From NCBI GenBank assembly GCA_016934515.1, contig JAFGSR010000168.1, forward strand, positions 31,875 to 95,874: DNA of 64,000 bases, given 5' to 3'. The position numbers and the translations under genes were made by a program. Of the stretch, positions 1 through 64,000 are shown in pieces (positions within the stretch are counted from its first letter, which is position 1; each line of letters opens with the position of its first letter). The stretch comes from Sedimentisphaerales bacterium. GTDB taxonomy: Bacteria; Planctomycetota; Phycisphaerae; Sedimentisphaerales; SM23-30. The notes beneath the pieces are model-generated. The model searched no databases and was not told the origin of the DNA. It saw only the letters and a program-made list of their open reading frames with translations.

Positions 1-7
1 GGACAAT

Positions 8-286
8 GTGAGCGTGAGAATTCATTGTGCGGATAACAGAAAGCAGGCGAGAGCGATGGAAGGCTGTAAGCATTTTTGGGTTGAGAGGACAGACGGTTAT
101 GAGGAACAATGTGGCGCTGCAATTTGCCTGATTTGCGGTGAGTATGACTGTGAATGTAAAGTGAGAAAAGAATTATATTGGAAGTCAGAGGCGTATAAAG
201 TGCGCAGGATGGAATTGTTCAAAACCCTTGGTATAGCGGGAAATAAGCACGATATAGAAAAACGTATCGAGAAAGGCGGAGAGTGA
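8..286 (+). CDS. Phage hypothetical protein, Cys-rich (may be 5'-truncated by window)
   Basis: 92-aa ORF whose stop overlaps the next start (GTGA). Confidence 0.55.
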   Translation: MSVRIHCADNRKQARAMEGCKHFWVERTDGYEEQCGAAICLICGEYDCECKVRKELYWKSEAYKVRRMELFKTLGIAGNKHDIEKRIEKGGE

Positions 287-864
287 TGGTTGAGCGAAAA
301 AAAAGAACGGATGCAGATTTTTCTGAGTTTGAGTTACACATAACCCATACAGAAGAAATCTGTGTCCATTACCTCAAGAAACCGGGAAAAATGGAAGGTA
401 GAGTTAAGTTTATTAACACCAATGGCATCCTTGCTGTGACCGGTGATTATGGTAACTGGATTTTTTGTCGTGAATTCAGACCGTCAAAAGACGGACATGT
501 GAGCGAACAGTATTGGAAAGAAAAGCTGCGATTTTCGTCAACGCAAAGCGGTTCGCATTTCTCCAGTGCAGATACCAGAAAAGTAATCGAAAGCGGCCTA
601 AATGGTGACTTAGAAGAGTGGGGGTATGAAGGGTCGCAGCTAGAGCAAATGAAAGCGTATTATCAGGAGTTACTGAAGTCTGTCGATCTGTCTGAAGGGG
701 AGTACGTGGCTCAGGCGTTCTACGATGATCGGCCTTCGTTCCTTGCTTGCGAAGATGTGCCGTTTGAGAAGGAAACCGACTACTGTTTGTTGGTTGTTTT
801 CGATGCTTTTGAGGATATTTGCGACAGGATAAAAGAGGTTGGCGAACTTGAGAAAGGTGAGTGA
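283..864 (+). CDS. Phage hypothetical protein
   Basis: 193-aa ORF, GGAG upstream, coupled to neighbours. Confidence 0.75.
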   Translation: MMVERKKRTDADFSEFELHITHTEEICVHYLKKPGKMEGRVKFINTNGILAVTGDYGNWIFCREFRPSKDGHVSEQYWKEKLRFSSTQSGSHFSSADTRKVIESGLNGDLEEWGYEGSQLEQMKAYYQELLKSVDLSEGEYVAQAFYDDRPSFLACEDVPFEKETDYCLLVVFDAFEDICDRIKEVGELEKGE

Positions 865-867
865 ATT

Positions 868-993
868 ATGATACCGAACTGGTTGGCATGGATTTGTTTT
901 ATTTACACAATGGGGAGCTTGCTTCTGACGGCTGTGATTGTTCTCTGGTCAGTGCGAATCATGTTTAAAGAGGAGAAAACGAGGCTTTTTTAA
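868..993 (+). CDS. Small membrane protein (41 aa)
   Basis: MIPNWLAWICFIYTMGSLLLTAVIVLWSVRIMFKEEKTRLF*; AAAGGTGA RBS; one hydrophobic helix; below ORF-track cutoff. Confidence 0.5.
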   Translation: MIPNWLAWICFIYTMGSLLLTAVIVLWSVRIMFKEEKTRLF

Positions 994-1033
994 GCAAGTA
1001 ACACAGAGTAACACTAGAGCGGTTTGTTGGTGG

Positions 1034-1241
1034 TTTCCCCTATATAGGGAAAAATAATTATTTATGAAAAATTATTTATTCATTTAGGACCAATTACATA
1101 ATTACACAGTTATAAATAAAGGACTTATATCAATTACAGTAACCAATTACAGTAATTACAAATTAAATTTAGTCCCACCGGGTTTTTTCTCGAATAAGAG
1201 CTAATTAATTATTTTTTCTCTATATAGAGAAACGAATTACA
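1034..1241. repeat. AT-rich intergenic region with two CTATATAG-centred palindromes and six AATTACA repeats (possible origin/iteron region)
   Basis: TTTCCCCTATATAGGGAAA (~1034-1052) and TTTCTCTATATAGAGAAA (~1215-1232); AATTACA at 1092, 1100, 1132, 1145, 1154, 1235. Confidence 0.55.
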
Positions 1242-1574
1242 TGTGAGATCGGAGTTCGTGGATGGGTGAGCTTAAAAGACAGGATGCATCTTCATTGCGG
1301 TGTGTGAACAGGACACGGGGTAGCAGTAATGAAAAAAGAATCGGCTCTGAGGCTTCAGAAACGACGATTTCTCATTTTTTTACTGTGGCCCAGGGCGAAC
1401 AAAAACGGCTCTCATGTATCAGAAACGCACTTTTTTTGTTGTTTGTGCGTCCTGTGAGCGTAATTGGGTCCTTCCTGAGCATGAAAAGGCCGGAACACCC
1501 CCACGGGAACAATCACCAATGTTTTTATTATTTCCTATCGTATGGCCAATATTAGGCTGGAAAGGCAGAAAATC

Positions 1575-2330
1575 ATGGCGGAAGCCGACGAAAAAAAAGA
1601 AAAAAAAGAGGTAAGCGGTGTCGAGAAAAAGAGTTATCCGCTTCGGTTGGAGTGGATTGCAGCCGGTACGCTGACCGAAAATCCGAGTAATTGGCGGAAA
1701 CATTCGGCGGAGCAGATGCACTCGTTGTCGGATCTGCTCGAAGACCCGGACATCGGTTGGGCGGGTGCTTGTTTGTTTAACGAGCGAACCAAGCGGCTTA
1801 TCGACGGCCATGCTCGCCGCAAGGCGGTGAGTCCTGAAACTCCGGTCCCGGTGTTGGTGGGCAATTGGTCTGAAGACGCTGAGCGAAAAATTCTGGCCAC
1901 GCTCGATCCGGTGGGGGCCATGGCCGAGGGTGATTTGAATGCGTACAAGGAATTGCAAGCCATGATTGACGCGGAGAGCCTTTGGGTTCGCGATTTGATT
2001 CATAACACTACGGCGAGCCTCAGCGGTGAACAGGACGCAACTGATGCTGGTGAGGGTGATCCTGACGAGCTGGGGCCGAAGCATCCGGAGCTTGACCAGC
2101 AACCGTTCGAGCATCTGGATTATCTGATGCTGATGTTCCGTGACGATCAAGACTTTCAGCAAGCCTGTGAGCTGTTGGGGATCAAGCGGGTAAAGGTGAC
2201 GTATCCCGGTGGCATGAAAAAGGTCGGCCTGGGTAGGATAATCGACGGTCCTGTGGCAATCAAAAAACTAACGGCGAAAGCCAGTGAAGGGAGTTCGAAA
2301 AATGCAGATGGTAATTCCAACCAAGGGTAG
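1575..2330 (+). CDS. ParB/Srx N-terminal domain protein (phage packaging/DNA-modification associated)
   Basis: LTENPSNWRKHS and LIDGHARRKA motifs; acidic linker; ATG 1575 preferred over 1542. Confidence 0.8.
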   Translation: MAEADEKKEKKEVSGVEKKSYPLRLEWIAAGTLTENPSNWRKHSAEQMHSLSDLLEDPDIGWAGACLFNERTKRLIDGHARRKAVSPETPVPVLVGNWSEDAERKILATLDPVGAMAEGDLNAYKELQAMIDAESLWVRDLIHNTTASLSGEQDATDAGEGDPDELGPKHPELDQQPFEHLDYLMLMFRDDQDFQQACELLGIKRVKVTYPGGMKKVGLGRIIDGPVAIKKLTAKASEGSSKNADGNSNQG

Positions 2331-3018
2331 GGCTGACATTATTGGCAAAATGTCGCTGAGATTATTCCCCGACGCAACGCTGTGTGTTGGTGATGACGAG
2401 GTTGACCAGTATTCCCGGCACACGAAAAATTTGCTGGTCCACCCGGCAGCCCTTGTGGGGATGGGGCCGCTCCGTCAGTGGATATTGGACAATGTTGCCG
2501 ATCCGTGCGTGGTGATGATTGACGATGATATTTCTGTGTGCTACTCGCAGGTCGGTTTTCACAAGCGGCGGATCGAAGACCCGGCAGAAGTGCAGGCGAT
2601 TGTCGAGCGTCTGGGACATCTCGCTCAGGACATTGGTGACTGTGTTTTCGGCTTTGCACAATCGGCACGACCTATGGCGTATGCGAATTTCTCGCCGTTC
2701 TCTCTGGATACCTGGGTGGGCACGGTGGCGGGTATGAATGGCCGGTCGCTGAGCTACGATACCCGGTTGATGTTGCGTGGCGAAGATATTGACCTGACTT
2801 TACAGGCGTTGTTGCATCACCGCTTTGTGCTGGCGGAGTGTCGCTACTATTTTGCCCATGCGATGTTTAAGCTGAAGGGGGGCAACGCCGTCAATCGGAG
2901 TTCGGAGCGTCACCGGGCGGAAACGGAGTATATGCTGAAAAAGTGGCGGGGGCATCTGGTTTCCAGAGAAACCAAGGGCGGAGCTGATCGGCTGGTGGTC
3001 CGGGTAAAACGAAAATAA
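2302..3018 (+). CDS. GT-A glycosyltransferase, TET-associated/GREB1-like phage family
   Basis: VIPTKGRA, RQWILD, VMIDDDI (DxD), EDIDLTLQAL, GGN motifs; directly after ParB gene; GGGAG RBS before ATG 2302. Confidence 0.72.
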   Translation: MQMVIPTKGRADIIGKMSLRLFPDATLCVGDDEVDQYSRHTKNLLVHPAALVGMGPLRQWILDNVADPCVVMIDDDISVCYSQVGFHKRRIEDPAEVQAIVERLGHLAQDIGDCVFGFAQSARPMAYANFSPFSLDTWVGTVAGMNGRSLSYDTRLMLRGEDIDLTLQALLHHRFVLAECRYYFAHAMFKLKGGNAVNRSSERHRAETEYMLKKWRGHLVSRETKGGADRLVVRVKRK

Positions 3019-3043
3019 ATCTTTAATAAATATTTTTTCCAGC

Positions 3044-3077
3044 TTGACGCAAGGTAATCGTGTGCTAAGTTTAAGTA
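3044..3077 (+). promoter_or_regulatory. Sigma70-like phage promoter, copy A
   Basis: TTGACG-N16-TAAGTT with extended -10 TG; shares CGTGTGCTAAGTTTAAGTA with copy B. Confidence 0.65.
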
Positions 3078-3132
3078 AAGCAAGGTACTTTATTACTTAT
3101 TTAGTCACGTTTATTTTAAGAAAGGTGTAGCC

Positions 3133-3729
3133 ATGGGTTATCAGATTAGAACAATGAACAATTACGATTTTTTCGAGGTGGCGTCTGCGATGCAAAAGGC
3201 CATTCGCCGGGGCGATGGGCGTTTGGCTTCATATTGGGCATTGGAATTGTACGACAGCAAGTTTGAGGCTTATGTTTGGCGGCGGCTCCATATTATATCG
3301 GCTGAGGACGTTTGGGGCTGCATCACGTTTGAGATTGAGGCTTTGTATAACGCCTGGAAGCTGCTGAGGCAACAGGACAAGAAAGCCAAGCCCTTTTGTG
3401 GGGCGGGCAGGTTGTTTGCGGTCAAGGCGGCAATGTTGCTGGCCATGGCCAAAAAAAGCCGGGACGCTGACAATATGATAAATCTGGTTTTCAATCCCAA
3501 AAAAATCAGTGACGCAGACCTTGAGCGAGATTTGGCAATATCTCGCCAGAATCGTGAGGATATTCCGGATTATGCTTTTGATTGTCATACGAGAATCGGA
3601 AAACAAGCCGGAAAAACAAAAGATGAGTTTATGGTTGAGGAGCATGACGCTTTATATCCCCGCGAAAAAGGTTTGTTCGATCAAGACGTTGAAGATTTAA
3701 GGAAAAAAAATCAAAGAAAAAAAGGTTGA
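3133..3729 (+). CDS. Stand-alone RarA/MgsA C-terminal-like domain protein (no ATPase domain)
   Basis: SAMQKAIRRGD...YVWRRLHIISAEDV resembles RarA SA(F/L)xKSxRGSD...RRLxxxAxEDIG; IPDYAFDCHT; no Walker A. Confidence 0.7.
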   Translation: MGYQIRTMNNYDFFEVASAMQKAIRRGDGRLASYWALELYDSKFEAYVWRRLHIISAEDVWGCITFEIEALYNAWKLLRQQDKKAKPFCGAGRLFAVKAAMLLAMAKKSRDADNMINLVFNPKKISDADLERDLAISRQNREDIPDYAFDCHTRIGKQAGKTKDEFMVEEHDALYPREKGLFDQDVEDLRKKNQRKKG

Positions 3730-3797
3730 TTTAGTAAGAAAAAAAGTGAATCAGTAGCCGAAAGGTATAAAAAATCCAGTATTTTAGAAATTTATTT

Positions 3798-3831
3798 TTG
3801 ACACAAAGCTAACGTGTGCTAAGTTTAAGTA
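3798..3831 (+). promoter_or_regulatory. Sigma70-like phage promoter, copy B
   Basis: TTGACA-N16-TAAGTT; identical 19-mer to copy A. Confidence 0.65.
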
Positions 3832-3927
3832 GCATGAAAAACAAAAAACAAAAAACTATAGCCAAAAAAACCGAACTTATGGGAAAGTTTCGGAAAATTT
3901 TAACCTTTTATATGTGGAGATTTTAAG

Positions 3928-4863
3928 ATGACAACTGAAACTGAAAACAAAAAACGGAGTCACGCGGAACTAATGGAGCTGATGGGCAAAACGCTGTCTG
4001 AGTATATCGAAGCACCTGTCAGCGAGGAGGCGGTACGCAGGATTATCGACGAAAAACTGGCCGAGCTGCCGGTGCAGAAGCTCGAAGTCACTTTGCCTGA
4101 CGGTGTAACCACCGAAGTCGAGTCGCCGCACAAGCAACTGACCGATGTGATCGAGCTGGTCAAGCAAGGGCACAATAATATTCTGCTGGTTGGACCGGCA
4201 GGGACCGGCAAGACTACGATTGCCAGCGACTTGGCAAAAGCCTTGAATCTGGAGTTTGGATTTTTGAGCCTGTCGGCTGGAGTTACTGAGGCACACCTGT
4301 TTGGCCGCATCTTGCCGCAAGCCGATGGAGCTTGGGCTTATCAATCGACCCGATTTGTAGATGTTTACGAAAATGGCGGCGTGTTCCTGCTGGATGAGGT
4401 TGACGCTGCTGACCCGAACTTGATGGTTTCGATTAACGCGGCAATCGCTAACGGCCACTTGAGCAACGTGGTCAACGGTAAAATTCACCAGCGGCATCCA
4501 AATTGCATTTTGATTGCCGCGGCAAACACTTACGGTCTGGGTGCAGACGCTCAGTATGTGGGCCGCAATCCGCTCGATGCTTCGACGCTTGATCGGTTTG
4601 TGCTGTCAACTACGTTTGTCGATTATGACACCGACCTTGAGAAGCGGTTGGCTCAGGGCGTTGAAGGGGCGGAGAGTCTGCTGGATTGGGTCTGGGCGAT
4701 TCGTTCGAAAATTTCAGAGTACCGGCTTCGCCGGATTGCATCGACGCGAGTGGTGGTTAATGGCCTGTTGGCTCTGCGAGCGGAGCGTAGTTTGAATTAC
4801 ATCAAGACTATGTTTTTGCAATCGTGGTCAAAAGACGAGGTTGCCAAGGTCGAGAGTCTGTAA
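3928..4863 (+). CDS. MoxR/CbbQ/CobS-like AAA+ ATPase
   Basis: Walker A GPAGTGKT, Walker B FLLDEVDAA, AAANTYG, LDASTLDRF. Confidence 0.88.
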   Translation: MTTETENKKRSHAELMELMGKTLSEYIEAPVSEEAVRRIIDEKLAELPVQKLEVTLPDGVTTEVESPHKQLTDVIELVKQGHNNILLVGPAGTGKTTIASDLAKALNLEFGFLSLSAGVTEAHLFGRILPQADGAWAYQSTRFVDVYENGGVFLLDEVDAADPNLMVSINAAIANGHLSNVVNGKIHQRHPNCILIAAANTYGLGADAQYVGRNPLDASTLDRFVLSTTFVDYDTDLEKRLAQGVEGAESLLDWVWAIRSKISEYRLRRIASTRVVVNGLLALRAERSLNYIKTMFLQSWSKDEVAKVESL

Positions 4864-4902
4864 ACCCGAAACCAATAACACTCGAAAGTGTGGAGCTATA
4901 AA

Positions 4903-6024
4903 ATGAAGTCAACGAAAATACCCGCAAGATTTAATGGTCGATGCCGAAGTTGCCAAAATCCTATCGCCAAAGGCGACCCGGTGTGGTGGAAAAAAGAGTA
5001 CGGTGTGAAATGCGATGCTTGTGGCCCGCACACTGAAGACGATGCGGCGTTGCCTCGCAAAAACAAAGGCAAGGCTCCTCGTACCCGCAAGTCGAGCACG
5101 AATCCGAGTGCGAGCAGACGCAGACGGCGGAGCAGTTCTCCGGCTCCTAGTCCTGCTGCTACAATGACTGAATTATCGGCAGACCGGGGCGAGTACATGG
5201 TGGAGTTTGGCAGTATGGTCGAGACGGTTACTAATGCCTTGCAGCAGGAGCACGCAACCGGTGATAAGATGGCGTTAGCAAGTGCTATGAATAGTTTTAC
5301 TAGGCCCGGTGGTGATTCGTGGGGCAATTGGTTTACAACTGACAAGTTTAGGCGGGAGCTTTCGGACCCGTCTTCTCATTACGTCGATGAAGTGGAGCGG
5401 ATGCGTGAGGAGTTGGAAAACTCTTGCCCAGAGATTCAGTTAGGCCAGCGGATTAAACGTCGGGTTCGCCGGGGCCAAGAGTTTGGCGATCAGATCGACC
5501 CGGACCGGTTTCTTGCCAAGGTGCCGAATATCTGGGAGCGAACAGTTAGAGAGTTGCAGCCAGATCGTCAAGTTACTATTGGAGTCAACCTGACGGTGAA
5601 TGGTAGTGAGCGAGCGGCGGCTACGCTGTATCGTGGTGCTGCTGTTCTGGCGATGGCTGATTATCTGTCGGCTCAAAATATTAACGTCAAGGTTGTGATG
5701 TATTTGCCGGTTACTAATCCCACCAACGAAGTTAAGTTGGTTCTGGGCAAGTACGTTGTAAAGGATTTTTGTTCTCCGATTGATAAAAATACGCTGGCTT
5801 TCATGCTGTGCGAAATCGCTTTTATTCGGCTGTGTTTGATCGGTCAGGAAGCCGGATTGCCGGGCAGGGTTTATCACGGTCTGGGCTATGCTGCGGAGTT
5901 GCCGTATTGCGAAGCAAAAAACTGCGATATAGTTGCCGGGCGGGAAGTGAACTCAAAAGAAGCTGCAATCGAGTGGCTGAGCGAAAACATTCAAAAGCAC
6001 AGTGCCGACAAGGGTGCTGCATAA
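4903..6024 (+). CDS. Putative AAA partner: N-terminal Zn ribbon plus degenerate vWA/CobT-like C-terminal domain
   Basis: CRSC...CDAC; GDQIDPDRFL; VTIGVNLTVNGS then RGAAVLAMADYL helix; follows MoxR ATPase; GGAG RBS before ATG 4903. Confidence 0.55.
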   Translation: MKSTKIPARFNGRCRSCQNPIAKGDPVWWKKEYGVKCDACGPHTEDDAALPRKNKGKAPRTRKSSTNPSASRRRRRSSSPAPSPAATMTELSADRGEYMVEFGSMVETVTNALQQEHATGDKMALASAMNSFTRPGGDSWGNWFTTDKFRRELSDPSSHYVDEVERMREELENSCPEIQLGQRIKRRVRRGQEFGDQIDPDRFLAKVPNIWERTVRELQPDRQVTIGVNLTVNGSERAAATLYRGAAVLAMADYLSAQNINVKVVMYLPVTNPTNEVKLVLGKYVVKDFCSPIDKNTLAFMLCEIAFIRLCLIGQEAGLPGRVYHGLGYAAELPYCEAKNCDIVAGREVNSKEAAIEWLSENIQKHSADKGAA

Positions 6025-6277
6025 ATAAAAAAATATCGTAGCGGCTCCCACCGCTATTGTTGTCCTTGCCCCTGCCGGTGGACTCCACACCGCCGGTCAG
6101 GGGTGAGGCGTTTACCGTCCTTGTAACCATGGTAAGATAGGCAAAACAAAGTGTTGATAGCTCTAAAACGTTTCAGAATGTTGCGAGAGGCAGAGGGCTT
6201 GTTTGAATGATTCCTGACATAGATTGAAGGCAATTGCGGCAACTGAGGCTTGTCTGAGCAGAAAACGGAGTATTTTA

Positions 6278-6775
6278 ATGGCGGCTGACAACGAAATACG
6301 TGATCGCGTGGTGCTTTTGATAACGCAGGGAGTATCTTTTGCCCAGATACTCGATTACTGTGGGAAGCAGGGGGTGGAGCCTGACGCGGTTGATGGTCTT
6401 ATCGCTGAGGCCCGTAAACGTATTACGATTGCGGCTGAATATAACCGGGACGAGCAGGTCGGGTTGGCTGTCCAGCGGCTTACGGAGCTTTATCGCAACG
6501 CTCTCGCCGGGCAGGACTTTCGCACGGCGTTGCAGGCTCAGCGGGAGCTTAATCGGCTGATGGGATTATACGAAAACAAAAACGCTAGCAGTGGTCCGGA
6601 CTTGTCTGAAGACTTGGCGGGGCTGCGTGAACAGTTGGACACCATTGCGGGATATGTTTTACCGCTTGGATTAACATCGGATAATTATCCGCTTGAGGAG
6701 CATGTACGTCTTGCCATCAAAGCAATCATCGACAACAAAAGAACGCTATCAGCGGCGGCTGGAAACGGCGAATGA
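6278..6775 (+). CDS. Probable terminase small subunit
   Basis: Helical HTH-like protein overlapping terL start; GGAG before ATG 6278. Confidence 0.65.
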   Translation: MAADNEIRDRVVLLITQGVSFAQILDYCGKQGVEPDAVDGLIAEARKRITIAAEYNRDEQVGLAVQRLTELYRNALAGQDFRTALQAQRELNRLMGLYENKNASSGPDLSEDLAGLREQLDTIAGYVLPLGLTSDNYPLEEHVRLAIKAIIDNKRTLSAAAGNGE

Positions 6776-8804
6776 GTTTAGTCTGAATCGTACTAGGGTG
6801 GGGCAGGATATTGCCCCATTGCCACCGGTAAAAAATCCGGCCCGGCGTGCCAGGGCTAACCACGATTTTCGTTTTTTCTGTGAAACGTATTTTCCAAACC
6901 AGTACACGCTGGCATGGAGCGACGATCACTTAAAGGTTATCAGCAAAATTGAATCGGTGGTTATCGACGGGGAGCGGTATGCGATAGCGATGCCTCGTGG
7001 TTCGGGGAAAACGACCTTGTGCGCAACGGCAGTGTTGTGGGCGGTTCTGAGTGGTCGGCATTTGTTTGTTTTTCTGATTGCTCAGACCAACGATCACGCC
7101 GTGACCATGATGGCGAATATCCAAACGCAGTTGATTACTAACAAGCTACTGCTGGAAGACTACCCGGACGCTGTGTATCCGTTTCATGCTTTGCGGGGCG
7201 AATCCAGACGATGTGCCGGGCAGAGCTATTACGGTGAACGTACTTTTATTTCGTGGGGTTCGGATGTGATTGTGTTTGCCGACATACCGGATTCGCCGTG
7301 TAGCGGTGCGGTGATCTGTGTGTCTGGAATTACGGGGGCTATCCGGGGCAAACACCACACCACACCGGGCGGAGCGATTATTCGTCCGACGCTCGCCGTG
7401 GTTGACGATCCGCAAACCGATCAGTCAGCCAGATCACCTATGCAGATCGACCATCGTATGTCGATTGTTAAGGGGGCGATTCGAGGTTTGGCAGGGCCGG
7501 GTAAGCAGACGGCAATCATAATTCCGTGCACGGTGATCCAGCCCAACGACATGGCAGACCAGTTGCTTAACCGCAAGGACAATCCTGTTTTTCAGGGTGA
7601 GCGTACTAAGATGCTGTATGAATTCCCGGCGAACATGGAGCTGTGGGATAAGTACGCCGAGGTCAGAGCGGAGTCGTATCAGCAGGAGCGGGGCGGGCGG
7701 GATGCTACGGAATTTTATGCAGCGAACCGTGAGGCGATGGATGTTGGTGCGAGAGTCGCTTGGCCTGCACGTTATGTTAAGGGCGAGCTGTCGGCTGTGC
7801 AAAACGCCATGAACATTTTTTATGATGATGAGCCGGCGTTTTGGGCAGAGTATCAAAATGAGCCGATGGTCGATGACGATGACACGGCAGACAAGCTGAC
7901 CGCCGATCAGGTGTCGAGCCAACTTAATAATCGGCAACGGGGTGAAGTGCCGTTTCGAGCACATTACCTTACGGCTTTTATCGACGTTCACGACAAGTTG
8001 CTTTATTATGTCGTTTGTGCCTGGATGGATGACTTCACCGGATGGGTAATTGATTATGGTACGTATCCAGATCAAGGCAGACGGCATTTTTTCACGGTGC
8101 GTAATCCACCGGTTCCAATGGCGGAGCTGCACAAGGGCTTGAGTCGTGAAGGTGTCATTCAGGCGGGGTTGGACGTTTTGGCGGGCAAGCTGTTGAGTAA
8201 AGACTTTGTAAAGGCGGGCGAGGGTGGCAAGGTCCGTCTGGACAGGTTGCTAGTTGATGCCGGATACAAGCCGGTGATTATCGAAAACATTAAGCGGAAA
8301 ATGGGCGGGGTGATGATGGCGAGCAAGGGTGTGGGTATTCGTGCCGGTCAAAAACCGATGAGCAGTTATCGACGCAAGCCGGGTGAGCGGTATGGGGATC
8401 ACTGGATGATGCCGAGCATTCGTCGCACGATGGGTGAGTATCCGTATGTTGCTATTGATACGAATTATTGGAAAACTTTTTCGCATGAGCGGTTAATGAT
8501 GTCCGAGGCGGAGCAGGGCAATATGACTTTGTTTGGCAAAAATAAAGATCAGCATCGGATGTTTGCGGACCATATTGCTGCCTCTGAAACATGGACAAAA
8601 ACCGAAGGTCATGGCCGGGTGGTTCACCAGTGGGAAACTTTGCCGGGTTCTCCTGATAATCACTGGTTTGACTGTCTGGTGGGCAACTGTGCAGCGGCGA
8701 GTATGTGTGGCTGTCAGATTGTCGAGCAGCAGGGGCAGAGAAGACGTAAAAAGACGGTTAAGTTATCAGAATTGCAGAAGCAGGGAGGCCGAGCACATGG
8801 GTAA
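6693..8804 (+). CDS. Terminase large subunit (GpA-like)
   Basis: Walker A AMPRGSGKTT, Walker B AVVDDPQTD, nuclease motifs FIDVH, LVDAGY, DNHWFDCLVG; exact start uncertain. Confidence 0.9.
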   Translation: MRSMYVLPSKQSSTTKERYQRRLETANEFSLNRTRVGQDIAPLPPVKNPARRARANHDFRFFCETYFPNQYTLAWSDDHLKVISKIESVVIDGERYAIAMPRGSGKTTLCATAVLWAVLSGRHLFVFLIAQTNDHAVTMMANIQTQLITNKLLLEDYPDAVYPFHALRGESRRCAGQSYYGERTFISWGSDVIVFADIPDSPCSGAVICVSGITGAIRGKHHTTPGGAIIRPTLAVVDDPQTDQSARSPMQIDHRMSIVKGAIRGLAGPGKQTAIIIPCTVIQPNDMADQLLNRKDNPVFQGERTKMLYEFPANMELWDKYAEVRAESYQQERGGRDATEFYAANREAMDVGARVAWPARYVKGELSAVQNAMNIFYDDEPAFWAEYQNEPMVDDDDTADKLTADQVSSQLNNRQRGEVPFRAHYLTAFIDVHDKLLYYVVCAWMDDFTGWVIDYGTYPDQGRRHFFTVRNPPVPMAELHKGLSREGVIQAGLDVLAGKLLSKDFVKAGEGGKVRLDRLLVDAGYKPVIIENIKRKMGGVMMASKGVGIRAGQKPMSSYRRKPGERYGDHWMMPSIRRTMGEYPYVAIDTNYWKTFSHERLMMSEAEQGNMTLFGKNKDQHRMFADHIAASETWTKTEGHGRVVHQWETLPGSPDNHWFDCLVGNCAAASMCGCQIVEQQGQRRRKKTVKLSELQKQGGRAHG

Positions 8805-8988
8805 CAAAAAGATCAGGTTGAGTGAGAAGCAATGTCAGGACACCGAGAAGGGGTTGGTGTGTCGAGGGTGCGGGTGCAGACAGTTCACGGTGGTTTATAC
8901 CCGCGAGAGTTGGGGCAACACGGTTATTCGGCGGCGGGAGTGTCGGAACTGTGGTAAGCGGATTCTGACGAAAGAAAAAACCGTCTAA
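8797..8988 (+). CDS. Small Zn-ribbon protein (NrdR-N/Ogr-like)
   Basis: CRGCGC...VVYTR...IRRRECRNCGKRILTKE; GGAGG RBS. Confidence 0.75.
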   Translation: MGNKKIRLSEKQCQDTEKGLVCRGCGCRQFTVVYTRESWGNTVIRRRECRNCGKRILTKEKTV

Positions 8989-9145
8989 CGGCTGCTTAAA
9001 GGGGGTGTTTTTGAAAAAAGTTACGTATATGTAACGTTTTTGCCATTTATTTTATTTTTTTCTTGCCATGCAGAATATTTTTTTTTGTTTCGTGTATTGT
9101 TTAACTGTTCAGATTTTTCTGACCAGTTTTTTTTTTTAGGAGTTC

Positions 9146-9349
9146 GTGATGCCGCAAAGTGATGTTGAAACTGCCTTGGAAACTAACGCACAGGGACCGG
9201 CGAGGGTTTCCGGCGATCAGGGGAGTGTTTCTCAGCATAGTTTGTCTGAGCAGATTGCGGCGGATAAACATCTTGCCAGTAAAGCAGCGGCCCGTGCCGG
9301 GCGGATCGGGCTTCGTCTTCATCGCATGAAACCACCGGGGACCGTGTAA
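9146..9349 (+). CDS. Probable head completion protein (lambda gpW position)
   Basis: 67 aa between terminase and portal; AGGAG RBS. Confidence 0.6.
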   Translation: MMPQSDVETALETNAQGPARVSGDQGSVSQHSLSEQIAADKHLASKAAARAGRIGLRLHRMKPPGTV

Positions 9350-9352
9350 TTT

Positions 9353-10849
9353 ATGTCAAACGCTTTAGTACATACTGAGATTGCTGCTCCGCTTGACAGT
9401 ACGCTGTCAAGTAAGGCGGTTTCTCGTCGTGCTCCCCGCCGTCGAATTATTCGGGCGGGGTATGATGCTGCTCAAACGACTGACGATAACTCCCGTCACT
9501 GGGCTAACGCTGATTTACTGAGTGCGGATGCGGCTTTAGTGCCAGCGGTGCGGAGTATTCTCAGGAGCCGGGCAAGGTATGAGGTTGCCAATAACAGTTA
9601 TGCCAGGGGGATTATTAATACGCTGTCTAATGACACAATCGGGACCGGGCCGAGATTGCAATTGCTTACACCTGCATCAAAGGCCGCTAATAATACCAAC
9701 AAAAATATCGAAGCGGTCTTTGCGGCGTGGGCCAAAGAGATACGCTTGGCACAGAAGTTGCGAACTATGCGGGTGTCGAAGGCTGTGGACGGTGAAGCCT
9801 TTGGCATGTTGGTCAGTAATAAAAATCTAAAGTCGCCGGTCAAGTTGGATTTAGTTTTAGTTGAGGCTGACCGGGTAACAACGCCATGGAAAAAAGGGCT
9901 GGTGCAAACACAAAAGCCGGTGGTCGATGGTATTGAATATGATCGGTACGGCAACCCGAAAACGTATTATGTTTTGGATGTCCATCCCGGTAACGCCGGT
10001 GTGGGATTTCATAGCAGTGGCGGGGTGTTCAATAAATACACAGAAGTTCCGGCGAGTAGCATGATTCACTGGTTCAGAGTGGATCGACCGGGGCAACATC
10101 GTGGCGTGCCTGAGATTACTTCGGCCTTACCGTTGTTTGCTCAATTACGGCGTTACACTTTGGCGGTTATAGCGGCGGCGGAGTCGGCGGCTGATTTTGC
10201 GATGGTGATTTACACTGACACTCCGGCAAACGCTGAGGCGGCTGATGTGGATTCGATGGACACGGTTGAGCTGGAGCGGCGGATGGCAACGACCTTGCCG
10301 GAAGGCTGGAAGTTGGGGCAGACGAAAGCGGAGCAACCGGCAACGACTTATCCAGAATTCAAAAAGGAGTTGTTGAATGAGATAGCCCGCTGTTTAGGGA
10401 TGCCTTACAATATCGCTGCTTGCAATTCGGCGGGGTACAACTATTCGTCTGGGCGGCTGGATCACCAGACGTATTTCAAGGCAACCGGTGTCGAGCGGAA
10501 TGACTGTGAGCTGGTGGTGGTGGATCGAGTGCTTGATGCATGGCTTGATGAGGCAGTGTTGGTTTCTGATTTATTGCCGCTGTCGTGGCGAACTAATCGG
10601 GCGATTTTGCACACGTGGTTTTGGGATGGGTATGAGCATATTGATCCTGCTAAGGAAGCAGTGGCACAAAAGACTCGTTTACTGAATAACACCACTACGC
10701 TTTCGAGAGAGTTTGCTGTGCAGGGTTTGGATTGGGAAGTTGAGTTGGAGCAGAGAGCCAGAGAAGTGAAGATGTTGAAAACTTTGGGCATTACGCCGGA
10801 GCCGACAAAGCCTGAGCCAGAGAAAAAAACAGCGGGAGTCACAAAATGA
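9353..10849 (+). CDS. Phage portal protein, lambda family
   Basis: LRSRARYEVANNSYARG, DGIEYDRYGNP, RPGQHRGVP, YNYSSGRLD, IDPAKEA. Confidence 0.92.
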   Translation: MSNALVHTEIAAPLDSTLSSKAVSRRAPRRRIIRAGYDAAQTTDDNSRHWANADLLSADAALVPAVRSILRSRARYEVANNSYARGIINTLSNDTIGTGPRLQLLTPASKAANNTNKNIEAVFAAWAKEIRLAQKLRTMRVSKAVDGEAFGMLVSNKNLKSPVKLDLVLVEADRVTTPWKKGLVQTQKPVVDGIEYDRYGNPKTYYVLDVHPGNAGVGFHSSGGVFNKYTEVPASSMIHWFRVDRPGQHRGVPEITSALPLFAQLRRYTLAVIAAAESAADFAMVIYTDTPANAEAADVDSMDTVELERRMATTLPEGWKLGQTKAEQPATTYPEFKKELLNEIARCLGMPYNIAACNSAGYNYSSGRLDHQTYFKATGVERNDCELVVVDRVLDAWLDEAVLVSDLLPLSWRTNRAILHTWFWDGYEHIDPAKEAVAQKTRLLNNTTTLSREFAVQGLDWEVELEQRAREVKMLKTLGITPEPTKPEPEKKTAGVTK

Positions 10850-12906
10850 GTGAGCTTAATTATATAGCGGCGAAGGATAACAACGATGCTGAGTTGCAGT
10901 TGAATTCTGTGGTTAATCTGGAGGCTGCTGCTCAGGACGATGAAGGTCAGCCGAAAAATCGACGTTTCGAGATGGATGCTTATGCCGGTGGAGCAATGAA
11001 TGTCGGTTGGGGTGATCCGGTTGTTGTTGATATGGATGGTCTGAAGTTCTCTGCACCGATGCCCGCTCTTTTAGATCACAACAAAGAAGTTACGTCGATT
11101 ATGGGGGTAATTGATGACATCAAGATTGTCAATGGTGTGTTGAAAGCAGCAGGCAATGTTATCGCCAAGAGCCAGAAAGCGAAGCTGGCGGTTGAGTATG
11201 CCGATGCCGGGGTGGAGTTGCAGGCTTCAATAGGAGCGAATGTGATTCGGCGGGAGTTTGTGGAGCCGGGTGAGAGAGTAAGTGTAAACGGTCAGGATTT
11301 TACCGGGCCGATAATTGTAGCTCGTGAAGCTGAATTGAAAGAAGTTAGTATTGTGGTTCTGGGTGCAGATGAAAATACGTCTGTTGTCATGGCCAATAAA
11401 CAGGAGACAAATCCCATGGAATTTGAAAAATGGTTGCAAGCAAAAGGTTACGAAATTGGCAATCTTTCTGAAGAAAAAAAGACGGAGCTGCGTGCTGAGT
11501 ATGATGCCGAGCAGGGTAAGGGCAAGAAGACTGAGCCTGCCAAGAAAACCGAAACGGTTGAGGCTACTGCAACCAAGTCGGATGTTGAGGCAACGGATAA
11601 GTCGGTGCTTGAGCTGCGTGCCAGACATGCGGCGGAGCTGAGCAGAATTACTGCCATTGCCAAGGTGTGCGGTGGTAAGCATCCGGACATCGAGGCCAAA
11701 GCAGTTGCTGAGGGCTGGAGCGAGATCAAGGCGGAGCTGGAGGTTTTGCGTGCCAGCCGTCCTGAAGCTCCGAACATTAATACCCGTGGTCCGAAGCTGG
11801 ACACGAATGTTCTGGAGGCTGCTGCCTGCATGTCTTCGACTCATATTGGTGAGGCTGCTATGGTGAAAGCCTACGGTGAGGAAGCCATGGAGTCCGCTGA
11901 TAAAATTCGTGGTATCGGTGTGCAGGAGTTCCTGCGGTTGTGTGCGCGTATGGAAGGCCGGGAGCTGCCGTCTTGTGTTGGCACGGGTTCCGAGTTTATT
12001 CAGGCGGCTTTTTCGACGGTGAGCCTGCCGGGTTTGATGAGCAATGTTGCTAACAAGTCGCTGCTGGCTGGTTACAACTATGTTGAAAATGCCTGGCGGA
12101 AAATCTGCAAGATTGCTTCGCTCAGCGACTTCAAAACGCATACTCGTTATCGCATGACTGCTGATTTCAAGTTCCTGCCGGTTGGTCCAGATGGTGAGCT
12201 GAAGCACGGGCGTCTGGGTGAGCAGTCCTTCACCAATAAGGCTGACACCAAGGGGATTCTATTCAGCCTGACTCGTCAGATGATTATCAATGATGATCTG
12301 TCGGCGTTTACGGCTATCCCGTTCAATATCGGGATGGGTGCGGCTGAAGCGATTAACGATGCTGTCTGGACTTTGTTGCTGGCAAATACCGGGACGTTCT
12401 TTGGTTCCGATAACAGCAACTATGCTAACGGTGCGGCAACTGCTCTGGGTATTGATGCGTTGACGGCGGCTGAACTGCTGTTCTTGAATCAGACCAAACC
12501 CAACGGTCGGCCTTTGGGTGCTACTCCGAAAATCCTGCTGGTTCCCAACGCCCTGAAGGTAACGGGTGAATTGCTGATGGCTTCTCTAAAAACCAACGCC
12601 ACCACTACGGAGGACACTCCGATTCCGCAAAACAATCCCCATGCCGGTAAGTTCGAGGTGGTCAATTCCTCTTACTTGGCTAACGCTTCGTACACTGGCT
12701 ACAGTGCTTTGGCTTGGTATTTGTTTGCCGATCCGAACGTGCTGCCAGCTCTGGAAGTCGGTTTTCTGAACGGCGTTGACCGTCCGACAGTTGAGCGGGC
12801 TGATGCCGATTTTAATACTCTCGGTATGCAGTTCCGGGGCTTCATTGATTTCGGCGTTGCGTTCCAAGACCCCCGTGGTGCAGTGAAAATGAAGGGTGAG
12901 GCATAA
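10846..12906 (+). CDS. Prohead protease-scaffold-major capsid fusion (Mu gpT-like capsid)
   Basis: N-terminal LLDH...QASIGA...LKEVSIVVLGAD protease; C-terminal LTRQMIINDDL, WYLFADP, DFGVAFQDPRG. Confidence 0.9.
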   Translation: MSELNYIAAKDNNDAELQLNSVVNLEAAAQDDEGQPKNRRFEMDAYAGGAMNVGWGDPVVVDMDGLKFSAPMPALLDHNKEVTSIMGVIDDIKIVNGVLKAAGNVIAKSQKAKLAVEYADAGVELQASIGANVIRREFVEPGERVSVNGQDFTGPIIVAREAELKEVSIVVLGADENTSVVMANKQETNPMEFEKWLQAKGYEIGNLSEEKKTELRAEYDAEQGKGKKTEPAKKTETVEATATKSDVEATDKSVLELRARHAAELSRITAIAKVCGGKHPDIEAKAVAEGWSEIKAELEVLRASRPEAPNINTRGPKLDTNVLEAAACMSSTHIGEAAMVKAYGEEAMESADKIRGIGVQEFLRLCARMEGRELPSCVGTGSEFIQAAFSTVSLPGLMSNVANKSLLAGYNYVENAWRKICKIASLSDFKTHTRYRMTADFKFLPVGPDGELKHGRLGEQSFTNKADTKGILFSLTRQMIINDDLSAFTAIPFNIGMGAAEAINDAVWTLLLANTGTFFGSDNSNYANGAATALGIDALTAAELLFLNQTKPNGRPLGATPKILLVPNALKVTGELLMASLKTNATTTEDTPIPQNNPHAGKFEVVNSSYLANASYTGYSALAWYLFADPNVLPALEVGFLNGVDRPTVERADADFNTLGMQFRGFIDFGVAFQDPRGAVKMKGEA

Positions 12907-12996
12907 GCCTCGCCTTTTGGTTGAGTTGATTCTGTTGAGTTGCGGTAAGTGAATAAAGTGGACGAAATTTAATATTGAAACTTTAGGAGTAAAATA

Positions 12997-13722
12997 ATGT
13001 CTGATGCAATTTATATTCAAGACGGGTTGGCGATTGATTACACGCCCGGCTCTGCTGTCACCGGGGGCGATGTGATCGTTCAGGGTGATTTGATCGGTGT
13101 AGCCAAGCTGGACATTGCTGCCAATGAGCTGGGTGCTTTGCACATTGCCGGGGTGTTTGACTTTACCAAAAACGCGGGTGCTGCTTTGACTGTCGGGCAG
13201 AAGGTTTACTGGGATGACACCAATAATTATCTCGCTACCGACAACGAGCAGGGTACGCATAAATATCTCGGCGTTGTGGTTGAGGCGGCGGCTTCGGCGG
13301 CGGTGCTTGGTCGTGTTCGCATGGGCCATGCGATTAACGATGTCAACGAGCAGATTGTTATTATCCCGGTCGAAGATTTGGCGGCTAATGCTGACATAGC
13401 CACCCGTGAGATATTTGTGCATCCCAGAGCGGTCACGATAGTGTCGATAGGCATCCTGACTGACGGTGCTCCGGCTGGTGTGGATGATAGTAACACGTCG
13501 GTAATCGCTTTTGCTGACGATGCGGCTAATGCGATTCTGTCCAAAACCTATAACACTGCTACGCAGCCGCCCACTTCTGATTATGAAGACTTAGGCACGG
13601 TGGATGCAACGCATTCGGTTTTGGCCGCTGGTGAGCATGTCACGATGTCGATCACCAACGGCACGACTGCCGACCTGCCTGCGTTCTCGGTTATTATCCG
13701 TTTCATTCCCGCAAACGTGTAA
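12997..13722 (+). CDS. DUF2190-like capsid cement protein with C-terminal extension
   Basis: YIQDGLAIDYTPGSAVTGGDV...GVFDFTK...GQKVYWD. Confidence 0.78.
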   Translation: MSDAIYIQDGLAIDYTPGSAVTGGDVIVQGDLIGVAKLDIAANELGALHIAGVFDFTKNAGAALTVGQKVYWDDTNNYLATDNEQGTHKYLGVVVEAAASAAVLGRVRMGHAINDVNEQIVIIPVEDLAANADIATREIFVHPRAVTIVSIGILTDGAPAGVDDSNTSVIAFADDAANAILSKTYNTATQPPTSDYEDLGTVDATHSVLAAGEHVTMSITNGTTADLPAFSVIIRFIPANV

Positions 13723-13734
13723 GGTCTGGGCAGC

Positions 13735-14109
13735 ATGACTGATTTACTGAAAACAGGTTCCGACTGGTTGGGAAGCATGATGAAAACTCATGCTTCTCAG
13801 TCAGTAGTTTATTGGCGGGATGTGAATTCAGTAACCGTCGATGCAACGTTGGGCCGCACGTTTTATGACGATGTGGACGGTAATGGTTTTGCGGTTAAAT
13901 CACACACTACGGATTTTATTATAGATACCGACGATCTGCTATTAAACAGCGTTAAGATTGAGCCTGAAGTTGGTGACTTGATAAAAGTAACTAGAGCTGA
14001 CCGGGTGGATGTTTTTGAGGTGAGCAGGCTTTCGGATAGTTGTTGGAATTACAGCGACGCTTATGCTCAGTTTTTTCGCATTCACACCCGTTTGATTGAC
14101 ACTGAATAG
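13735..14109 (+). CDS. Putative head-tail joining protein
   Basis: Position; DFII...EPEVGDLI motif. Confidence 0.6.
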   Translation: MTDLLKTGSDWLGSMMKTHASQSVVYWRDVNSVTVDATLGRTFYDDVDGNGFAVKSHTTDFIIDTDDLLLNSVKIEPEVGDLIKVTRADRVDVFEVSRLSDSCWNYSDAYAQFFRIHTRLIDTE

Positions 14110-14120
14110 GATGATTGCTT

Positions 14121-14357
14121 ATGTGTGAGCTTTACGAAAAACATTGTAAGCAGGCTTTTGCAAATATAAGTGAACAGTTGGGCCGGATAGATGAGTCGCT
14201 TCGCGGCAACGGCAAGCCGGGATTAAACGCCAGAGTGGACAGTCTGGAGAAGTCCCGTAACGCTGAAGACAAAAGCCGGTCAAAGTTCTTGTGGATGATT
14301 ACGGGGTCGATTGTGACTATGGCTTCTGGTTATCTCTGGCAGAAATTTATTGGTTAA
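14121..14357 (+). CDS. Small coiled-coil protein with C-terminal TM helix (holin-like candidate)
   Basis: LRGNGKPGLNARVDSLE followed by hydrophobic C-terminus. Confidence 0.55.
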   Translation: MCELYEKHCKQAFANISEQLGRIDESLRGNGKPGLNARVDSLEKSRNAEDKSRSKFLWMITGSIVTMASGYLWQKFIG

Positions 14358-14360
14358 AAA

Positions 14361-14783
14361 ATGGCAAAGTCAATAGACATAGCGGATGCGATTGTTGTGA
14401 CGTTGAACGGTCACGTTTTCAGCCCGATCTTTACTGCGGTCAGAAAGTTAGTGCCGGTTTGGGATATAAAAGACCTGAAGACCTTACGGGTGACGGTTGT
14501 ACCGATTGACGTTGAAAAAGAACGCCAGAGCCGGTCAGCTTTTAAGCGGGAATACAATATCGACATTGGTGTGCAAAAGAAAGTCAGTAACGACGAGTCT
14601 GAGGTTCCGCCGCTAATGACACTGGTTGAAAGTATTGACGATTTTATTTCAGGTGCAGTGTTGGCGGGCGTAACTGATGTTGTTTTTTTCAAGAGCCATG
14701 TGCTCCAGCTTTCGGCGGAGCATCTAATGGAAGACCGGGTTTTTTCCAGTGTTGTGAGATTGACGTACTTACGTATTTCGTAA
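14361..14783 (+). CDS. Putative tail terminator/connector
   Basis: 140 aa in head-tail module; IDIGVQKK. Confidence 0.55.
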   Translation: MAKSIDIADAIVVTLNGHVFSPIFTAVRKLVPVWDIKDLKTLRVTVVPIDVEKERQSRSAFKREYNIDIGVQKKVSNDESEVPPLMTLVESIDDFISGAVLAGVTDVVFFKSHVLQLSAEHLMEDRVFSSVVRLTYLRIS

Positions 14784-14800
14784 AGAGCCGGAGTTGAATT

Positions 14801-15055
14801 ATGAATAATGTTATTGCACGGAAAATTGCCGTTACTGCCAGTTATGCCGCACTTTCGTCTAGTAGTGAGGTGGTGACAGTAACGCTGTCAGCCTTAACGT
14901 CCAACAGCCATGATGTTTATCTTGAGGGCGATACCGGGGACGATGTGCCGTTGATAGCAGGCGAATGGCATACCTTGAAAAGTGTTGACCTGAGCAGAGT
15001 CAAGATCAAGGGGACGGTTGGCGATTATGTGTCGATCATCGGAGGTACATGGTGA
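14801..15055 (+). CDS. Phage hypothetical structural protein
   Basis: 84-aa beta-rich ORF with GGAG RBS, coupled to next gene. Confidence 0.6.
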   Translation: MNNVIARKIAVTASYAALSSSSEVVTVTLSALTSNSHDVYLEGDTGDDVPLIAGEWHTLKSVDLSRVKIKGTVGDYVSIIGGTW

Positions 15056-15690
15056 TGCCGTATTCAGTAAGTTCAAGCAGCGGTGGTACACCGGCGGGTG
15101 AGAATACTCAGTTGCAGTATAATAATTCCGGAGCGTTTGGAGCTTCGGCAAACCTTACGTTTGGGTCTGATATTCTCACGCTGGCGGGTACGCAGAACAT
15201 CACGGGTCAGTTGAACGCTGATAATCTGCGGCTGGACGGCAATACGTTGTCAGTTACCAACGAGAATGGCAATCTTGTTCTTGCTCCAAACGGGACAGGG
15301 ATTGTCAGTTTAACCGGCACGCAGACCATCACGGGGCGGTTGAACGTTGATAATCTTCGCCTGGATGGTAATACGTTGTCGAGTTTGTCTGGTGATTTAT
15401 TGTTGTCAGCAGAGTCGGGCTACATAAAAAGTGTTGATAAGCAGTTGCAGCTTTCTCGTATTGATAGTTCTCCTGTCAAAATTGAGAATAATGGTGAGAG
15501 TGGTGCGTTGATAGATTTTGCCGGGGAATCAAGCAGCAGTACTGAAACGCCAGTTACTACGTATGGAGTTGGAGCAGTTTCAGGGACAGTTTCAGGTCCA
15601 ACCTCCGGTTGTTGGTCATGCGAATACATGTTACAAGTAGAGATCAATTCTTCAACGTGCTTCATACCGGCATACGTCGAAGGTAATTAA
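15049..15690 (+). CDS. Fibre-like protein with internal duplication
   Basis: LAGTQNITGQLNADNLRLDGNTLS and LTGTQTITGRLNVDNLRLDGNTLS; TQLQYNNSGAFGAS. Confidence 0.65.
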   Translation: MVMPYSVSSSSGGTPAGENTQLQYNNSGAFGASANLTFGSDILTLAGTQNITGQLNADNLRLDGNTLSVTNENGNLVLAPNGTGIVSLTGTQTITGRLNVDNLRLDGNTLSSLSGDLLLSAESGYIKSVDKQLQLSRIDSSPVKIENNGESGALIDFAGESSSSTETPVTTYGVGAVSGTVSGPTSGCWSCEYMLQVEINSSTCFIPAYVEGN

Positions 15691-15709
15691 GTAAGGAGAG
15701 AATGTAATA

Positions 15710-16168
15710 ATGCTGTATCTTAAAAATAGCAAAGAAATCGGCGAAGCGTTAGAGGCGACTGGAGTCCTGAAGGATAAGATTCTGGTGGATGTGGGTTGCG
15801 GGTCTGGCGGCCTGATGCAAGCAGTGAAGGACAAGGGTGTTACGGTAAAAGGGATCGAGTTGTATGAGAGTGCGGTGGCGAAGTGTGCCGAGAAAGGTCT
15901 TGATGTAACACATGCCGATGCCGGTCAGGTTGGAGTAAGCCTTCCTGTGGGCGATGTGTATTTGCTCGATGTAAACGACCCGGCATGGATGAGCAACGTT
16001 CTGCTCAAGATACCTGCTGGCACAACAGTAATTTTTGGGCAGTATCGCGTCGGCAGCGAAGCTGCGAAATTTGTTGAGGCTCAGGTTAAACTTCGGCCCA
16101 CCAAAACCACCCGCAAGATACTGGTAATGTCGGACGGCTTGGAAGTTCTAACAATTATCGAGAGGTAG
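15710..16168 (+). CDS. Class I SAM-dependent methyltransferase domain protein
   Basis: Motif I LVDVGCGSGG, GIEL, HADA; AAGGAG RBS. Confidence 0.75.
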   Translation: MLYLKNSKEIGEALEATGVLKDKILVDVGCGSGGLMQAVKDKGVTVKGIELYESAVAKCAEKGLDVTHADAGQVGVSLPVGDVYLLDVNDPAWMSNVLLKIPAGTTVIFGQYRVGSEAAKFVEAQVKLRPTKTTRKILVMSDGLEVLTIIER

Positions 16169-16170
16169 GC

Positions 16171-16464
16171 ATGGACTACAGCGAGCAAAGAAAATATTTG
16201 GCCGATCAATTATCGAATGAAAATCCGGAGGAGCATTTAGTGGCTGCGATTGAGTTGATTGATTGCTTATTGCTGGAGCAAGACAAGAAAACACCTGCTT
16301 CCAATATTACAGCTAAAATGATCGGCGATTCTCTGGATGCTTTATCGACAATGAAGCAAGCGTGTGACAAAGCACAGATGTGTCGGGCTGACCATGGAAT
16401 AATTGATAATTGTGTGGCTTGTCTGAGAAAAGCGATTGATGAGTTAAAGAAATGCTCCGGATAG
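16171..16464 (+). CDS. Phage hypothetical protein
   Basis: 97-aa ORF tightly packed in operon. Confidence 0.6.
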   Translation: MDYSEQRKYLADQLSNENPEEHLVAAIELIDCLLLEQDKKTPASNITAKMIGDSLDALSTMKQACDKAQMCRADHGIIDNCVACLRKAIDELKKCSG

Positions 16465-16976
16465 GCTGTACAAATACTTTTTTCGATAAGCCGAAGGTCA
16501 TTAATGCCGTGGGCCGGGCAACCCGGAAAGTACTGTCGAAGTTTGGTGCTTATGTTCGACGGACGGCAAAGACGAGCATCCGTAAAAGGAAAAAGGTTTC
16601 TGCTCCCGGCCAGCCGCCTGCGAGTCATACGGGCCGTCTGAAAAAGTTAATATTTTTCGCTTACGATCCCATAAAAGCATCTGTAGTGATCGGCCCGGCG
16701 TTGGGCAACATGATTTCGTTTAACGGCAGCGGTAAGCCGGTTCGAGGCACGGTCCCGGAAACTCTGGAGTATGGTGGTCGGATAGGGACGTTAGTTGGAA
16801 AAAGAGTTGATGCCGTATGGTGCAAATGGAGCCGAGTGGATTTAAGAAATAAGCGAAGGTACAAAAAAACAAAAATGATTTTTTCGGATATTAAGGCGAG
16901 GCCGTATATGAACCCGGCCTTTGAAAAAGAAAAACCTAAGTTGCCGCTGATGTGGCAGGATTCGGTAAGGAGTTAA
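16452..16976 (+). CDS. Tail completion/neck protein (HK97 gp10-like)
   Basis: Basic; SAPGQPPASHTGRLK, LEYGG, ARPYMNPAFE. Confidence 0.75.
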   Translation: MLRIGCTNTFFDKPKVINAVGRATRKVLSKFGAYVRRTAKTSIRKRKKVSAPGQPPASHTGRLKKLIFFAYDPIKASVVIGPALGNMISFNGSGKPVRGTVPETLEYGGRIGTLVGKRVDAVWCKWSRVDLRNKRRYKKTKMIFSDIKARPYMNPAFEKEKPKLPLMWQDSVRS

Positions 16977-16979
16977 AAA

Positions 16980-17426
16980 ATGTCTGATAATTTTAAGCTC
17001 GGAATGAATGCGGTGGCGTATTACGGGACAGCGGGTACATACACACCGGCCACGATGACGGCACTCACTAACGTGCGTGATGTAAATCTGAATTTTGAAA
17101 CCGGTGAGGCGGATGTTACCACTCGTGCTAATAGCGGGTGGCGGGCAACGGCGGCGTCGCTGAAGGAATGTACGGCGGAGTTTGAAATGGTCTGGAAGCC
17201 GGGTGATGCCGGGTTCGAGGCACTCAAGGCGGCGTGGCTTGCTTCTTCTGAGATTGCCATGGCGTTTCTGTCGGATGCTTACGATGAAGATAATGCTGAG
17301 GGTCCGACCGGTGACTGGACAATCACTAATTTTAGTCGCAGTGAGCCTCTGGAGGAGGCAATCATCGTGAACGTGACGGCAAAAATCAGCTTGTTTAGTG
17401 CATGGTTCGACAGCGGAGAAAGTTAA
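16980..17426 (+). CDS. Major tail tube protein
   Basis: EADVTTRANSGW...FSRSEPLEE; precedes chaperone and tape measure. Confidence 0.8.
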   Translation: MSDNFKLGMNAVAYYGTAGTYTPATMTALTNVRDVNLNFETGEADVTTRANSGWRATAASLKECTAEFEMVWKPGDAGFEALKAAWLASSEIAMAFLSDAYDEDNAEGPTGDWTITNFSRSEPLEEAIIVNVTAKISLFSAWFDSGES

Positions 17427-17488
17427 TCGGGCTGGTTTGGCTGGTTGAGAAAAATATCAAAAATAGAGAAATGGTATGGTTTGGTTTT

Positions 17489-17974
17489 ATGAAATAGTTT
17501 AAAGACTCAAAAGATAAAGAATGGGAAATATCGCTTACCATTGGCTCGGCCAGGCGGACGCTGGACTTGACCGGCATTAATTTGCTGGAACCTGAGTCCG
17601 GCGATCCGCCGGTGCTTACCCGTCTGGGTACGGACGAAATGATGCTGTGCGATGTGATTTACAGCTTGTGTAAGACGCAGGCGGATGTGAGCGGTATTTC
17701 TGACGAAGATTTCGGCTTGCGGTTGGGCGGCGATGCAATTTTGCACGCTCAGGAGGCGTTTTATGAGGAGCTGATTGATTTTTTCCGGCAGCGGGGGAGG
17801 CCCGACAGGGCGAAGGCCGTGGAAAAACAGAGAAGGTGGATAGTTCTGGCGGTGGACAAAGTGACAACGGTGATCGAAAAGCTGGACCTCGAAGCGGAAG
17901 TGGAGCGGGTGGGAGCGGAGTTGGATCAAGAGCTTGGCGAACTGTGTGGGAGCTTGCCGGAATTGTCGGAGTAA
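17489..17974 (+). pseudogene. Tail assembly chaperone with in-frame amber stop at codon 3
   Basis: ATG AAA TAG TTT AAA GAC reads MK*FKDSKDKEWEISLTIG, in frame with ORF 17567-17974; lies between tube and TMP. Confidence 0.65.
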
Positions 17975-18219
17975 ATCCGAACCCGCTGACCTTGCGGGAA
18001 TTACTGTGGATGGCGGAGGCAAACGCCCGTACCCGTTGGCAGCATACCTCGAACCTTCTGGCAATGATGGCCAACGTCAATGCGACCAAAAAAAGTAAGA
18101 AGTTTAAGCCGAGCGATTTTAATCCGTTTGAGAATAAGAACAGCGATGCTGTTCTTATTACCAAGGACAATATCGGCTTGTTGAAAAGTAAATTTATTGG
18201 CGGGGCAAAAGCCCCCTAA
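17779..18219 (+). CDS. Second tail-chaperone segment (gpT-like), probably reached by -1 frameshift
   Basis: -1 frame is open from T TTT TTC at 17779 to 18219; WELAGIVGVNP..LTLRELLWMAE..PSDFNPF. Confidence 0.55.
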   Translation, partial: FFPAAGEARQGEGRGKTEKVDSSGGGQSDNGDRKAGPRSGSGAGGSGVGSRAWRTVWELAGIVGVNPNPLTLRELLWMAEANARTRWQHTSNLLAMMANVNATKKSKKFKPSDFNPFENKNSDAVLITKDNIGLLKSKFIGGAKAP

Positions 18220-18233
18220 CTGGAGGTATTACT

Positions 18234-18755
18234 ATGGATGTTCTGAGTAAAATTTTGAAGTGGTTGGATCACAATCGGTATCTGGTAATCGCGTTTGCTT
18301 TGGCTGTGGTTGCAATGGCGGGGGTAGTTTCTATGATTGGCTGCGAGTCAGCTACCATGAGCCTGTTCAACTCAGACGATGGTACGCCGACTGCCAAGGT
18401 GGGTCGGGCGGAGTTCAATCGTCAGGTTATCACCGGCGAGAAAAACTTTGCCATTAAACGCATTGAACTTGAGGCTCAGGTTACTGCTTTTAACGAGGAG
18501 GTTGCGGCTTTCAATAAGCAGGCTGAGGCAGGCTCAGAAGACCTTGACCGTCAGGACGAATTCCGACAGGAGATTATGAATACAGTGGCTCTGGTGGCAA
18601 CTCAGGCGGCTGAGGGTACTCTTAATCCTGTGTCCCTGATACCTCTGGGCATCGGGATTTTTGGTGGGTTCATGGGTCTTGGTTTAGCTGGTGATAATCG
18701 TCGCAAGGATGGGGTGATTACTGACCTGAAAGCAAATCCGCCTGCCGTGACGTAA
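18234..18755 (+). CDS. Lipoprotein-like protein with coiled coil and C-terminal TM helix
   Basis: Hydrophobic stretch ending MIG-C; coiled-coil centre; LIPLGIGIFGGFMGLGL; GGAGG RBS. Confidence 0.65.
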   Translation: MDVLSKILKWLDHNRYLVIAFALAVVAMAGVVSMIGCESATMSLFNSDDGTPTAKVGRAEFNRQVITGEKNFAIKRIELEAQVTAFNEEVAAFNKQAEAGSEDLDRQDEFRQEIMNTVALVATQAAEGTLNPVSLIPLGIGIFGGFMGLGLAGDNRRKDGVITDLKANPPAVT

Positions 18756-18775
18756 AAAAAAGAAGGATGTGTTAA

Positions 18776-21121
18776 ATGCCCAGTAGCACCGGAGTACGGG
18801 CTGGTAAAGCCTACGTTGAGGTCTTTGCGGACGATAGCCGCTTAGTACGGGGGCTGCGTGCGTCTGAGCGGCGAGTTCGGATGTTCGGCGTGAAGATCCA
18901 AGCTATCGGTACTCAGATGATGGCGTTTGGTACAATGGCTGCCCTGCCACTAGCGGGGGCAGCCAAGGCGTTTGCCGACTTCGAGCAGCAGATGGCCAAT
19001 GTTTCGACGATGCTTGACGATCCTGATAAGTGGATGCCGAACTACAGCAAAGAAATCAAAAAAATGGCCAAGGACTACGGTGAGTCAACTGAGGCGTTGG
19101 CCGGTGGTCTTTACGACATACTATCTGCGTCGATTCCGGCGGAGCAGGCGATTAGTGTTCTGGATGTGGCGGTCAGGGCGGCGAAAGCGGGCATGACTGA
19201 CACGGCTACATCGGCGGATGCGATTACCACGATGCTCAATTCTTATGGCCTCTCTGCTGATCGGGCGGCGGATGTTTCTGATTTACTGTTCAAAGTGGTC
19301 AAGCGGGGTAAAACTACTTTTGCGGAGCTGGCTCCGTCGATTGGTATGGTGGCGAGTGTTGCTGCTTCTGCTAATGTTCCACTGGAGGAACTTGGAGCAG
19401 GGTTGGCGGTGATGACTCGAAGCGGTGTGAGAACTGAGCGCGCGATTACTGCCATGAACGCGATTATCATGTCTTTTTTGAAGCCGACCGATGAAGCTGC
19501 TGCGTTAGCCAAGAAGTTCGGTGTTGAGTTGAATTCGGCAACGATCAAGACTGAAGGGTTGCAGGGTGCTTTTGCAAAAATCGCTTCGTTGCCGCCTGAT
19601 ATAATCGCAAATATTTTCCCGAATGTCAGAGCGATTCGTGGTATCGTTCCGGCGTTGAAAAACATGACCGGCTTTGTCGAAGATTTAGGGCAGATGAAAA
19701 ACCGGGCCGGTGCTGCGGATGCTGCTTTTAAGAAGATGACGGCAACGCTGATGTTTCAGCTTAACAAGATCAAGCAGCAGTTTATTGCGGTGTTTCGAGC
19801 GGCGGGTCAAGCTCTGGCTCCGTCGATTATTGCTGTGGGTAAGGCGATTGGTAAAGCGGCGGATGCAACAACGGCATGGATTGGCAGGCATCGGGGATTG
19901 GTAACTGCTGTCGGGTTGACCGTTGCGGCTATTTTGACGATGGGGGCAACGATGCTGTTGACCGGCGTACTTATCAAGGCCTTGGCTTTCAGTCTGGGAT
20001 TTCTCGGTAAAGCGATTGTTGTGCTGAAAGTTACAGTTAAAGCATTTGTTCTGACGATGAAAATTTTAGGCAAGTCGTTGCTACTGTTTACTTCTCCGAT
20101 TGGCGTGGTTGTTGCTGCGGTTATCGGTTTGGGGGTCGCTTGGTTGATCGTAAGCGGTAACATGGCCAAGGCGATAGGGTGGCTGAGTAAAAAGTTCGGT
20201 TCGCTCAAGGATGATATGGTAAAAACTTTCGGCGGGATTGGCGATGCTTTGGCGGCGGGTGATTTGTCGCTGGCGATGAAAATCCTGTGGCTCATGCTGA
20301 AAATGGAATGGGCAAAGGGGATTAACGGCCTGAAGGTGTTGTGGTTTAATTTCAAATCGTGGATGGTTGACCGGTGGTATGACTTGGTGGCTGGTGCACA
20401 AACGGCCATGCACGGAATCGAAGTGGCATGGATCGAAACTGTGTCGTTTTTAAAAAAAACCTGGACAACTTTTTCAAAGTGGCACGCCTTGGCTGTGCAA
20501 TCCACGGCGGGGGCGATGGCAAAGGCATGGGAATGGGCTAAAAATAAAATGAGCGGCGGTACGGAAGAAGACTTACAATTCCGTATGAATTACATCGACA
20601 AAGATGTTAATGATGCGATAGATAAAATTAACAAAGAGTTCGATGATAAGTTAGCTGGACTTGAAACACAGCGAGAAGGTCAGCGCGCCGAGTCGAAAGC
20701 TCTGCATGAAGGAACGTTGGCTGCTATTGAGCAGGAGGCTCAGGCAAAGCTTGGCGAGATGCGAAAAGAGTTCAACGTTAAAAATGCTGCTAATATGACT
20801 GAGCTGGAGAAGGCCAAACAGGAGTGGCAGGCGGCGTTGGACGAAGCTCGCCAAAAGAGGGCGGCTCTGGACACCGGTGATGGTAAAGCTCCTGAAGGCG
20901 GCGGCATACAGGGTAAAATCAACGATGCTCTTGCCGCACTTGGGGGCGGGGTGGGTGCGGTGAAAAAAGGTTCGGTGTCTGGAACTTTCAATGCGTTTGC
21001 GGCGGCGGGCATGGGGACCGGCAACGCCATGGACCGAACGGCTAAGGCTACTGAGCAGACTGCGAAGAACACTGAAAACTTGTTGCAGGAGGCCCGGTTT
21101 GGCGGGTTAAAATTCACATGA
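18776..21121 (+). CDS. Tail tape measure protein (TP901-like core)
   Basis: FADFEQQMANV, GKTTFAELAPSIG; Ala-rich helical; hydrophobic centre. Confidence 0.93.
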   Translation: MPSSTGVRAGKAYVEVFADDSRLVRGLRASERRVRMFGVKIQAIGTQMMAFGTMAALPLAGAAKAFADFEQQMANVSTMLDDPDKWMPNYSKEIKKMAKDYGESTEALAGGLYDILSASIPAEQAISVLDVAVRAAKAGMTDTATSADAITTMLNSYGLSADRAADVSDLLFKVVKRGKTTFAELAPSIGMVASVAASANVPLEELGAGLAVMTRSGVRTERAITAMNAIIMSFLKPTDEAAALAKKFGVELNSATIKTEGLQGAFAKIASLPPDIIANIFPNVRAIRGIVPALKNMTGFVEDLGQMKNRAGAADAAFKKMTATLMFQLNKIKQQFIAVFRAAGQALAPSIIAVGKAIGKAADATTAWIGRHRGLVTAVGLTVAAILTMGATMLLTGVLIKALAFSLGFLGKAIVVLKVTVKAFVLTMKILGKSLLLFTSPIGVVVAAVIGLGVAWLIVSGNMAKAIGWLSKKFGSLKDDMVKTFGGIGDALAAGDLSLAMKILWLMLKMEWAKGINGLKVLWFNFKSWMVDRWYDLVAGAQTAMHGIEVAWIETVSFLKKTWTTFSKWHALAVQSTAGAMAKAWEWAKNKMSGGTEEDLQFRMNYIDKDVNDAIDKINKEFDDKLAGLETQREGQRAESKALHEGTLAAIEQEAQAKLGEMRKEFNVKNAANMTELEKAKQEWQAALDEARQKRAALDTGDGKAPEGGGIQGKINDALAALGGGVGAVKKGSVSGTFNAFAAAGMGTGNAMDRTAKATEQTAKNTENLLQEARFGGLKFT

Positions 21122-21888
21122 GTGTAACGGTTGAAGAACAATTTGGAAGTCCACAGGTTCGCAAAGATTCCGCAACTCGAAAGTATATTATTTCAGGTAC
21201 GGCTGATGAAATGGCAGCGGAGGCAGCCCTGCTTGCGGAGGCGCCGACTATTTACTTATATATGCCTGTGCAGGATTACGCCGTTGATCCGCTGACTAAC
21301 GATAAGTGGGTGGGGACTGTGCAGTATGGGGTGTTAGCTGTTGCTTTGCAGGACGAGGCCTTTGAGTTCGATACCACCGGCGGCACGAAGCATATCACCC
21401 AGAGCTTAGGGACGATAGGTGCTTACGCTCCGGCAGGTTATACGGCCCCGGACTATGGTGGGGCTATTGGAGTCAACGGCGAGGAGGTTCAGGGCGTTGA
21501 TATAACCGTGCCTGCGTTTAAGTTCAGCTCGCATCATATAATTGAAAATGCCAGTGCTAACGCTTTGGTTTATCGCAACTTGACCGGCTGTGTGAACAAT
21601 GCGACTTTCATGGGGTTTGCCGCCGGTGAAGTTTTATTTTTAGGGGCCAGAGGTGTCGAGCAGCAATCGCCGGAGTGGGGCGTTGATTTTCATTTTGCCG
21701 CCGGAGCCAATGCTACCAATTTAATTGTTGGTGACATTACTGTTCTCGAAAAATACGCTTGGGATTACCTGTGGGTTCGCTACGAAACTGAGGAGGACGT
21801 TGCAGCCGGGTCTATTGTTAAACGTCCGGTAGCGGCTTACACCGAGCGTGTTTATCCGTGGGCGAACTTTGGTCTTTTAGGGATTTGA
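21118..21888 (+). CDS. Distal tail/tail-tip protein
   Basis: ATGA overlap with TMP; FEFDTTGGT, FAAGEVLFLGA, WDYLWVRY. Confidence 0.65.
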   Translation: MSVTVEEQFGSPQVRKDSATRKYIISGTADEMAAEAALLAEAPTIYLYMPVQDYAVDPLTNDKWVGTVQYGVLAVALQDEAFEFDTTGGTKHITQSLGTIGAYAPAGYTAPDYGGAIGVNGEEVQGVDITVPAFKFSSHHIIENASANALVYRNLTGCVNNATFMGFAAGEVLFLGARGVEQQSPEWGVDFHFAAGANATNLIVGDITVLEKYAWDYLWVRYETEEDVAAGSIVKRPVAAYTERVYPWANFGLLGI

Positions 21889-21893
21889 GCATA

Positions 21894-23057
21894 ATGTTAA
21901 AGCGAGTACAACCCGGTGATCGTCTGGAGATTTCGGCTAATGCTTACAATGCTTTTGTTGATGCGGCTCAGGCTAATATTGATCGGCAGCTTAGCACTAA
22001 TTTCAAGGCGGCAACTGGCGGCACAGCTACATCGGTTGTTCAGGTGCGGAATAATTCCGGGGCGGCTTGTGTGCGGTTTGGGGTGCTGGCGATAGGCACT
22101 CCGGTTATCTCGCCAGATGTTGATCTGGTGAAATTCCAGAACGGCGAGATTGTTTTTGAGGGGTACGCTCCAAGTGATGCTGACGCTGGTTTTTTTGGGA
22201 TTCTTTTAGAGCCGCTGGCAGATGGCAAAATCGGCAAGGTGGTTATCTCCGGTCTGTGTCATTGTCAGATTGATGTGCAGGCTGAGTCTCACGATTATGC
22301 GGAGGTAGTGGATGGTGAGAGTGGCTATCTGCAAAGTAATGTTGTCGGGTCGGCAACGATTTTATGGAAAGAGTCGGGCACGGGAACTAAGTGGGCCATG
22401 GTCAAGCTGGGTGGCGGCAGCAACGGTAACGGCAACGAATGGGCCGATATTCCGGTAGTTAATAATTCAGCGGAAACGATCCCGGCATGTAGCTTTGTGG
22501 AGTTGTCTGGTTGGAGCGAACCGGATTTGGCGTTTGAGATTATTAAGCCGACCTCAAGTCATCTTGATTTGCATGAGTATGCGATTGTGGGACAAGAAAT
22601 AGCCGTAGGTCAGATAGGGAGAGCTTATTCTGACGGTTACGCTACGGTAAGTCTTAGTAGTGTGGCTCATTGTCCTATAGGCCAGATCATCGGCCCGGTG
22701 AAAAATTATTATTATGGCCATGGTCATCAGCAGGGTTGGCGGGTTGTAAAGTATGTTTCTACCGCTTATCCGTACACGGCGGTAGTTCAGTATGTGGGGG
22801 CGGCTTTTCCGAGATTGTTTGTGATTCACGACACCGAAGCAGAGGACGGCAAATATCAGATCAAGGAAAGGTTTTGGAGTATAGAAAACGACCGCTTTGA
22901 AGATATATGGTCTGACGATCCAGCAACAACTTATGGCCAGACTATTGAAACGTCTGGGCATAGTTTGTCGGTCGGTGATTATGTATATACTATAGCTCCT
23001 AGAAGTGCTACCGGTGTTTATCGGATTGCACTTTTAGATTATGCGATGTGGCACTGA
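21894..23057 (+). CDS. Tail-tip/minor structural protein
   Basis: Follows distal tail gene; repeated VRNNSG/VVNNSA units. Confidence 0.6.
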   Translation: MLKRVQPGDRLEISANAYNAFVDAAQANIDRQLSTNFKAATGGTATSVVQVRNNSGAACVRFGVLAIGTPVISPDVDLVKFQNGEIVFEGYAPSDADAGFFGILLEPLADGKIGKVVISGLCHCQIDVQAESHDYAEVVDGESGYLQSNVVGSATILWKESGTGTKWAMVKLGGGSNGNGNEWADIPVVNNSAETIPACSFVELSGWSEPDLAFEIIKPTSSHLDLHEYAIVGQEIAVGQIGRAYSDGYATVSLSSVAHCPIGQIIGPVKNYYYGHGHQQGWRVVKYVSTAYPYTAVVQYVGAAFPRLFVIHDTEAEDGKYQIKERFWSIENDRFEDIWSDDPATTYGQTIETSGHSLSVGDYVYTIAPRSATGVYRIALLDYAMWH

Positions 23058-24166
23058 TTATGGGTTTTTCTGTATTACCTTTAGATACCACCAATGACTC
23101 AGTTATTATTTCAGCGGCTTACAATGAGCTGGTGGATGCCACTAACGAGTTTGCCAACATTTGGGGTGGGCCGGATGCTTATACCAAAATCGAAAGCCCG
23201 CAAGTCATTGACCGAAGCATATTCTCTAGCTTGAAAAACGCAGCCAAGGTTAGAGCTTATAATTACGCCTACATTGCTGTTGACCCGCCGGATAATTTTA
23301 CAAGAGTTCCGTGGGCGGATATTTGTCAGGAGTTGTTTGGCACTAGTGATTGGCCGGTTCGTAGTGGCAACAAGCAGAAAATTATCAAGGCTGAAATGAA
23401 TGACATTTACGAAGTAATCTGCTGGTCAAATAATAAATGGTACAAGGGTGCTATTGCGGCGGGGAGTGGTTGGGGCAGACTGACAACGGGTTATGTATAT
23501 CAGCCGGAATTTGGCGAAGAACCGACCATTCCCCCGGAATGGGCTTATGATACCAGGGAGGCTGCTGCTGATGCTTATGATGCTTACATAGCAGAGCCAT
23601 ATATCACAACGGGAGGTTCTCCGTATGATAATTATTTTTACGGTGGGTCTTCCGGCACAACTTTTGTTTGGAATAATCCGTATGGTCCAGAAAAAAAATA
23701 TGCAGTCGTTACCGACGTTCCCGGTGGACGCACTAAAGACGAGCAGACCATTTGTCGTATCCTGACGCCAAATTGTGCGGACATTGCCAGTGTGGTAGCT
23801 GAGGGTGTTGTGGGAAATTATTACGGTTATTCCGTAGAAGGTCCCGGTATTTACGAGCCTAACGCTCACGCATGGTCAGCTCAGTTGTACTTTGGTACTG
23901 ACACGCCGCCAGACAACTTTGAGGAGTTTCGTGAATATGGTGTTGAATGGGGAATAGCTTCTGGTCTTGGCCAGCCAGAAGCAAATAAAGCTACTGTTTT
24001 GTTAAGTAACGAGATTCCGATGAATACTTTTTTGTTTGTTCGCGTTGCTGGCAGGGGTCAAATTTACGGCGATTTAGACGATGTTGCATGGGGCAATGTA
24101 ACTCCATGGCGAACATCTTTTTATGTGACTGATTTTTGGTTTCAGCTCCGGTGGGAATATAGCTGA
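23048..24166 (+). CDS. Last late gene, putative receptor-binding/structural protein
   Basis: 372-aa aromatic-rich ORF overlapping the previous gene. Confidence 0.55.
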   Translation: MALIMGFSVLPLDTTNDSVIISAAYNELVDATNEFANIWGGPDAYTKIESPQVIDRSIFSSLKNAAKVRAYNYAYIAVDPPDNFTRVPWADICQELFGTSDWPVRSGNKQKIIKAEMNDIYEVICWSNNKWYKGAIAAGSGWGRLTTGYVYQPEFGEEPTIPPEWAYDTREAAADAYDAYIAEPYITTGGSPYDNYFYGGSSGTTFVWNNPYGPEKKYAVVTDVPGGRTKDEQTICRILTPNCADIASVVAEGVVGNYYGYSVEGPGIYEPNAHAWSAQLYFGTDTPPDNFEEFREYGVEWGIASGLGQPEANKATVLLSNEIPMNTFLFVRVAGRGQIYGDLDDVAWGNVTPWRTSFYVTDFWFQLRWEYS

Positions 24167-24192
24167 GCCTGTCCGCTTGAGGACGGGCAAAA
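24167..24192. terminator. Hairpin after late operon; A-run suggests it terminates the minus-strand CRISPR transcript
   Basis: GCCTGTCC-GCTTGA-GGACGGGC followed by AAAA. Confidence 0.45.
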
Positions 24193-24194
24193 GA

Positions 24195-24258
24195 GTTACC
24201 AGGCTGCCCTGATGAGGGCATTGCCGGAAATCTACGCATCCGTCAGGGGGTGCATTAG
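24195..24258 (+). repeat. 64-bp direct repeat, left copy, flanking CRISPR-cas cassette
   Basis: 56/64 identical by hand alignment to 31906-31970. Confidence 0.85.
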
Positions 24259-24281
24259 CCCACGCCCCCGCATGGGGCGAC
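24252..24281 (-). CRISPR. Degenerate type I-C-like repeat (relic)
   Basis: Minus strand GTCGCCCCATGCGGGGGCGTGGGCTAATGC vs I-C pattern GTCGCnCCnnnnGnGGGnGCGTGGATTGAAAC; 33 nt from the terminal array repeat. Confidence 0.7.
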
Positions 24282-24314
24282 ATTAAGTTTCGGGGCAAGT
24301 GGATAGATTCCGGT

Positions 24315-25333
24315 GTTTCCATCCACCCCCACACGTGTGGGGACAATGACACAGCATCCCCCGGCACCCCTGGACATACGGTTCACCCCCACACGCGTGG
24401 GGACAATGCTGTCCACTGGTTTTACCAAACTCACACGCCGGTTCACCCCCACACGCGTGGGGACAATCACGCCTCGATAATCTTAATCAGACCATCTAAT
24501 CGGTTCACCCCCACACGCGTGGGGACAATTTGCCGTACCGCTTTGCGACTCCGCCGGATTCGCGGTTCACCCCCACACGCGTGGGGACAATTAAACGCTT
24601 CCGGAATAGTAATTGCGGGTATATCGGTTCACCCCCACACGCGTGGGGACAATGTAATTGTAGGGCTGCTGATTAAAGGCAACGGTCGGTTCACCCCCAC
24701 ACGCGTGGGGACAATCTCAAAGCGTGCATCCAACGCACAACAATTTACGGTTCACCCCCACACGCGTGGGGACAATGACGCCTTTTTAAGCCGATATTTG
24801 CGATTGCTGCGGTTCACCCCCACACGCGTGGGGACAATTATTTGCGGCGACTGCTTAGAGGTGATGAAAACCGGTTCACCCCCACACGCGTGGGGACAAT
24901 GAAACCCATCGGTCCCCGGCCCGATATTATTACGGTTCACCCCCACACGCGTGGGGACAATACACCGGGCGGGAAAGTTTTCCAGAGATATCGGCGGTTC
25001 ACCCCCACACGCGTGGGGACAATGCCTCCATCTACAACTGTAATCTCGAACCAGTCGGTTCACCCCCACACGCGTGGGGACAATTTGCATCTTTGACGCC
25101 TGAATCTGTGGATCTTATCGGTTCACCCCCACACGCGTGGGGACAATGGGTGTTCCGACCGCTAGCGGGCGTTCGTGTTTTCGGTTCACCCCCACACGCG
25201 TGGGGACAATGCCGGCGGCGTCCAGGTAGATATAAATATTGGCCGGTTCACCCCCACACGCGTGGGGACAATGTTATCAAAATCAAACAACAGCGCGGCA
25301 TGCTCGGTTCACCCCCACACGCGTGGGGACAAT
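24315..25333 (-). CRISPR. Type I-E CRISPR array: 16 identical 29-bp repeats plus 1 variant terminal repeat, 16 spacers of 31-34 bp
   Basis: Repeat (minus) ATTGTCCCCACGCGTGTGGGGGTGAACCG; + strand starts 24379, 24439, 24501, 24563, 24625, 24687, 24748, 24810, 24872, 24933, 24995, 25056, 25119, 25182, 25244, 25305; variant at 24315-24347. Confidence 0.98.
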
Positions 25334-25381
25334 ACCAAAGTATTGTATTTTTAGAACATAACAAACACAAGATATATACCT
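25334..25381 (-). promoter_or_regulatory. CRISPR leader (short, AT-rich)
   Basis: 48 nt between cas2 stop and first repeat; degenerate repeat lies at the opposite end. Confidence 0.65.
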
Positions 25382-25690
25382 TTATTTAACTTCTGAAGAT
25401 GATAAATTCTTTTTTAAAGATAATTTCTTGATTAGCGTGAGTCCCTCCATTTCAGTCAAAATATAACGGCTATCGCCAAGCGAACGCCATTGATAGCCCT
25501 GCGCACAGGGATAATCCCATATTTGTAAAATATAACCCTGCTTACGTTTTTCCACGGCTTTTTCCCAGAGGATATCCCGTATTCTGACCGTTGGATTACC
25601 CAGAAATACGCCGCTGATCGGTTCGATCAGCCATCGAGACAGCTCGCCCTTCAAGCTCGCCGGAACGTTCTGTAAGATCATCACTAGCAT
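25382..25690 (-). CDS. cas2: Type I-E Cas2
   Basis: MLVMILQNVPASLKGELSRWLIEPISGVFLG...RDILW; overlaps cas1 3' end. Confidence 0.93.
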   Translation of the reverse strand: MLVMILQNVPASLKGELSRWLIEPISGVFLGNPTVRIRDILWEKAVEKRKQGYILQIWDYPCAQGYQWRSLGDSRYILTEMEGLTLIKKLSLKKNLSSSEVK

Positions 25691-26501
25691 CGAGCACCTC
25701 CGCTATATCCGGTAAAATTTTTTGCATAAGTTTTAACTCCCGAATTTTTTCTCTACATAGCGTCCGTGCTCTGCGTTCCACTTCTATGGTTCTTTGGGCC
25801 GTCTGAAATGCCACCGGGATCACCAGATCCGTTCTGTACAGATCCGCAATATCATAGACAAAGCTGAGCATTTTCCCGGTGTGAATAAAACCGATAGCCG
25901 GAGAATAGCCCGCCGACAGAATCGCCGCATGACATATTCCATAAAGACATGCGCTGGCCGCCGAGAGCGAGCGGTTAACCGGATCGGCATAATCCCACTT
26001 ATCCTGATCGTAATTACGACCATCCCAGCGAATCCCCCAGGTTTTGGCATTTTCTTCATAGGCAGCCCGCACACGATAGCCCTCTTTACCCCGTAAGGTT
26101 TCCAGAGACGTATCTTCCGGAATGATTTCCGGAAATCGCTTCTGATACATTCGCCGGGCCACCGCCAAACGCTGCTTTTCATCAACATACAATCGGGCCT
26201 GTTGTAATAAACGGTGGCTGGAATGTGTTCCGCCGGTACCGTGGGCATAAAGCCGGGTGCCGTCCTGCCCCGTCCAACAGATCATACAGTTATTTCCCGC
26301 CAGCGCCTTAAAAGCAGCGTGCGTAACGGAACTGCCCGGCCCCAGCATCACCAGAGAAAGTTGATCGATGGGGATGGGCATTTTCCCGGATTTATCACTG
26401 AACGTCAGAGAACCGGCGGTCCGGTCCAGCTTGCCCATTTCCAGGTACAGATGACTCCAACGGTCCTGGAATTTGGGAATTTCATGTAAATTTCTCGCCA
26501 T
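25596..26501 (-). CDS. cas1: Type I-E Cas1
   Basis: LGPGSSVTHAA, LRGKEGYRVR, GYSPAIGFIHTG, FVYDIADLY; GGAGG before ATG 26501. Confidence 0.96.
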   Translation of the reverse strand: MARNLHEIPKFQDRWSHLYLEMGKLDRTAGSLTFSDKSGKMPIPIDQLSLVMLGPGSSVTHAAFKALAGNNCMICWTGQDGTRLYAHGTGGTHSSHRLLQQARLYVDEKQRLAVARRMYQKRFPEIIPEDTSLETLRGKEGYRVRAAYEENAKTWGIRWDGRNYDQDKWDYADPVNRSLSAASACLYGICHAAILSAGYSPAIGFIHTGKMLSFVYDIADLYRTDLVIPVAFQTAQRTIEVERRARTLCREKIRELKLMQKILPDIAEVLDASDDLTERSGELEGRAVSMADRTDQRRISG

Positions 26502-26594
26502 GTTTCTACCCTCCAAATAAAGATGCATCCAATGAATCCTTACTACTAGAAAAAGAAACGCCTATTCACTTACCAAAGAACCTCTCCCCCGGCC

Positions 26595-27365
26595 TCACTG
26601 CACCGGGGCAATCGATAATAATCCAAAGCCAAACGCCTTGCCCGGACCAATGCCCCTGACCAATGTTTCGCGAAAAGCATTGGGATTAATAATTTCAAGT
26701 ATGCCCTCGTATCGAGCGGATCGGAGCCGCTGTCCCTTTCCTGCCTCATTTGTTTTGTTCATATACACATATCCCGGCTGGATAATCATATCATCACCGA
26801 GAGTAAACCCACACTTTTCACCCTTATGAACCAGCCATTCAAAAAGCTCTTCATTTGGCACCGAAACGCGTTTTCCATGCCGTCCTTTCTTGGACGTCCG
26901 TTCCTCGCTTGTAAGTGACTGTTTTTCTTGCTTACTGATAGTATCGATCTTTTTTGTTGGATTCGCCATCAATCGAAAACGGAATCTCTGGCCATTCTCG
27001 ATCGATGGAGTATATTTTTTCACTTTGTATGGAGCCGCCAGAAGGAAACCGGCATTATGAAAGGCATAATCCCAATCCGGTTCAATAGCCGACAAGACAA
27101 GTATCACCACATTTCCAGCCGGTTGCGGATCAATACGAAACAGAAAACCGTTTTCCGTTCCACGCTTGACATGAACCTGCCCTTCGCCGAAATTCGTGGG
27201 ATTGTAGGGCTTGAGAAAATGTTCATCGTTCCGGACACGTTCTTTCGACGGAAACGCCATGCACAACCGCTGATGCACACGGTATAAATTCCGCAGCCAC
27301 AATCGTCCCGGTCGTGGACGATCGGGATTGCTCCCCGTATCGATGAGCAATGTCGAGATAAACAT
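26595..27365 (-). CDS. cas6e: Type I-E Cas6e (CasE/Cse3)
   Basis: YRVHQRL, FRLMANPT, C-terminal GIGPGKAFGFGLLSI G-loop. Confidence 0.95.
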   Translation of the reverse strand: MFISTLLIDTGSNPDRPRPGRLWLRNLYRVHQRLCMAFPSKERVRNDEHFLKPYNPTNFGEGQVHVKRGTENGFLFRIDPQPAGNVVILVLSAIEPDWDYAFHNAGFLLAAPYKVKKYTPSIENGQRFRFRLMANPTKKIDTISKQEKQSLTSEERTSKKGRHGKRVSVPNEELFEWLVHKGEKCGFTLGDDMIIQPGYVYMNKTNEAGKGQRLRSARYEGILEIINPNAFRETLVRGIGPGKAFGFGLLSIAPVQ

Positions 27366-28465
27366 TATTCCACCTCCTCTGCCGAGAGTCTGCGCCGCCT
27401 TGTCTGTATTGAACGGAACATGATTATTTCTCTCCGCTTCTTAATGATCTCGTCGCGCCATTGCGGCTCTTCGGGGTTGATGCGGTCCATGCCCATACCA
27501 AGACCATATTCGAGCATGGTGACGGCGTCATGGCAGAGTCGGCAAAGAGATCGCAAGTCGTCATGGGTTTCATCCCCACCCGCCCGTCGATATGTGATAT
27601 GTTGCACAGTGGTCGCCGGAGATTTACATAAAACGCATAAGTGATGGTCGTGGTCAAGCCGTTCAGATCGAGCTTGACGATAGGCGGAGTTGACATAGTT
27701 TGCCCTGGGCCGTGAGGGTGCTGGCGTATGGTGCTGAATCGGTTGCGACTCCAGAGCCACATCGCCATCCCTACCCACGTGCAGTGAACCGCCAATAACG
27801 AAGCGAGCTTCATGCGCCGGCGGGTCAAAACTCACAGGAACATCATACCAGATTTCCGCATCCGCAGGGGCTTCGGTCTGTGAGGCCGACGGTCGCCAGT
27901 CACAAAGGTAATCAAGCGTTTGCGGAGCGGCGTCCTGCCTGCAACGTTTGCGCCAAGGGACCGCTTTCAGAGCAGTGAGTACATCAGGATAATCACCGCC
28001 TTTGGACTCCAAAAGAGGACGCGACGGCGGACAAGATTTGCGGCCCAGATAGAGCGGCCAGCATGGCGCTGCCAAAGCATCTGAAAGTTTGCCAATCAAG
28101 AAAGGCTCGCCCTGTAGAACTACCAGAAAGGAGGCGTCGCAAAGATACTCCCGACGTGTGAGCATAGCGCCGGATTTAGATTCTCCCTTGGCTGTGCGCA
28201 TCTGCATTTTGGCTCCAACCGTGTGATAATCCCACCATCTAATACCAGCCCGGTCGATACGCACACCCATCGTCAAGGCGGCCAGTCTCGGCAACCATTC
28301 GACGGAGGCTTCGGCACGAGTGATACCTAACGCTGCACAGAGTATCCCGATAACCGCCGACTTGGTCGGGGCGGGTCCGGTTCGCCGCACGACGAATTTA
28401 CTTTGGTGATCGCCCCAGGCCTGCATCGGACCTTCGAGGCGAAGATAAATTGTATTTATAGTCAT
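27365..28465 (-). CDS. cas5: Type I-E Cas5 with C-terminal HNH nuclease domain
   Basis: LRLEGPMQAWG, PTKSAVIGILCAALG, YLCDASF, LYLGRKSCPPS, then CVLC..VQHITY..ETHDDLRSLCRLCH; ATG 28465 overlaps cas7 stop. Confidence 0.93.
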   Translation of the reverse strand: MTINTIYLRLEGPMQAWGDHQSKFVVRRTGPAPTKSAVIGILCAALGITRAEASVEWLPRLAALTMGVRIDRAGIRWWDYHTVGAKMQMRTAKGESKSGAMLTRREYLCDASFLVVLQGEPFLIGKLSDALAAPCWPLYLGRKSCPPSRPLLESKGGDYPDVLTALKAVPWRKRCRQDAAPQTLDYLCDWRPSASQTEAPADAEIWYDVPVSFDPPAHEARFVIGGSLHVGRDGDVALESQPIQHHTPAPSRPRANYVNSAYRQARSERLDHDHHLCVLCKSPATTVQHITYRRAGGDETHDDLRSLCRLCHDAVTMLEYGLGMGMDRINPEEPQWRDEIIKKRREIIMFRSIQTRRRRLSAEEVE

Positions 28466-29652
28466 CAGCAAACCTCCGGATTGACAATTTCTTTCTGTAC
28501 TTCGCTCCAGTCAAAGCCAATCGTTCTGATGACGGCGGGAATCAACTCGTCCAGCGATTTGATCTTTTCTCCTTCGAGTAAAATTTCACTTTTATTTTCC
28601 ACAACCTGCAAAGCATGTCGATTATTAGGTGAGAACCAGAAACGCTGTTGTGGCTTTCCATAGCCGATTTCCATATCGTAAACATATTGGCTCAGTTGGG
28701 CGACACTCTGCTTGATAAGATCGCGTTCACCATGTTCGACCGGATTAGCAAAGGCGTTGGCGTAGCTAACGGGATTACCTTTCTTCTTGATTTCTATCAA
28801 GATACCATCAGGATGGTTATGAGCGGCATGGCTGTTCTGTTTGCCTGAAGGATTAGTCTTGGCAGCACCATACAAGAAAGCACCGACGGTGTGGGCGGCT
28901 AGTTGTTCATTACCGTCTAGGTTTCTAAGAAGTTGTTCCCAGTGAATGGCGAAATACTTGTAGAAGCATGCCGAGGCGTAGAGGGCCTCGCCGATATGGG
29001 CACCGCCTGCGTCTTCACCAGGAACATCATCGGCGGCAACGAAATAATCCACTTCCGGTCGCGCTTCATGGGTACTGATAGCATGAGCAACCTGCGCCGC
29101 AGCTTCGACGGTTAAATTCAATCCTTTCCAGACGCCTTTGCCGTTATCTCCGCCCTTAGGTTCGAGCATCCGGCCAAAAAGAGCCATGTCAGGAATATAA
29201 ACATGCTCGGCGATCTGATGGGCAAACTGAGTGGCGGTTTCCTTGTCGGACTTATTCTCTTTAAATAGTTGCTTCATTTTATCAATCGCCTTATTGCTGA
29301 CATACACGATCCCGGCGCTCTTGTCATCATCGGCGGCGATGTCCGCTTCGGCCTTCGCTTTTCTTTTTTTCGCTTTAGGAGCAATGCCGCAAAGCTCAAG
29401 TACTTTCATCGCCCGCTTGAAATCTTCACTGTCGCCGTTTGCACCGGCAATTACCTGTGCCAGCCGCCGCGTTCGCAATCCGCCAAGCAAAGGTTTGAAT
29501 TCCTTGCTAATGCGGATGCTACGCTTAATACATTGGCTGGAGATGCGAGAGCGCAACACGCCTCCGAAATAGCAGGTCTTTGGGGCCCCCAGATCGTCCC
29601 GGTTAAGATTGGCCGGGCTGTGATTTTGAACCATGTGCATTTCAATTAACAT
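28465..29652 (-). CDS. cas7: Type I-E Cas7 (CasC/Cse4)
   Basis: NLNRDDLGAPK, RISSQCIKR, DMALFGRM, QVAHAISTH, PSGKQNSHA. Confidence 0.96.
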   Translation of the reverse strand: MLIEMHMVQNHSPANLNRDDLGAPKTCYFGGVLRSRISSQCIKRSIRISKEFKPLLGGLRTRRLAQVIAGANGDSEDFKRAMKVLELCGIAPKAKKRKAKAEADIAADDDKSAGIVYVSNKAIDKMKQLFKENKSDKETATQFAHQIAEHVYIPDMALFGRMLEPKGGDNGKGVWKGLNLTVEAAAQVAHAISTHEARPEVDYFVAADDVPGEDAGGAHIGEALYASACFYKYFAIHWEQLLRNLDGNEQLAAHTVGAFLYGAAKTNPSGKQNSHAAHNHPDGILIEIKKKGNPVSYANAFANPVEHGERDLIKQSVAQLSQYVYDMEIGYGKPQQRFWFSPNNRHALQVVENKSEILLEGEKIKSLDELIPAVIRTIGFDWSEVQKEIVNPEVC

Positions 29653-30146
29653 CAGAGTCTCCTTTCAAGGTATTGTAAATATTGTTCGGCCCATTGACGC
29701 CGTTTGTTTGGACGTCGCCAGATGGAAATATCATCAGTCAATCTTACCCAGTCGAGCTTGAGTTCACTGGATGCAATAGTATCCAGAGCCCATTGCAGCA
29801 CCGGTTCGATGCGGTCAAATGGCAGCATAAGCAATTCGTCGAATTTACGTCGGCGGCGATTCGCTTCCCTGTTATCCTTCACTCGACAGCGGGCGAGTTG
29901 CCCCGCCAACAGTGCCCCGGCATCATGCTCAATGGGACAATAAGCGTAAAGTTTGGCGATCAGCCAGGCTGCTCCACGCCAGGGCGTTTTGGGATCTTTC
30001 TGTCTCAGCGGCCACCATAGGCCCGCAAAGAGATCGAAGGCATCCACCGACTCATCCAGACTTCGACCTGAATGGCTGCGCAGCAAACTCAGATCGCCGT
30101 TTTGTAAACTACTCAAGACTTGGATATATCTCTCGGTTGCGATCAT
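29652..30146 (-). CDS. cas11: Type I-E Cas11 (CasB/Cse2)
   Basis: Helical 164 aa; LDWVRLTDDISIW..RRQWAEQY; between cas8e and cas7. Confidence 0.88.
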   Translation of the reverse strand: MIATERYIQVLSSLQNGDLSLLRSHSGRSLDESVDAFDLFAGLWWPLRQKDPKTPWRGAAWLIAKLYAYCPIEHDAGALLAGQLARCRVKDNREANRRRRKFDELLMLPFDRIEPVLQWALDTIASSELKLDWVRLTDDISIWRRPNKRRQWAEQYLQYLERRL

Positions 30147-31570
30147 GCATCGGCTCCTTTCTTGCGACCAGCGCGGTCCGTTGCGATTATTTTGGGTTTC
30201 ATATTGGGCTTGACGGCAGCAATCTCACGACGCCTCTGTACTTCAACGGTTGTATAGCCGGGTGCGAGCGATTGTGCGACAACGGACATCATGGGGCTAT
30301 AATCCCCGGCAACCTGCTCCCATGCCTCCGGCTCACCAGTCAATAATGCGTGTATCTTGTCAAAAACCTGCGTCTCGATATGAGGTCTAACTGAATCAAT
30401 CATTGGACGAATCTCTGCATGTTTGCGTGATGATTTCTTAGGTTTACAACGGCTTATAAGCTTGCTGTTTTCTTTGCTCCAATAATCAATCTTCTCAATA
30501 GCCTTTTGAGGATTGAAAGAATCCGTATTCACATTAAAAGATACTTCGCATTTTTTTGCTTCGATGTATTTATCATTTTGGACAGTAGCAAAACTAACAG
30601 CAATAAACCTATGAGGACTAATCGCATTCTTTTGTATAAGTGCTCCTATCACTAACTTAGTCCATCGCCCAGAAGCTGCATCATAAGCTTTTAATGAATC
30701 GTTTGGCTTTAGAACGTTTTTGTTGTCATAAATAACATGTGGATCGTCCCAGTTCCTTCTCTCATCAACAGACTCTGCTTTTGTACTGCCGATGCCAGCA
30801 AATACCGATTGCTTTATGAGTTTTGCTTTGACTCCACAGGCAATGCAGTTTTCCTCGTCTGTTTTGGGAGTATCCAGCCATACTCTCCTAGGCAGCCATG
30901 TAAGCCCAGTCAGCAATGCCACCTTCCCTTTTGCTGGAAGCTGAATATCAGGTTTTACCCAGGCAGGTTCCCCAAAATCATTTTGTTTTTGATCTTGCCA
31001 TGAAAGCAACAATGACTCAAAAAGGCAAGAACCCAAAGGAATAATATAGATTGGTGGTTTTGAATTGATGCCCGGTGGTTTACCCCTCCCGCCAGATGTA
31101 GCAAATGATGGTAAGCGTAATAAACCTTTAGCGCAACAAGCAGGACACAAACCATTATCTTTATCCTTAGAATGGCAAAAATGATACCAATTTGAACCTG
31201 TAGGTATTTCCTGCATCAGATAATTAGCGGTAAGCTTATCAGGTTCCCCGGTTTTAGCTTGATATTGATAGAACCGCTTTCCATCGCCGAACAGGTTAAA
31301 ACAATCACGGTTCTCATCGAGTTTGGTGAACCAATCATCTGGAAACGACTTCTCGGCGTAGGCGGATACATAGTCAGGTGGATTACCCTTGCACCAATAC
31401 AATAGCGCCAGTAGAAATCGGAAAATCGCCACACGGTCCATCGGATTACTGGCCGCGATTTGGCGAATCCTGTGGGCATCAGTCAATGCTTGAAAAATTC
31501 CAACTCGGTCATATTTGCCATTACGATAAAGAACCGGTATCCATTTCTCATCTAGTAAATTATAGTTCAT
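30143..31570 (-). CDS. cas8e: Type I-E Cas8e (CasA/Cse1)
   Basis: YNLLDEKWIPV, RFLLALLY, FNLFGDGKRFYQ, WLPRRVWL, DPHV. Confidence 0.92.
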   Translation of the reverse strand: MNYNLLDEKWIPVLYRNGKYDRVGIFQALTDAHRIRQIAASNPMDRVAIFRFLLALLYWCKGNPPDYVSAYAEKSFPDDWFTKLDENRDCFNLFGDGKRFYQYQAKTGEPDKLTANYLMQEIPTGSNWYHFCHSKDKDNGLCPACCAKGLLRLPSFATSGGRGKPPGINSKPPIYIIPLGSCLFESLLLSWQDQKQNDFGEPAWVKPDIQLPAKGKVALLTGLTWLPRRVWLDTPKTDEENCIACGVKAKLIKQSVFAGIGSTKAESVDERRNWDDPHVIYDNKNVLKPNDSLKAYDAASGRWTKLVIGALIQKNAISPHRFIAVSFATVQNDKYIEAKKCEVSFNVNTDSFNPQKAIEKIDYWSKENSKLISRCKPKKSSRKHAEIRPMIDSVRPHIETQVFDKIHALLTGEPEAWEQVAGDYSPMMSVVAQSLAPGYTTVEVQRRREIAAVKPNMKPKIIATDRAGRKKGADA

Positions 31571-31703
31571 AGAATTCTCCCTGATAGTGTTTTGTAACTT
31601 GGTATTGGGGGCATCTTTTATCGAGCAGCCACCCTTCCGGGTCCGAATGGGCGTAGAATACTTGTTTTGGTTTATCTGGACCTGCTGTTGCTGTTATTTC
31701 CAT
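31560..31703 (-). pseudogene. 47-aa ORF, putative 5' remnant of a Cas3 HD gene
   Basis: MEITATAGPDKPKQVFYAHSDPEGW...; GAGGT RBS; occupies the cas3 slot and overlaps cas8e start. Confidence 0.5.
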
Positions 31704-31735
31704 ATGTACCTCGTTTAAATGTCATATAGAAATCC

Positions 31736-31770
31736 ATTATAGGGCTTCGGAAGGAGATAATCTTCTCCCG
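31736..31770 (-). promoter_or_regulatory. Candidate cas operon promoter with overlapping inverted repeat
   Basis: TATAAT on minus strand at 31736-31741; imperfect palindrome CGGAAGGAGA-TAA-TCTTCTCCCG at 31748-31770. Confidence 0.45.
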
Positions 31771-31905
31771 TTAAGAATTCACGGCCAAAGCCAGCATTTG
31801 TTGCCACAATGTAATCCGCCTGAGCGAAAAAAGCAACGGTTTTTGTGGATAATATCGGTAACTCTTTGTGGCGTATGGCGTTGAAGAGCGGTATTCAGGG
31901 TGAGG

Positions 31906-31970
31906 GTTACCAGGCTGCCGGGCTGGGGGCATTGCAGGAAAACTACGCATCCGTCTGGGGGGTGGATTAG
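31906..31970 (+). repeat. 65-bp direct repeat, right copy
   Basis: GTTACCAGGCTGCC...GGGCATTGC.GGAAA.CTACGCATCCGTC.GGGGG..ATTAG shared with 24195-24258. Confidence 0.85.
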
Positions 31971-32372
31971 GGGTCGTCTTGCCATTATTGGGCAGGTGCG
32001 GGTGCGAAGAGTTCGGGCGGGTGGGAGGGGATTGGAGACAGAAAACAGTTGATTTTATGAATTTAGCCACCTAACAAGCACATCGTATTCGCTATAACCT
32101 ATTATGTTGTAGGGAGATACAAAAACGTACCATAATTCTATTCTTTGAATCATATAAATTTGTGAATTTTCACTTTTTTTTAATCAACAATTTGGCTTTT
32201 GAAACGCCTATTAAAAATTAGCACCTGTGGTCTGTTTTTAAACTGAAGAAGGGACAGATAAAACTCAATAAAACCGACAATATTATCCTTGCATTACCGT
32301 TTAATGTCTGTTAAAATAAACAATAATCACTTTTTCACGGACGAAAACAACACTTTTTGCAGGAGAAAAACC

Positions 32373-32981
32373 ATGTTCCACAAAGCAAAACTTTTTACCA
32401 TAGCTTTAACCGGATTTGTGGTATTTTTTGCAAATTGTACCAAAGCCGATGTACTAACTTTTGATGATATAGGAACCACACCAATTGATGCTGAACCTAT
32501 CCCAGATGGATATGGAGGATTCGATTGGTATACTATTTTGTATCTCGACCCATCCATTGTAACCGTAGATTCAGGTTATGCTAATGGCATAGTATCGGGA
32601 GATTATGTGGCACTTGTAAGTAATTATTCTCATGAAGGTATAGGATGGCTTACCGGTAACCCATTCACATTCAATGGCGCTTACTTTACATCGGTTTGGC
32701 GAGACGACCTTAATATCCAGGTTGACGGTTATCTCGATAACAGCCTCATCTACACGACTACTGTAACAATTGACACGATCGATCCAGTGTGGTTCCAGTT
32801 CGAATATGAAAATATCGATGAACTAAAATTTTCTGCTTCCGGTGGTACAGTTCACGATGGCTATATATGGGACAATACCCAGTTTGTGATTGATAACTTC
32901 TCATACATCCCGGAACCATCAACAATTTTACTGTTTACTTTCGGGGGGCTTCTGTTGAAAAGAATCCACAAGCAACTTTAA
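32373..32981 (+). CDS. PEP-CTERM sorting-domain protein
   Basis: Signal peptide; LTFDD..IPDGYGGFDW; C-terminal IPEPSTILLFTFGGLLLKR; AGGAG RBS. Confidence 0.9.
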   Translation: MFHKAKLFTIALTGFVVFFANCTKADVLTFDDIGTTPIDAEPIPDGYGGFDWYTILYLDPSIVTVDSGYANGIVSGDYVALVSNYSHEGIGWLTGNPFTFNGAYFTSVWRDDLNIQVDGYLDNSLIYTTTVTIDTIDPVWFQFEYENIDELKFSASGGTVHDGYIWDNTQFVIDNFSYIPEPSTILLFTFGGLLLKRIHKQL

Positions 32982-33020
32982 TCTAATCAATTCACTAATT
33001 TTTTTTCAGGAGGAACAAGA

Positions 33021-36000
33021 ATGTTCAACACAAACTCTATCAACACAAAAAAATTATCGGTCGTTTTCTTAGCAATAATTCTTTTGTCAATATTAACAAC
33101 AACCGCAAACGCAAAATCTATTTACGCTATTACAGATCATGGTTATAGAAATGTGCCACCGTTTAGTGCTCCCGCCAAGATTACCGCATACAATATTGAT
33201 AGTGACAAAATAGACTTCCAGAATATTTATACGCTTAACCAGAGTGATTACCCAACAGGAATGTTTCGCGGGCCTGTAGGTTTGGCAATTGATTTAGATT
33301 CGGGATATATATTTTGTACCCACGAAAACTATCCGGACCCTGAAAAGGTGGAAGGCTTGAGAGGCATTCAATTAATCAATGGAAAATCGCTTACCGACGA
33401 AGGTGTATTGGAAATCCCCGGCACTCCCGACTTATCCGGTGTTGTTTATGACCATAAACGCCAAAAAGTATATTCTGTTGAGCGGGGCTCGGGGGAATTA
33501 TATGTTTTGGATTGGGATGCTCAGGAAGCATCACTTACCCTGCAAGGGAGCGGGCCGGTAATATTAAAGGATTCTCTTGACGTTGAAATTAGCGGTGGAG
33601 GTCTGGCATTGGATGAAACCGATGATATTTTATATGTAACTCAATTGTCAAGCGGAGGTCATTCGGGCGCATCTAACATAGTCTATTGTTACGACCCAAA
33701 CGATTGGACCTATATAGATAGTATCGAAATCTACAACCTTGGATCGACAGAACTTAATGCAGTAGGAGTTGCGGTATATAACGATGGCGTGGAAACAAAT
33801 TACCTTTACACCGGCGCCTGGGGCTTTAGTGGCAGTCATAATTACCTGGTAAGAACCGATTTGAATCTATACGAGGCTGATTCTGAAGAGCCTAACAGTT
33901 TCCGGTTTGCCAAGGACATCGGCACAAATGTTGCCGGAATAGCCGTGGACCCCAATACCGGCCTGGTTTACGTGACCACCTCTGACAATCAGGTAGCGGT
34001 CTTTGATACCTCTAACTGGACATCCGACCCTAACCAAACCATCGAGCCCAACGATTCCGAAACCTACATGGTTCACGGACCGGCTGGCATTGCTGTGGGG
34101 TCCCAGTACAAACCGCGGTGGTTGCATATTGAAAAAACCGATAATATAGATACGGAAGAATGTATCTCGCCCGAAGCGGCTGACCCAAACATTACTTATA
34201 CTATCGTTTTCAGGCCGTTAGGTTACGATGCCAACGATGTTTTGATTACGGATTATCTGCCCTGGGGTGTGGATTTTTACTCAGCTAATCCGGATAGTGG
34301 TACTTGGGATCCTGAAACCCGCACCTACACCTGGTATCGTTCTGCTATCGACGCGAACGACCCGAACGAAGAACTTGAGTTAGTAGTACAGGTGAATACC
34401 CTGGCCATGCCGGGCGGGACGATAACCAACGAAGTGGAAATAGAAAGCCAGAATTATTTCAACTGGACTACCGAAGATACCGACATCTGCTGTTGGGGCG
34501 GCAATATCATTTACGTCGATGCCAGTCTCGGCGACTTCGGTCTCAACAACGGCACCTCATGGAGCCTTGCCTATACCAGCATTCAGGATGCTATGGACCG
34601 AGCAAGTGGCGGCTGTTACGATACCTGGCAAATATGGGTCGCCCAGGGCACCTATACACCGGACACAGACGATGACACGTTCGAGTTGGAGCCAAACCTC
34701 GCCCTCTACGGCGGTTTTCCTTCAGGCGGCGGCACCTGGGGCAGCCGCAAGCCGGGTATCTACGAAACCATACTCTCCGGCCAGGTAAGCCAAGATGAAA
34801 AATGCAGCGCTGTCGTAACCGCCGACGGCGTAAACTCAACCGCGGTAATTGACGGCTTTGTAATTCAGGACGGCTCGGACTACGGCATCTCCTGCACCAA
34901 CACCGCCTACCCGATTATCGCCAACTGTCGGGTGCAGGCCAACGGTAATTACACAGCGTACGACGCCGGAATTTATTGCAACAATTCCGAGCCAAACATC
35001 GTCAACTGTATCGTTAAACATAATCGCTCGCACGGCATCTATTTTTATAATAATTCCGATGTGTCGATAACGAACTGCGTGGTTGAATCAAATAGTAATA
35101 ACGGCATCTACTGTAACGATGACTCCAACCCGATAATCACCAATTGCACCATTGAATATAACAGCGGCACCGGTATATATTGCGACGACTCCGACCCGAA
35201 TATAATCAATTGCCTCATCAACGGCAATAACGAAGACGGCGTTTATTGTGGAAATGATTCCGACCTCTTAATCATCGGCTCCATTATCGAAAACAACGGC
35301 GATAACGGCATCGAGTGTTCCCATTACTCGGCTTCGATAGACGTCTCCACCAGCAAAATTCGCGATAACGATGCTCATGGCATCTATTGTCTTTCTTCAT
35401 CCGCAGCCATCATCAAAAACAACTGGATAAATCACAACAAATCCGATGGCCTGCGACTATACAGCACCTCTCCCTCAACCGTTCGCAACAATACCATTGT
35501 TTATAATGAAAATTATGGCATCTACCAAACCGCCGGTACCGCCAACATCAGCAACTGTATCCTCTGGGGCAACAACACACAATTAGGCGGCAATTGCACC
35601 GCAACCTACAGTTGCATAGAAAACGGCAACGACGAAAACGGCAATATCAACCAAGACCCGAACTTTGCCTACAAGAACCCCGAATCCTTTAACTTCCATC
35701 TCAGTCCCGTTTCACCCTGCATCGACAAGGGAAATTCAACCGACATTTCCGACGAAACCGACATCGACGGCGACTATCGTGTGTTGGATGACGATGTCGA
35801 TATGGGTGCCGACGAATTCGCCTGCTACGACGTATTCAACCAGGCTGATTTCAATGCCGACGGCGTCGTAAATCTGATCGACTATTCCTACTTAGCTGGC
35901 GTCTGGATGGACGTCAGCAACGAACCCAATTGGGTCCCCGATTATGACTTGGTCGCCGACAACCAGATAGACCTGCTCGATCTGAACGCTTTCGACAACA

Positions 36001-36425
36001 ACTACCTCTGGTTCGCCTGCTGGAATGATGCTGAATTACCTGGTGCTATGAAAAGCACCATGGGCATGGACGGTGATTCTTCCAACAATCGTTCTTCAGC
36101 TTTACTTTCCCAATCCCTTTCACTCTCCGCTTACCAACCTAAAGAATTACAAATTGAAGTTACCAAAGAACTTCTGAACGATGGCACCAAGATAGAGCTT
36201 TTCTTCTACGCAAACGAACCTCTCGCCAAAATAACCACCGATCCCCAGGGCAACATAACCGGCTTCGTCGGCTATCTGGACAATGGCTATCGGGTGGAAC
36301 TCATCAGCACCTATGACAATCAAGGCAACGAAACCAGTGCTATCTACACCCACTACGATGCCGACAATAATATTATCCTGACAGAAAAAATGGAAGATGA
36401 ACTGCTGCTTCAAAAGGAGGAATAA
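33021..36425 (+). CDS. Secreted multidomain protein (beta-propeller, DUF11-like, right-handed beta-helix, dockerin-like)
   Basis: Signal peptide; GLAID/GIAVD blades; ITDYLPWGV; NCIIxxNxxxGIYC repeats; SPCIDKG; ADFNADGVVNLIDY. Confidence 0.85.
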   Translation: MFNTNSINTKKLSVVFLAIILLSILTTTANAKSIYAITDHGYRNVPPFSAPAKITAYNIDSDKIDFQNIYTLNQSDYPTGMFRGPVGLAIDLDSGYIFCTHENYPDPEKVEGLRGIQLINGKSLTDEGVLEIPGTPDLSGVVYDHKRQKVYSVERGSGELYVLDWDAQEASLTLQGSGPVILKDSLDVEISGGGLALDETDDILYVTQLSSGGHSGASNIVYCYDPNDWTYIDSIEIYNLGSTELNAVGVAVYNDGVETNYLYTGAWGFSGSHNYLVRTDLNLYEADSEEPNSFRFAKDIGTNVAGIAVDPNTGLVYVTTSDNQVAVFDTSNWTSDPNQTIEPNDSETYMVHGPAGIAVGSQYKPRWLHIEKTDNIDTEECISPEAADPNITYTIVFRPLGYDANDVLITDYLPWGVDFYSANPDSGTWDPETRTYTWYRSAIDANDPNEELELVVQVNTLAMPGGTITNEVEIESQNYFNWTTEDTDICCWGGNIIYVDASLGDFGLNNGTSWSLAYTSIQDAMDRASGGCYDTWQIWVAQGTYTPDTDDDTFELEPNLALYGGFPSGGGTWGSRKPGIYETILSGQVSQDEKCSAVVTADGVNSTAVIDGFVIQDGSDYGISCTNTAYPIIANCRVQANGNYTAYDAGIYCNNSEPNIVNCIVKHNRSHGIYFYNNSDVSITNCVVESNSNNGIYCNDDSNPIITNCTIEYNSGTGIYCDDSDPNIINCLINGNNEDGVYCGNDSDLLIIGSIIENNGDNGIECSHYSASIDVSTSKIRDNDAHGIYCLSSSAAIIKNNWINHNKSDGLRLYSTSPSTVRNNTIVYNENYGIYQTAGTANISNCILWGNNTQLGGNCTATYSCIENGNDENGNINQDPNFAYKNPESFNFHLSPVSPCIDKGNSTDISDETDIDGDYRVLDDDVDMGADEFACYDVFNQADFNADGVVNLIDYSYLAGVWMDVSNEPNWVPDYDLVADNQIDLLDLNAFDNNYLWFACWNDAELPGAMKSTMGMDGDSSNNRSSALLSQSLSLSAYQPKELQIEVTKELLNDGTKIELFFYANEPLAKITTDPQGNITGFVGYLDNGYRVELISTYDNQGNETSAIYTHYDADNNIILTEKMEDELLLQKEE

Positions 36426-36439
36426 TCAGTGCCAGGTGT

Positions 36440-36480
36440 GTTATATCCCTGTTTTTCACCGCCAAAAACAGGAATATAAC
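36440..36480 (+). terminator. Long hairpin downstream of the 1134-aa gene
   Basis: GTTATATCCCTGTTTTT-N7-AAAAACAGGAATATAAC (17-bp arms, 1 mismatch). Confidence 0.55.
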
Positions 36481-36737
36481 CCTTTGTATTTGATGTGCTT
36501 ATAGTTCCAATAAACGTCACGGTGAACTATCCCCGAACCCTGCACCCTGTTCCTGCTGACCTTGGGCGGTATGGCTTTACGGAGGAGAAGTCGCCGATGC
36601 TAGGCACAATGGCAGTATTCAAGCGGCAAAAGTTAAAAAAAATCCACACCAGCTCCGTCTTTTTTTGGCAATTTAGGTAAGAGTACCTCAATCATGCTTA
36701 AAAAAATGCAGCGTTCTATTATTTTATAATTTTCAGC

Positions 36738-36765
36738 TTGATTGAAGCGTATTCTGTGCTACACT
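36738..36765 (+). promoter_or_regulatory. Sigma70-like promoter upstream of HTH gene, related to copies A/B
   Basis: TTGATT-N16-TACACT; CAGCTTGA as in copy A and TGTGCTA as in copies A and B. Confidence 0.5.
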
Positions 36766-36863
36766 AAAGAGTTATGAGTGAAAATATTAGAATATCTTCA
36801 TGTGAGCCTGGCTCGGACAGCGGCAATATACTGCCTGAACTCAATAATTAGGGAGCAGTTACC

Positions 36864-37097
36864 ATGTCAAGTATTGGGCAGAAAATCCGGCAGGCTGTTC
36901 TGAAGGAACTGGAACATCGGGGGTTGAGGCGAGTCCATTATGCCGAGATAGTCGAGGGCGTGGGCCAAGCCATGATATATCGCTGGCTGGACGGCGACAC
37001 TGACATGTCTTTAGACCGCATTGAAAAGTGCCTCAAGCCTCTGGGTATCACGCTCAAGATCGAGCCGAAACGACGGCGGAAACGGAGTAATAAGTGA
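36864..37097 (+). CDS. Small Xre/Cro-like HTH protein
   Basis: YAEIVEGVGQAMIYRWLDGDTDMSLDRIEKCLKPLGI; GGGAG RBS. Confidence 0.78.
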   Translation: MSSIGQKIRQAVLKELEHRGLRRVHYAEIVEGVGQAMIYRWLDGDTDMSLDRIEKCLKPLGITLKIEPKRRRKRSNK

Positions 37098-37196
37098 GAA
37101 AAAAGTAGAGCGCCATTTATGTCGGATAGAGTTCTGACAAATTTTATAAACTCTTAAATCTTAGTACTTTATAATTGGGTCTTACAATTAAAAAAA

Positions 37197-37351
37197 TGTA
37201 GGAAGTGATGTAGGAAATACCTGGAATTTAGCAAAACATTTATCGGAAAATATCGGGAAATATTTTGAAAATATTAAAATTGTAGGAAGCGATGTAGGAA
37301 GTGCCTAAAAAAGCCGTAAAACAAGTAACTCTAAGCAACAAAATGTAGGAA
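37197..37351 (+). repeat. Five TGTAGGAA direct repeats (putative integrase arm-type sites)
   Basis: At 37197, 37209, 37281, 37293, 37344; two pairs with 12-bp period, adjacent to the tRNA junction. Confidence 0.7.
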
Positions 37352-37426
37352 GTAAAGCAATTGGGCAGAATGACTTACGATTATAAAGGTAGGTGTAATA
37401 AAGGCTTAGAATTTTCTTATATGGTT

Positions 37427-37466
37427 TCCCGAACGCAGCGCTCTAGCCAAGCTGAGCTACTCCCCG
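37427..37466 (-). tRNA. 5' half of tRNA-Pro(CGG), truncated after the anticodon loop (prophage att junction)
   Basis: CGGGGAG TA GCTC AGCTTGGCTA GAGC G CTGCG TTCGGGA then unrelated AT-rich DNA; no 3' anticodon stem, T arm or acceptor. Confidence 0.85.
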
Positions 37467-37488
37467 TAGCATAATTCCAACAGAGATG

Positions 37489-37516
37489 ATTTTAGCTTAT
37501 CTGGGTGATTTTGCAA
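37489..37516 (-). promoter_or_regulatory. Native tRNA promoter
   Basis: TTGCAA-N16-TAAAAT on minus strand, 22 nt upstream of tRNA 5' end. Confidence 0.55.
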
Positions 37517-37770
37517 AGAAAAATTGTTGGGTAATTTTTCAGCGTTTTCGGGGGTCGGGGGTGGGTAAGCAGTCAGATTATGTAACTCTTTTGGAGCAGG
37601 CTGCGAAAAGGGCTCAGTGAAAGCCTGGCGGGGGGGGAATAGCCACTTTCAAGTTACCCACTAGCGTGGAGGTTTAATCCTGGCTGGGCCAAGGCTGGCC
37701 ATTTATCTTATCGAAAGTGTATTGGAAATACAGATTCCTATACATTCAAGTTAGAAATAGCTAAATTCTG

Positions 37771-37983
37771 CTATTTGGCATTGTCGGTGTTGGATTTTTT
37801 CTGCTGAGCTTGATTATTATCATGTTGGGCCGATTGTTCCTGTCGGGCTTTCATTTCCTGTTGGATATTGTAAGCCTTGACAAGTTCGGCCCGTTTTCCG
37901 GCCAGGCAGGACAGAATAACTAATGAACCGCCGGCAGCCGCAGCGAGACTAGCCATGACGATGAACATTTCCATTGAGGACAA
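37771..37983 (-). CDS. Small membrane-anchored hypothetical protein
   Basis: 70 aa, N-terminal hydrophobic helix, AAAGGAA RBS. Confidence 0.55.
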   Translation of the reverse strand: MSSMEMFIVMASLAAAAGGSLVILSCLAGKRAELVKAYNIQQEMKARQEQSAQHDNNQAQQKKSNTDNAK

Positions 37984-38105
37984 TTTGTTCCCTTTCTGTC
38001 GGCGAGTGACAAGGATGGATCGGCTGGTCTGGCCTGGAGGACCCTATGGTATTTGTATCGGCCGGTGGGGTGGTAAAAATTAAATACAATCAATGAAAAA
38101 TTGGA

Positions 38106-39563
38106 TTAGGAATTGAGTCGTAATTTTGCAGTGAATCCCCCATCATGATAGCCCAATTGTGAGGCAGGAGGTGCCGGTTCATCGGCCGATGGGGTAAAAT
38201 GGCCGGCGGAGGGAAAGGTTAAGGACTGTTCTTCCAGCTTGAAGAGAGCATTTTCAGAGAGGAAATCCTGAACCAAAAGCTCGTTTTCGGCGTTATCAAT
38301 GCTGCAAGTGCTGTAAAGCAGCAGGCCGTTGGGACGCAGCATGGTGGAGGCTTTTATTAGTAATTCCATCTGAATTTTCCGCAGGTTTTTGATGTCGATG
38401 GGATTTAGCCGATGGCGAACTTCCACGCGTCTAGCTAGAACGGCGGTATTGCTGCATGGGGTGTCGATCAAAATGGCGTCGAAACCGTTATCCTGTTGGG
38501 AAATTGTCTGCAGTTGCTCGGGCAGGCAGGTTTTTACGATAGAAATTCCCAGTCGGTCGCAGTTTTGGCGGACCAGATTCAGCTTTTGGTGGTTAACGTC
38601 GCAGGCAACGATTTGGCCTCGGTTGTCCATCAGTTCAGCCAGATGGGTGGTTTTGCCGCCGGGAGCGGCGCACAGGTCGAGAATCCGTTGGCCCGGCTGG
38701 GGGGCGAGCGTTGGGGCGACAGTCATGGCGGTGCTATCCTGGATCGAAAACCAGCCTTGTTGGAAGCCGGGCAGATGATCCGGTGCAGCCGGTGCATTAA
38801 GTTGCACGCCGTGGGGGATTTTTTCGGAGGTTAATCCTGCTTCGTTGAGCCGATTTTGTAATTGTTCCACGGTGCAGCGCAGGCGATTGGCTCGAAGGTT
38901 CAGGGATGGACGGGTGTTGCCAGCCGAGCAGATTTCGGCAAGCTGATCCATACTAAAATATTTCAGCCAGCGTTCCATTAACCAGCGGGGATAGCCAAAA
39001 GCGACACTGAAGTATTTGGCGGATTTTTTACAGGGATGGGGCAGGATTTCAGTTTTGAACTGAATAGCAGCATCGTTTGTTGTCCGGATGATTGAGCGCG
39101 AAAACCTTTTCGTCATTTCATCAGGTGAAAATTTTACCGGGCCTTTAATATGAGATTGAACTGATCTGAGAATCGCATTAACAAAACCACCTGCGCTGAG
39201 CAGCCGAGCGGATTTGCATTGTTGAACAGATTCGCTTAGCACGGCAAAATCAGGAGTGCGTTCCAGGAAGAGAAGTTGGTAGAGCCCGACCCGTAAAATT
39301 TGCCGAACCAGCGGATCGATTTTGGCTATTGGGCGATTGCTGTGCCGGGTGAGCAAAAAATCCAGAGTGATGAGTCGCCGGCAGGAGCCCCAGGCCAGTT
39401 CAGCTGCCAGGCGTTTATCAGCGTCTTTCAAGCTGGTTGATTTGAAAGCGATATCCAGACTGTCCTGGATGAGCATCTGGCACTTTTCGAAATCCAGCAG
39501 GCAGTTCACAGCGATATCGCGTGCCGATCTATTTTGTAAAGCAGGTGGGCTTTTTTGTTTCAT
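38106..39563 (-). CDS. rsmB: 16S rRNA m5C967 methyltransferase RsmB (NusB-like N-terminal domain)
   Basis: ILRVGLYQL, FVNAILR, LDLCAAPGGKT, DTPCS, YSTCS. Confidence 0.93.
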   Translation of the reverse strand: MKQKSPPALQNRSARDIAVNCLLDFEKCQMLIQDSLDIAFKSTSLKDADKRLAAELAWGSCRRLITLDFLLTRHSNRPIAKIDPLVRQILRVGLYQLLFLERTPDFAVLSESVQQCKSARLLSAGGFVNAILRSVQSHIKGPVKFSPDEMTKRFSRSIIRTTNDAAIQFKTEILPHPCKKSAKYFSVAFGYPRWLMERWLKYFSMDQLAEICSAGNTRPSLNLRANRLRCTVEQLQNRLNEAGLTSEKIPHGVQLNAPAAPDHLPGFQQGWFSIQDSTAMTVAPTLAPQPGQRILDLCAAPGGKTTHLAELMDNRGQIVACDVNHQKLNLVRQNCDRLGISIVKTCLPEQLQTISQQDNGFDAILIDTPCSNTAVLARRVEVRHRLNPIDIKNLRKIQMELLIKASTMLRPNGLLLYSTCSIDNAENELLVQDFLSENALFKLEEQSLTFPSAGHFTPSADEPAPPASQLGYHDGGFTAKLRLNS

Positions 39564-39605
39564 AGGAGTTCCCGGAAAGCAGGCCGAATGGGAGATTTCA
39601 GCCGG

Positions 39606-40586
39606 TCAGCCATTGAGGAATTGATGGCCGGCGGACAGACGTCGGCCGTTAACGTAATCGGCGAAACTCATCAGTCGGCCGTTTTCGGGTTTAACTTCTA
39701 ACAATCGTAATTGTCCTGCTCTGCATTCGATGGTCATCTCGGTGGTGAGTGTGCCTGGGGTGATAGCGGCGGGAGAGGTATTTGCCTCGTCAACAGTTAC
39801 GGCAGAGGGGGTGGATGGGGCAATTTCTGCCCGGGCAATGGTTAATCTCTCCGCTTTGGATTTGTTGGTCTGGGGAACCTGGCAAAAAGCGCCCGGCCAG
39901 GGCCACATGCCGTGAATAAGATTGCAGATTTTCTGAGCAGGTTGTGACCAATGGATAGCCGCATCGGTTTTACGCAGCTTGGGGGCCGGACAGGCAAGCG
40001 AGTCATCCTGTTTAAGTGGCTGGTCTTGTCCTTTGCTGATCTGGTCCAGCACCTGTCCCACAAGTTCCGGGCCCAGCAGAGCCAGGCGATTGTGTAAAAG
40101 ATCCGTGGTTTCACCGGGAAGGATTTTGGTTTTTGTCTGGCCCAGGATTGCACCGGCGTCCCATTGTTCGTTAATTTCGATGACCGTCAGGCCGGTTTCC
40201 GAATCGCCGTTAATAATTGCCCAATTGATCGGGGCCGCTCCGCGATATTTAGGCAATAGCGACCCGTGCAGGTTGATTATGCGACAATTACTCAGGGCGA
40301 GCAATTTTGAACCAATTTTTTGGCCGAACGCAATTACTAAAATTACCTCGGCCTGAATATCTCTAATGGTTTGTACGAATTCTGGGGTATTGACGTTTTC
40401 TGATTCCTGGTGAGAAATGCCCAACTGTTCAGCTAACTGTGCGATCGGGGTGGGTTTCTTTTTTCGGCCTCTGCCGGCAGGACGCGCAGGCTGGGTGACG
40501 ACAGTTGCAATTTCATGTTCCGATTCGCTAAGCCACTGCAAAGTGGCGCAGCCGAATCGGCCGCTACCAAAGTACGCTACCCGCAT
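39606..40586 (-). CDS. fmt: Methionyl-tRNA formyltransferase
   Basis: VVTQPARPAGRG, INLHGSLLPKYRGAAPINWAI, DAGAIL. Confidence 0.96.
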   Translation of the reverse strand: MRVAYFGSGRFGCATLQWLSESEHEIATVVTQPARPAGRGRKKKPTPIAQLAEQLGISHQESENVNTPEFVQTIRDIQAEVILVIAFGQKIGSKLLALSNCRIINLHGSLLPKYRGAAPINWAIINGDSETGLTVIEINEQWDAGAILGQTKTKILPGETTDLLHNRLALLGPELVGQVLDQISKGQDQPLKQDDSLACPAPKLRKTDAAIHWSQPAQKICNLIHGMWPWPGAFCQVPQTNKSKAERLTIARAEIAPSTPSAVTVDEANTSPAAITPGTLTTEMTIECRAGQLRLLEVKPENGRLMSFADYVNGRRLSAGHQFLNG

Positions 40587-40676
40587 TTAAATCCCTCAAA
40601 ACGTTTTATGCGCAAAATCTTCACTATCCAAAATAGCATTTGAACTTTATGGAAATGGTTTGATTGTTGCGGCCGA

Positions 40677-42878
40677 TCATTGCATCTGATCGATAATAAG
40701 CTTGCTGGTCTGGGCGCTGGGCAGATTCAGGGAACCAAACGCTTCAGCTGCCAGGTTTTTCAATTGCGGTTCGGTATTCTGAGAACTAACCAGATTGTAA
40801 ATTTGAGTGACCTGTTCCGGTAACAGTAGATTACCGAAAGATTTTGCTGATGCTGTCAGGTTTTCCAAGGCCATCAAACGAATGGACATTTCCTGTTGTT
40901 CATCAAGAGCCAAAGTCGCAATGGCCCGTTGACCTTCAAGCGAATCAAGGTTGGCGACGGTTTCGATAGCTGCCTTCTGAATGGCCGGTCGGGTTTCACG
41001 AATTGCTTCAATAAGGGCCGGTTCGGCCGGTTTGAGACTCAACACCTGGTTACCGGTAATCGCCAAGCTGCGCAATACTTGGGCAGCATCGGTGGCATAT
41101 TTGTCTGCCAAGCCGGCATCGAAGTCAATCGCCTGATTTTTGGCAAGGATTTCCAAGGCCGCTTTGATTATGTTCTCAACCGGGGTGTCTTCCAGAACCG
41201 CCTGAGCGAAATCACTGGCGGCAATATTCTTTTCGGTGGTGCTAATGGAACCGGCAGAAGTTATCACAATTGTTGGGCAGAAAGCCAGGCGATAATCGTT
41301 GGCAATAGTTGCCAAAGCTTCATTCAGGTTGGGCTGGGAAATGTTAGAATTCAAAACAATCAGGTCAAAACTGGAAAGGTTTTTTGCTCTTTCAATTGTT
41401 ACTCCGAGATGAGCTTCGCTTACAACAACACTGAACAGACCGGAATTAACCAGTTCCCCTCTTAGTCGATTGCGGCGGTCTTCGTCTCCGTCAACGATTA
41501 AAGCATTGCGCTGTCCTTTTTGCCGTAAAGCTTCAACCAGAATCGGCATAACCAGTTTGCTGCGATTGAAAGGGGCGGATGGTTTAGCGGCGCCAATTGC
41601 CAGTGCCGCACTTAACCTCACTTCACGATCGGCAAAAGTCAGGGCTTTCATCAAAGGCTGCACCGTGCCCAGTTCGAAGAGCAGGGATTTCTGCCCTGAA
41701 TTACGTCGCAAAGCTTTGATGGCGGATAGAGCAACCGGACGATTACGGTTTTCCAATGCTCGATTCAGCACCCGATGCAGATACTCGGGTCCGGCGGTCA
41801 AGGCGTAAGTTGCCGCGTCGGCGTGACCTTCACCAAAATATGCCGGTTGTGGATGTCCTTCGGCTTCCAGGCGGGAAAAGGCCGACAACCAAAGCGAAAT
41901 TGCCGTAGCCCGGTTGCGATCGAGCATAATAGCGCTCTCACAGCACCGCATCGCCATCAGTTCGTCGAATGAATCGCTGATTACTTCTTCCGGGATCAGG
42001 CCCGTTTCATCATTCCAGAACCAGACATTAGCCTGTTCCTGTTCCGCAGGTACTGCCAGGGAATCCAGGTGGTTGTAGTAATCCAAAGCTAATTGCTCAA
42101 AAGCCGCGGCTGCATTTTTACCCGCCAGGTTGTCCTGATTGCGGATTGAACGTAAGGCTTTTAATGCTGCGGTCCGCAATTCGGAACCGGCATTTTCATT
42201 TTCAACGATTTCCTGAATATATGGAACCGCACTTTGATAGCCTATTTCACCCAGCGATTCCAGGATGATTAGACGCACATTCAATTCTTTGCAGCGTTGC
42301 AGAGCCAGTACCAGCGGATTTACCGCGACCCGGCCCAGTTGAGGAAGTGCCCATTTAATCAGAGAAAATTCTTCCGATCGATTGGAATCCCGCAGTGCTT
42401 CGATCATTACCGGCACGGCCCATTCGCCTGAATCTTTAAGTCGAGCCATAGCCATTTCTCGCCCGCGGGTAGTACCGGAGAGCCGTTTGACCTCTGCGGC
42501 TATCCGGTCCGGCTTGGTACGTTCAATAAATCGGCCTTGTTCAACCAGCTTCATTACCTTCAGGGCAATATCCTTCACCGGAGTGTCCTGCTCAAGCAGG
42601 GATAAATTGCGATAGCTGTCGGCATATTTGTCGCTTTGAGCCAAATTCAGCAGCAAGGTCGGATCCGGTTCCAAATCCAGCAAAGCGCGGCCACGGTCCT
42701 GTGCCAAATCCCAGCGACCAATCAGGCAATAATGCAATAGCTCATCCCAGTATTGCCGGGTTTGCTCGATAAGTTCCGTATCACTTTCTGCGTTGGTGGT
42801 TTGGCCAAGCGCCGCCATCATGGGCAGCAACATCATCGAAATCATGGCCAAGACCAAAACCTTTTGTTTATTGATCAT
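40677..42878 (-). CDS. Exported HEAT-repeat protein with receiver-like insert
   Basis: Signal peptide; ESLGEIG/VRLSAALAIG repeats; ALIVDGD...FDLIVL segment. Confidence 0.8.
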   Translation of the reverse strand: MINKQKVLVLAMISMMLLPMMAALGQTTNAESDTELIEQTRQYWDELLHYCLIGRWDLAQDRGRALLDLEPDPTLLLNLAQSDKYADSYRNLSLLEQDTPVKDIALKVMKLVEQGRFIERTKPDRIAAEVKRLSGTTRGREMAMARLKDSGEWAVPVMIEALRDSNRSEEFSLIKWALPQLGRVAVNPLVLALQRCKELNVRLIILESLGEIGYQSAVPYIQEIVENENAGSELRTAALKALRSIRNQDNLAGKNAAAAFEQLALDYYNHLDSLAVPAEQEQANVWFWNDETGLIPEEVISDSFDELMAMRCCESAIMLDRNRATAISLWLSAFSRLEAEGHPQPAYFGEGHADAATYALTAGPEYLHRVLNRALENRNRPVALSAIKALRRNSGQKSLLFELGTVQPLMKALTFADREVRLSAALAIGAAKPSAPFNRSKLVMPILVEALRQKGQRNALIVDGDEDRRNRLRGELVNSGLFSVVVSEAHLGVTIERAKNLSSFDLIVLNSNISQPNLNEALATIANDYRLAFCPTIVITSAGSISTTEKNIAASDFAQAVLEDTPVENIIKAALEILAKNQAIDFDAGLADKYATDAAQVLRSLAITGNQVLSLKPAEPALIEAIRETRPAIQKAAIETVANLDSLEGQRAIATLALDEQQEMSIRLMALENLTASAKSFGNLLLPEQVTQIYNLVSSQNTEPQLKNLAAEAFGSLNLPSAQTSKLIIDQMQ

Positions 42879-43001
42879 TTCGCAACTCCGCTGAACAAGC
42901 TATAAGGTATTTTATCCAAAGTACTTACATTATTGTACAATTCGAACGATTATAAAGCCTCGCTCCATTGTGTCAAACAAAAAACCCACATGGAAGGTTC
43001 A

Positions 43002-44015
43002 TTAACCGGCAGACTCGCGGACTCTCTGCTCCAGAGTTTCAAGATTGTCCCGAACTTCCTGAGACATTTTCGAGTTGGGATATTCTTCTATAATGCATTT
43101 GCCGACCTGCAAAGCTTTGTCCCATTGTTTCTCAGTTACAAACATCGAAAACTGAACACCCATATTGTGCAATTTACCACGCAGGACGCCTCGAGCCGAT
43201 TCCTCCAGTGCAGCAGCTTCGGTAGGGGTCAGGTAAATATCCAGTAACTTCAACAGTTCCACTCCCTGATCGTAATCATTTTCTTTGACTGCGGCGTCCA
43301 GGCGTCTGAGCAGGTCCTTTTTGTGCTCCTGCCGCAACTGAGCAGTTTTCCCTTCGAGCTTATGAACTTTTTCGTTATTTGGATACAATCGTGTCAGGTT
43401 ATCGACTTCCTTTTGGGCGTCCACATAACTGTGAATGCTCCAGAGGGATTCAATGTGTTTGACCGAAGTATCAATTTTTTCCTCGACGCCGGCTATCTGG
43501 TAGCGGTTCAGCTCGTTTCTTATTTCCTGGGCTTCCTCTTTACAGCCGAAACGTTCGTGAAGTTCGTCAATCAGGACATTGGCGGAATCCCATTTTTCCG
43601 CGCGAATGTCCTGTTGTATCGCATCGCGTAATAACGAAAGATCCCTTTCGCGGAACACTACCGATTTGACGGTATCACTTAAAAGCAGATTTTCGCCGAG
43701 TTGAGTCAGCAAGGCCTGCCGCTGGGTGTCGCTGGCTTGCATACGTCGCAAAACGCTTACGATAATTTCGCCATTGTTTCGCAAGGTGTTGACGTAGCGC
43801 AAAAGGAAAAAACAGGTCAACGCAAACGCCAACAGAGTGAAAAACACCGAAGCCCATAAAGATGAATATGCCGATGAATTACCGACGGCATCTGCCTCAG
43901 TTGGTTGTTGCCCTAACAGTAAAAGTGTAGCGAATAACCAGCTCACCAGCGATATTAACCAGACTATCCCCACAAACCATAGCCCGGCGCGACTATTTTT
44001 TACTGCCGCTGCCAT
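43002..44015 (-). CDS. Hypothetical membrane protein with helical C-terminus
   Basis: Two TM helices; GGAGG before ATG 44015. Confidence 0.75.
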   Translation of the reverse strand: MAAAVKNSRAGLWFVGIVWLISLVSWLFATLLLLGQQPTEADAVGNSSAYSSLWASVFFTLLAFALTCFFLLRYVNTLRNNGEIIVSVLRRMQASDTQRQALLTQLGENLLLSDTVKSVVFRERDLSLLRDAIQQDIRAEKWDSANVLIDELHERFGCKEEAQEIRNELNRYQIAGVEEKIDTSVKHIESLWSIHSYVDAQKEVDNLTRLYPNNEKVHKLEGKTAQLRQEHKKDLLRRLDAAVKENDYDQGVELLKLLDIYLTPTEAAALEESARGVLRGKLHNMGVQFSMFVTEKQWDKALQVGKCIIEEYPNSKMSQEVRDNLETLEQRVRESAG

Positions 44016-44119
44016 AGATTGCCTCCTTGCTGCGATCTGCAAATCGTTAATGGCAGACCAACACTTAGCTATCCAAAAACCAAATTGTTCTCAAAATGGC
44101 CAATCAGTTTTTGGGATTA

Positions 44120-47100
44120 TTAATTTTGTTCCCCAATATCGGTGCCTGAGCCAATGTAGCGTAAAAGCAAATCAATTTCATTTTCAAAACCAATTTGTCT
44201 CATAAATAATTCATAACCTTGCTGTTCGGCAAAGAGCCGATAGCTGTTGCGCGCCTTGAATTCCTGTTCCTCCAGGGTCATATCATAATTATATCCCATC
44301 AAGTTAGCCGGCTCGGCGGTGTTGATTTCTGTGGCATGTTCCAACCCCAGAATATGGCCTAATTCGTGGGCACCCGTATTGGCCAAAGCGTTAACCGTTT
44401 CCAGGAAACGTTCGGTGGGATCCTCCGACATCTCCGATAGATATCCGAAAGCGATTTCATCGGTTAATACGATTGCCATATCGGTGTGGTCTTCATTGTG
44501 ACGATCCAGCTTTTGTGCCAAACCATAAAGGCCCAGCATAGGTGTGGTTCCACCAAAAATCACTGTCGAATATACCGCACCGGCCTGGGGTTTTTCGGTA
44601 ACAAATTCAATCTCGTCTTCAGTTAAACCGACATTGCGATAGATTTCTTCGATACGATCGGCAATCGCCTGAATCAATGATTCACGCATCCCGTCAAGTT
44701 CAAACGCTTCAGCGTCAAAAGCCGGGCGGTTAACAACATTTGGTCCCCAGCCCATATCAGCTTCTTTAAACAAATAATCTGCTCGTGCCCCGTCGAAAGC
44801 CAACCAAACAAGTTGCGACGGCGGAGTTTCCACGGCTTCCGGTTCGGTGGTTTCGATGGTCAACTGATAGGCGATAACTTCAGAGAAGTTTTGCAGAGAA
44901 TATCCTGTTACTACCACGTAATAGGTGCCCATACCATTCTCGGCGGGATCGATTACTACCGACTCATGGTTGGGCATGCTGAAAATCGCCTGAGCTTCGT
45001 AAAGCGTGTCGGCATTTTGGGCGGCACCGGTAGCCAGGACATCGTCGGCCTCATCCATAATAGTAGTTAATGCTTCATAGTCACCGTTGTAAATAGCAAC
45101 ATATAACTCAACATCATCTCGACCGAACAGGACTTCGGAATCCAGATCTACGGTTACTCGCTGACCTTCTTCCAGCCGGAAACTGTAAACATCCACGTCG
45201 AGAAGATTACCCAGACAGGAACTGATTACCACGCTGCCCGCCTGCCCCGGCTCCAGCAGGGTGCCGGTAACTTTTTCTACCGGAAGATAACATTCGGCAC
45301 TAACAGGATTATTTAACAAATCCACATTGTAACGATAAACTTGTGGATTATCTTCGTCCTGAACCAACTCGTCATTACCCCAATCCAGTGGTTCCAGATT
45401 TACAGGTCCATTGGTCGGATAGACCTGGCTGTAAGGTAAGCCGCTGGCAGTGGTGTCCGAACCAAAATCACTGTTACCATCGTTGAAGACCAGGACCTCA
45501 AGGTTGTATCTGCCCAACGGGGAATCGACTCCGCCTGCCAGGAAGTCAACTTCACCTACCCAGAAATATCCCGGATCAAGCGAATTGCGGAAAAGATTGC
45601 TGCTTACATTCAATAAATAATCACCGTCTTCAGGAACCTCAAACAGTGCATTTAGTTCTCCGGTGCCTGTCCAACTGGTTACCAGAGACAATGTTCGCTG
45701 GCTGTTTGCCAGGACCATAAGGTCGCTGGTGGTACCAAAGTAGATCGTCATACTGTCCGTCGAACCGCCACCCGGTACCGAGTGATTGGTGTGGATCAAT
45801 ATAGAAATATCATCGTCACCAAAAGTTTCAATGGATCCGTTGAGAGAATCGCTAATCTGCACCGAATCTACCAGAGCACTTGCATCACCCACCCAGTTGA
45901 TGTCGTCAATTTCAAGCAGGATATCACCCTGGCCTGTAGTATAGGTAACATTAAACTGATAGAATCCGCCTTCCGGTGTTACATCGCTATTGCCAATCGT
46001 ACTGGAAACGGTAAGGCCTCCCAGATTGGTGGATGAACTGCCAAAGGTGTGGTTGGTGGATGCCTGGCCATTTATGCTGACCTGAACGACATCGTCAACC
46101 GGGCTGCCCGAAGTGGAGCGTACCAGAAAACCCGGCGTATTAAAGGCAGCCATGTCAAAGCTGATATCGCTGTATTCCCCGCCAGCCGGCAGGGGCATTA
46201 CCAATTCCATTCGGCTGCCATATTCGGTGTTTCTGATATCAGTGAAGATTTCCACTATGTTATTTGAAACGTTTTCAATTCCGTAAAGACTGCCGTCGGG
46301 AGCAAAATCAATCCCGATTATTTCTATATTGGTACCTGGATTGGCCAGGTTATCCATCTCGTCACCCACCGCAGCGGCTTTGCCAAATTCCGGATTAATT
46401 TTCAATTGATTATTAATCTGGGGTACTTTCTTTCGGGTATCAATCTTAACTAGTGTCTGAGTAACCTGATCAATGCCATACATGCAACCGTTATTTATGC
46501 TGCTACCGGGTATGTCACCGTATGCCAGGGATACAATATCCGTAAAACCATAAAATTCCAGATCCTGTTCCGATAATTGCAGGTCTGCATACGGATCTAT
46601 TATATTAGAAATAGACAACAGGGAATCGCGCGTGGTCGAATTGCCCGTTACCGGCACGATAGTTATGGATACGACTGCGAACAATTCATCAATCCCCAGA
46701 TTTTCATCAGTAGATCCAAACTCCAGGGCTAGAATATCATCTATTGTCAGAGTGGCAGTTGTACCTGTACCGTACACCGATGCGTTGACGAGGTCGCTTA
46801 AAACCGTCCTGGTTAAAACCACATCGTCATCGGTTTCCGTCGTCGGGTCCAGCGGATTGGGATCGACAAAAATCGGCCGGGTATCAAAAGAAAATGTGCT
46901 TATCAGGGCAAAGGTCTCCAGGCTCGAATCGTAGCCTAAGGCATCGTAATTGATGGTGACCAGGGCGTCATTAAAATCATTCAGCAAATCAAATTCACCG
47001 GCCTGGATCAATCCAATTCTAGTGTCAAGAATAATCTCACCGGTCAGAACTTCATTTTTTAAATCATCCAGCAATTCCGCAGTCAACACCTGGGCAAGTG

Positions 47101-50100
47101 CTGATTCAAGCTCATCGGTTAGTTCCAGGAAATAATCTGTTTCCAAAATCGTTTTGCTGATGGTTATTTCGTCCAGTCCCGGCAATATCATGTCACGTGT
47201 CGGAGTTAAATCCGTGCGGGAAGATTCACCCAGCATCTCTCCTGCCAATATCAACTCCGCCGGATATTGAGTCTCAATCTGGCTGGTGCCGGCGAAAAAC
47301 ACTCGAACGTCGCCGTCGCCGTGTTCCGCGTCTATTTCAACCCGTAAGACACTGCTGCCATCGACTCCGAATCCAAAAATTACGGTCGTGTTATCCGGAT
47401 CATCGGTAACCGCCGAAATAATGAAACCATTTTCGGTATCATTGAGCCAGTCAATGTCTTCTATGAGTACCTCAACATCGCCATGGGCTTCCCCGTGGGC
47501 ATATTCAATGTCAAAACCGTAATAGTAACCTTTATCGATAAATTCCTGTAACCCGGCGTTTAGCGCTACTACCGAGGAATCAGAGATTACCCGGTTGCCT
47601 CCCGAAAAATCAGTGGTTTCCTCAGCGAAAATATGTTCGACCGGTCCTTGATTGCCAAAGGTAATGTTCATCGTATCGCCGGCGGGACTGTTACGCAAAG
47701 GCAAACCAACGAAAATTCCACTGTTGGGCTCCGTTGCTAAACCGTGCCTTTCCGCGTCAAATTCAAACTCCTGCAACAGGACCGCCGCACCGGTGGCCGG
47801 GTCGATCGTGTATAAAGCGTCACGAAGCAGGTTGCCGGTTTCGTTCACCGGTTGATTATGTAGTGCGATTAGCCCGTCACCGCCCTGATTCAGCGCCAGA
47901 CCGGTAATTACCAGATTGTCCGCCAAACTGGAATCCACACTACCCAGGTTCCCCAATCCGGAGCCCACCGCTGTTGCCAGGCCAAAGCCGGCACTGTTCG
48001 GATCAGAATTAAACCTTACCAGCGTATTAGTAGCAGCATCGATTCCATACAAAACTCCATCCAACTCTGCCAGTCCGCTAATGTTGGTAAAAGTGCTTCC
48101 GATATTATTGCTCGAAATCGTTACGCTGGCCCGATTGTCCGGATCGAGGTTGTTGATATCCTCGCTGACCTTGTTGATCAAAACCAGGCTCTGACGTGCC
48201 GAACCTGAATTTGGCTGAAAATCGGCAATCGCCCAAAGCGAATCCAAACTGTGACCGGCCAATCCCTTCAGGTCCAGTATGGCACCCTGGCTGGCTACCA
48301 GACTGTTCAGATCATTAAGGTCATTTTCTAGCAGCTCTAAATTGCTGAACACTAACGGATTTATATTATAGAACTTGTGCCCGATTCCATCATAACCGTA
48401 ATAACTTGTTCCGGTATATGCCAGTTCATCCAACTCCGGAGCCACCAGGTCAGCAGACACCGTTATGTCCGGATCATCTTCCACCATATCTTCGACGCCA
48501 TCTGTGCCAATAACATTAAAAGTCTGACCGGCAACCGAATCATCATGAATCTGCCACAGTTGTACCAAATAGATGCTGGAATTTTCCGTATAGCCACCAG
48601 AGCCGCCCCCGCTGCCCACTGCCTGGGATATATTTACGTCCACAGTCTGACCCGCTACCAGATCATTCATCCGAATAAAATCGTCTTCATCCAATGCCGA
48701 ATCACCGGTAAATCCAGGATTATCACCCATTTGGCTGGTGTAGGACCAGATCATGTTTTCCGGAAATTCCTCAAAGGGTGAAAACGCCGTTACTATCGAA
48801 TTGCCCAGATCAGCTACCGCAAAGTAATAAACAAAATCACCACCGGGAATGCCATTGCCGCTGGGCACGTTACCTTCGCCATCCAACGAAACTCCCTGTT
48901 GATTGGTGATCTGATTGGCGACCAGAGTTATCTGGTAATAATTTGTGCCCCAGCGATTGATGGCGAAACCGTCCTCGTTGTGAAATGTTGCTGAGTTGGA
49001 TCCTTGGTCGAAGGTTACCCAGGCAGTTGGATCCGTCAAAGGATTATCGTCCCCGCCGATGATAATATCGTCGGACACTCCGGAACTCGGGTTAAGTCCG
49101 AAAATCTGGTCCAGTCCAATAGAACGAATCTGAAAAGCCTGACTTAATGCGTTCGCTGCCGTTATATCGGAAACTTCCAACGTTGCCCCGTCAACGTCCT
49201 TGCTGTTTACTTCCAGAAGACTCACATTACCCTGACCTACAAAAGCCTCCCGGCCGACGCTTACTTTGCCCACCATGCCGGCCGCTCCGATCACGAAGCT
49301 ATCTTGCGAGAATATCGATCCGCTGACATCGCCACGAATATCCACTTCGCGAATTACCCCGATTACGTCAGTTTGTTCATGGGAAAACTCCACCGTAATA
49401 GCGTTTAAATCCGTCGCGTCGAAAAATACATTCGAAACCTGCGGCGGATTCAAAAATTCAATGTTCTTTTGCTCCAGCAGATCATCCCCGGTGCCAAACA
49501 TCTCGTCCTGTCCCGGTGCCAAAGCCGCAACCACGTTAGATTCAACGAAATCACCATTGATTATTACCTTGTCGATAATTCCGCTCAGGGCCCGGTCGCG
49601 ATCAGGATCATCAGCGGCAGTGCTGTCAAAGTCAAACAACTTTCCGCTTGGCCCAATATCCAAACCAGCCGCCAGGGTACTGAATTCCATGTTGCCGTTT
49701 ATCTGGGCTAGTTCCAGATTGCCTCCTGCCGCAACCACGCTCAAACGCATGCTGCTGCTTTGGAAGGTGCCAATGTTGCCTCCGGCACGGATACCCATGA
49801 CCTCACGTAATCCTTCACCGCCGGTCATTCCCTTTACGATTACTCTGTCGATGTCGCCTTCCGAACTCAGCACACCACCCAGATCGCCCGTTACCTGAGC
49901 ATAAGACAACAAACTGTCGGAACAGTAAAGCATCCCGTCCATGTCGCCTCGGAAAAGCGCCTTGGTTACATTCGCCGCGGAGATGTTCACCTGCTCGCTT
50001 ACCTGCGTACTCTGCAGCAATTTCACATCCCCCAGAATATCAATATTGGTCGGTAGGGCATCGGTGCCGTTCATTTCTCCTAAAATCGCCTTGGTCACAT

Positions 50101-53100
50101 CACCGCCGACAACCACTTCACTGCCCGATGCTACCCCGCGCAGATTCATAAAACCAACATCACCGTTGATATCCATGTAGGCGTCATTAGTCTGGTTGCC
50201 AATCCACCCATCAACAAACACCGTACCCATGGACTCATCGTCGCCATTATAAAGCTGACCGACATCAATCGTCGCCCCGCCCGCTGCCATAACCTTCAAT
50301 TTCGTCTTGCCGGAAGTGTTACGCAACTGGATAGTTTCAATCTGATCTGCCCCCGGTAAAACTTCACCTTCTCCAGGCCCACTCAATACTACGGTTACTT
50401 TGTTACCGTTAATTATTCCTCGATAAGGCAGACCCTGCTGAATAATTATTCCGCCTACCAGGTCCGGAAGCTGTTCTGATATCGTCCACGAATTAAAACC
50501 ACTTACCATGGAAATCGGCGTAGGAAATCTCATGCCCTCGATTCGCAGCGACACAATCTGAGCATCGGCGAATACTCCAAAGGGACTGCCCTGTCCGATG
50601 ATCTGACCGATACTCATCCGCCGGATGGTGCTCAACCCTTCACCCGGCGTATCGCTGCCGTCCTGATCTCCAAAAATCGTATTCGGGCCCGGACTTACAC
50701 CGGCGGCAATTACCGAATTATCCAACGTGTCAACCTTGCCCGTCAGAATATCACCTTCCAGTGCCTCGCCGTTGATTATCAGCGTGCTCCGGTCGATAAG
50801 ATCATCGTTGTCGTCAAATACCTCACCCGGATCAAAACCTGCCAACACATAAGTGTTCCGCATCAAACCACTCACATCCAGGCTGCGAATATCACCGCCG
50901 GCCGTAACCAGCGACTCATCGTCCAGAATATTAGCAGCCTGAATACTGCCGATATTGCCCGTAACGTGCACCGTACCGAAAATCGAACCGTCCACAATCA
51001 GCTTTTCCAGATCGCCCGTAATATCCAGCACTCCACCGGCTTCGATGTTACCCGAAATGTGTAATGTCCCGATATTGCCCGTCGAAATATATCTGCCGCT
51101 GCCGGTTATCGATCCGTCGATGTCGATCCCTTCACCGCCGCCGATTATAATCGTACCGGAAATGTCCGATCCGCGAATCACAATCTGCGGCCCTGTTCCC
51201 GCCACATCAATCGTTACCGGCCCGCCGTCCACCACGTCGGTCAGCGCAATGTCACCGTTAATAATTGTCAATTTGCCAAAATCTTCACCAACTGTGATGC
51301 TGGCGTTCAGATCGGCACGGTCGTCTCCGATTCCCTTGAGCATCAGCGAACGGAAATCTTCCGTAACCTCAATTTGGCCGTTCACACTGCCCATAACTTT
51401 TGCAATGCCAAAATCACCATCGACAGATACCGAACTTTCCAGATCACCCGGTGTCCGCCCGCTGCCGATTGTCAGCTTACCCAGATCGCCATGGATGCCA
51501 AATTCCGAACCCGGATTACCAAATTCACCACCGCTGATTATCGATCCGACATCTCCCCCGATATCACCCAACCCGAGCACCTGACCGCCTGCCTTCAAGC
51601 TTTTCAACTCGATACCGGCCCGATCATATTTTGCGTGCGGACCCAGCGGATTGCCCGGTCCCACCGGCGCAGGATCCCAGTTCAACAGCAACTCCGCCTG
51701 GAAATCACCACCTGCCGAGATGGTCCCTACCTTGCCGTCCACAATAATAATCCCACCTACCGGCGTACCAATATTTCCGCCGGCCTTGATCGCCCGCAAA
51801 TCACCATAAGGCCCGGTTACCTCAATCGTACTGATTAAATCTCCCCGGCTTTGAATCATAGCTACCGGCCCGGCAACGAAGATGCCCGAACCCAATATGT
51901 CGCCCCGGCTGCTCAGCGTCCCCAACTCACCCGCCTCAAGCACCAGATCAAATATGTCCCCCGTAGTAGTAACTCGATCTATCTGGTCGAACGCGTTTAT
52001 ATTCGTCCGGTTAATTTCATCTGCCGTTATCGTACCAATATGTATACCGCAGAAAATCTCACTGTCCTCAATAGTGCCACCTCGCTGGATGGTTATTCGG
52101 CCGATGTCCCGGTTTGCTGAGATTATTGTATTATGAATACCTGCTCCACCTACGGTTATTTGTCCTATTATACTTTCTTCGATGGTTAACGGACCGACTA
52201 TCAATGCATTAATTCGAGTGTCGAATATCCCCTCGGCCCCTCCTAATACCTGAATAGTATTGATACTTTGGGCCTTAATAAAGGCCCCTCGTATCTCCGA
52301 ACCGGCACCCCGTACTTCAATAAAACCTATCGGGTCAACTGTTCCCGTACTAGAGTTATAAAGCTGGTAATTATCAAACATGGAGGTCGTCGAAATCGTA
52401 TCGGCTATATAACGCGAACCACGAACTCGCTCACTTGTTCCGCCTGAAGCGTTATAACCTGTTATTCTTGCTCCGTTGCTCACCTGCACTCGTACAATGC
52501 CGCCGCTGCCAAAAAGCGGACCGCCTATATCGTGTCCTGCATCATGTGCTTCAGCGAAAACGATTACACCTGTAACGAATATACCCGACTGAGCCCATTC
52601 GCCTGTGCCCGGATGACGGATACCATCACCCAGACTTATCCGGTTAAGGTTGCCCTCGATTACCAATGCCCCGTCCATCCCATCAAACTGACCCCCAGCC
52701 CGACTGTTGTCACTGTTCAGGGTAATTCTATCTACATCACCGGTTATTCTGGTATCTCCCAGTGATCCGCCAATAACTATCCTGTCTATTCCCACCGCCG
52801 AAAGCAATCCGGAAACCTGAGATCCTATCGGATTGATAATCGCTCTAAGAACATCATCTTCTATCGGTGCAATCTCGACCGTTTCAATAATCTGACCCGT
52901 CGAGTTCTCCGTCCGTCCCAGATGGCCGTCAATACTTATCAAAGCAAAAGGCTGACCACCCGGCGGGAATGTCACCACATCTTCATCACCTTGATCGGCT
53001 GGAGTCGTCCCTTGATCATCTGGATCTTCCACGAAACCCGTACCTTCAGCGATTACAATAGATACAATATCGCCCCCCGGGGTACTGTTGACTATCTGCT

Positions 53101-56100
53101 CTATTGCTCCGTCAACATTCACCTGCAAAACCGATATCTCATCATTTCCGGTGATATTAACCCGGTTATTCTGGTCTCCGGTAACGTTCAATACACCCAG
53201 TTCCGCCGGCCCGCCTGTCGTCGTGACCCGCAAACCATCCGTTGAAGTAACCTCCGTTATCACGTATCCCAGAACAGCCTGGTTGTAAAACCCAAAGCTT
53301 TGTATATAGTCCGCATAGGACAAATCCCATATCGGCAGCAACTGCACCGTGAGCACTCCGCCTTCGTTGGGGGTAGCATTAGGATCAGTAACATCATCCG
53401 GCGGAGTCACAAAAAGGAATTCATCAACGTCTTCTTCTCCCGTATAACCCGGCGACAATTTCACCAGAACGCCTGAGTCGTCAGTAACCGTTACCGATTG
53501 ACCCGCCGCGAATTCAAACGGACCGAATGGTCCAAAATATCCTGACATATTTACAACTATGCTGCCTTGAATATCAACAAACCGAACATTACCGCCGCGA
53601 CCTCCGACACTGACCGGAATGCCAGATCCGAAGCTCCCACTAAATACCGACAAACCAAAATCTCCACCTACATAAATCCGGTCAATAACTCCCGGCTCGC
53701 CGATCTCGTCGGCGTTCGCGAAAATCCCCGTCGGTTGCCCAGAAATAATTGTACCGGAATCGTGATTCATCTCATCGCTGAAACTACCAGCGATTACCAC
53801 TTCGCCAATATTACCGTTAGATACGATCAACCCGGAAAGACTGCCTCCCATTTTTACCGAACTGATCTGGCTGCCTGCTTCTATATTTATCGTGCTGTCA
53901 ACTGGCGAACTCACCTGACCAATATCGCCCGCCGTGAACACTGAAGGATCGGGTAATGTTACAATTCCATCATCATCATCCCAGTTAAAGCCCACCACCG
54001 AGCCATTAAAACCTGCCCGCAAACCTCCCAGGCTCCCATCGTCAACGCGAATCTGCACATTACGCATTGCCCCGCCGCTACTGAAAGCCCCCATATTGCC
54101 GTTCAGCACCTCGACCGTAGGCCGTGGGTAATTCGCTAGATGACCGTAACGAACGTCGGTAAGCACATTGCCCCCGCCAAAGGTCGTCTCGCTGACACCC
54201 TCAATCTCCAGCCTATACGACATAATCCAATTTGTGTTGCTGCTGCCAATAATATCAGCTGCTGCTACGACGGTGTATATTCCCGCTTTTTCCGCCGTGT
54301 ATTCCAATTCCAGCGGCGCACCGGTAACGATATCCACTTCACCAAGCAAAGCCACCAACTCGCCGTCAGGATCTATCAGAGTCAAATTCGCTTCTGCGGG
54401 TACTTTCGTGCCGGGAAGCAACGGATGACCGCTGGCTCCAAACGTTCCATACGCGTCATACAGATTGATCGTCAGCGTCTGACCGGCAAATACTCCAAAG
54501 CTGTAATAATCCTCGGTGTCCCAATCACTACTCTCCGTCTCGCCCAGCACCGAAATCTTGCCGTCTATCGTCCCCAGATATTGCGCTTCTGCCACAGTAT
54601 CATTAGTGAGAATCCAGCCCCCGCTGGTGTCCATTGCTCCGGACATGAATGATACAGTATCCCCGTTATCGTCAATTTTCCGCTCAAGCTCTCGATAAGC
54701 ACGAACATATTTTTCGGAAAAAACGTCGTACACACCCGGGAACTGCGGCGCATCACTTGCACCATGCACCAGTATCGGCAATCCCCAGTCACCCTGACCA
54801 TATACACTTCCCAGGTTCCCCTGCACATCAAGAACCGGTGAATTGCCGCTGCCCCCGTATGACGCCGAACCTGCCAGTGTCCAACTGTTATCCGATTCAC
54901 TAACCCCGCCCGCCTGGGTATGCACTACCAGATTATTCAAGTCGCCGTCAACCACAAAATCGTTGGTTCCCAAAAATCCGGCGTAAAACAAGTCGATGCT
55001 GCCGTTAATTGACACATCACCAAAAACCCCGCCGCCAATCTGGATTCGGCCAATATCCTGGGGTTTACCCTCAAAGTCAGGTGCTACTATAATGCCCGGA
55101 CGAATGCCACCACCCGGATATGCTCCTATCGGACCGGGATCAGCCGCAACCTCAGAATCGTCAAAAAACGTACCTACCGTGCTTAACTGCCCCGGTGACC
55201 AGTACTGTGTTTCTTCCAATGTCTGAGGAATGGTACCAATCATTACCCCGCCGGCGCCGCTTGGTGTCGATACACTTGCATCATCCTCGTCAATAAACAA
55301 CAATGCCTCTGTGCCGCCGGTTGGGGTATATACACGATTGCCGTCACTGTCTATAGTTAAACTGGTTATCGTAATATATACATCCGGCGTACTAGAAGCT
55401 ATATACATCAGATAAATGTCTGATAATCCGCCAACTATCACAAACTGATCATCCACCTCCTGGATAAACTCAGTATTTATTGCATACAATGTCCCACTTG
55501 TCGGATCTGTTGCGTAGCCAACATTATTAGTGTCGTCAAAGGACATACCCGTAAGAAAGATCGGAGGCGGATCAGCGCCACCCGTGGGCTGATCACCAAA
55601 ATCAACAATATCCTGGAAGCGGTCGGCAACTGCTGCATCCAGGTCCACGGTTACCAACGTGCCGCCATCCATCGAGCCGGCCTGGTGCAACAATCCAAAC
55701 AATCGGCCAAACTGATCGTACATCAAACCTTCTACTATGTCGCTGTCATCCACTGTAGCACGCGGGGCGGTAAATATTCCTATCGAGTTGCCAATGTCTG
55801 CCTTGACTACCGATATAGTCAAAAATTGGTTTTCAACGTCACCTGCTCCGTTAACTCCATTGTCATAGGCCAGGAAAATCGGCTCGCCTATTCCATTCTG
55901 ACCGGTATGGACAATCGTTAGAATATCGTCACCGGGACCGGATACTCCACTTAAGCTGTAGTCAGTCTGCCCCTGATTATTTACTCCGATTGCTTCCGCT
56001 TCACCCGTAATCGTGTCGATAGAAATTAATACCTCCCCCGTTGTTAATACCTGACCAACTCCATCAAAGGATGTGGGGCCTACTACCACCGCGTATAAGG

Positions 56101-56731
56101 TCCCGGTTACCGGATCAAATGCCGCCGCATCAAAATCCGTAAAGATAACATCATTACCCTTCGCCCCCGCGTTATCCGTATCTACCACTTCGCCTATTAA
56201 TCTATCTATCACACCTAATGTTCTGTCAACTTCAACCAGAAATCCACCCGTGGTGATACCAAATGTGTCACCGTTGGTATTGCTCGCTAATGCGTTTATG
56301 GAAGCCCCCAAACCACCTAATACATCCGAGGGCACTTCATCAATTATCGATATGCCTCCCGGGCCGCCGCCAATTCTGATCGTCTGGCCGTCAACCACCA
56401 AATCCCCGGGAATATCTTCGCCACGGTAATTCAGAAGTTCCACCACCACATCTTTGCTGGGGCCCATCCCGGATAACGTACCTATACGTACCTCATTAAA
56501 CACGGCTACATCGCTGCCCGAATCATTTTCCTCCGGGTCCGCATAGAGAAAGGTAGTTTCCTGTTGGACATCTGCCGGTAACGTCAGGGTCGTCAACAAA
56601 ACGCGAGGCTCCAGAAACTCCGCTTCCAGGTTACTGCGTTTAGCTTTCTGGCTTTTTAGTCCCATTCTTTTGATGATACTCTGGTACAGTTTTTCCCCTT
56701 GACGGCCTCTTCTACGTAATAATCGATTCAA
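44120..56731 (-). CDS. Giant (4203 aa) LEPR-xLL extracellular protein with PPC-like domains and C-terminal metzincin protease
   Basis: EFLEPRVLL; DYYSF/DVDVYSFRL PPC motifs; HELGHILGLEH plus NLMGY Met-turn; GGAGG before TTG start. Confidence 0.88.
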   Translation of the reverse strand: MNRLLRRRGRQGEKLYQSIIKRMGLKSQKAKRSNLEAEFLEPRVLLTTLTLPADVQQETTFLYADPEENDSGSDVAVFNEVRIGTLSGMGPSKDVVVELLNYRGEDIPGDLVVDGQTIRIGGGPGGISIIDEVPSDVLGGLGASINALASNTNGDTFGITTGGFLVEVDRTLGVIDRLIGEVVDTDNAGAKGNDVIFTDFDAAAFDPVTGTLYAVVVGPTSFDGVGQVLTTGEVLISIDTITGEAEAIGVNNQGQTDYSLSGVSGPGDDILTIVHTGQNGIGEPIFLAYDNGVNGAGDVENQFLTISVVKADIGNSIGIFTAPRATVDDSDIVEGLMYDQFGRLFGLLHQAGSMDGGTLVTVDLDAAVADRFQDIVDFGDQPTGGADPPPIFLTGMSFDDTNNVGYATDPTSGTLYAINTEFIQEVDDQFVIVGGLSDIYLMYIASSTPDVYITITSLTIDSDGNRVYTPTGGTEALLFIDEDDASVSTPSGAGGVMIGTIPQTLEETQYWSPGQLSTVGTFFDDSEVAADPGPIGAYPGGGIRPGIIVAPDFEGKPQDIGRIQIGGGVFGDVSINGSIDLFYAGFLGTNDFVVDGDLNNLVVHTQAGGVSESDNSWTLAGSASYGGSGNSPVLDVQGNLGSVYGQGDWGLPILVHGASDAPQFPGVYDVFSEKYVRAYRELERKIDDNGDTVSFMSGAMDTSGGWILTNDTVAEAQYLGTIDGKISVLGETESSDWDTEDYYSFGVFAGQTLTINLYDAYGTFGASGHPLLPGTKVPAEANLTLIDPDGELVALLGEVDIVTGAPLELEYTAEKAGIYTVVAAADIIGSSNTNWIMSYRLEIEGVSETTFGGGNVLTDVRYGHLANYPRPTVEVLNGNMGAFSSGGAMRNVQIRVDDGSLGGLRAGFNGSVVGFNWDDDDGIVTLPDPSVFTAGDIGQVSSPVDSTINIEAGSQISSVKMGGSLSGLIVSNGNIGEVVIAGSFSDEMNHDSGTIISGQPTGIFANADEIGEPGVIDRIYVGGDFGLSVFSGSFGSGIPVSVGGRGGNVRFVDIQGSIVVNMSGYFGPFGPFEFAAGQSVTVTDDSGVLVKLSPGYTGEEDVDEFLFVTPPDDVTDPNATPNEGGVLTVQLLPIWDLSYADYIQSFGFYNQAVLGYVITEVTSTDGLRVTTTGGPAELGVLNVTGDQNNRVNITGNDEISVLQVNVDGAIEQIVNSTPGGDIVSIVIAEGTGFVEDPDDQGTTPADQGDEDVVTFPPGGQPFALISIDGHLGRTENSTGQIIETVEIAPIEDDVLRAIINPIGSQVSGLLSAVGIDRIVIGGSLGDTRITGDVDRITLNSDNSRAGGQFDGMDGALVIEGNLNRISLGDGIRHPGTGEWAQSGIFVTGVIVFAEAHDAGHDIGGPLFGSGGIVRVQVSNGARITGYNASGGTSERVRGSRYIADTISTTSMFDNYQLYNSSTGTVDPIGFIEVRGAGSEIRGAFIKAQSINTIQVLGGAEGIFDTRINALIVGPLTIEESIIGQITVGGAGIHNTIISANRDIGRITIQRGGTIEDSEIFCGIHIGTITADEINRTNINAFDQIDRVTTTGDIFDLVLEAGELGTLSSRGDILGSGIFVAGPVAMIQSRGDLISTIEVTGPYGDLRAIKAGGNIGTPVGGIIIVDGKVGTISAGGDFQAELLLNWDPAPVGPGNPLGPHAKYDRAGIELKSLKAGGQVLGLGDIGGDVGSIISGGEFGNPGSEFGIHGDLGKLTIGSGRTPGDLESSVSVDGDFGIAKVMGSVNGQIEVTEDFRSLMLKGIGDDRADLNASITVGEDFGKLTIINGDIALTDVVDGGPVTIDVAGTGPQIVIRGSDISGTIIIGGGEGIDIDGSITGSGRYISTGNIGTLHISGNIEAGGVLDITGDLEKLIVDGSIFGTVHVTGNIGSIQAANILDDESLVTAGGDIRSLDVSGLMRNTYVLAGFDPGEVFDDNDDLIDRSTLIINGEALEGDILTGKVDTLDNSVIAAGVSPGPNTIFGDQDGSDTPGEGLSTIRRMSIGQIIGQGSPFGVFADAQIVSLRIEGMRFPTPISMVSGFNSWTISEQLPDLVGGIIIQQGLPYRGIINGNKVTVVLSGPGEGEVLPGADQIETIQLRNTSGKTKLKVMAAGGATIDVGQLYNGDDESMGTVFVDGWIGNQTNDAYMDINGDVGFMNLRGVASGSEVVVGGDVTKAILGEMNGTDALPTNIDILGDVKLLQSTQVSEQVNISAANVTKALFRGDMDGMLYCSDSLLSYAQVTGDLGGVLSSEGDIDRVIVKGMTGGEGLREVMGIRAGGNIGTFQSSSMRLSVVAAGGNLELAQINGNMEFSTLAAGLDIGPSGKLFDFDSTAADDPDRDRALSGIIDKVIINGDFVESNVVAALAPGQDEMFGTGDDLLEQKNIEFLNPPQVSNVFFDATDLNAITVEFSHEQTDVIGVIREVDIRGDVSGSIFSQDSFVIGAAGMVGKVSVGREAFVGQGNVSLLEVNSKDVDGATLEVSDITAANALSQAFQIRSIGLDQIFGLNPSSGVSDDIIIGGDDNPLTDPTAWVTFDQGSNSATFHNEDGFAINRWGTNYYQITLVANQITNQQGVSLDGEGNVPSGNGIPGGDFVYYFAVADLGNSIVTAFSPFEEFPENMIWSYTSQMGDNPGFTGDSALDEDDFIRMNDLVAGQTVDVNISQAVGSGGGSGGYTENSSIYLVQLWQIHDDSVAGQTFNVIGTDGVEDMVEDDPDITVSADLVAPELDELAYTGTSYYGYDGIGHKFYNINPLVFSNLELLENDLNDLNSLVASQGAILDLKGLAGHSLDSLWAIADFQPNSGSARQSLVLINKVSEDINNLDPDNRASVTISSNNIGSTFTNISGLAELDGVLYGIDAATNTLVRFNSDPNSAGFGLATAVGSGLGNLGSVDSSLADNLVITGLALNQGGDGLIALHNQPVNETGNLLRDALYTIDPATGAAVLLQEFEFDAERHGLATEPNSGIFVGLPLRNSPAGDTMNITFGNQGPVEHIFAEETTDFSGGNRVISDSSVVALNAGLQEFIDKGYYYGFDIEYAHGEAHGDVEVLIEDIDWLNDTENGFIISAVTDDPDNTTVIFGFGVDGSSVLRVEIDAEHGDGDVRVFFAGTSQIETQYPAELILAGEMLGESSRTDLTPTRDMILPGLDEITISKTILETDYFLELTDELESALAQVLTAELLDDLKNEVLTGEIILDTRIGLIQAGEFDLLNDFNDALVTINYDALGYDSSLETFALISTFSFDTRPIFVDPNPLDPTTETDDDVVLTRTVLSDLVNASVYGTGTTATLTIDDILALEFGSTDENLGIDELFAVVSITIVPVTGNSTTRDSLLSISNIIDPYADLQLSEQDLEFYGFTDIVSLAYGDIPGSSINNGCMYGIDQVTQTLVKIDTRKKVPQINNQLKINPEFGKAAAVGDEMDNLANPGTNIEIIGIDFAPDGSLYGIENVSNNIVEIFTDIRNTEYGSRMELVMPLPAGGEYSDISFDMAAFNTPGFLVRSTSGSPVDDVVQVSINGQASTNHTFGSSSTNLGGLTVSSTIGNSDVTPEGGFYQFNVTYTTGQGDILLEIDDINWVGDASALVDSVQISDSLNGSIETFGDDDISILIHTNHSVPGGGSTDSMTIYFGTTSDLMVLANSQRTLSLVTSWTGTGELNALFEVPEDGDYLLNVSSNLFRNSLDPGYFWVGEVDFLAGGVDSPLGRYNLEVLVFNDGNSDFGSDTTASGLPYSQVYPTNGPVNLEPLDWGNDELVQDEDNPQVYRYNVDLLNNPVSAECYLPVEKVTGTLLEPGQAGSVVISSCLGNLLDVDVYSFRLEEGQRVTVDLDSEVLFGRDDVELYVAIYNGDYEALTTIMDEADDVLATGAAQNADTLYEAQAIFSMPNHESVVIDPAENGMGTYYVVVTGYSLQNFSEVIAYQLTIETTEPEAVETPPSQLVWLAFDGARADYLFKEADMGWGPNVVNRPAFDAEAFELDGMRESLIQAIADRIEEIYRNVGLTEDEIEFVTEKPQAGAVYSTVIFGGTTPMLGLYGLAQKLDRHNEDHTDMAIVLTDEIAFGYLSEMSEDPTERFLETVNALANTGAHELGHILGLEHATEINTAEPANLMGYNYDMTLEEQEFKARNSYRLFAEQQGYELFMRQIGFENEIDLLLRYIGSGTDIGEQN

Positions 56732-57141
56732 GGTGACCTCCTTACAGGTAAGGTTGGTGTTACGTAGGCTCTTTTATGGTAAGTAATTACAAAAACCCAT
56801 TTCGGCAAACCACACTTGCCCCTCTCTACGCGGGTTCACCTGCATCCTTGGCTTTCGGGTCTTGCCCGCCAACGATGCCGGGATAACGGTGGATAATTTT
56901 TGCACCGTCCCCTTTATACCATTTACAAATGAGTATTACATACAACTCATCTGCTAAATTTATACCTGACAACCCTTTACAATAGGACACGCCAGGAATC
57001 ATCATGCCCATCTAGTATAAATTTTAGGCATTTTCCGGGGTTTTACCCCATTTGTCAATAAAAAATTGGCCTTATTCCTGCTTACAACCACAACTTTTCG
57101 CAATTTTCTTATCAGTATAAATACTGTCTTGCCAATAAGAT

Positions 57142-57182
57142 AAAAAAACCGCACGGACCAAAATTCCTCTGGAACGTGCGGA
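57142..57182 (-). terminator. Rho-independent terminator after corrinoid gene
   Basis: CCGCACG...CGTGCGG stem followed by T7 on minus strand. Confidence 0.55.
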
Positions 57183-57219
57183 TTTCTTGCAATTCGACTC
57201 TGTTCTGTCCTGGGTGGGC

Positions 57220-57846
57220 TTAACTGACCAGTTTTTTTGCGATATCTACCGCTGATGCGGCATCTGCGGCAAAGCCTGCCGCACCGATCTTGTCCGCGTA
57301 ATCTCGGGTCACTGGTGCTCCACCTATCATTACTTTCGCATCTATTCCCGCTTCCTTAAACGCCGATACCGTTTTTTCCATCATCGGCATCGTCGTCGTC
57401 AATAATGCCGACAGACCCGCAACCTTGGCTTTATGCTCCTTGGCTGCCTGCAGAAATTTGTCCGGGGATACATCTGTTCCCAAATCTATAACATTGAATC
57501 CGGCACCCTTGAGCATCATCGCTACCAGGTTTTTTCCGATATCGTGCAGATCGCCCTGAACCGTTCCCATTACCACCGTTCCAATAGGTTCCACACCGGC
57601 TTCCACCAGCTTCGGCTCCAGGATTTCCATCGCCGTTTTCATCGCTCTGGCCGCGATCAGTACTTCCGGTACATAAACCTCATTCTTCTTGAACGCTGCC
57701 CCTATCACGTTCATACCGGCTATCAATCCATCATTCAGAATGGACTCCGGATCCATTCCTTCTTCAACCGCTTTGGTCGTTATGTCCTTAGCTGTGGCCT
57801 GATCACCCTTAATCACTGCATTTTTCAATGCTTCCATGTCTGCCAT
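57220..57846 (-). CDS. Methyltransferase cognate corrinoid (B12-binding) protein
   Basis: YVPEVLIAARAM, GDLHDIGKNLV (DxHxxG), SALLTTTM, MIGGAP. Confidence 0.93.
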   Translation of the reverse strand: MADMEALKNAVIKGDQATAKDITTKAVEEGMDPESILNDGLIAGMNVIGAAFKKNEVYVPEVLIAARAMKTAMEILEPKLVEAGVEPIGTVVMGTVQGDLHDIGKNLVAMMLKGAGFNVIDLGTDVSPDKFLQAAKEHKAKVAGLSALLTTTMPMMEKTVSAFKEAGIDAKVMIGGAPVTRDYADKIGAAGFAADAASAVDIAKKLVS

Positions 57847-58157
57847 AATCTACCTCGCATTCAGATTCAAACAGTTTAGTTGATGGGAAAGCTTTACTTG
57901 ACTCGCCCAAATCCAGTTTCAAAACAATCTAACCAACACCGCTAAACCGTATCGTCACTTGCCGTTCTTGCCCATACGCCCATACGATTTCGCGTACCAA
58001 TTTCCAGACATCATATTAGTGGGCTTACCCCTTTACCTGCAAGCTTATTTGAAATGAAAAAAAAACGTCATAATTACTTGTGATATAATAACATAAATTT
58101 GGTGAGCATGTTTTTTTCTGGAAATTGTTATGTGACTTAAATCACAAAGTAACTACC

Positions 58158-58796
58158 TTAGCGATCTTTAAATTCATCCAGTAATTGCTTGTATTCATTC
58201 AACTTACCCAACTTCAAAAGCTCAAATGCCTCAGAATTGGCAAAATCCTGCAATATTTCCGCCCGTTTGGGTTGTGCATCCGGATATTTCCCCTTTACAT
58301 GCTCGCGAAGCTCCCCCAATCCCTCTAAAAAACCCTCAAACTCAACACCGAAATGATTTTCCAGCTCCAATCGAATTTTTTTTGACAATGCCGGACTGAC
58401 CCCACCCGTGGAGACCGCAATTTGCATTAATCCCCGCCTTACCACCGCCGGCACCTGGAAACTGCACAACGTCGGCTCATCCACCACATTACAAAAAATT
58501 CCCTGTTCAGTTGCCTGCTCGAAAACCTGACGATTCACCTGACCATCACCACACGCCGCCACCACCAGCCACTTCCCTGTAATATCCCCGTCCTCATATT
58601 TCCGCCGGCAAACCTCAATTTTCCCCTCTGCTTCAAGAATTCCCAATTCTTCCGTCAATTCTGGGCTAACCACCACCACCTTCGCTCTACTCGCCAGAAG
58701 CGACTCCACTTTCCGCTCAGCTACCTGACCACCGCCCACCACCAGCACCTTCCTGCCTGCCAAATCACAAAATATCGGATACAATCGACTCTTCAT
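58158..58796 (-). CDS. Precorrin-2 dehydrogenase/sirohydrochlorin ferrochelatase (SirC/Met8/CysG-N type)
   Basis: YPIF, VVGGGQVAERK, NVVDEP, AVSTGGVSPAL. Confidence 0.92.
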   Translation of the reverse strand: MKSRLYPIFCDLAGRKVLVVGGGQVAERKVESLLASRAKVVVVSPELTEELGILEAEGKIEVCRRKYEDGDITGKWLVVAACGDGQVNRQVFEQATEQGIFCNVVDEPTLCSFQVPAVVRRGLMQIAVSTGGVSPALSKKIRLELENHFGVEFEGFLEGLGELREHVKGKYPDAQPKRAEILQDFANSEAFELLKLGKLNEYKQLLDEFKDR

Positions 58797-58877
58797 AGCT
58801 CCAATATGCTCCGGTAGCTAATGCAGGTCAATCAAAAAAGTTTCTTTCGCCTGTCCGTGGAAAAAAGCAAATTGACG

Positions 58878-60644
58878 TCAGCAAATCTCATCTTCCAGGA
58901 ATGTCTTAATGCTTCGCAAAAACTCCGACGCCAGTGCTCCGTCAATCACCCGATGGTCGCTGCACAACGTCATCTTCATCATCGGCCGGATCCCGATCCC
59001 GCCCTCAATCGCCACCACCTCATCTTTCACCGCACCCACCGCCAGAATCGCACTCTCCGGCGGATTGATTATCGCCGTAAAGTTGTCCACCCCAAACATT
59101 CCTAAATTTGAAACCGTAAACGTCCCCTTACCCGCCCCGATAATTTTACCCGTCCGCGCCTCCAACGCCAGCCGCTTGGTCTCCACCGCTAGCTCCTCCC
59201 AACTACGCTTCTCCGCATTGGTCAGCACCGGCACCACCAGCCCTTCCTTCACCGCCGTCGCTACACCAACATTTATATCCGGCAGGTAAATAATTTTCTC
59301 TCCCGTAAATCGGCTGTTTACCGCCGGATAATGTGTCAATGCATTGGCCACCGCTTTTATCACCAGGTCGTTCACCGAAATTTTGGTGCCGTTTTCCCGG
59401 CCCTGGTTAATCTCCTTACGGAACGCCATTGCCCGCTTCATGTCAACCGACATCGTTACATTAAAGTGCGGCACGTCGCGACTGCTCATCTGCAGGTTCA
59501 TTCCGATCGCTCGTCGCATCTTTGTAACTACCACTTCCGTGCCCGGCTGCGGTTGATCAGGTGCCGGTCCAGCCGCAACTGCCTCAGCCGTCACTGCCTT
59601 GCCCGTCGCTCCGGCAAAGTTCTGCACATCATCTCCCACAATCCGCCCGCCCGCGCCGGTCCCCTTGACCAGCCGCAAATCCACACCCGATTCACTTGCC
59701 AACTTTCTCGCTCTCGGCGACGCCATTACCCGACCACCGTCCAACAACACCGCCTGAACCGTTTCCGTGCCCATCACTGCTATCCCGGTCGAACCGGTTG
59801 AACTACCGCTCGCCGCGATGGTTTCCACGTCCGCCTTAATAATTCGACCGTTCGGCCCGCTGCCCGTCACCTGCCGCAGGTCAACTCCCAGCTTGGCCGC
59901 CAGATTTTTCGCCACCGGCGATGCCATAATCCGCCCGCCCGCATCAGTTGAAACCGCCGCTGGTGCTGCCGCCGCCGACACCGTACTCGACGCCATCCCG
60001 CTGATACCGCTCGCCTGACCTGCCGCATCACCAATTTTCGTCCCCGACGGCCCTACAAACCCCACCACCTTACCCACCGGCACCATATCATTTTCCACGT
60101 GTAGCTGCTTCAGCAAAACGCCTTCGCCGACCGACTCCACTTCAATTACCGATTTATCCGTCTCGACCTCCAGCACCACTTCAGACTTCACCACCGCATC
60201 GCCAACCGATTTCAACCACTTGACCACCCGTACTTCTTCGGTCGTCTGATCCGGAATCGGTACCTTCACTTCACTGACACCCGCCGGCACAGCACTTGCA
60301 GCAGTTACCACTGACGGACTCCCAGCCGATTCCGCAGTTTGCGATTTCGATCCAACTGCCGTTGCCGCAGCCCCAGCAGACTTCGCTGACGAACTCACCT
60401 TCTCACCTGCTGCGCCGACAAAACCAACCACTTTGCCCACCGGAACCATATCATTCTCCGCGTGCAACTGTTCCAGCAACACCCCTTCGCCGACCGACTC
60501 CACCTCAATTACCGATTTGTCCGTCTCGACCTCCAGCACCACTTCACCATTCGCCACCGCTTCCCCGGGTGCCTTCATCCATTTGACAATTCGTACTTCT
60601 TCCGTCGTCTGATCCGGTATCGGTATCTTAATTTCCGTTGCCAT
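58878..60644 (-). CDS. 2-oxoacid dehydrogenase E2 (two lipoyl domains, two E3-binding domains)
   Basis: ETDKSV x2; ASPVAK/ASPRAR...GRI; GTFTVSNLG, INPPE, DHRVIDG. Confidence 0.93.
   Translation of the reverse strand: MATEIKIPIPDQTTEEVRIVKWMKAPGEAVANGEVVLEVETDKSVIEVESVGEGVLLEQLHAENDMVPVGKVVGFVGAAGEKVSSSAKSAGAAATAVGSKSQTAESAGSPSVVTAASAVPAGVSEVKVPIPDQTTEEVRVVKWLKSVGDAVVKSEVVLEVETDKSVIEVESVGEGVLLKQLHVENDMVPVGKVVGFVGPSGTKIGDAAGQASGISGMASSTVSAAAAPAAVSTDAGGRIMASPVAKNLAAKLGVDLRQVTGSGPNGRIIKADVETIAASGSSTGSTGIAVMGTETVQAVLLDGGRVMASPRARKLASESGVDLRLVKGTGAGGRIVGDDVQNFAGATGKAVTAEAVAAGPAPDQPQPGTEVVVTKMRRAIGMNLQMSSRDVPHFNVTMSVDMKRAMAFRKEINQGRENGTKISVNDLVIKAVANALTHYPAVNSRFTGEKIIYLPDINVGVATAVKEGLVVPVLTNAEKRSWEELAVETKRLALEARTGKIIGAGKGTFTVSNLGMFGVDNFTAIINPPESAILAVGAVKDEVVAIEGGIGIRPMMKMTLCSDHRVIDGALASEFLRSIKTFLEDEIC
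60050..60635 (-). repeat. Internal duplication of the lipoyl-domain coding sequence in E2
   Basis: KxPIPDQTTEEVR...VGKVVGFVG occurs twice with near-identical DNA (approx. 60050-60270 and 60415-60635). Confidence 0.8.
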
Positions 60645-60711
60645 TAATCTTGTTCGCTCCTGAAAAATCCCGTTCGTCATTAATTTGTCATTCGAGCTTC
60701 GTCATTATTTC

Positions 60712-62979
60712 TTACGCCTTGCCCAACATCGCCAGTACCGCAGCGCTGATCTTCTCCGCGTTAGGCATATTCTCCGCTTCCAGAGTCGGCGCCATCGGCG
60801 GTGGCACTTCACAAGCCGCAACCAGTTCAATCGGCGCATCCAGATAATCGAACGCCTTCTTCTGAATCTGATTGATAATATGTTCGCCAAAACAGCCCGT
60901 CCCCGGCGCCTGCGAAACCACGCAGCCGTAATTTGTCTTCTTGATCGACTCGATTATCGTCTCCACATCCAACGGTATCAGGCTTCTGACATCGATAACT
61001 TCCGCGTCCACTCCCTTGCCCGCCAGTATCTCCGCCGCCTTGGCCGCTTCCAATGCCAGATACGAATAAGCCATAATCGTAACATCCGCACCTTCCCGAC
61101 GAATCGCCGCCTTACCAAACGGCACCAGATGTTCTCCTTCCGGCACAACACCGCGGTCGCCGTACAGCAACTGATGCTCAATGAAAATCACCGGATTGTC
61201 ATCCCGAATCGCCGTCTTCAGCATCCCTTTAACATCCGCCGGCGTCGAAGGCACCACCACTTTCAGACCCGGTATCTGCGTCGCAATCGCTTCCAGACTT
61301 TGCGAGTGCTGGCCGGCGTAACCTTTACCGCCCCCGATCGTCGTCCGGCAAACCATCGGTATCACCGCTTTGCCACCGAACATATACTTGTTTTTCGCCG
61401 CCTGATTACCCAACTGGTCCATCGCCATCGGCATGAAATCAATATACATCAACTCGCAAACCGGCCGCATCCCCGTCATCGCCATCCCCACCGCCGAACC
61501 ACAGATTGCCACCTCTGATATCGCGGTGTTGAACACTCGCTCACCCCCGAATATCTCATACAGCCCCGCCGTCGCCGCAAACGCTCCACCGTGTTCCGCC
61601 ACGTCTTCACCATAAAACACCACCCGCTTGTCCCGCAGCATCTCTTCGGTCATCGCTTCCAACACCGCCCGCCGGTAGGGCATGCTACCCTTATTATCCC
61701 GATAATTCTGAATCGCATCAGCGTTGTAATCCTTCGTCGCCAGATCCGCCGAAATCCCGTCACTGGTTGAATCGCTGTACAAACCTTCATAAATCGTCGA
61801 AGCTTCCGGATAAGCACTATTCGCCGCCGCAATGGTGATTTGCTCCATCTCCGCGTAAACCCGCTTCTCAGTGTCCTCCACCTCTTGCGGTTCCATAACT
61901 CCCGACTTGACCAACTCCTGCTTAATTTGCCCGATCGCGTCTTCACACTTCCAGGCTTCAATCTCTTCTTCACTACGATACTTATTCTGATCGCTCAATG
62001 AATGGCCCATGTAACGGTAAGTCTTCACCTCCAGCAGCACCGGACCTTCACCCTTGCGACAAATCTCCGCCGCCCGTGCCACCGCGTCACGCACCGCCAG
62101 CACATCCATGCCGTTAACCACTTCCGCATGCATCCCCTTCTCGTTGTAAGCCCAGCCCCGCCGCGCCAGATAATCGATCCCCGTAACTTCGCCCGTACTG
62201 CGACCGGTCATCCCGAAACCATTGTTCTCAATATAAAAAATCACCGGCACGCCCCGCTCAAACTGACCCATGCACGCCATGTTCAGCGATTCGCAGAATA
62301 CCCCGTTGTTACTCGCCCCGTCACCAAAGAAACATAACGTTACCCGATCCTTTTTCTGCAGCATCATCGAAATCCCCGCCCCAGTAGCAATCGGAATACT
62401 CCCGCCCACAATCGCGTTGGCGCCCAGGTGCCCCACGTTGAAATCGGCAATGTGCATTCCGCCGCCACGCCCCCGGCAGTAACCCTCTTCCTTGCCCATG
62501 AACTCCGTCATCGTCCGGTACATGTGCACGTCCAGCGCCTGGCCCAGCAACGTCTTTTTATCACTTTTGTAACTCACCTCAGCGATAAAACTATTCAACT
62601 GCTTATCGTTCATCTCCCGCAGCGCAAAAGCACTCTTGGCGATCCCGTGCCCGTGTCCGCGATGGCTGCTCGTAATGTAGTCGTCCGCCTTCAATGCCGC
62701 GTTCGCTCCCACCGCCGACGCTTCCTGACCGATCGACAGGTGCGTCGCCCCGGAAAACCGATACCCTTCAAAAGGCACCAACTCACCGCTACGCAGTTTC
62801 ACGATCATCGTCTCAAACGCCCGAATCGCCAACATCTGCTCGTAAAGGAAAATCGCATCCTTTTTCGTCATACCGCCCTTGAGTTCTTGCGCAAGCGATT
62901 TGTTGTATTGAAAACAGGGTACCTCACCAAAAGTAAGTTTTTTAGGCTTGAAATCCGGACACTGAATCAAATTTTTCAT
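60712..62979 (-). CDS. Fused E1 alpha/beta 2-oxoacid (pyruvate/acetoin-type) dehydrogenase
   Basis: HLSIGQEA, HRGHGH, GGGMH, GDGASNNG...ENN (TPP), GEDVA, AISE, QHSQ. Confidence 0.92.
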   Translation of the reverse strand: MKNLIQCPDFKPKKLTFGEVPCFQYNKSLAQELKGGMTKKDAIFLYEQMLAIRAFETMIVKLRSGELVPFEGYRFSGATHLSIGQEASAVGANAALKADDYITSSHRGHGHGIAKSAFALREMNDKQLNSFIAEVSYKSDKKTLLGQALDVHMYRTMTEFMGKEEGYCRGRGGGMHIADFNVGHLGANAIVGGSIPIATGAGISMMLQKKDRVTLCFFGDGASNNGVFCESLNMACMGQFERGVPVIFYIENNGFGMTGRSTGEVTGIDYLARRGWAYNEKGMHAEVVNGMDVLAVRDAVARAAEICRKGEGPVLLEVKTYRYMGHSLSDQNKYRSEEEIEAWKCEDAIGQIKQELVKSGVMEPQEVEDTEKRVYAEMEQITIAAANSAYPEASTIYEGLYSDSTSDGISADLATKDYNADAIQNYRDNKGSMPYRRAVLEAMTEEMLRDKRVVFYGEDVAEHGGAFAATAGLYEIFGGERVFNTAISEVAICGSAVGMAMTGMRPVCELMYIDFMPMAMDQLGNQAAKNKYMFGGKAVIPMVCRTTIGGGKGYAGQHSQSLEAIATQIPGLKVVVPSTPADVKGMLKTAIRDDNPVIFIEHQLLYGDRGVVPEGEHLVPFGKAAIRREGADVTIMAYSYLALEAAKAAEILAGKGVDAEVIDVRSLIPLDVETIIESIKKTNYGCVVSQAPGTGCFGEHIINQIQKKAFDYLDAPIELVAACEVPPPMAPTLEAENMPNAEKISAAVLAMLGKA

Positions 62980-63208
62980 TCTCGTTAACTCTCCAATTCC
63001 TTAATTTTGTCACTTTCGCGGTCAAAAATACCGCATCATTCTGCGGCTCCCATTTCCAGGCTACAAAACCGCTTTTCGCCAAACAATAATAACTCCTATC
63101 CAATCACAGTCAATCAAAACATCAATTCTACCAAATCTGCAATATTTGTCAATAATATTGCAAAAAAACTGGCATATTTTGCAAAATTAGCTTATAATTA
63201 AGCACGTA

Positions 63209-63979
63209 ATGAGACAAAGACAGCAAAAAATCCTGGCTCACGTTCAAAAAGTCGGCGTATCTTCCCTGACTGAATTGGCGCAAATGTTTAGCGTATCAGA
63301 ATTTACCATTCGACGCGACATCGATTACCTCTCCCAGGCCCGCTTACTGGTCAAGGTAAAGGGCGGTGCCCAGCGCATCGAAACGCCCACCCATTTCCGC
63401 GAAGCTCACCTCCCCAGCAGAATGCAGATTAACCTGGCCGAAAAGGAAAAAATCGCCGCCAAAGCACTCGAGTTCATCCACCCCGGCGACACCATCTTCC
63501 TCGACGGCTCCAGCACCATCACCTGTTTCGCCCGCGCCCTCGCCGGTTGCTGCCGTGACATCACCGTCGTCACCAATTCCATCCTGGTTACGCTTGAGCT
63601 TTCCGAAGCCAACGAAATCCGCGTCATTGGCCTGGGCGGCATCTTCGATAACGAAACCTTCTCCTACGTCGGGTTCGACGTCGATCTCTCCCCGGAATCC
63701 TTCCACGTTGACAAAGCTTTTTTCTCCTGCACCGGCTTCGTTCCCGAACAGGGCACCTTCGAAAACGCCGCCTTCAATCGCAACACCAAACGGCTCATGG
63801 CTATGTGGGCCGAAAAAGTCTTCCTACTAATCGATTCATCAAAATTCGGAAAACGCGCCCTCGCCGGGGTACTCGACACCGATCAGATCGATACCGTTAT
63901 CACCGATAAAATTCAATCACCACAAATCATCAACTCATTGAAAAATCACCTCGTCAAACTCATCTCCACCGATAAATAA
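63209..63979 (+). CDS. DeoR/GlpR family transcriptional regulator
   Basis: LAQMFSVSEFTIRRDI, IFLDGSST, VVTNS, DSSKFG. Confidence 0.95.
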   Translation: MRQRQQKILAHVQKVGVSSLTELAQMFSVSEFTIRRDIDYLSQARLLVKVKGGAQRIETPTHFREAHLPSRMQINLAEKEKIAAKALEFIHPGDTIFLDGSSTITCFARALAGCCRDITVVTNSILVTLELSEANEIRVIGLGGIFDNETFSYVGFDVDLSPESFHVDKAFFSCTGFVPEQGTFENAAFNRNTKRLMAMWAEKVFLLIDSSKFGKRALAGVLDTDQIDTVITDKIQSPQIINSLKNHLVKLISTDK

Positions 63980-64000
63980 TTGACTTGTTGGGCGGCTAAC

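Follow-up and report, generated by a model that had tools for sequence, protein, structure and literature searches.

A type I-E HNH-Cascade array that ends in type I-C-type repeat sequence in a Sedimentisphaerales prophage

Results

A Cas5-HNH cassette within a prophage

The stretch of DNA analysed here, 64,000 nt long and called the window from this point on, comes from a Sedimentisphaerales bacterium (GCA_016934515.1, labelled G000; contig JAFGSR010000168.1, positions 31,875-95,874 of the forward strand). The features of its CRISPR-Cas locus are collected in Table 1. The effector operon, cas8e-cas11-cas7-cas5HNH-cas6e without cas3, has the gene set that defines the type I-E Cas5-HNH Cascades. 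Since the Cas5e-HNH protein matches the Cas5-HNH of the solved structure PDB 8YB6 at an E-value of 2e-126, the effector is of a known kind. In the alignment with 8YB6, the His, Asp and His residues of the HNH region fall on their counterparts, and RNA-guided DNA cleavage is the putative activity. The cas3-less gene set, the Cas5e-HNH fusion and the 29-nt I-E repeat are all shared with the systems described in the accessible text of PMC10910872 and PMC11794572. The locus in the window differs from these in lying within a prophage between 68-nt direct repeats and in ending in foreign repeats, which 37 of 38 trailers of relatives, taken from the best matches, do not have.

Table 1. Features of the CRISPR-Cas locus and its surroundings (positions in the window)
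Feature	Position	Strand	Remarks
Direct repeat, copy 1	24192-24258		67 nt; starts where the I-C likeness of the relic ends
Relic I-C-type repeat	24260-24281	minus	6-bp hairpin plus TGG; 3' end missing
Putative old spacer	24282-24314	minus	33 nt; starts ACCG; 9-bp pairing with the upstream tail predicted
Chimeric terminal repeat	24315-24347	minus	33 nt; I-E over 24 nt (1 mismatch), then 9 nt that match the I-C end at 8/9
Type I-E array body	24348-25333	minus	16 identical 29-nt repeats and 16 spacers
cas2e (25382-25690) and cas1e (25596-26528)	25382-26528	minus	
cas8e, cas11, cas7e, cas5e-HNH (27365-28471), cas6e	26595-31570	minus	no cas3 in the operon
Direct repeat, copy 2	31903-31970		68 nt long, with 85% identity to copy 1; some 330 nt upstream of cas8e
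attR	37427-37471		45-nt exact copy of part of the tRNA-Pro gene, which lies upstream of the window (C8:21215-21259)

An integrase beside the tRNA-Pro gene, together with the 45-nt copy of part of that gene, places the cassette within a prophage of about 48 kb, whose terminase, portal, head and tail genes lie inside the window. Two other Cas5-HNH loci (L012 and L013, 66% and 60% identical) are found on viral contigs, L012 being near genes that look phage-head-like by eye; the occurrence of HNH-Cascade in phages is more than a one-off.

The direct repeats bound the whole 7.6-kb cas cassette, with the relic inside them. Their fold differs between the two copies, and copy 1 holds a weak terminator-like stem (minus strand, 24213-24198). 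No third copy was found in the genome, in 60 relatives, in viral contigs (strict pattern) or in the other loci compared, and the presence of only two copies in the genome speaks against a dispersed element. Transposons that target arrays exist, according to the available excerpts of PMC11837452; the cassette contains no transposase. We read the direct repeats as a putative scar left when the cassette entered the prophage. Two genes that do not look phage-like lie between the cassette and attR, inside the prophage (32289-36425), one encoding 230 aa with no family match and the other a beta-helix/DUF11 protein of 1134 aa. Outside the prophage, the window also contains a minus-strand open frame of 4203 aa (44120-56731).

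The old end of the array

The far end of a CRISPR array is its oldest part. In the window, the 88 nt below the last I-E spacer (24347-24260) carry type I-C repeat sequence. Three pieces, a chimeric terminal repeat, a spacer-length stretch and a relic repeat, make up this end, and they are real and more than chance. An earlier reading from the sequence only had the terminal repeat starting as I-E and ending as I-C. Its sequence and coordinates were given correctly, the I-E hairpin is indeed kept, and the tail does agree with I-C at 8 of 9 positions. The chimeric repeat is predicted to fold into a hairpin of -11.7 kcal/mol, equal to that of the normal repeat, followed by an 11-nt overhang. Beyond it lie exactly the 33 nt claimed as a spacer, a length that does not separate the two subtypes, as it is compatible with the I-C spacers of G019, a genome of the same family (32-37 nt), and with the I-E spacers of the window array (31-34 nt) alike. 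Because this stretch starts with ACCG, which chance gives about once in 256, an alternative reading of the terminal repeat is an unbroken I-E repeat that carries an insertion of 8 nt.

The relic has the 5' GTCGC and the GC hairpin closed before TGG that are features of I-C repeats; the 3' GATTGAAAC end of such repeats is absent from it and stands, at 8/9, on the chimeric repeat instead. The sequence-only reading had drawn the relic from 24281 to 24252. The letters are as quoted there, but the likeness to I-C stops at about 24260, and since copy 1 of the direct repeat begins where it stops, 24258-24252 is direct repeat and not decayed CRISPR repeat. Relative to type I-C repeats as known from G019 and from the accessible text of PMC5965381, the window shares the GTCGC start, the GC hairpin, the GCG-TGG at the hairpin base, the 11-nt tail and the 33-nt spacer, a length that I-E spacers have too. 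It differs in that the relic is 1-2 nt shorter than most and lacks the last 8-9 nt, in that the I-C tail has one mismatch and sits on an I-E hairpin, and in the lack of I-C genes in the assembly.

Likeness to type I-C repeats

Subtypes were classified by purpose-built weight matrices. The I-C position-weight model comprises 110 distinct I-C-type repeats of viral contigs, from at least 114 loci matching the I-C consensus; as the training repeats were picked by the very consensus under test, its scores measure likeness to that consensus. On this model the relic has 27.3 bits, compared with a training median of 27.0 and with 5.2 for the true I-E repeat of the window. Out of 9,022,178 positions in the genome, only the relic reaches 27.3 bits, the next best having 20.2. 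None of 20,000 mononucleotide shuffles and none of 20,000 shuffles that preserve the GC hairpin match it, so the comparison with shuffled GC-rich hairpins that the sequence-only reading had named as a check brought no refutation. The 11-nt tail of the chimeric repeat has 14.9 bits; 45 of 9.0 million positions score as high or higher. Among other pairs of tail and hairpin spaced 30-40 nt apart in the genome, none exceeds 7.3.

A second matrix was made from 24 I-E repeats of relatives. The relic reaches about 6.5-7.5 bits on it, against 42.1 for the true I-E repeat, and falls within the range of true I-C repeats (median 3.7, 90th percentile 8.3). It is in the I-E register too, at 63 nt and with 17/29 identity. 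As the best I-C score among 9.0 million positions and a poor I-E one, the relic lives up to its description as a decayed I-C match, and by these scores the identification of both pieces, the chimeric tail and the relic, as I-C-type repeat sequence is supported. Contigs C6, C23, C100, C157, C163 and C204 of the assembly carry a small family of GC hairpins, which we take to be REP-like, sharing the GTCGCCC start with I-C repeats.

The repeat family is assigned to subtype I-C because the 98 I-C-type repeats of G019 adjoin a Cas1 that passes the type I-C cut-off; the Cas7 and Cas5 beside that array have I-C models as their best, yet remain below cut-off. Among 19 I-C arrays with a readable end, four, G019 included, close with a copy in which the 5' part is retained and the 3' end is gone, and a fifth has an internal deletion. 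In the case of the window, the truncation of the relic coincides with the start of the direct repeat and may thus be an effect of the junction rather than a signature of an array end.

No working I-C locus (cas5c, cas8c, cas7c, cas3, cas4, cas1c, cas2) is present in the assembly, which is 87.8% complete, and tblastn with seven G019 proteins gave no match in it. The assembly has a single cas1 gene. Upstream of cas8e there is no I-C leader, repeat or gene remnant, nor is there an I-C repeat elsewhere in the assembly. A profile search with PF09709 gave no match anywhere, its positive controls being blank as well. Of 80 genomes with HNH-Cascade, 13 do contain I-C-type repeats, 11 of them in five copies or more, which gives an opportunity for joining I-E to I-C.

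Spacer targets, expression and processing

Type I-C systems use TTC as PAM, according to the available text of PMC8482600. A search for a protospacer of the old spacer with a 5'-TTC PAM, another check that had been proposed, came back empty in the genome, the loci compared, phages and viral contigs. The best match in the genome has 24 of 33 positions, while shuffled controls reach 22-23; 50,697 annotated phages hold no protospacer; and a 17-nt exact scan of viral contigs yields two with an 18-nt run, 22/33 overall and no TTC, which is chance level. In the prophage and the cas promoter, no PAM-plus-seed match of note was found for this spacer. Nor does any of the 16 I-E spacers exceed 24 matches in the genome. 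A longer duplication that would include the old spacer was considered and rejected, as on neither side does the direct repeat continue to a significant degree (shuffle fractions 0.215 and 0.882).

The predicted 9-bp pairing between tail and spacer is equalled in 351 of 20,000 shuffles and by 3 of 95 real G019 spacers; judged by pairing probability, 3 of 1,000 shuffles are as good. For a type II-C system, the accessible part of PMC12080349 names alterations of the extra repeat, and a hairpin that covers the guide, as routes to the silencing of extraneous crRNA. Both features are predicted in the window, a type I locus, where the 9-bp stem is modestly unusual and would make a modest fit to the silencing of an extra guide.

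As the excerpts of PMC5965381 have it, the tag left by Cas6e is 8 nt long and that left by Cas5d 11 nt, Cas5d reading the base of the stem and the overhang. The 11-nt overhang of the chimeric repeat means that a host Cas5c might cut there, and its I-E hairpin, at unchanged energy, would cap the last I-E guide. The relic is without the 3' overhang, the feature that Cas5d reads. No promoter-like site occurs within 23900-24500, and an Rfam search returned nothing above gathering score. The I-C-type unit is likely inert.

Recurrence among HNH-Cascade loci

To see the trailers of related loci, 162 loci with a Cas5-HNH relative were gathered, the matches being limited to the best 80 of 267 and the best 80 of 123; 38 non-redundant loci among them have an array and at least 150 readable nt beyond it. 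Within this set of best matches, one trailer of 38 (L149) contains an I-C repeat and 37 contain none. L149, from a Dehalococcoidia assembly, has 21 I-E repeats, a 32-nt spacer and then a near-complete I-C repeat (L149:7833-7864), which scores 27.9 bits on the I-C model, the next best of the 38 trailers from the best matches having 13.3. It is the sole exact I-C-type repeat of its assembly, and enzyme-like genes come next. In the other 37 trailers of these best matches, the best tail score is 5.3, as against 14.9 in the window, and 9 of the 38 loci have a terminal I-E repeat broken at its 3' end.

The Cas5-HNH of L149 is 64% identical to that of the window and not its sister. A FastTree tree of 52 proteins places the window protein beside L026 and L027 (support 1.0) and L149 beside L134 (0.998); the window and L149 proteins are 0.71 substitutions per site apart. 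As both repeats differ between the two loci as well, independent origins are likely, and the two events were probably independent. L026 and L027, the closest relatives among the matches considered, end within their arrays, which leaves their trailers unreadable. The Cas5-HNH of L026 is 91% identical to that of the window, and its repeat is the same; the 2.4 kb upstream of its cas7 (L026:1-2400) give no match to cas8e or cas11, as in a truncated or split operon.

A strict pattern for the hybrid end had no match in 401 genomes of the same phylum, taken irrespective of I-E array content. In the class of genome G453 it matched 3 of 301 genomes, of which only G453 is real, and in viral contigs it matched one contig. 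A looser pattern gave 24 matches in viral contigs, where only the contig of the strict search is I-E-like. The reverse order, I-C followed by I-E, had no match under the strict pattern, and an unmutated form of the chimeric repeat occurs in none of 345 loci.

Mixed units in viral contigs

Of the 114 viral loci considered, out of at least 114 in total, 82 have a single exact I-C repeat, some with decayed neighbours. Two units combine the subtypes. L316 (IMGVR_UViG_3300045918_000356, 2899-3145) comprises a promoter-like site, an I-E repeat, a spacer and a short-stem I-C repeat, followed by what appears by eye as a hairpin with a T run, on which the terminator scan made no call; judging from the size of the 8 ORFs considered in 6 kb, no cas-sized gene adjoins it. 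L254 (IMGVR_UViG_3300038318_000271, 251-390; 530 nt read) has an I-C repeat and, about 20 nt beyond it, an I-E repeat, which is followed by a spacer and a decayed I-E repeat.

No close relatives of the prophage were found, the gene beside the trailer having no homologue but itself. The next gene has homologues of 30-48% identity in 25 of 250 other genomes of the order. Twenty regions near those homologues (291,450 bases) contain no I-C or I-E repeat and no direct repeat, 17.7 bits being the best I-C score, and no relative with an intact I-C array at the same site was found.

Discussion

Origin of the foreign array end

The reading we prefer, with a probability of roughly 0.6, is that the final spacer and closing repeat of an otherwise lost I-C array survive in the window; a short-homology crossover would have attached them to the I-E array, and they would now be inert. 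One cell would have held both an I-E HNH-Cascade array and, in the same orientation, an I-C array. A crossover at the shared GTG would then have put the 3' part of the second-last I-C repeat behind the 5' part of an I-E repeat, and the rest of the I-C locus would have been lost, be it by deletion between neighbours or by replacement. The cassette, relic included, would later have entered the prophage between the two 68-nt repeats. The I-E half of the chimeric repeat would have been preserved by its role as the 3' hairpin of the last functional I-E guide, whereas RNA from further downstream would carry a foreign tail folded on its own spacer and is predicted to load poorly.

How the joining took place was put too specifically in the sequence-only reading, which had HNH-Cascade recombining into a pre-existing I-C array through a shared GGGG(C/G)GTG core. 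In favour of such recombination are the I-C type of both pieces, the link to G019 and the recurrence in L149; insertion at this position fares less well, as the assembly shows no I-C genes, leader or upstream repeats. A simple insertion would leave the leader-side part of the I-C array upstream, where none is found, which makes a deletion joining tandem loci, or a replacement by two crossovers, the better fit. The same product could come from such a deletion between an I-E and an I-C locus or from the capture of a phage I-C mini-array, and these fit as well. As for the core, the shared GTG does lie within a looser run of G, but GTG is all of the exact overlap at the junction. This would be too short for ordinary homologous recombination and suggests a short-homology crossover or a replication slip rather than a RecA-type exchange. 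The array end is likely a record of one CRISPR subtype supplanting another, as far as the repeats can tell.

An array end is not the only possible source of an I-C unit in a prophage. Solitary repeat units (Racr, PMC10651486) and small arrays (Cracr, bioRxiv 10.1101/2024.10.29.618823) of phages act as RNA anti-CRISPRs, and co-encoded Cracrs always address systems of the same type, in the accessible text of these sources. The unit could be the phage's own mini-array, or a Racr- or Cracr-like RNA, meant for a host I-C system, with the HNH-Cascade array recombined onto its first repeat. We consider this unlikely. In its favour, Racrs and Cracrs include, in that text, repeat-like units in prophages with type I-C among them, the locus sits in a prophage, single I-C repeats are common in viral contigs, where L316 and L254 provide mixed units as well, and the geometry of the chimeric repeat, with exactly 11 nt after the hairpin, is that of I-C. 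Against it, the unit does not stand alone as a Racr or Cracr does, being fused below a working array of another subtype, with no promoter-like site of its own found and no match to a cas promoter. The tail has a mismatch and is predicted to pair with the spacer, the relic is without the overhang read by Cas5d, the assembly contains no I-C genes, and no notable PAM-plus-seed match exists in the prophage or the cas promoter. None of the 20 regions beside the distant homologues of the neighbouring gene holds an I-C repeat, in phages that are only 30-48% alike there. What tips the choice towards an array end is that the relic lies inside the direct repeats together with the cassette, and that L149 has the same arrangement outside any evident phage. 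Even as a phage unit, it may still yield I-C-type RNA in a host that bears Cas5c.

Ordinary decay would do without type I-C altogether. What comes after a broken or insertion-bearing terminal I-E repeat would be either a REP-like hairpin or an ancient I-E repeat, and the likeness to I-C would be coincidental. The I-E register of the relic and the ACCG after the tail lend themselves to this, as do the 3'-broken terminal repeats of 9 of 38 relatives from the best matches; the genome also has five other REP-like TGTCGCCC..GGGC hairpins, plus a sixth, and 23 of 25 nt agree between the relic and the C6 copy. All five copies, however, continue with T where the relic continues with GTGG, and none reaches 20 bits on the I-C model, while the I-E score of the relic is one that true I-C repeats also have. 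Tails as good as that of the window are not seen in the 37 other trailers from the best matches. Decay would, moreover, need two independent I-C features at spacer distance, and L149 shows that the arrangement occurs. We therefore regard decay alone as improbable.

A bolder proposal is that phages build mixed-subtype transcripts, that HNH-Cascade cassettes land on I-C units, and that one transcript feeds both the phage's HNH-Cascade and, by way of its last unit, a host I-C Cascade, as guide or decoy. It supposes that I-E and I-C repeats are similar enough for fusion in register, and draws on phage mini-arrays that have them in both orders (L316 and L254). For the present it is a long shot.

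Relation to known array ends

Terminal repeats are the most changed part of arrays, and recombination shapes arrays, as stated in the accessible portions of PMC12839519 and PMC4524480. The arrays treated there have one repeat type each; the array end in the window has two. In the excerpts of PMC12839519, repeats with more than nine mismatches were removed from the survey, and the terms 'chimeric' and 'hybrid' do not appear. Taken with PMC7145637, PMC6360697, PMC8482600 and bioRxiv 10.1101/2022.05.19.492656, the available text of these sources reports mutations in terminal repeats, recombination of arrays, and hybrid cas loci that keep to one repeat type. A full-text search of a literature collection with few subscription journals turned up no description of an array that closes in a chimeric repeat of two subtypes. 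The foreign-subtype array end is real and recurrent, a new form of the known decay and recombination of array ends.

Conclusions

Functional stakes are low unless the last unit is expressed. The cas-free mixed units of phages, L316 and L254, make the better lead. The trailer in the window is likely a tidy rather than surprising record of CRISPR replacement. Array-finding programs dismiss such ends as noise. If foreign repeats do survive at array ends, trailers could be mined for which subtype replaced which, and a junction of two repeat types resolved to the base could tell how. With one of 38 trailers of relatives, from the best matches, and the window itself showing a foreign end, a wide survey is feasible.

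What the first reader, a model, noticed from the sequence alone, without database searches (positions are those of the whole stretch)
24315..31570. Cas3-less type I-E CRISPR-Cas with a Cas5-HNH nuclease fusion, carried inside a prophage
Seen: a complete minus-strand I-E operon cas8e-cas11-cas7-cas5-cas6e-cas1-cas2 plus array, with no cas3 anywhere in the window. Cas5 is ~366 aa rather than the usual ~220-250. After a Pro-rich linker it carries a Zn-binding HNH-type domain (approx. 27510-27700): C279xxC282, V-Q-H291-ITY, D305, C310xxC313-H314 (numbering from the 368-aa ORF). Established: canonical I-E needs Cas3 to degrade DNA, and rare I-E Cas5-HNH 'HNH-Cascade' variants that cut at a defined site without Cas3 were reported recently, so the architecture itself is not wholly new. 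Inference: this is a compact, self-sufficient RNA-guided nuclease that keeps its adaptation genes. It sits between the last tail gene and the att site of a planctomycete-type prophage, suggesting a phage-delivered superinfection/competition weapon.
Basis: partly seen in the sequence, partly recalled or inferred. Interest (0 to 1): 0.92.

Follow-up and report, generated by a model that had tools for sequence, protein, structure and literature searches.

The report
Prophage-borne Cas3-less HNH-Cascade CRISPR system
A 48-kb integrated phage carries a complete CRISPR-Cas system of an already known rare kind, in which a cutting domain fused to Cas5 replaces Cas3; the system is not new, but finding it inside an ordinary-sized temperate phage is unusual.

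Summary
Window 24319-31570 (minus strand) holds cas8e-cas11-cas7-cas5-cas6e-cas1-cas2 plus a 17-repeat, 16-spacer array. Cas5 (368 aa) carries a C-terminal HNH domain. No cas3 was found in the 87.8%-complete MAG.

The architecture is already known. Our Cas5-HNH matches the solved Ca. Cloacimonetes Cas5-HNH (PDB 8yb6_A) at E = 2e-126. All mutationally tested residues align: H291, D305, H314 and C279/C282/C310/C313. A scan of species-representative genomes gave 122 relatives across many phyla.

The prophage claim also holds. A perfect 45-bp direct repeat overlaps tRNA-Pro beside a tyrosine integrase 10.6 kb left of the window, and recurs at window 37427-37471. It bounds a 48.1-kb element with terminase, portal, capsid, tail tube and tape measure genes. 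A same-genus genome has the intact tRNA joined directly to the right flank, an empty site.

Three points are new:
- A related IMG/VR provirus carries a non-sister cassette between terminase and portal (AU test p = 0.00027).
- A second viral contig has the cassette next to its portal gene.
- A 68-nt imperfect direct repeat brackets the cassette here.

Spacer targets were not found, so the "competition weapon" role stays an inference. Verdict: a new member of a known kind in a noteworthy context.

The parts
24319..25333 (-). CRISPR array: 17 repeats of 29 nt (ATTGTCCCCACGCGTGTGGGGGTGAACCG on the transcribed minus strand) and 16 unique spacers of 31-34 nt. The leader-distal repeat (24319-24347) is degenerate.
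25334..25381 (-). AT-rich leader between the cas2 stop and the first repeat. It probably extends into the 3' end of cas2.
   Evidence: sequence read; its function is inferred from its position
25382..25690 (-). cas2e (102 aa)
   Evidence: TIGR01873 58.6 bits, cut-off 33.15
25596..26528 (-). cas1e (310 aa). It is the only Cas1 found in the MAG.
   Evidence: (TIGR03638 367 bits)
26595..27365 (-). cas6e (256 aa)
27365..28471 (-). cas5e-HNH fusion (368 aa). The Cas5 domain spans residues 7-220. The Pfam HNH match at residues 279-317 corresponds to nt 27521-27637.
   Evidence: E 2.1e-126 to PDB 8yb6_A; catalytic and Zn residues aligned
28465..29652 (-). cas7e (395 aa)
29652..30146 (-). cas11/cse2 (164 aa)
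   Evidence: 9.3e-30 to 8yb6_K
30143..31570 (-). cas8e/cse1 (475 aa)
   Evidence: 1.1e-68 to 8yb6_J
24192..24258 (.). Left copy of a 68-nt imperfect direct repeat (about 85% identity) that brackets the whole cassette.
   Evidence: only two copies in the genome
31903..31970 (.). Right copy of the bracketing repeat. A contig in run X1 departs from this sequence exactly at 31902/31903.
   Evidence: table 7
6693..24166 (+). Phage structural module: large terminase, portal, capsid-protease fusion, decoration protein, head-tail joining protein, tail tube, tape measure, and three unassigned ORFs downstream of the tape measure.
32289..36425 (+). Two ORFs between the cassette and attR. The 230-aa ORF has no family match. 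The 1134-aa ORF has right-handed beta-helix/NosD/DUF11 domains. A role as a tail fibre or tailspike is a guess.
36864..37097 (+). 77-aa ORF with weak matches to phage transcriptional repressor families.
   Evidence: phrog_4, E 1.4e-4
37427..37471 (.). attR: 45 bp identical to attL at G000:C8:21215-21259 (10.6 kb left of the window), which overlaps the 5' half of tRNA-Pro(CGG). TGTAGGAAG-type repeats lie at 37190-37360, and a shared 13-mer occurs near attL.
   Evidence: empty site in G001

Best explanation
This is an intact type I-E 'HNH-Cascade' CRISPR-Cas system. It has Cas8e, Cas11, Cas7, Cas5-HNH and Cas6e, plus Cas1-Cas2 and a 16-spacer array. It is carried as a roughly 7.7-kb cassette inside a 48.1-kb temperate, siphovirus-like prophage integrated in tRNA-Pro(CGG).

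Shown here: gene content, conserved catalytic and zinc-binding residues, absence of cas3, the prophage boundaries, an empty site in a sister species, and related phage-borne copies.

Inferred from the characterised orthologue: Cas6e processes the array transcript. Cascade assembles with the Cas5-linked HNH domain in the place of the second Cas11. Cas8e reads a PAM and an R-loop forms. [quoted passage not shown]

Inferred from context: in the lysogen the system gives heritable, updatable immunity against competing phages or plasmids. Dropping the large cas3 gene makes a complete adaptive system small enough for a 48-kb capsid-limited genome.
For: System identity:
- all seven Cas families score over their curated cut-offs.
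- Cas5-HNH against PDB 8yb6_A, E 2.1e-126. H291/D305/H314 and the four Cys align with residues that abolish activity when mutated, except H333A, which had no effect (passages).
- Cas8e and Cas11 match the same solved complex best.
- Passages of PMC10910872: Cas5-HNH Cascade cuts dsDNA PAM-dependently without Cas3, 3-4 bp (target strand) and 8 bp (non-target strand) beyond the protospacer, and has ssDNA collateral activity.

No Cas3.

Array: sixteen identical repeats plus one degenerate distal repeat, with 16 unique spacers. There is no self-target in the MAG; the best match is 20 nt with 2 mismatches.

Prophage:
- Integrase PF00589 at C8:21399-22574.
- Perfect 45-bp att pair.
- tRNA-Pro at attL only.
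- G001 (same genus) has the intact tRNA directly abutting the right flank.
- Hallmark phage genes.

The left and right parts belong together. The 68-nt repeat has one copy on the tail-gene side of the array and one beyond cas8e. The att arms share a 13-mer of the TGTAGGAA motif.

Phage carriage recurs:
- IMG/VR provirus G031/L022 has integrase 41%, terL 44%, portal 56% and capsid 42% identity to ours, with the cassette between terL and portal.
- IMG/VR contig L021 has portal (phrog_21, 1.6e-68), protease and scaffold genes next to cas8e.
Against: - No activity, expression or induction data exist for this locus. The only RNA run laid (X4) gave short repeat-bearing contigs with other spacers, which says nothing about this array.
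- No protospacer was found anywhere searched, so the targets and the PAM are unknown.
- The genes right of the cassette (32289-36425) have no phage-family match. Phage genes are therefore demonstrated only on the left side.
- The junction between the tail genes and the array was not independently re-assembled. Run X1 gave no laid contig over 19000-24207, and many other arrays in that sample share the repeat.
- The MAG is 87.8% complete, so a cas3 on a missing contig cannot be excluded.
- Most relatives are not visibly phage-borne. Only 3 of 82 fetched loci (L021, L022, L026) have homologues of our terminase, portal or capsid in their flanks. In 105 flanking ORFs of the first 24 genome loci in the list, no terminase, portal or capsid Pfam family matched 2 or more ORFs.
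Confidence: 0.8

Rival explanations
1. The cassette, with or without the genes to its right, is not part of the phage proper. It would be a separate island or remnant nested in, or in tandem with, the prophage, and would not be packaged.
For: A 68-nt direct repeat brackets the cassette. The ORFs at 32289-36425 have no PHROG match. A contig in X1 leaves the sequence exactly at 31902/31903, so the cassette exists in another context in the same sample. The cassette lies on the opposite strand to the structural genes.
Against: Only two copies of the 45-bp att core exist on the contig. No recombinase lies inside 24192-37426 in the ORFs I scanned. In G031 and L021 the cassette sits between or beside head-module genes, which is inside a phage genome by any definition. 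A nested cassette would still be excised and packaged with the 48.1-kb element.
Confidence: 0.1
2. The system works for the phage rather than the lysogen. It would be a counter-defence or host-takeover weapon, like the type I-F system of Vibrio phage ICP1, cutting host defence islands or satellites during lytic growth.
For: There is precedent in print: ICP1 is described in passages of PMC11656645. The spacers have no match to known phages, so non-phage targets are not excluded.
Against: No spacer matches the host MAG or 300 genomes of the same order. A temperate phage that stays as a 1:1 prophage gains from protecting its host; contig depths in X1 are 9.4-12.5 for the element and 10.1 for the host flank, with the caveat that contig depth is crude.
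Confidence: 0.12
3. Assembly artefact: contig C8 is a chimera joined through the CRISPR repeats, and the cas operon really belongs to a chromosomal locus of another organism.
For: Run X1 holds very many arrays with the same repeat; summed depth over the array is 1650-1950 against about 10 elsewhere, and many alternative spacers lie between the repeats. No laid contig covers 19000-24207 in X1. Of the 42 genome loci with at least 6 kb of flank listed, many have almost no sequence left beyond the array.
Against: The bracketing repeat has one copy on each side of the supposed join. attR and its arm motifs lie to the right of the cas operon and match attL, which lies to the left of the phage genes. 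X1 contigs run from cas1 through cas8e, the right-arm genes and attR into the host flank, overlapping by 8-15 nt at their ends (table 8). GC content is uniform: cas 48.9%, phage module 49.8%, genome 49.2%.
Confidence: 0.04
4. The locus is an inactive relic that no longer interferes or adapts.
For: There are no expression data. Some relatives are visibly degraded: L080 lacks cas8e, cas11 and cas7, and L026 has a split terminase beside its cassette.
Against: All seven ORFs are full-length with tightly abutting or overlapping ends. All tested catalytic and Zn residues are conserved. Sixteen repeats are identical and the 16 spacers are all different.
Confidence: 0.05

Closest known systems
Type I-E Cas5-HNH variant of Candidatus Cloacimonetes bacterium (Altae-Tran et al. 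2023, PMC10910872; structures PDB 8YB6/8YHA/8ZLU etc., Liu et al. 2025, PMC11794572)
   Same: Same five effector genes. The same C-terminal HNH domain is fused to Cas5 through a long linker. The H/D/H residues and four Zn cysteines are the same. No cas3. Spacers are about 32 nt. Cas5-HNH matches at E 2e-126, Cas8e at 1e-68 and Cas11 at 9e-30.
   Different: It is a different organism and a diverged sequence. Our Cas8e aligns from about residue 81-92 of the solved chain, so it is shorter at the N-terminus than the deposited construct. Here cas1-cas2 and an array are adjacent and the whole locus sits in a prophage. Neither paper's main text mentions phage or prophage context ('prophage' 0 occurrences; 'phage' and 'prophage' 0). 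Supplements could not be read.
Canonical type I-E CRISPR-Cas (E. coli or T. fusca Cascade plus Cas3)
   Same: The families for all Cascade subunits, Cas1e and Cas2e are the same, and so is the repeat style. The solved canonical Cas5e chains are the next-best PDB hits.
   Different: There is no Cas3. The nuclease is built into Cascade. By the solved orthologue there is one Cas11 instead of two (passage). Cutting is at a defined site rather than processive (passage).
Type I-F1 Cas8-HNH Cascade (Selenomonas sp.; PMC11459484, PMC11480323)
   Same: It follows the same principle: an HNH domain fused to a Cascade subunit replaces Cas3 and gives precise dsDNA cuts (abstracts; passages).
   Different: The HNH domain is on Cas8f rather than Cas5. 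The backbone is I-F1 with four genes, and it leaves 5' rather than 3' overhangs.
Phage-encoded CRISPR-Cas systems (Vibrio phage ICP1 type I-F; jumbo-phage systems)
   Same: A complete CRISPR-Cas locus carried in a phage genome (passages of PMC11656645).
   Different: ICP1 is lytic and its system is type I-F. [quoted passage not shown] Here the carrier is a 48-kb temperate phage and the system is the Cas3-less I-E HNH form. The large survey of virus-encoded systems by Al-Shayeb et al. (2022, Cell) is not held in the library, so I could not check it.

Membership tests
Type I-E Cas5-HNH (HNH-Cascade) variant | I-E-type cas8e, cas11, cas7, cas5 and cas6e in one operon | tested here: met
   The NCBIfam I-E models all score over their cut-offs, as do the Pfam models. 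The genes are contiguous on the minus strand.
Type I-E Cas5-HNH (HNH-Cascade) variant | HNH nuclease domain fused to the C-terminus of Cas5 | tested here: met
   PF01844 at residues 279-317, 25.8 bits against a cut-off of 21.4. Full-length alignment to the solved Cas5-HNH chain 8yb6_A, E 2.1e-126.
Type I-E Cas5-HNH (HNH-Cascade) variant | Catalytic His and Asp, and the four Zn-binding Cys, conserved | tested here: met
   H291=H310, D305=D324, H314=H333, and C279/C282/C310/C313 = C298/C301/C329/C332 in the alignment. Roles come from passages.
Type I-E Cas5-HNH (HNH-Cascade) variant | No cas3 in the locus | tested here: met
   None in the window or in the MAG over any of three family cut-offs. 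The MAG is 87.8% complete. In 5 other genomes with such loci, 3 have no Cas3 core and 2 have one about 1 Mb away.
Type I-E Cas5-HNH (HNH-Cascade) variant | RNA-guided, PAM-dependent, Cas3-independent dsDNA cleavage | not testable with these tools
   Shown only for the Ca. Cloacimonetes orthologue.
Phage-encoded CRISPR-Cas system | Locus lies between the attachment sites of an integrated phage that has hallmark genes | tested here: met
   45-bp att pair, integrase and tRNA-Pro. Empty site in G001. Terminase, portal, capsid, tail tube and tape measure.
Phage-encoded CRISPR-Cas system | Locus is packaged and transmitted in virions | not testable with these tools
   No virion or induction data. 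Two IMG/VR contigs with the cassette beside head genes are supportive but are also predicted proviruses or fragments.
Phage-encoded CRISPR-Cas system | Spacers target competing elements or host defences | tested here: inconclusive
   No match in:
- the own genome;
- 82 related loci;
- INPHARED phages;
- IMG/VR, for 24-mers of spacers 1 and 2 only;
- JGI metagenome contigs, for spacer 1 only;
- 300 genomes of the order.

The most novel reading that the evidence does not exclude
A lineage of ordinary-sized temperate phages has repeatedly captured the Cas3-less HNH-Cascade with its adaptation module, as a discrete cassette. The capture sites differ: after the tail genes here, between terminase and portal in a related provirus, and beside the portal in another viral contig. 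The capture came from different donors. Chromosomal copies such as L026, with a split terminase and HicB just upstream, may be leftovers of such phages. If so, losing Cas3 is what makes a full adaptive immune system fit in a capsid-limited genome. Phages would then be a main vehicle for the wide cross-phylum spread of this variant, and in this MAG the prophage supplies the only CRISPR-Cas system found.
Probability: 0.4. Interest if true: 0.65.

Novelty: new member of a known kind. Interest (0 to 1): 0.5.

Why it matters
The Cas5-HNH Cascade is being developed as a compact, precise type I genome editor, so a diverged natural orthologue with its own array adds sequence diversity. This one comes with 122 relatives across many phyla.

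Biologically, complete CRISPR-Cas systems with adaptation genes are reported as rare in phages below 200 kb (review passage). A 48-kb temperate phage that carries one therefore gives a concrete case to test three questions. The related phage with a non-sister cassette at another site strengthens the case.
- Does dropping Cas3 enable phage carriage?
- Do prophages spread this variant between phyla?
- How does a type I-E system adapt without Cas3?

The last question matters because primed adaptation in the canonical I-E system depends on Cas3. That statement is recalled knowledge and was not checked here.

Tried and rejected
Spacer targets: nothing was found.
- Own genome by blastn-short: the best hit is 20 nt with 2 mismatches.
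- Our spacers against 82 related loci, and their arrays against our prophage: only a 16-nt chance hit.
- The all-against-all output was swamped by repeat-to-repeat matches and was not used.
- INPHARED phages, with the whole array as query: only an 83% match over 36 nt, E = 4.
- IMG/VR exact 24-mers of spacers 1 and 2: 0 hits. The other 14 spacers were not scanned.
- JGI metagenome contigs, spacer 1: 0 hits.
- 300 genomes of the same order: only array-to-array or single-repeat matches.

Cassette-less relatives of the phage: the protein at 23048-24166 has no relatives in IMG/VR, in G031 or in metagenome contigs. I therefore could not show an unoccupied insertion site for the cassette.

Degenerate 18th repeat: I suspected that the trailer and the bracketing repeat hold decayed CRISPR repeats. 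The local alignment score of 20 is within shuffles (mean 15.6, maximum 28), so I rejected the idea.

Divergent Cas3: weak HD and helicase hits on C102 and C144 proved to be a 7TM-HD receptor and RecG.

Expression: no RNA holder of this stretch is listed. RNA run X4 gave only repeat-bearing short contigs with other spacers. This is no evidence either way.

X2 and X3 (two other studies) hold contigs about 90% identical to parts of the cas genes, and small pieces of the tape-measure and beta-helix genes. The contigs are too short to link cassette and phage.

Context survey: only the first 105 of 313 flanking ORFs (24 of 80 genome loci) were scanned by Pfam. The tool lists only the commonest families, so single phage genes could be hidden. 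The other two batches were not run.

Trees:
- The careful tree of all 77 rows did not finish in two 300-s runs, so I used the quick tree for that set.
- Five of the 82 fetched loci were dropped before building because their Cas5-HNH match was shorter than 340 residues or contained a stop.
- The careful tree and the AU test used 29 of the 77 rows. I chose these after seeing the quick tree, as neighbours of the three phage rows plus an outer clade. The AU grouping was therefore named after a tree had been seen.

Host phylum: one PSD1 (PF07587) hit is only a hint.

A TET/JBP partner for the TAGT-like glycosyltransferase was not found among the 10 prophage ORFs scanned.

No structure prediction or complex prediction was run, because a solved orthologue exists.

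Supplements of the cited papers are closed. Data S2 of PMC10910872 may list genomic contexts that bear on the novelty claim.

Full report
OBSERVATION

The region holds seven contiguous minus-strand ORFs whose ends abut or overlap. Each matches its type I-E family above the curated cut-off, in both Pfam and NCBIfam:
- cas8e, 30143-31570
- cas11, 29652-30146
- cas7, 28465-29652
- cas5, 27365-28471
- cas6e, 26595-27365
- cas1e, 25596-26528
- cas2e, 25382-25690

Downstream on the same strand lies a CRISPR array of 17 repeats of 29 nt and 16 different spacers of 31-34 nt, at 24319-25333. Sixteen repeats are identical. The one farthest from cas2 is degenerate, which fits a leader next to cas2.

Cas5 is 368 aa. 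Residues 7-220 are the Cas5e domain, and residues 279-317 match Pfam HNH at 25.8 bits against a cut-off of 21.4.

WHAT THE PROTEIN IS

A search of all PDB sequences puts our Cas5 on the Cas5-HNH chain of the Candidatus Cloacimonetes HNH-Cascade (8yb6_A and related entries). The match runs over essentially the full length at E = 2.1e-126. Canonical Cas5e chains of 224-254 aa follow far behind.

In that alignment the correspondences are:
- our H291, D305 and H314 with H310, D324 and H333
- our C279, C282, C310 and C313 with C298, C301, C329 and C332

From passages of the structural paper:
- H310A and D324A abolish cleavage, while H333A has no effect.
- The four cysteines form a zinc-finger-like site whose loss abolishes DNA binding and cutting.
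- The HNH domain sits where the second Cas11 of a canonical Cascade would be, contacting Cas6 and Cas11.

Our Cas8e and Cas11 also have the chains of that same complex as their best PDB matches, at 1.1e-68 and 9.3e-30.

From passages of Altae-Tran et al. 2023:
- The Cas5-HNH system is a five-gene I-E derivative.
- Most examples lack cas3.
- It shows ssDNA collateral cleavage.
- It edits human cells.

The architecture and its mechanism are therefore already known, and this locus is an orthologue.

NO CAS3

The MAG has 253 contigs and is 87.8% complete. No hit reaches a Cas3 cut-off:
- Cas3 core: best 27 bits against a cut-off of 102
- Cas3 HD: best 32.9 against 43.45
- Pfam Cas3_HD: best 20.9 against 23.1

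The weak hits I inspected are RecG and a 7TM-HD receptor. The MAG has only this one Cas1 and only this one array.

Among five other genomes with Cas5-HNH loci, three have no Cas3 core. The other two have one about 1 Mb from the locus.

THE PROPHAGE

The window is G000:C8:31875-95874.

Left of the window, C8 carries these genes in order:
- a tRNA-Pro(CGG) at C8:21180-21254
- a tyrosine integrase at C8:21399-22574
- a tRNA-Met
- an SNF2 helicase
- a primase-like protein
- a UvrD-like helicase

Inside the window come:
- large terminase
- portal
- capsid-protease fusion
- decoration protein
- head-tail joining protein
- tail tube
- tape measure
- three unassigned ORFs ending at 24166

A 45-bp sequence at C8:21215-21259 covers the 5' half of the tRNA plus 5 upstream bases. 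It recurs perfectly at window 37427-37471. No tRNA is predicted in the window. A 13-mer of the repeated TGTAGGAA motif is shared between the two arms.

In the only same-genus genome held (G001), an intact tRNA-Pro(CGG) sits directly against the sequence that in our genome follows attR. That flank is 85-87% identical to ours, so G001 shows an unoccupied site. G001's contig starts at the tRNA, so only the right junction is verified.

The element is therefore a 48.1-kb insertion, and the CRISPR-Cas cassette (24319-31570) lies inside it.

Between the cassette and attR lie a 230-aa ORF, a 1134-aa beta-helix protein and a 77-aa repressor-like ORF. None of these has a firm phage-family match.

IS THE CONTIG SOUND?

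The sample that holds this DNA (X1) contains very many arrays with the same repeat. No laid contig covers 19000-24207. A join through the array therefore had to be considered. Four observations argue against it:
- The 68-nt repeat described below has one copy on each side of the array and operon.
- attR and its arm motif lie to the right of the cas operon and match attL, which lies to the left of the phage genes.
- X1 contigs run from cas1 to the host flank, with end overlaps of 8-15 nt.
- GC content is uniform.

I put the chimera at about 4%.

THE CASSETTE

An imperfect direct repeat, 24192-24258 and 31903-31970 at about 85% identity, brackets the array plus operon. It has only these two copies in the genome, and it is absent from the 82 related loci and from G031.

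In X1, one contig follows our sequence up to 31902 and then continues into unlike sequence (table 7). That break is exactly at the edge of the right copy. Six X1 loose ends are listed for this stretch, with more not shown across the four runs, so I treat this as a hint and not as proof that the unit 24259-31902 also exists in another context.

I could not find a cassette-less relative of the phage. How the cassette was inserted is unexplained.

RELATIVES AND CONTEXT

Scanning one genome per species gave 122 loci that encode a relative. The best 80 were kept. They are 54-70% identical and come from Planctomycetota, Acidobacteriota, Chloroflexota, Nitrospirota, Desulfobacterota, Armatimonadota and others.

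IMG/VR gave two more loci. Among all 82 fetched loci, cas1 is detectable in 69 and cas2 in 66, and an array in 56. In one search, many of the 42 loci with at least 6 kb of flank have almost no sequence left beyond the array.

Phage context recurs:
- The IMG/VR provirus G031 (52.7 kb, CheckV 73%) has an integrase 41%, terminase 44%, portal 56%, capsid 42% and decoration protein 54% identical to ours. Its complete cassette and array lie between terminase and portal, on the structural-gene strand.
- The 8.3-kb viral contig L021 has portal (phrog_21, 1.6e-68), head protease and scaffold genes immediately beside cas8e.
- L026 is the chromosomal locus with the most similar Cas5-HNH (71%). It has a terminase split into two ORFs and a HicB-like gene about 3 kb upstream of cas8e, and histidine kinases downstream. 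It looks like a prophage remnant.

Phage context is not the rule, however:
- Only these 3 of 82 loci have homologues of our terminase, portal or capsid in the fetched flanks.
- A Pfam tally of 105 flanking ORFs from 24 genome loci is dominated by cellular families. It has three tyrosine recombinases, and no terminase, portal or capsid family with two or more members.

PHYLOGENY

- In a quick tree of 77 Cas5-HNH rows, the three phage-borne copies need three changes, and starred branches force at least two.
- In a careful tree of 29 rows (chosen after the quick tree), the three form one clade in 0 of 200 bootstrap trees. Ours pairs with an Armatimonadota locus (96/87), while G031's copy falls in a Planctomycetota group.
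- An AU test rejects ours plus G031's as one clade: log-likelihood difference 57.8, p = 0.00027. The caveat is that the group was tested after a tree had been seen.

Two related phages thus carry non-sister cassettes at different positions. This points to independent capture or replacement.

HOW IT MOST LIKELY WORKS

Shown here: an intact I-E HNH-Cascade operon with conserved active-site and zinc residues, an adaptation module, a regular array, no cas3, and a location within an integrated temperate phage.

Inferred from the characterised orthologue:
- Cas6e processes the pre-crRNA.
- Cascade forms with one Cas11 and the tethered HNH domain.
- Cas8e reads a PAM that is not known for this system.
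- R-loop completion activates the HNH domain, which makes a double-strand break at the PAM-distal end.

Inferred from context: the prophage gives its lysogen adaptive immunity against other mobile elements. The lack of a cas3 gene keeps the module to 7.25 kb, about 15% of the phage genome.

The ICP1-style alternative, targeting host elements, is not excluded. It gains no support, since no spacer matches the host or 300 genomes of its order.

NOVELTY

Ten papers in the library contain 'Cas5-HNH'.
- I read passages of the 2023 discovery paper and of the 2025 structural paper and its preprint.
- 'Prophage' occurs 0 times in the main text of the discovery paper.
- 'Phage' and 'prophage' both occur 0 times in the structural paper.
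- A 2024 review of CRISPR in mobile elements mentions HNH only for the type IV DinG-HNH system, in the passages shown. It states that CRISPR systems are rare in phages below 200 kb.
- Two searches turned up no report of a phage-borne Cas5-HNH system.
- I could not read the supplements of these papers or the 2022 Cell survey of virus-encoded systems, so prior listing cannot be excluded.

VERDICT

The system is a new member of a known kind. Its carriage by a 48-kb temperate phage, and the evidence for repeated capture, are the parts worth following up. Interest: 0.5.

Noticed in passing
G000:C8:21180-21259 (left of the window) and window 37427-37471: The att core covers the 5' half of tRNA-Pro(CGG) plus 5 upstream bases. 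The classical case covers the 3' end instead. The intact tRNA at attL therefore now has phage DNA as its upstream (promoter) region, and the native upstream region is left at attR beside a 40-nt tRNA fragment.
   Followed up: partly
window 24192-24258 and 31903-31970: A 68-nt imperfect direct repeat (about 85% identity) brackets the whole CRISPR-Cas cassette. It has only two copies in the genome and none in related loci. A contig in run X1 diverges exactly at 31902/31903. The insertion mechanism is unexplained.
   Followed up: partly
L026:2039-3762 and 4114-4782 (delta-proteobacterial MAG contig): The chromosomal locus with the most similar Cas5-HNH (71%) has a large-terminase gene split into two ORFs and a HicB-like gene just upstream of cas8e, with histidine kinases downstream. 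It looks like a decayed prophage that kept the cassette.
   Followed up: partly
window 24208-25509 in run X1: Summed contig depth over the array is about 1650-1950, against about 10 for the rest. Many different 27-31-nt sequences lie between the same repeats. The sediment sample therefore holds a large pool of other arrays with this repeat, from other strains or other organisms.
   Followed up: no
window 1542-3018: A TET-associated glycosyltransferase-like ORF (PF20691, 4.9e-10) lies next to a ParB/DNA-methyltransferase-like ORF in the prophage early region. It may be a DNA-modification module. No TET/JBP partner was found among the ORFs scanned.
   Followed up: partly
G000:C8:24198-24273 (L020:12199-12274): The prophage carries its own tRNA-Met(CAT), just upstream of the SNF2 helicase gene.
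   Followed up: no
window 10846-12906: A single 686-aa ORF matches both the head maturation protease and major head protein families (phrog_4523, 2.6e-83), so it is a capsid-protease fusion. The same arrangement is seen in provirus G031.
   Followed up: no
window 44120-56731 (minus strand): A 4203-aa ORF lies in the host region to the right of the prophage. It was not examined.
   Followed up: no
L090 (Fontivita pretiosa complete genome) 6210-20786: This Cas5-HNH locus is expanded. About 5.4 kb, including a second Cas6e-like ORF, lies between cas6e and cas1. Cas7 aligns in two separated pieces, and the array has at least 36 repeats.
   Followed up: no
L080:10001-13341: This locus has Cas5-HNH (from residue 41), cas6e, cas1, cas2 and a 3-repeat array, but no detectable cas8e, cas11 or cas7 upstream. 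It is a degraded or rearranged copy.
   Followed up: no
window 19651-22254 and 33973-35925 in runs X2 and X3: Two runs from other studies (sediment 2018, seawater 2021) hold contigs about 90% identical to most cas genes. They also hold small pieces of the tape-measure and beta-helix genes. A close relative of both phage and cassette may therefore occur elsewhere, but linkage is not shown.
   Followed up: no
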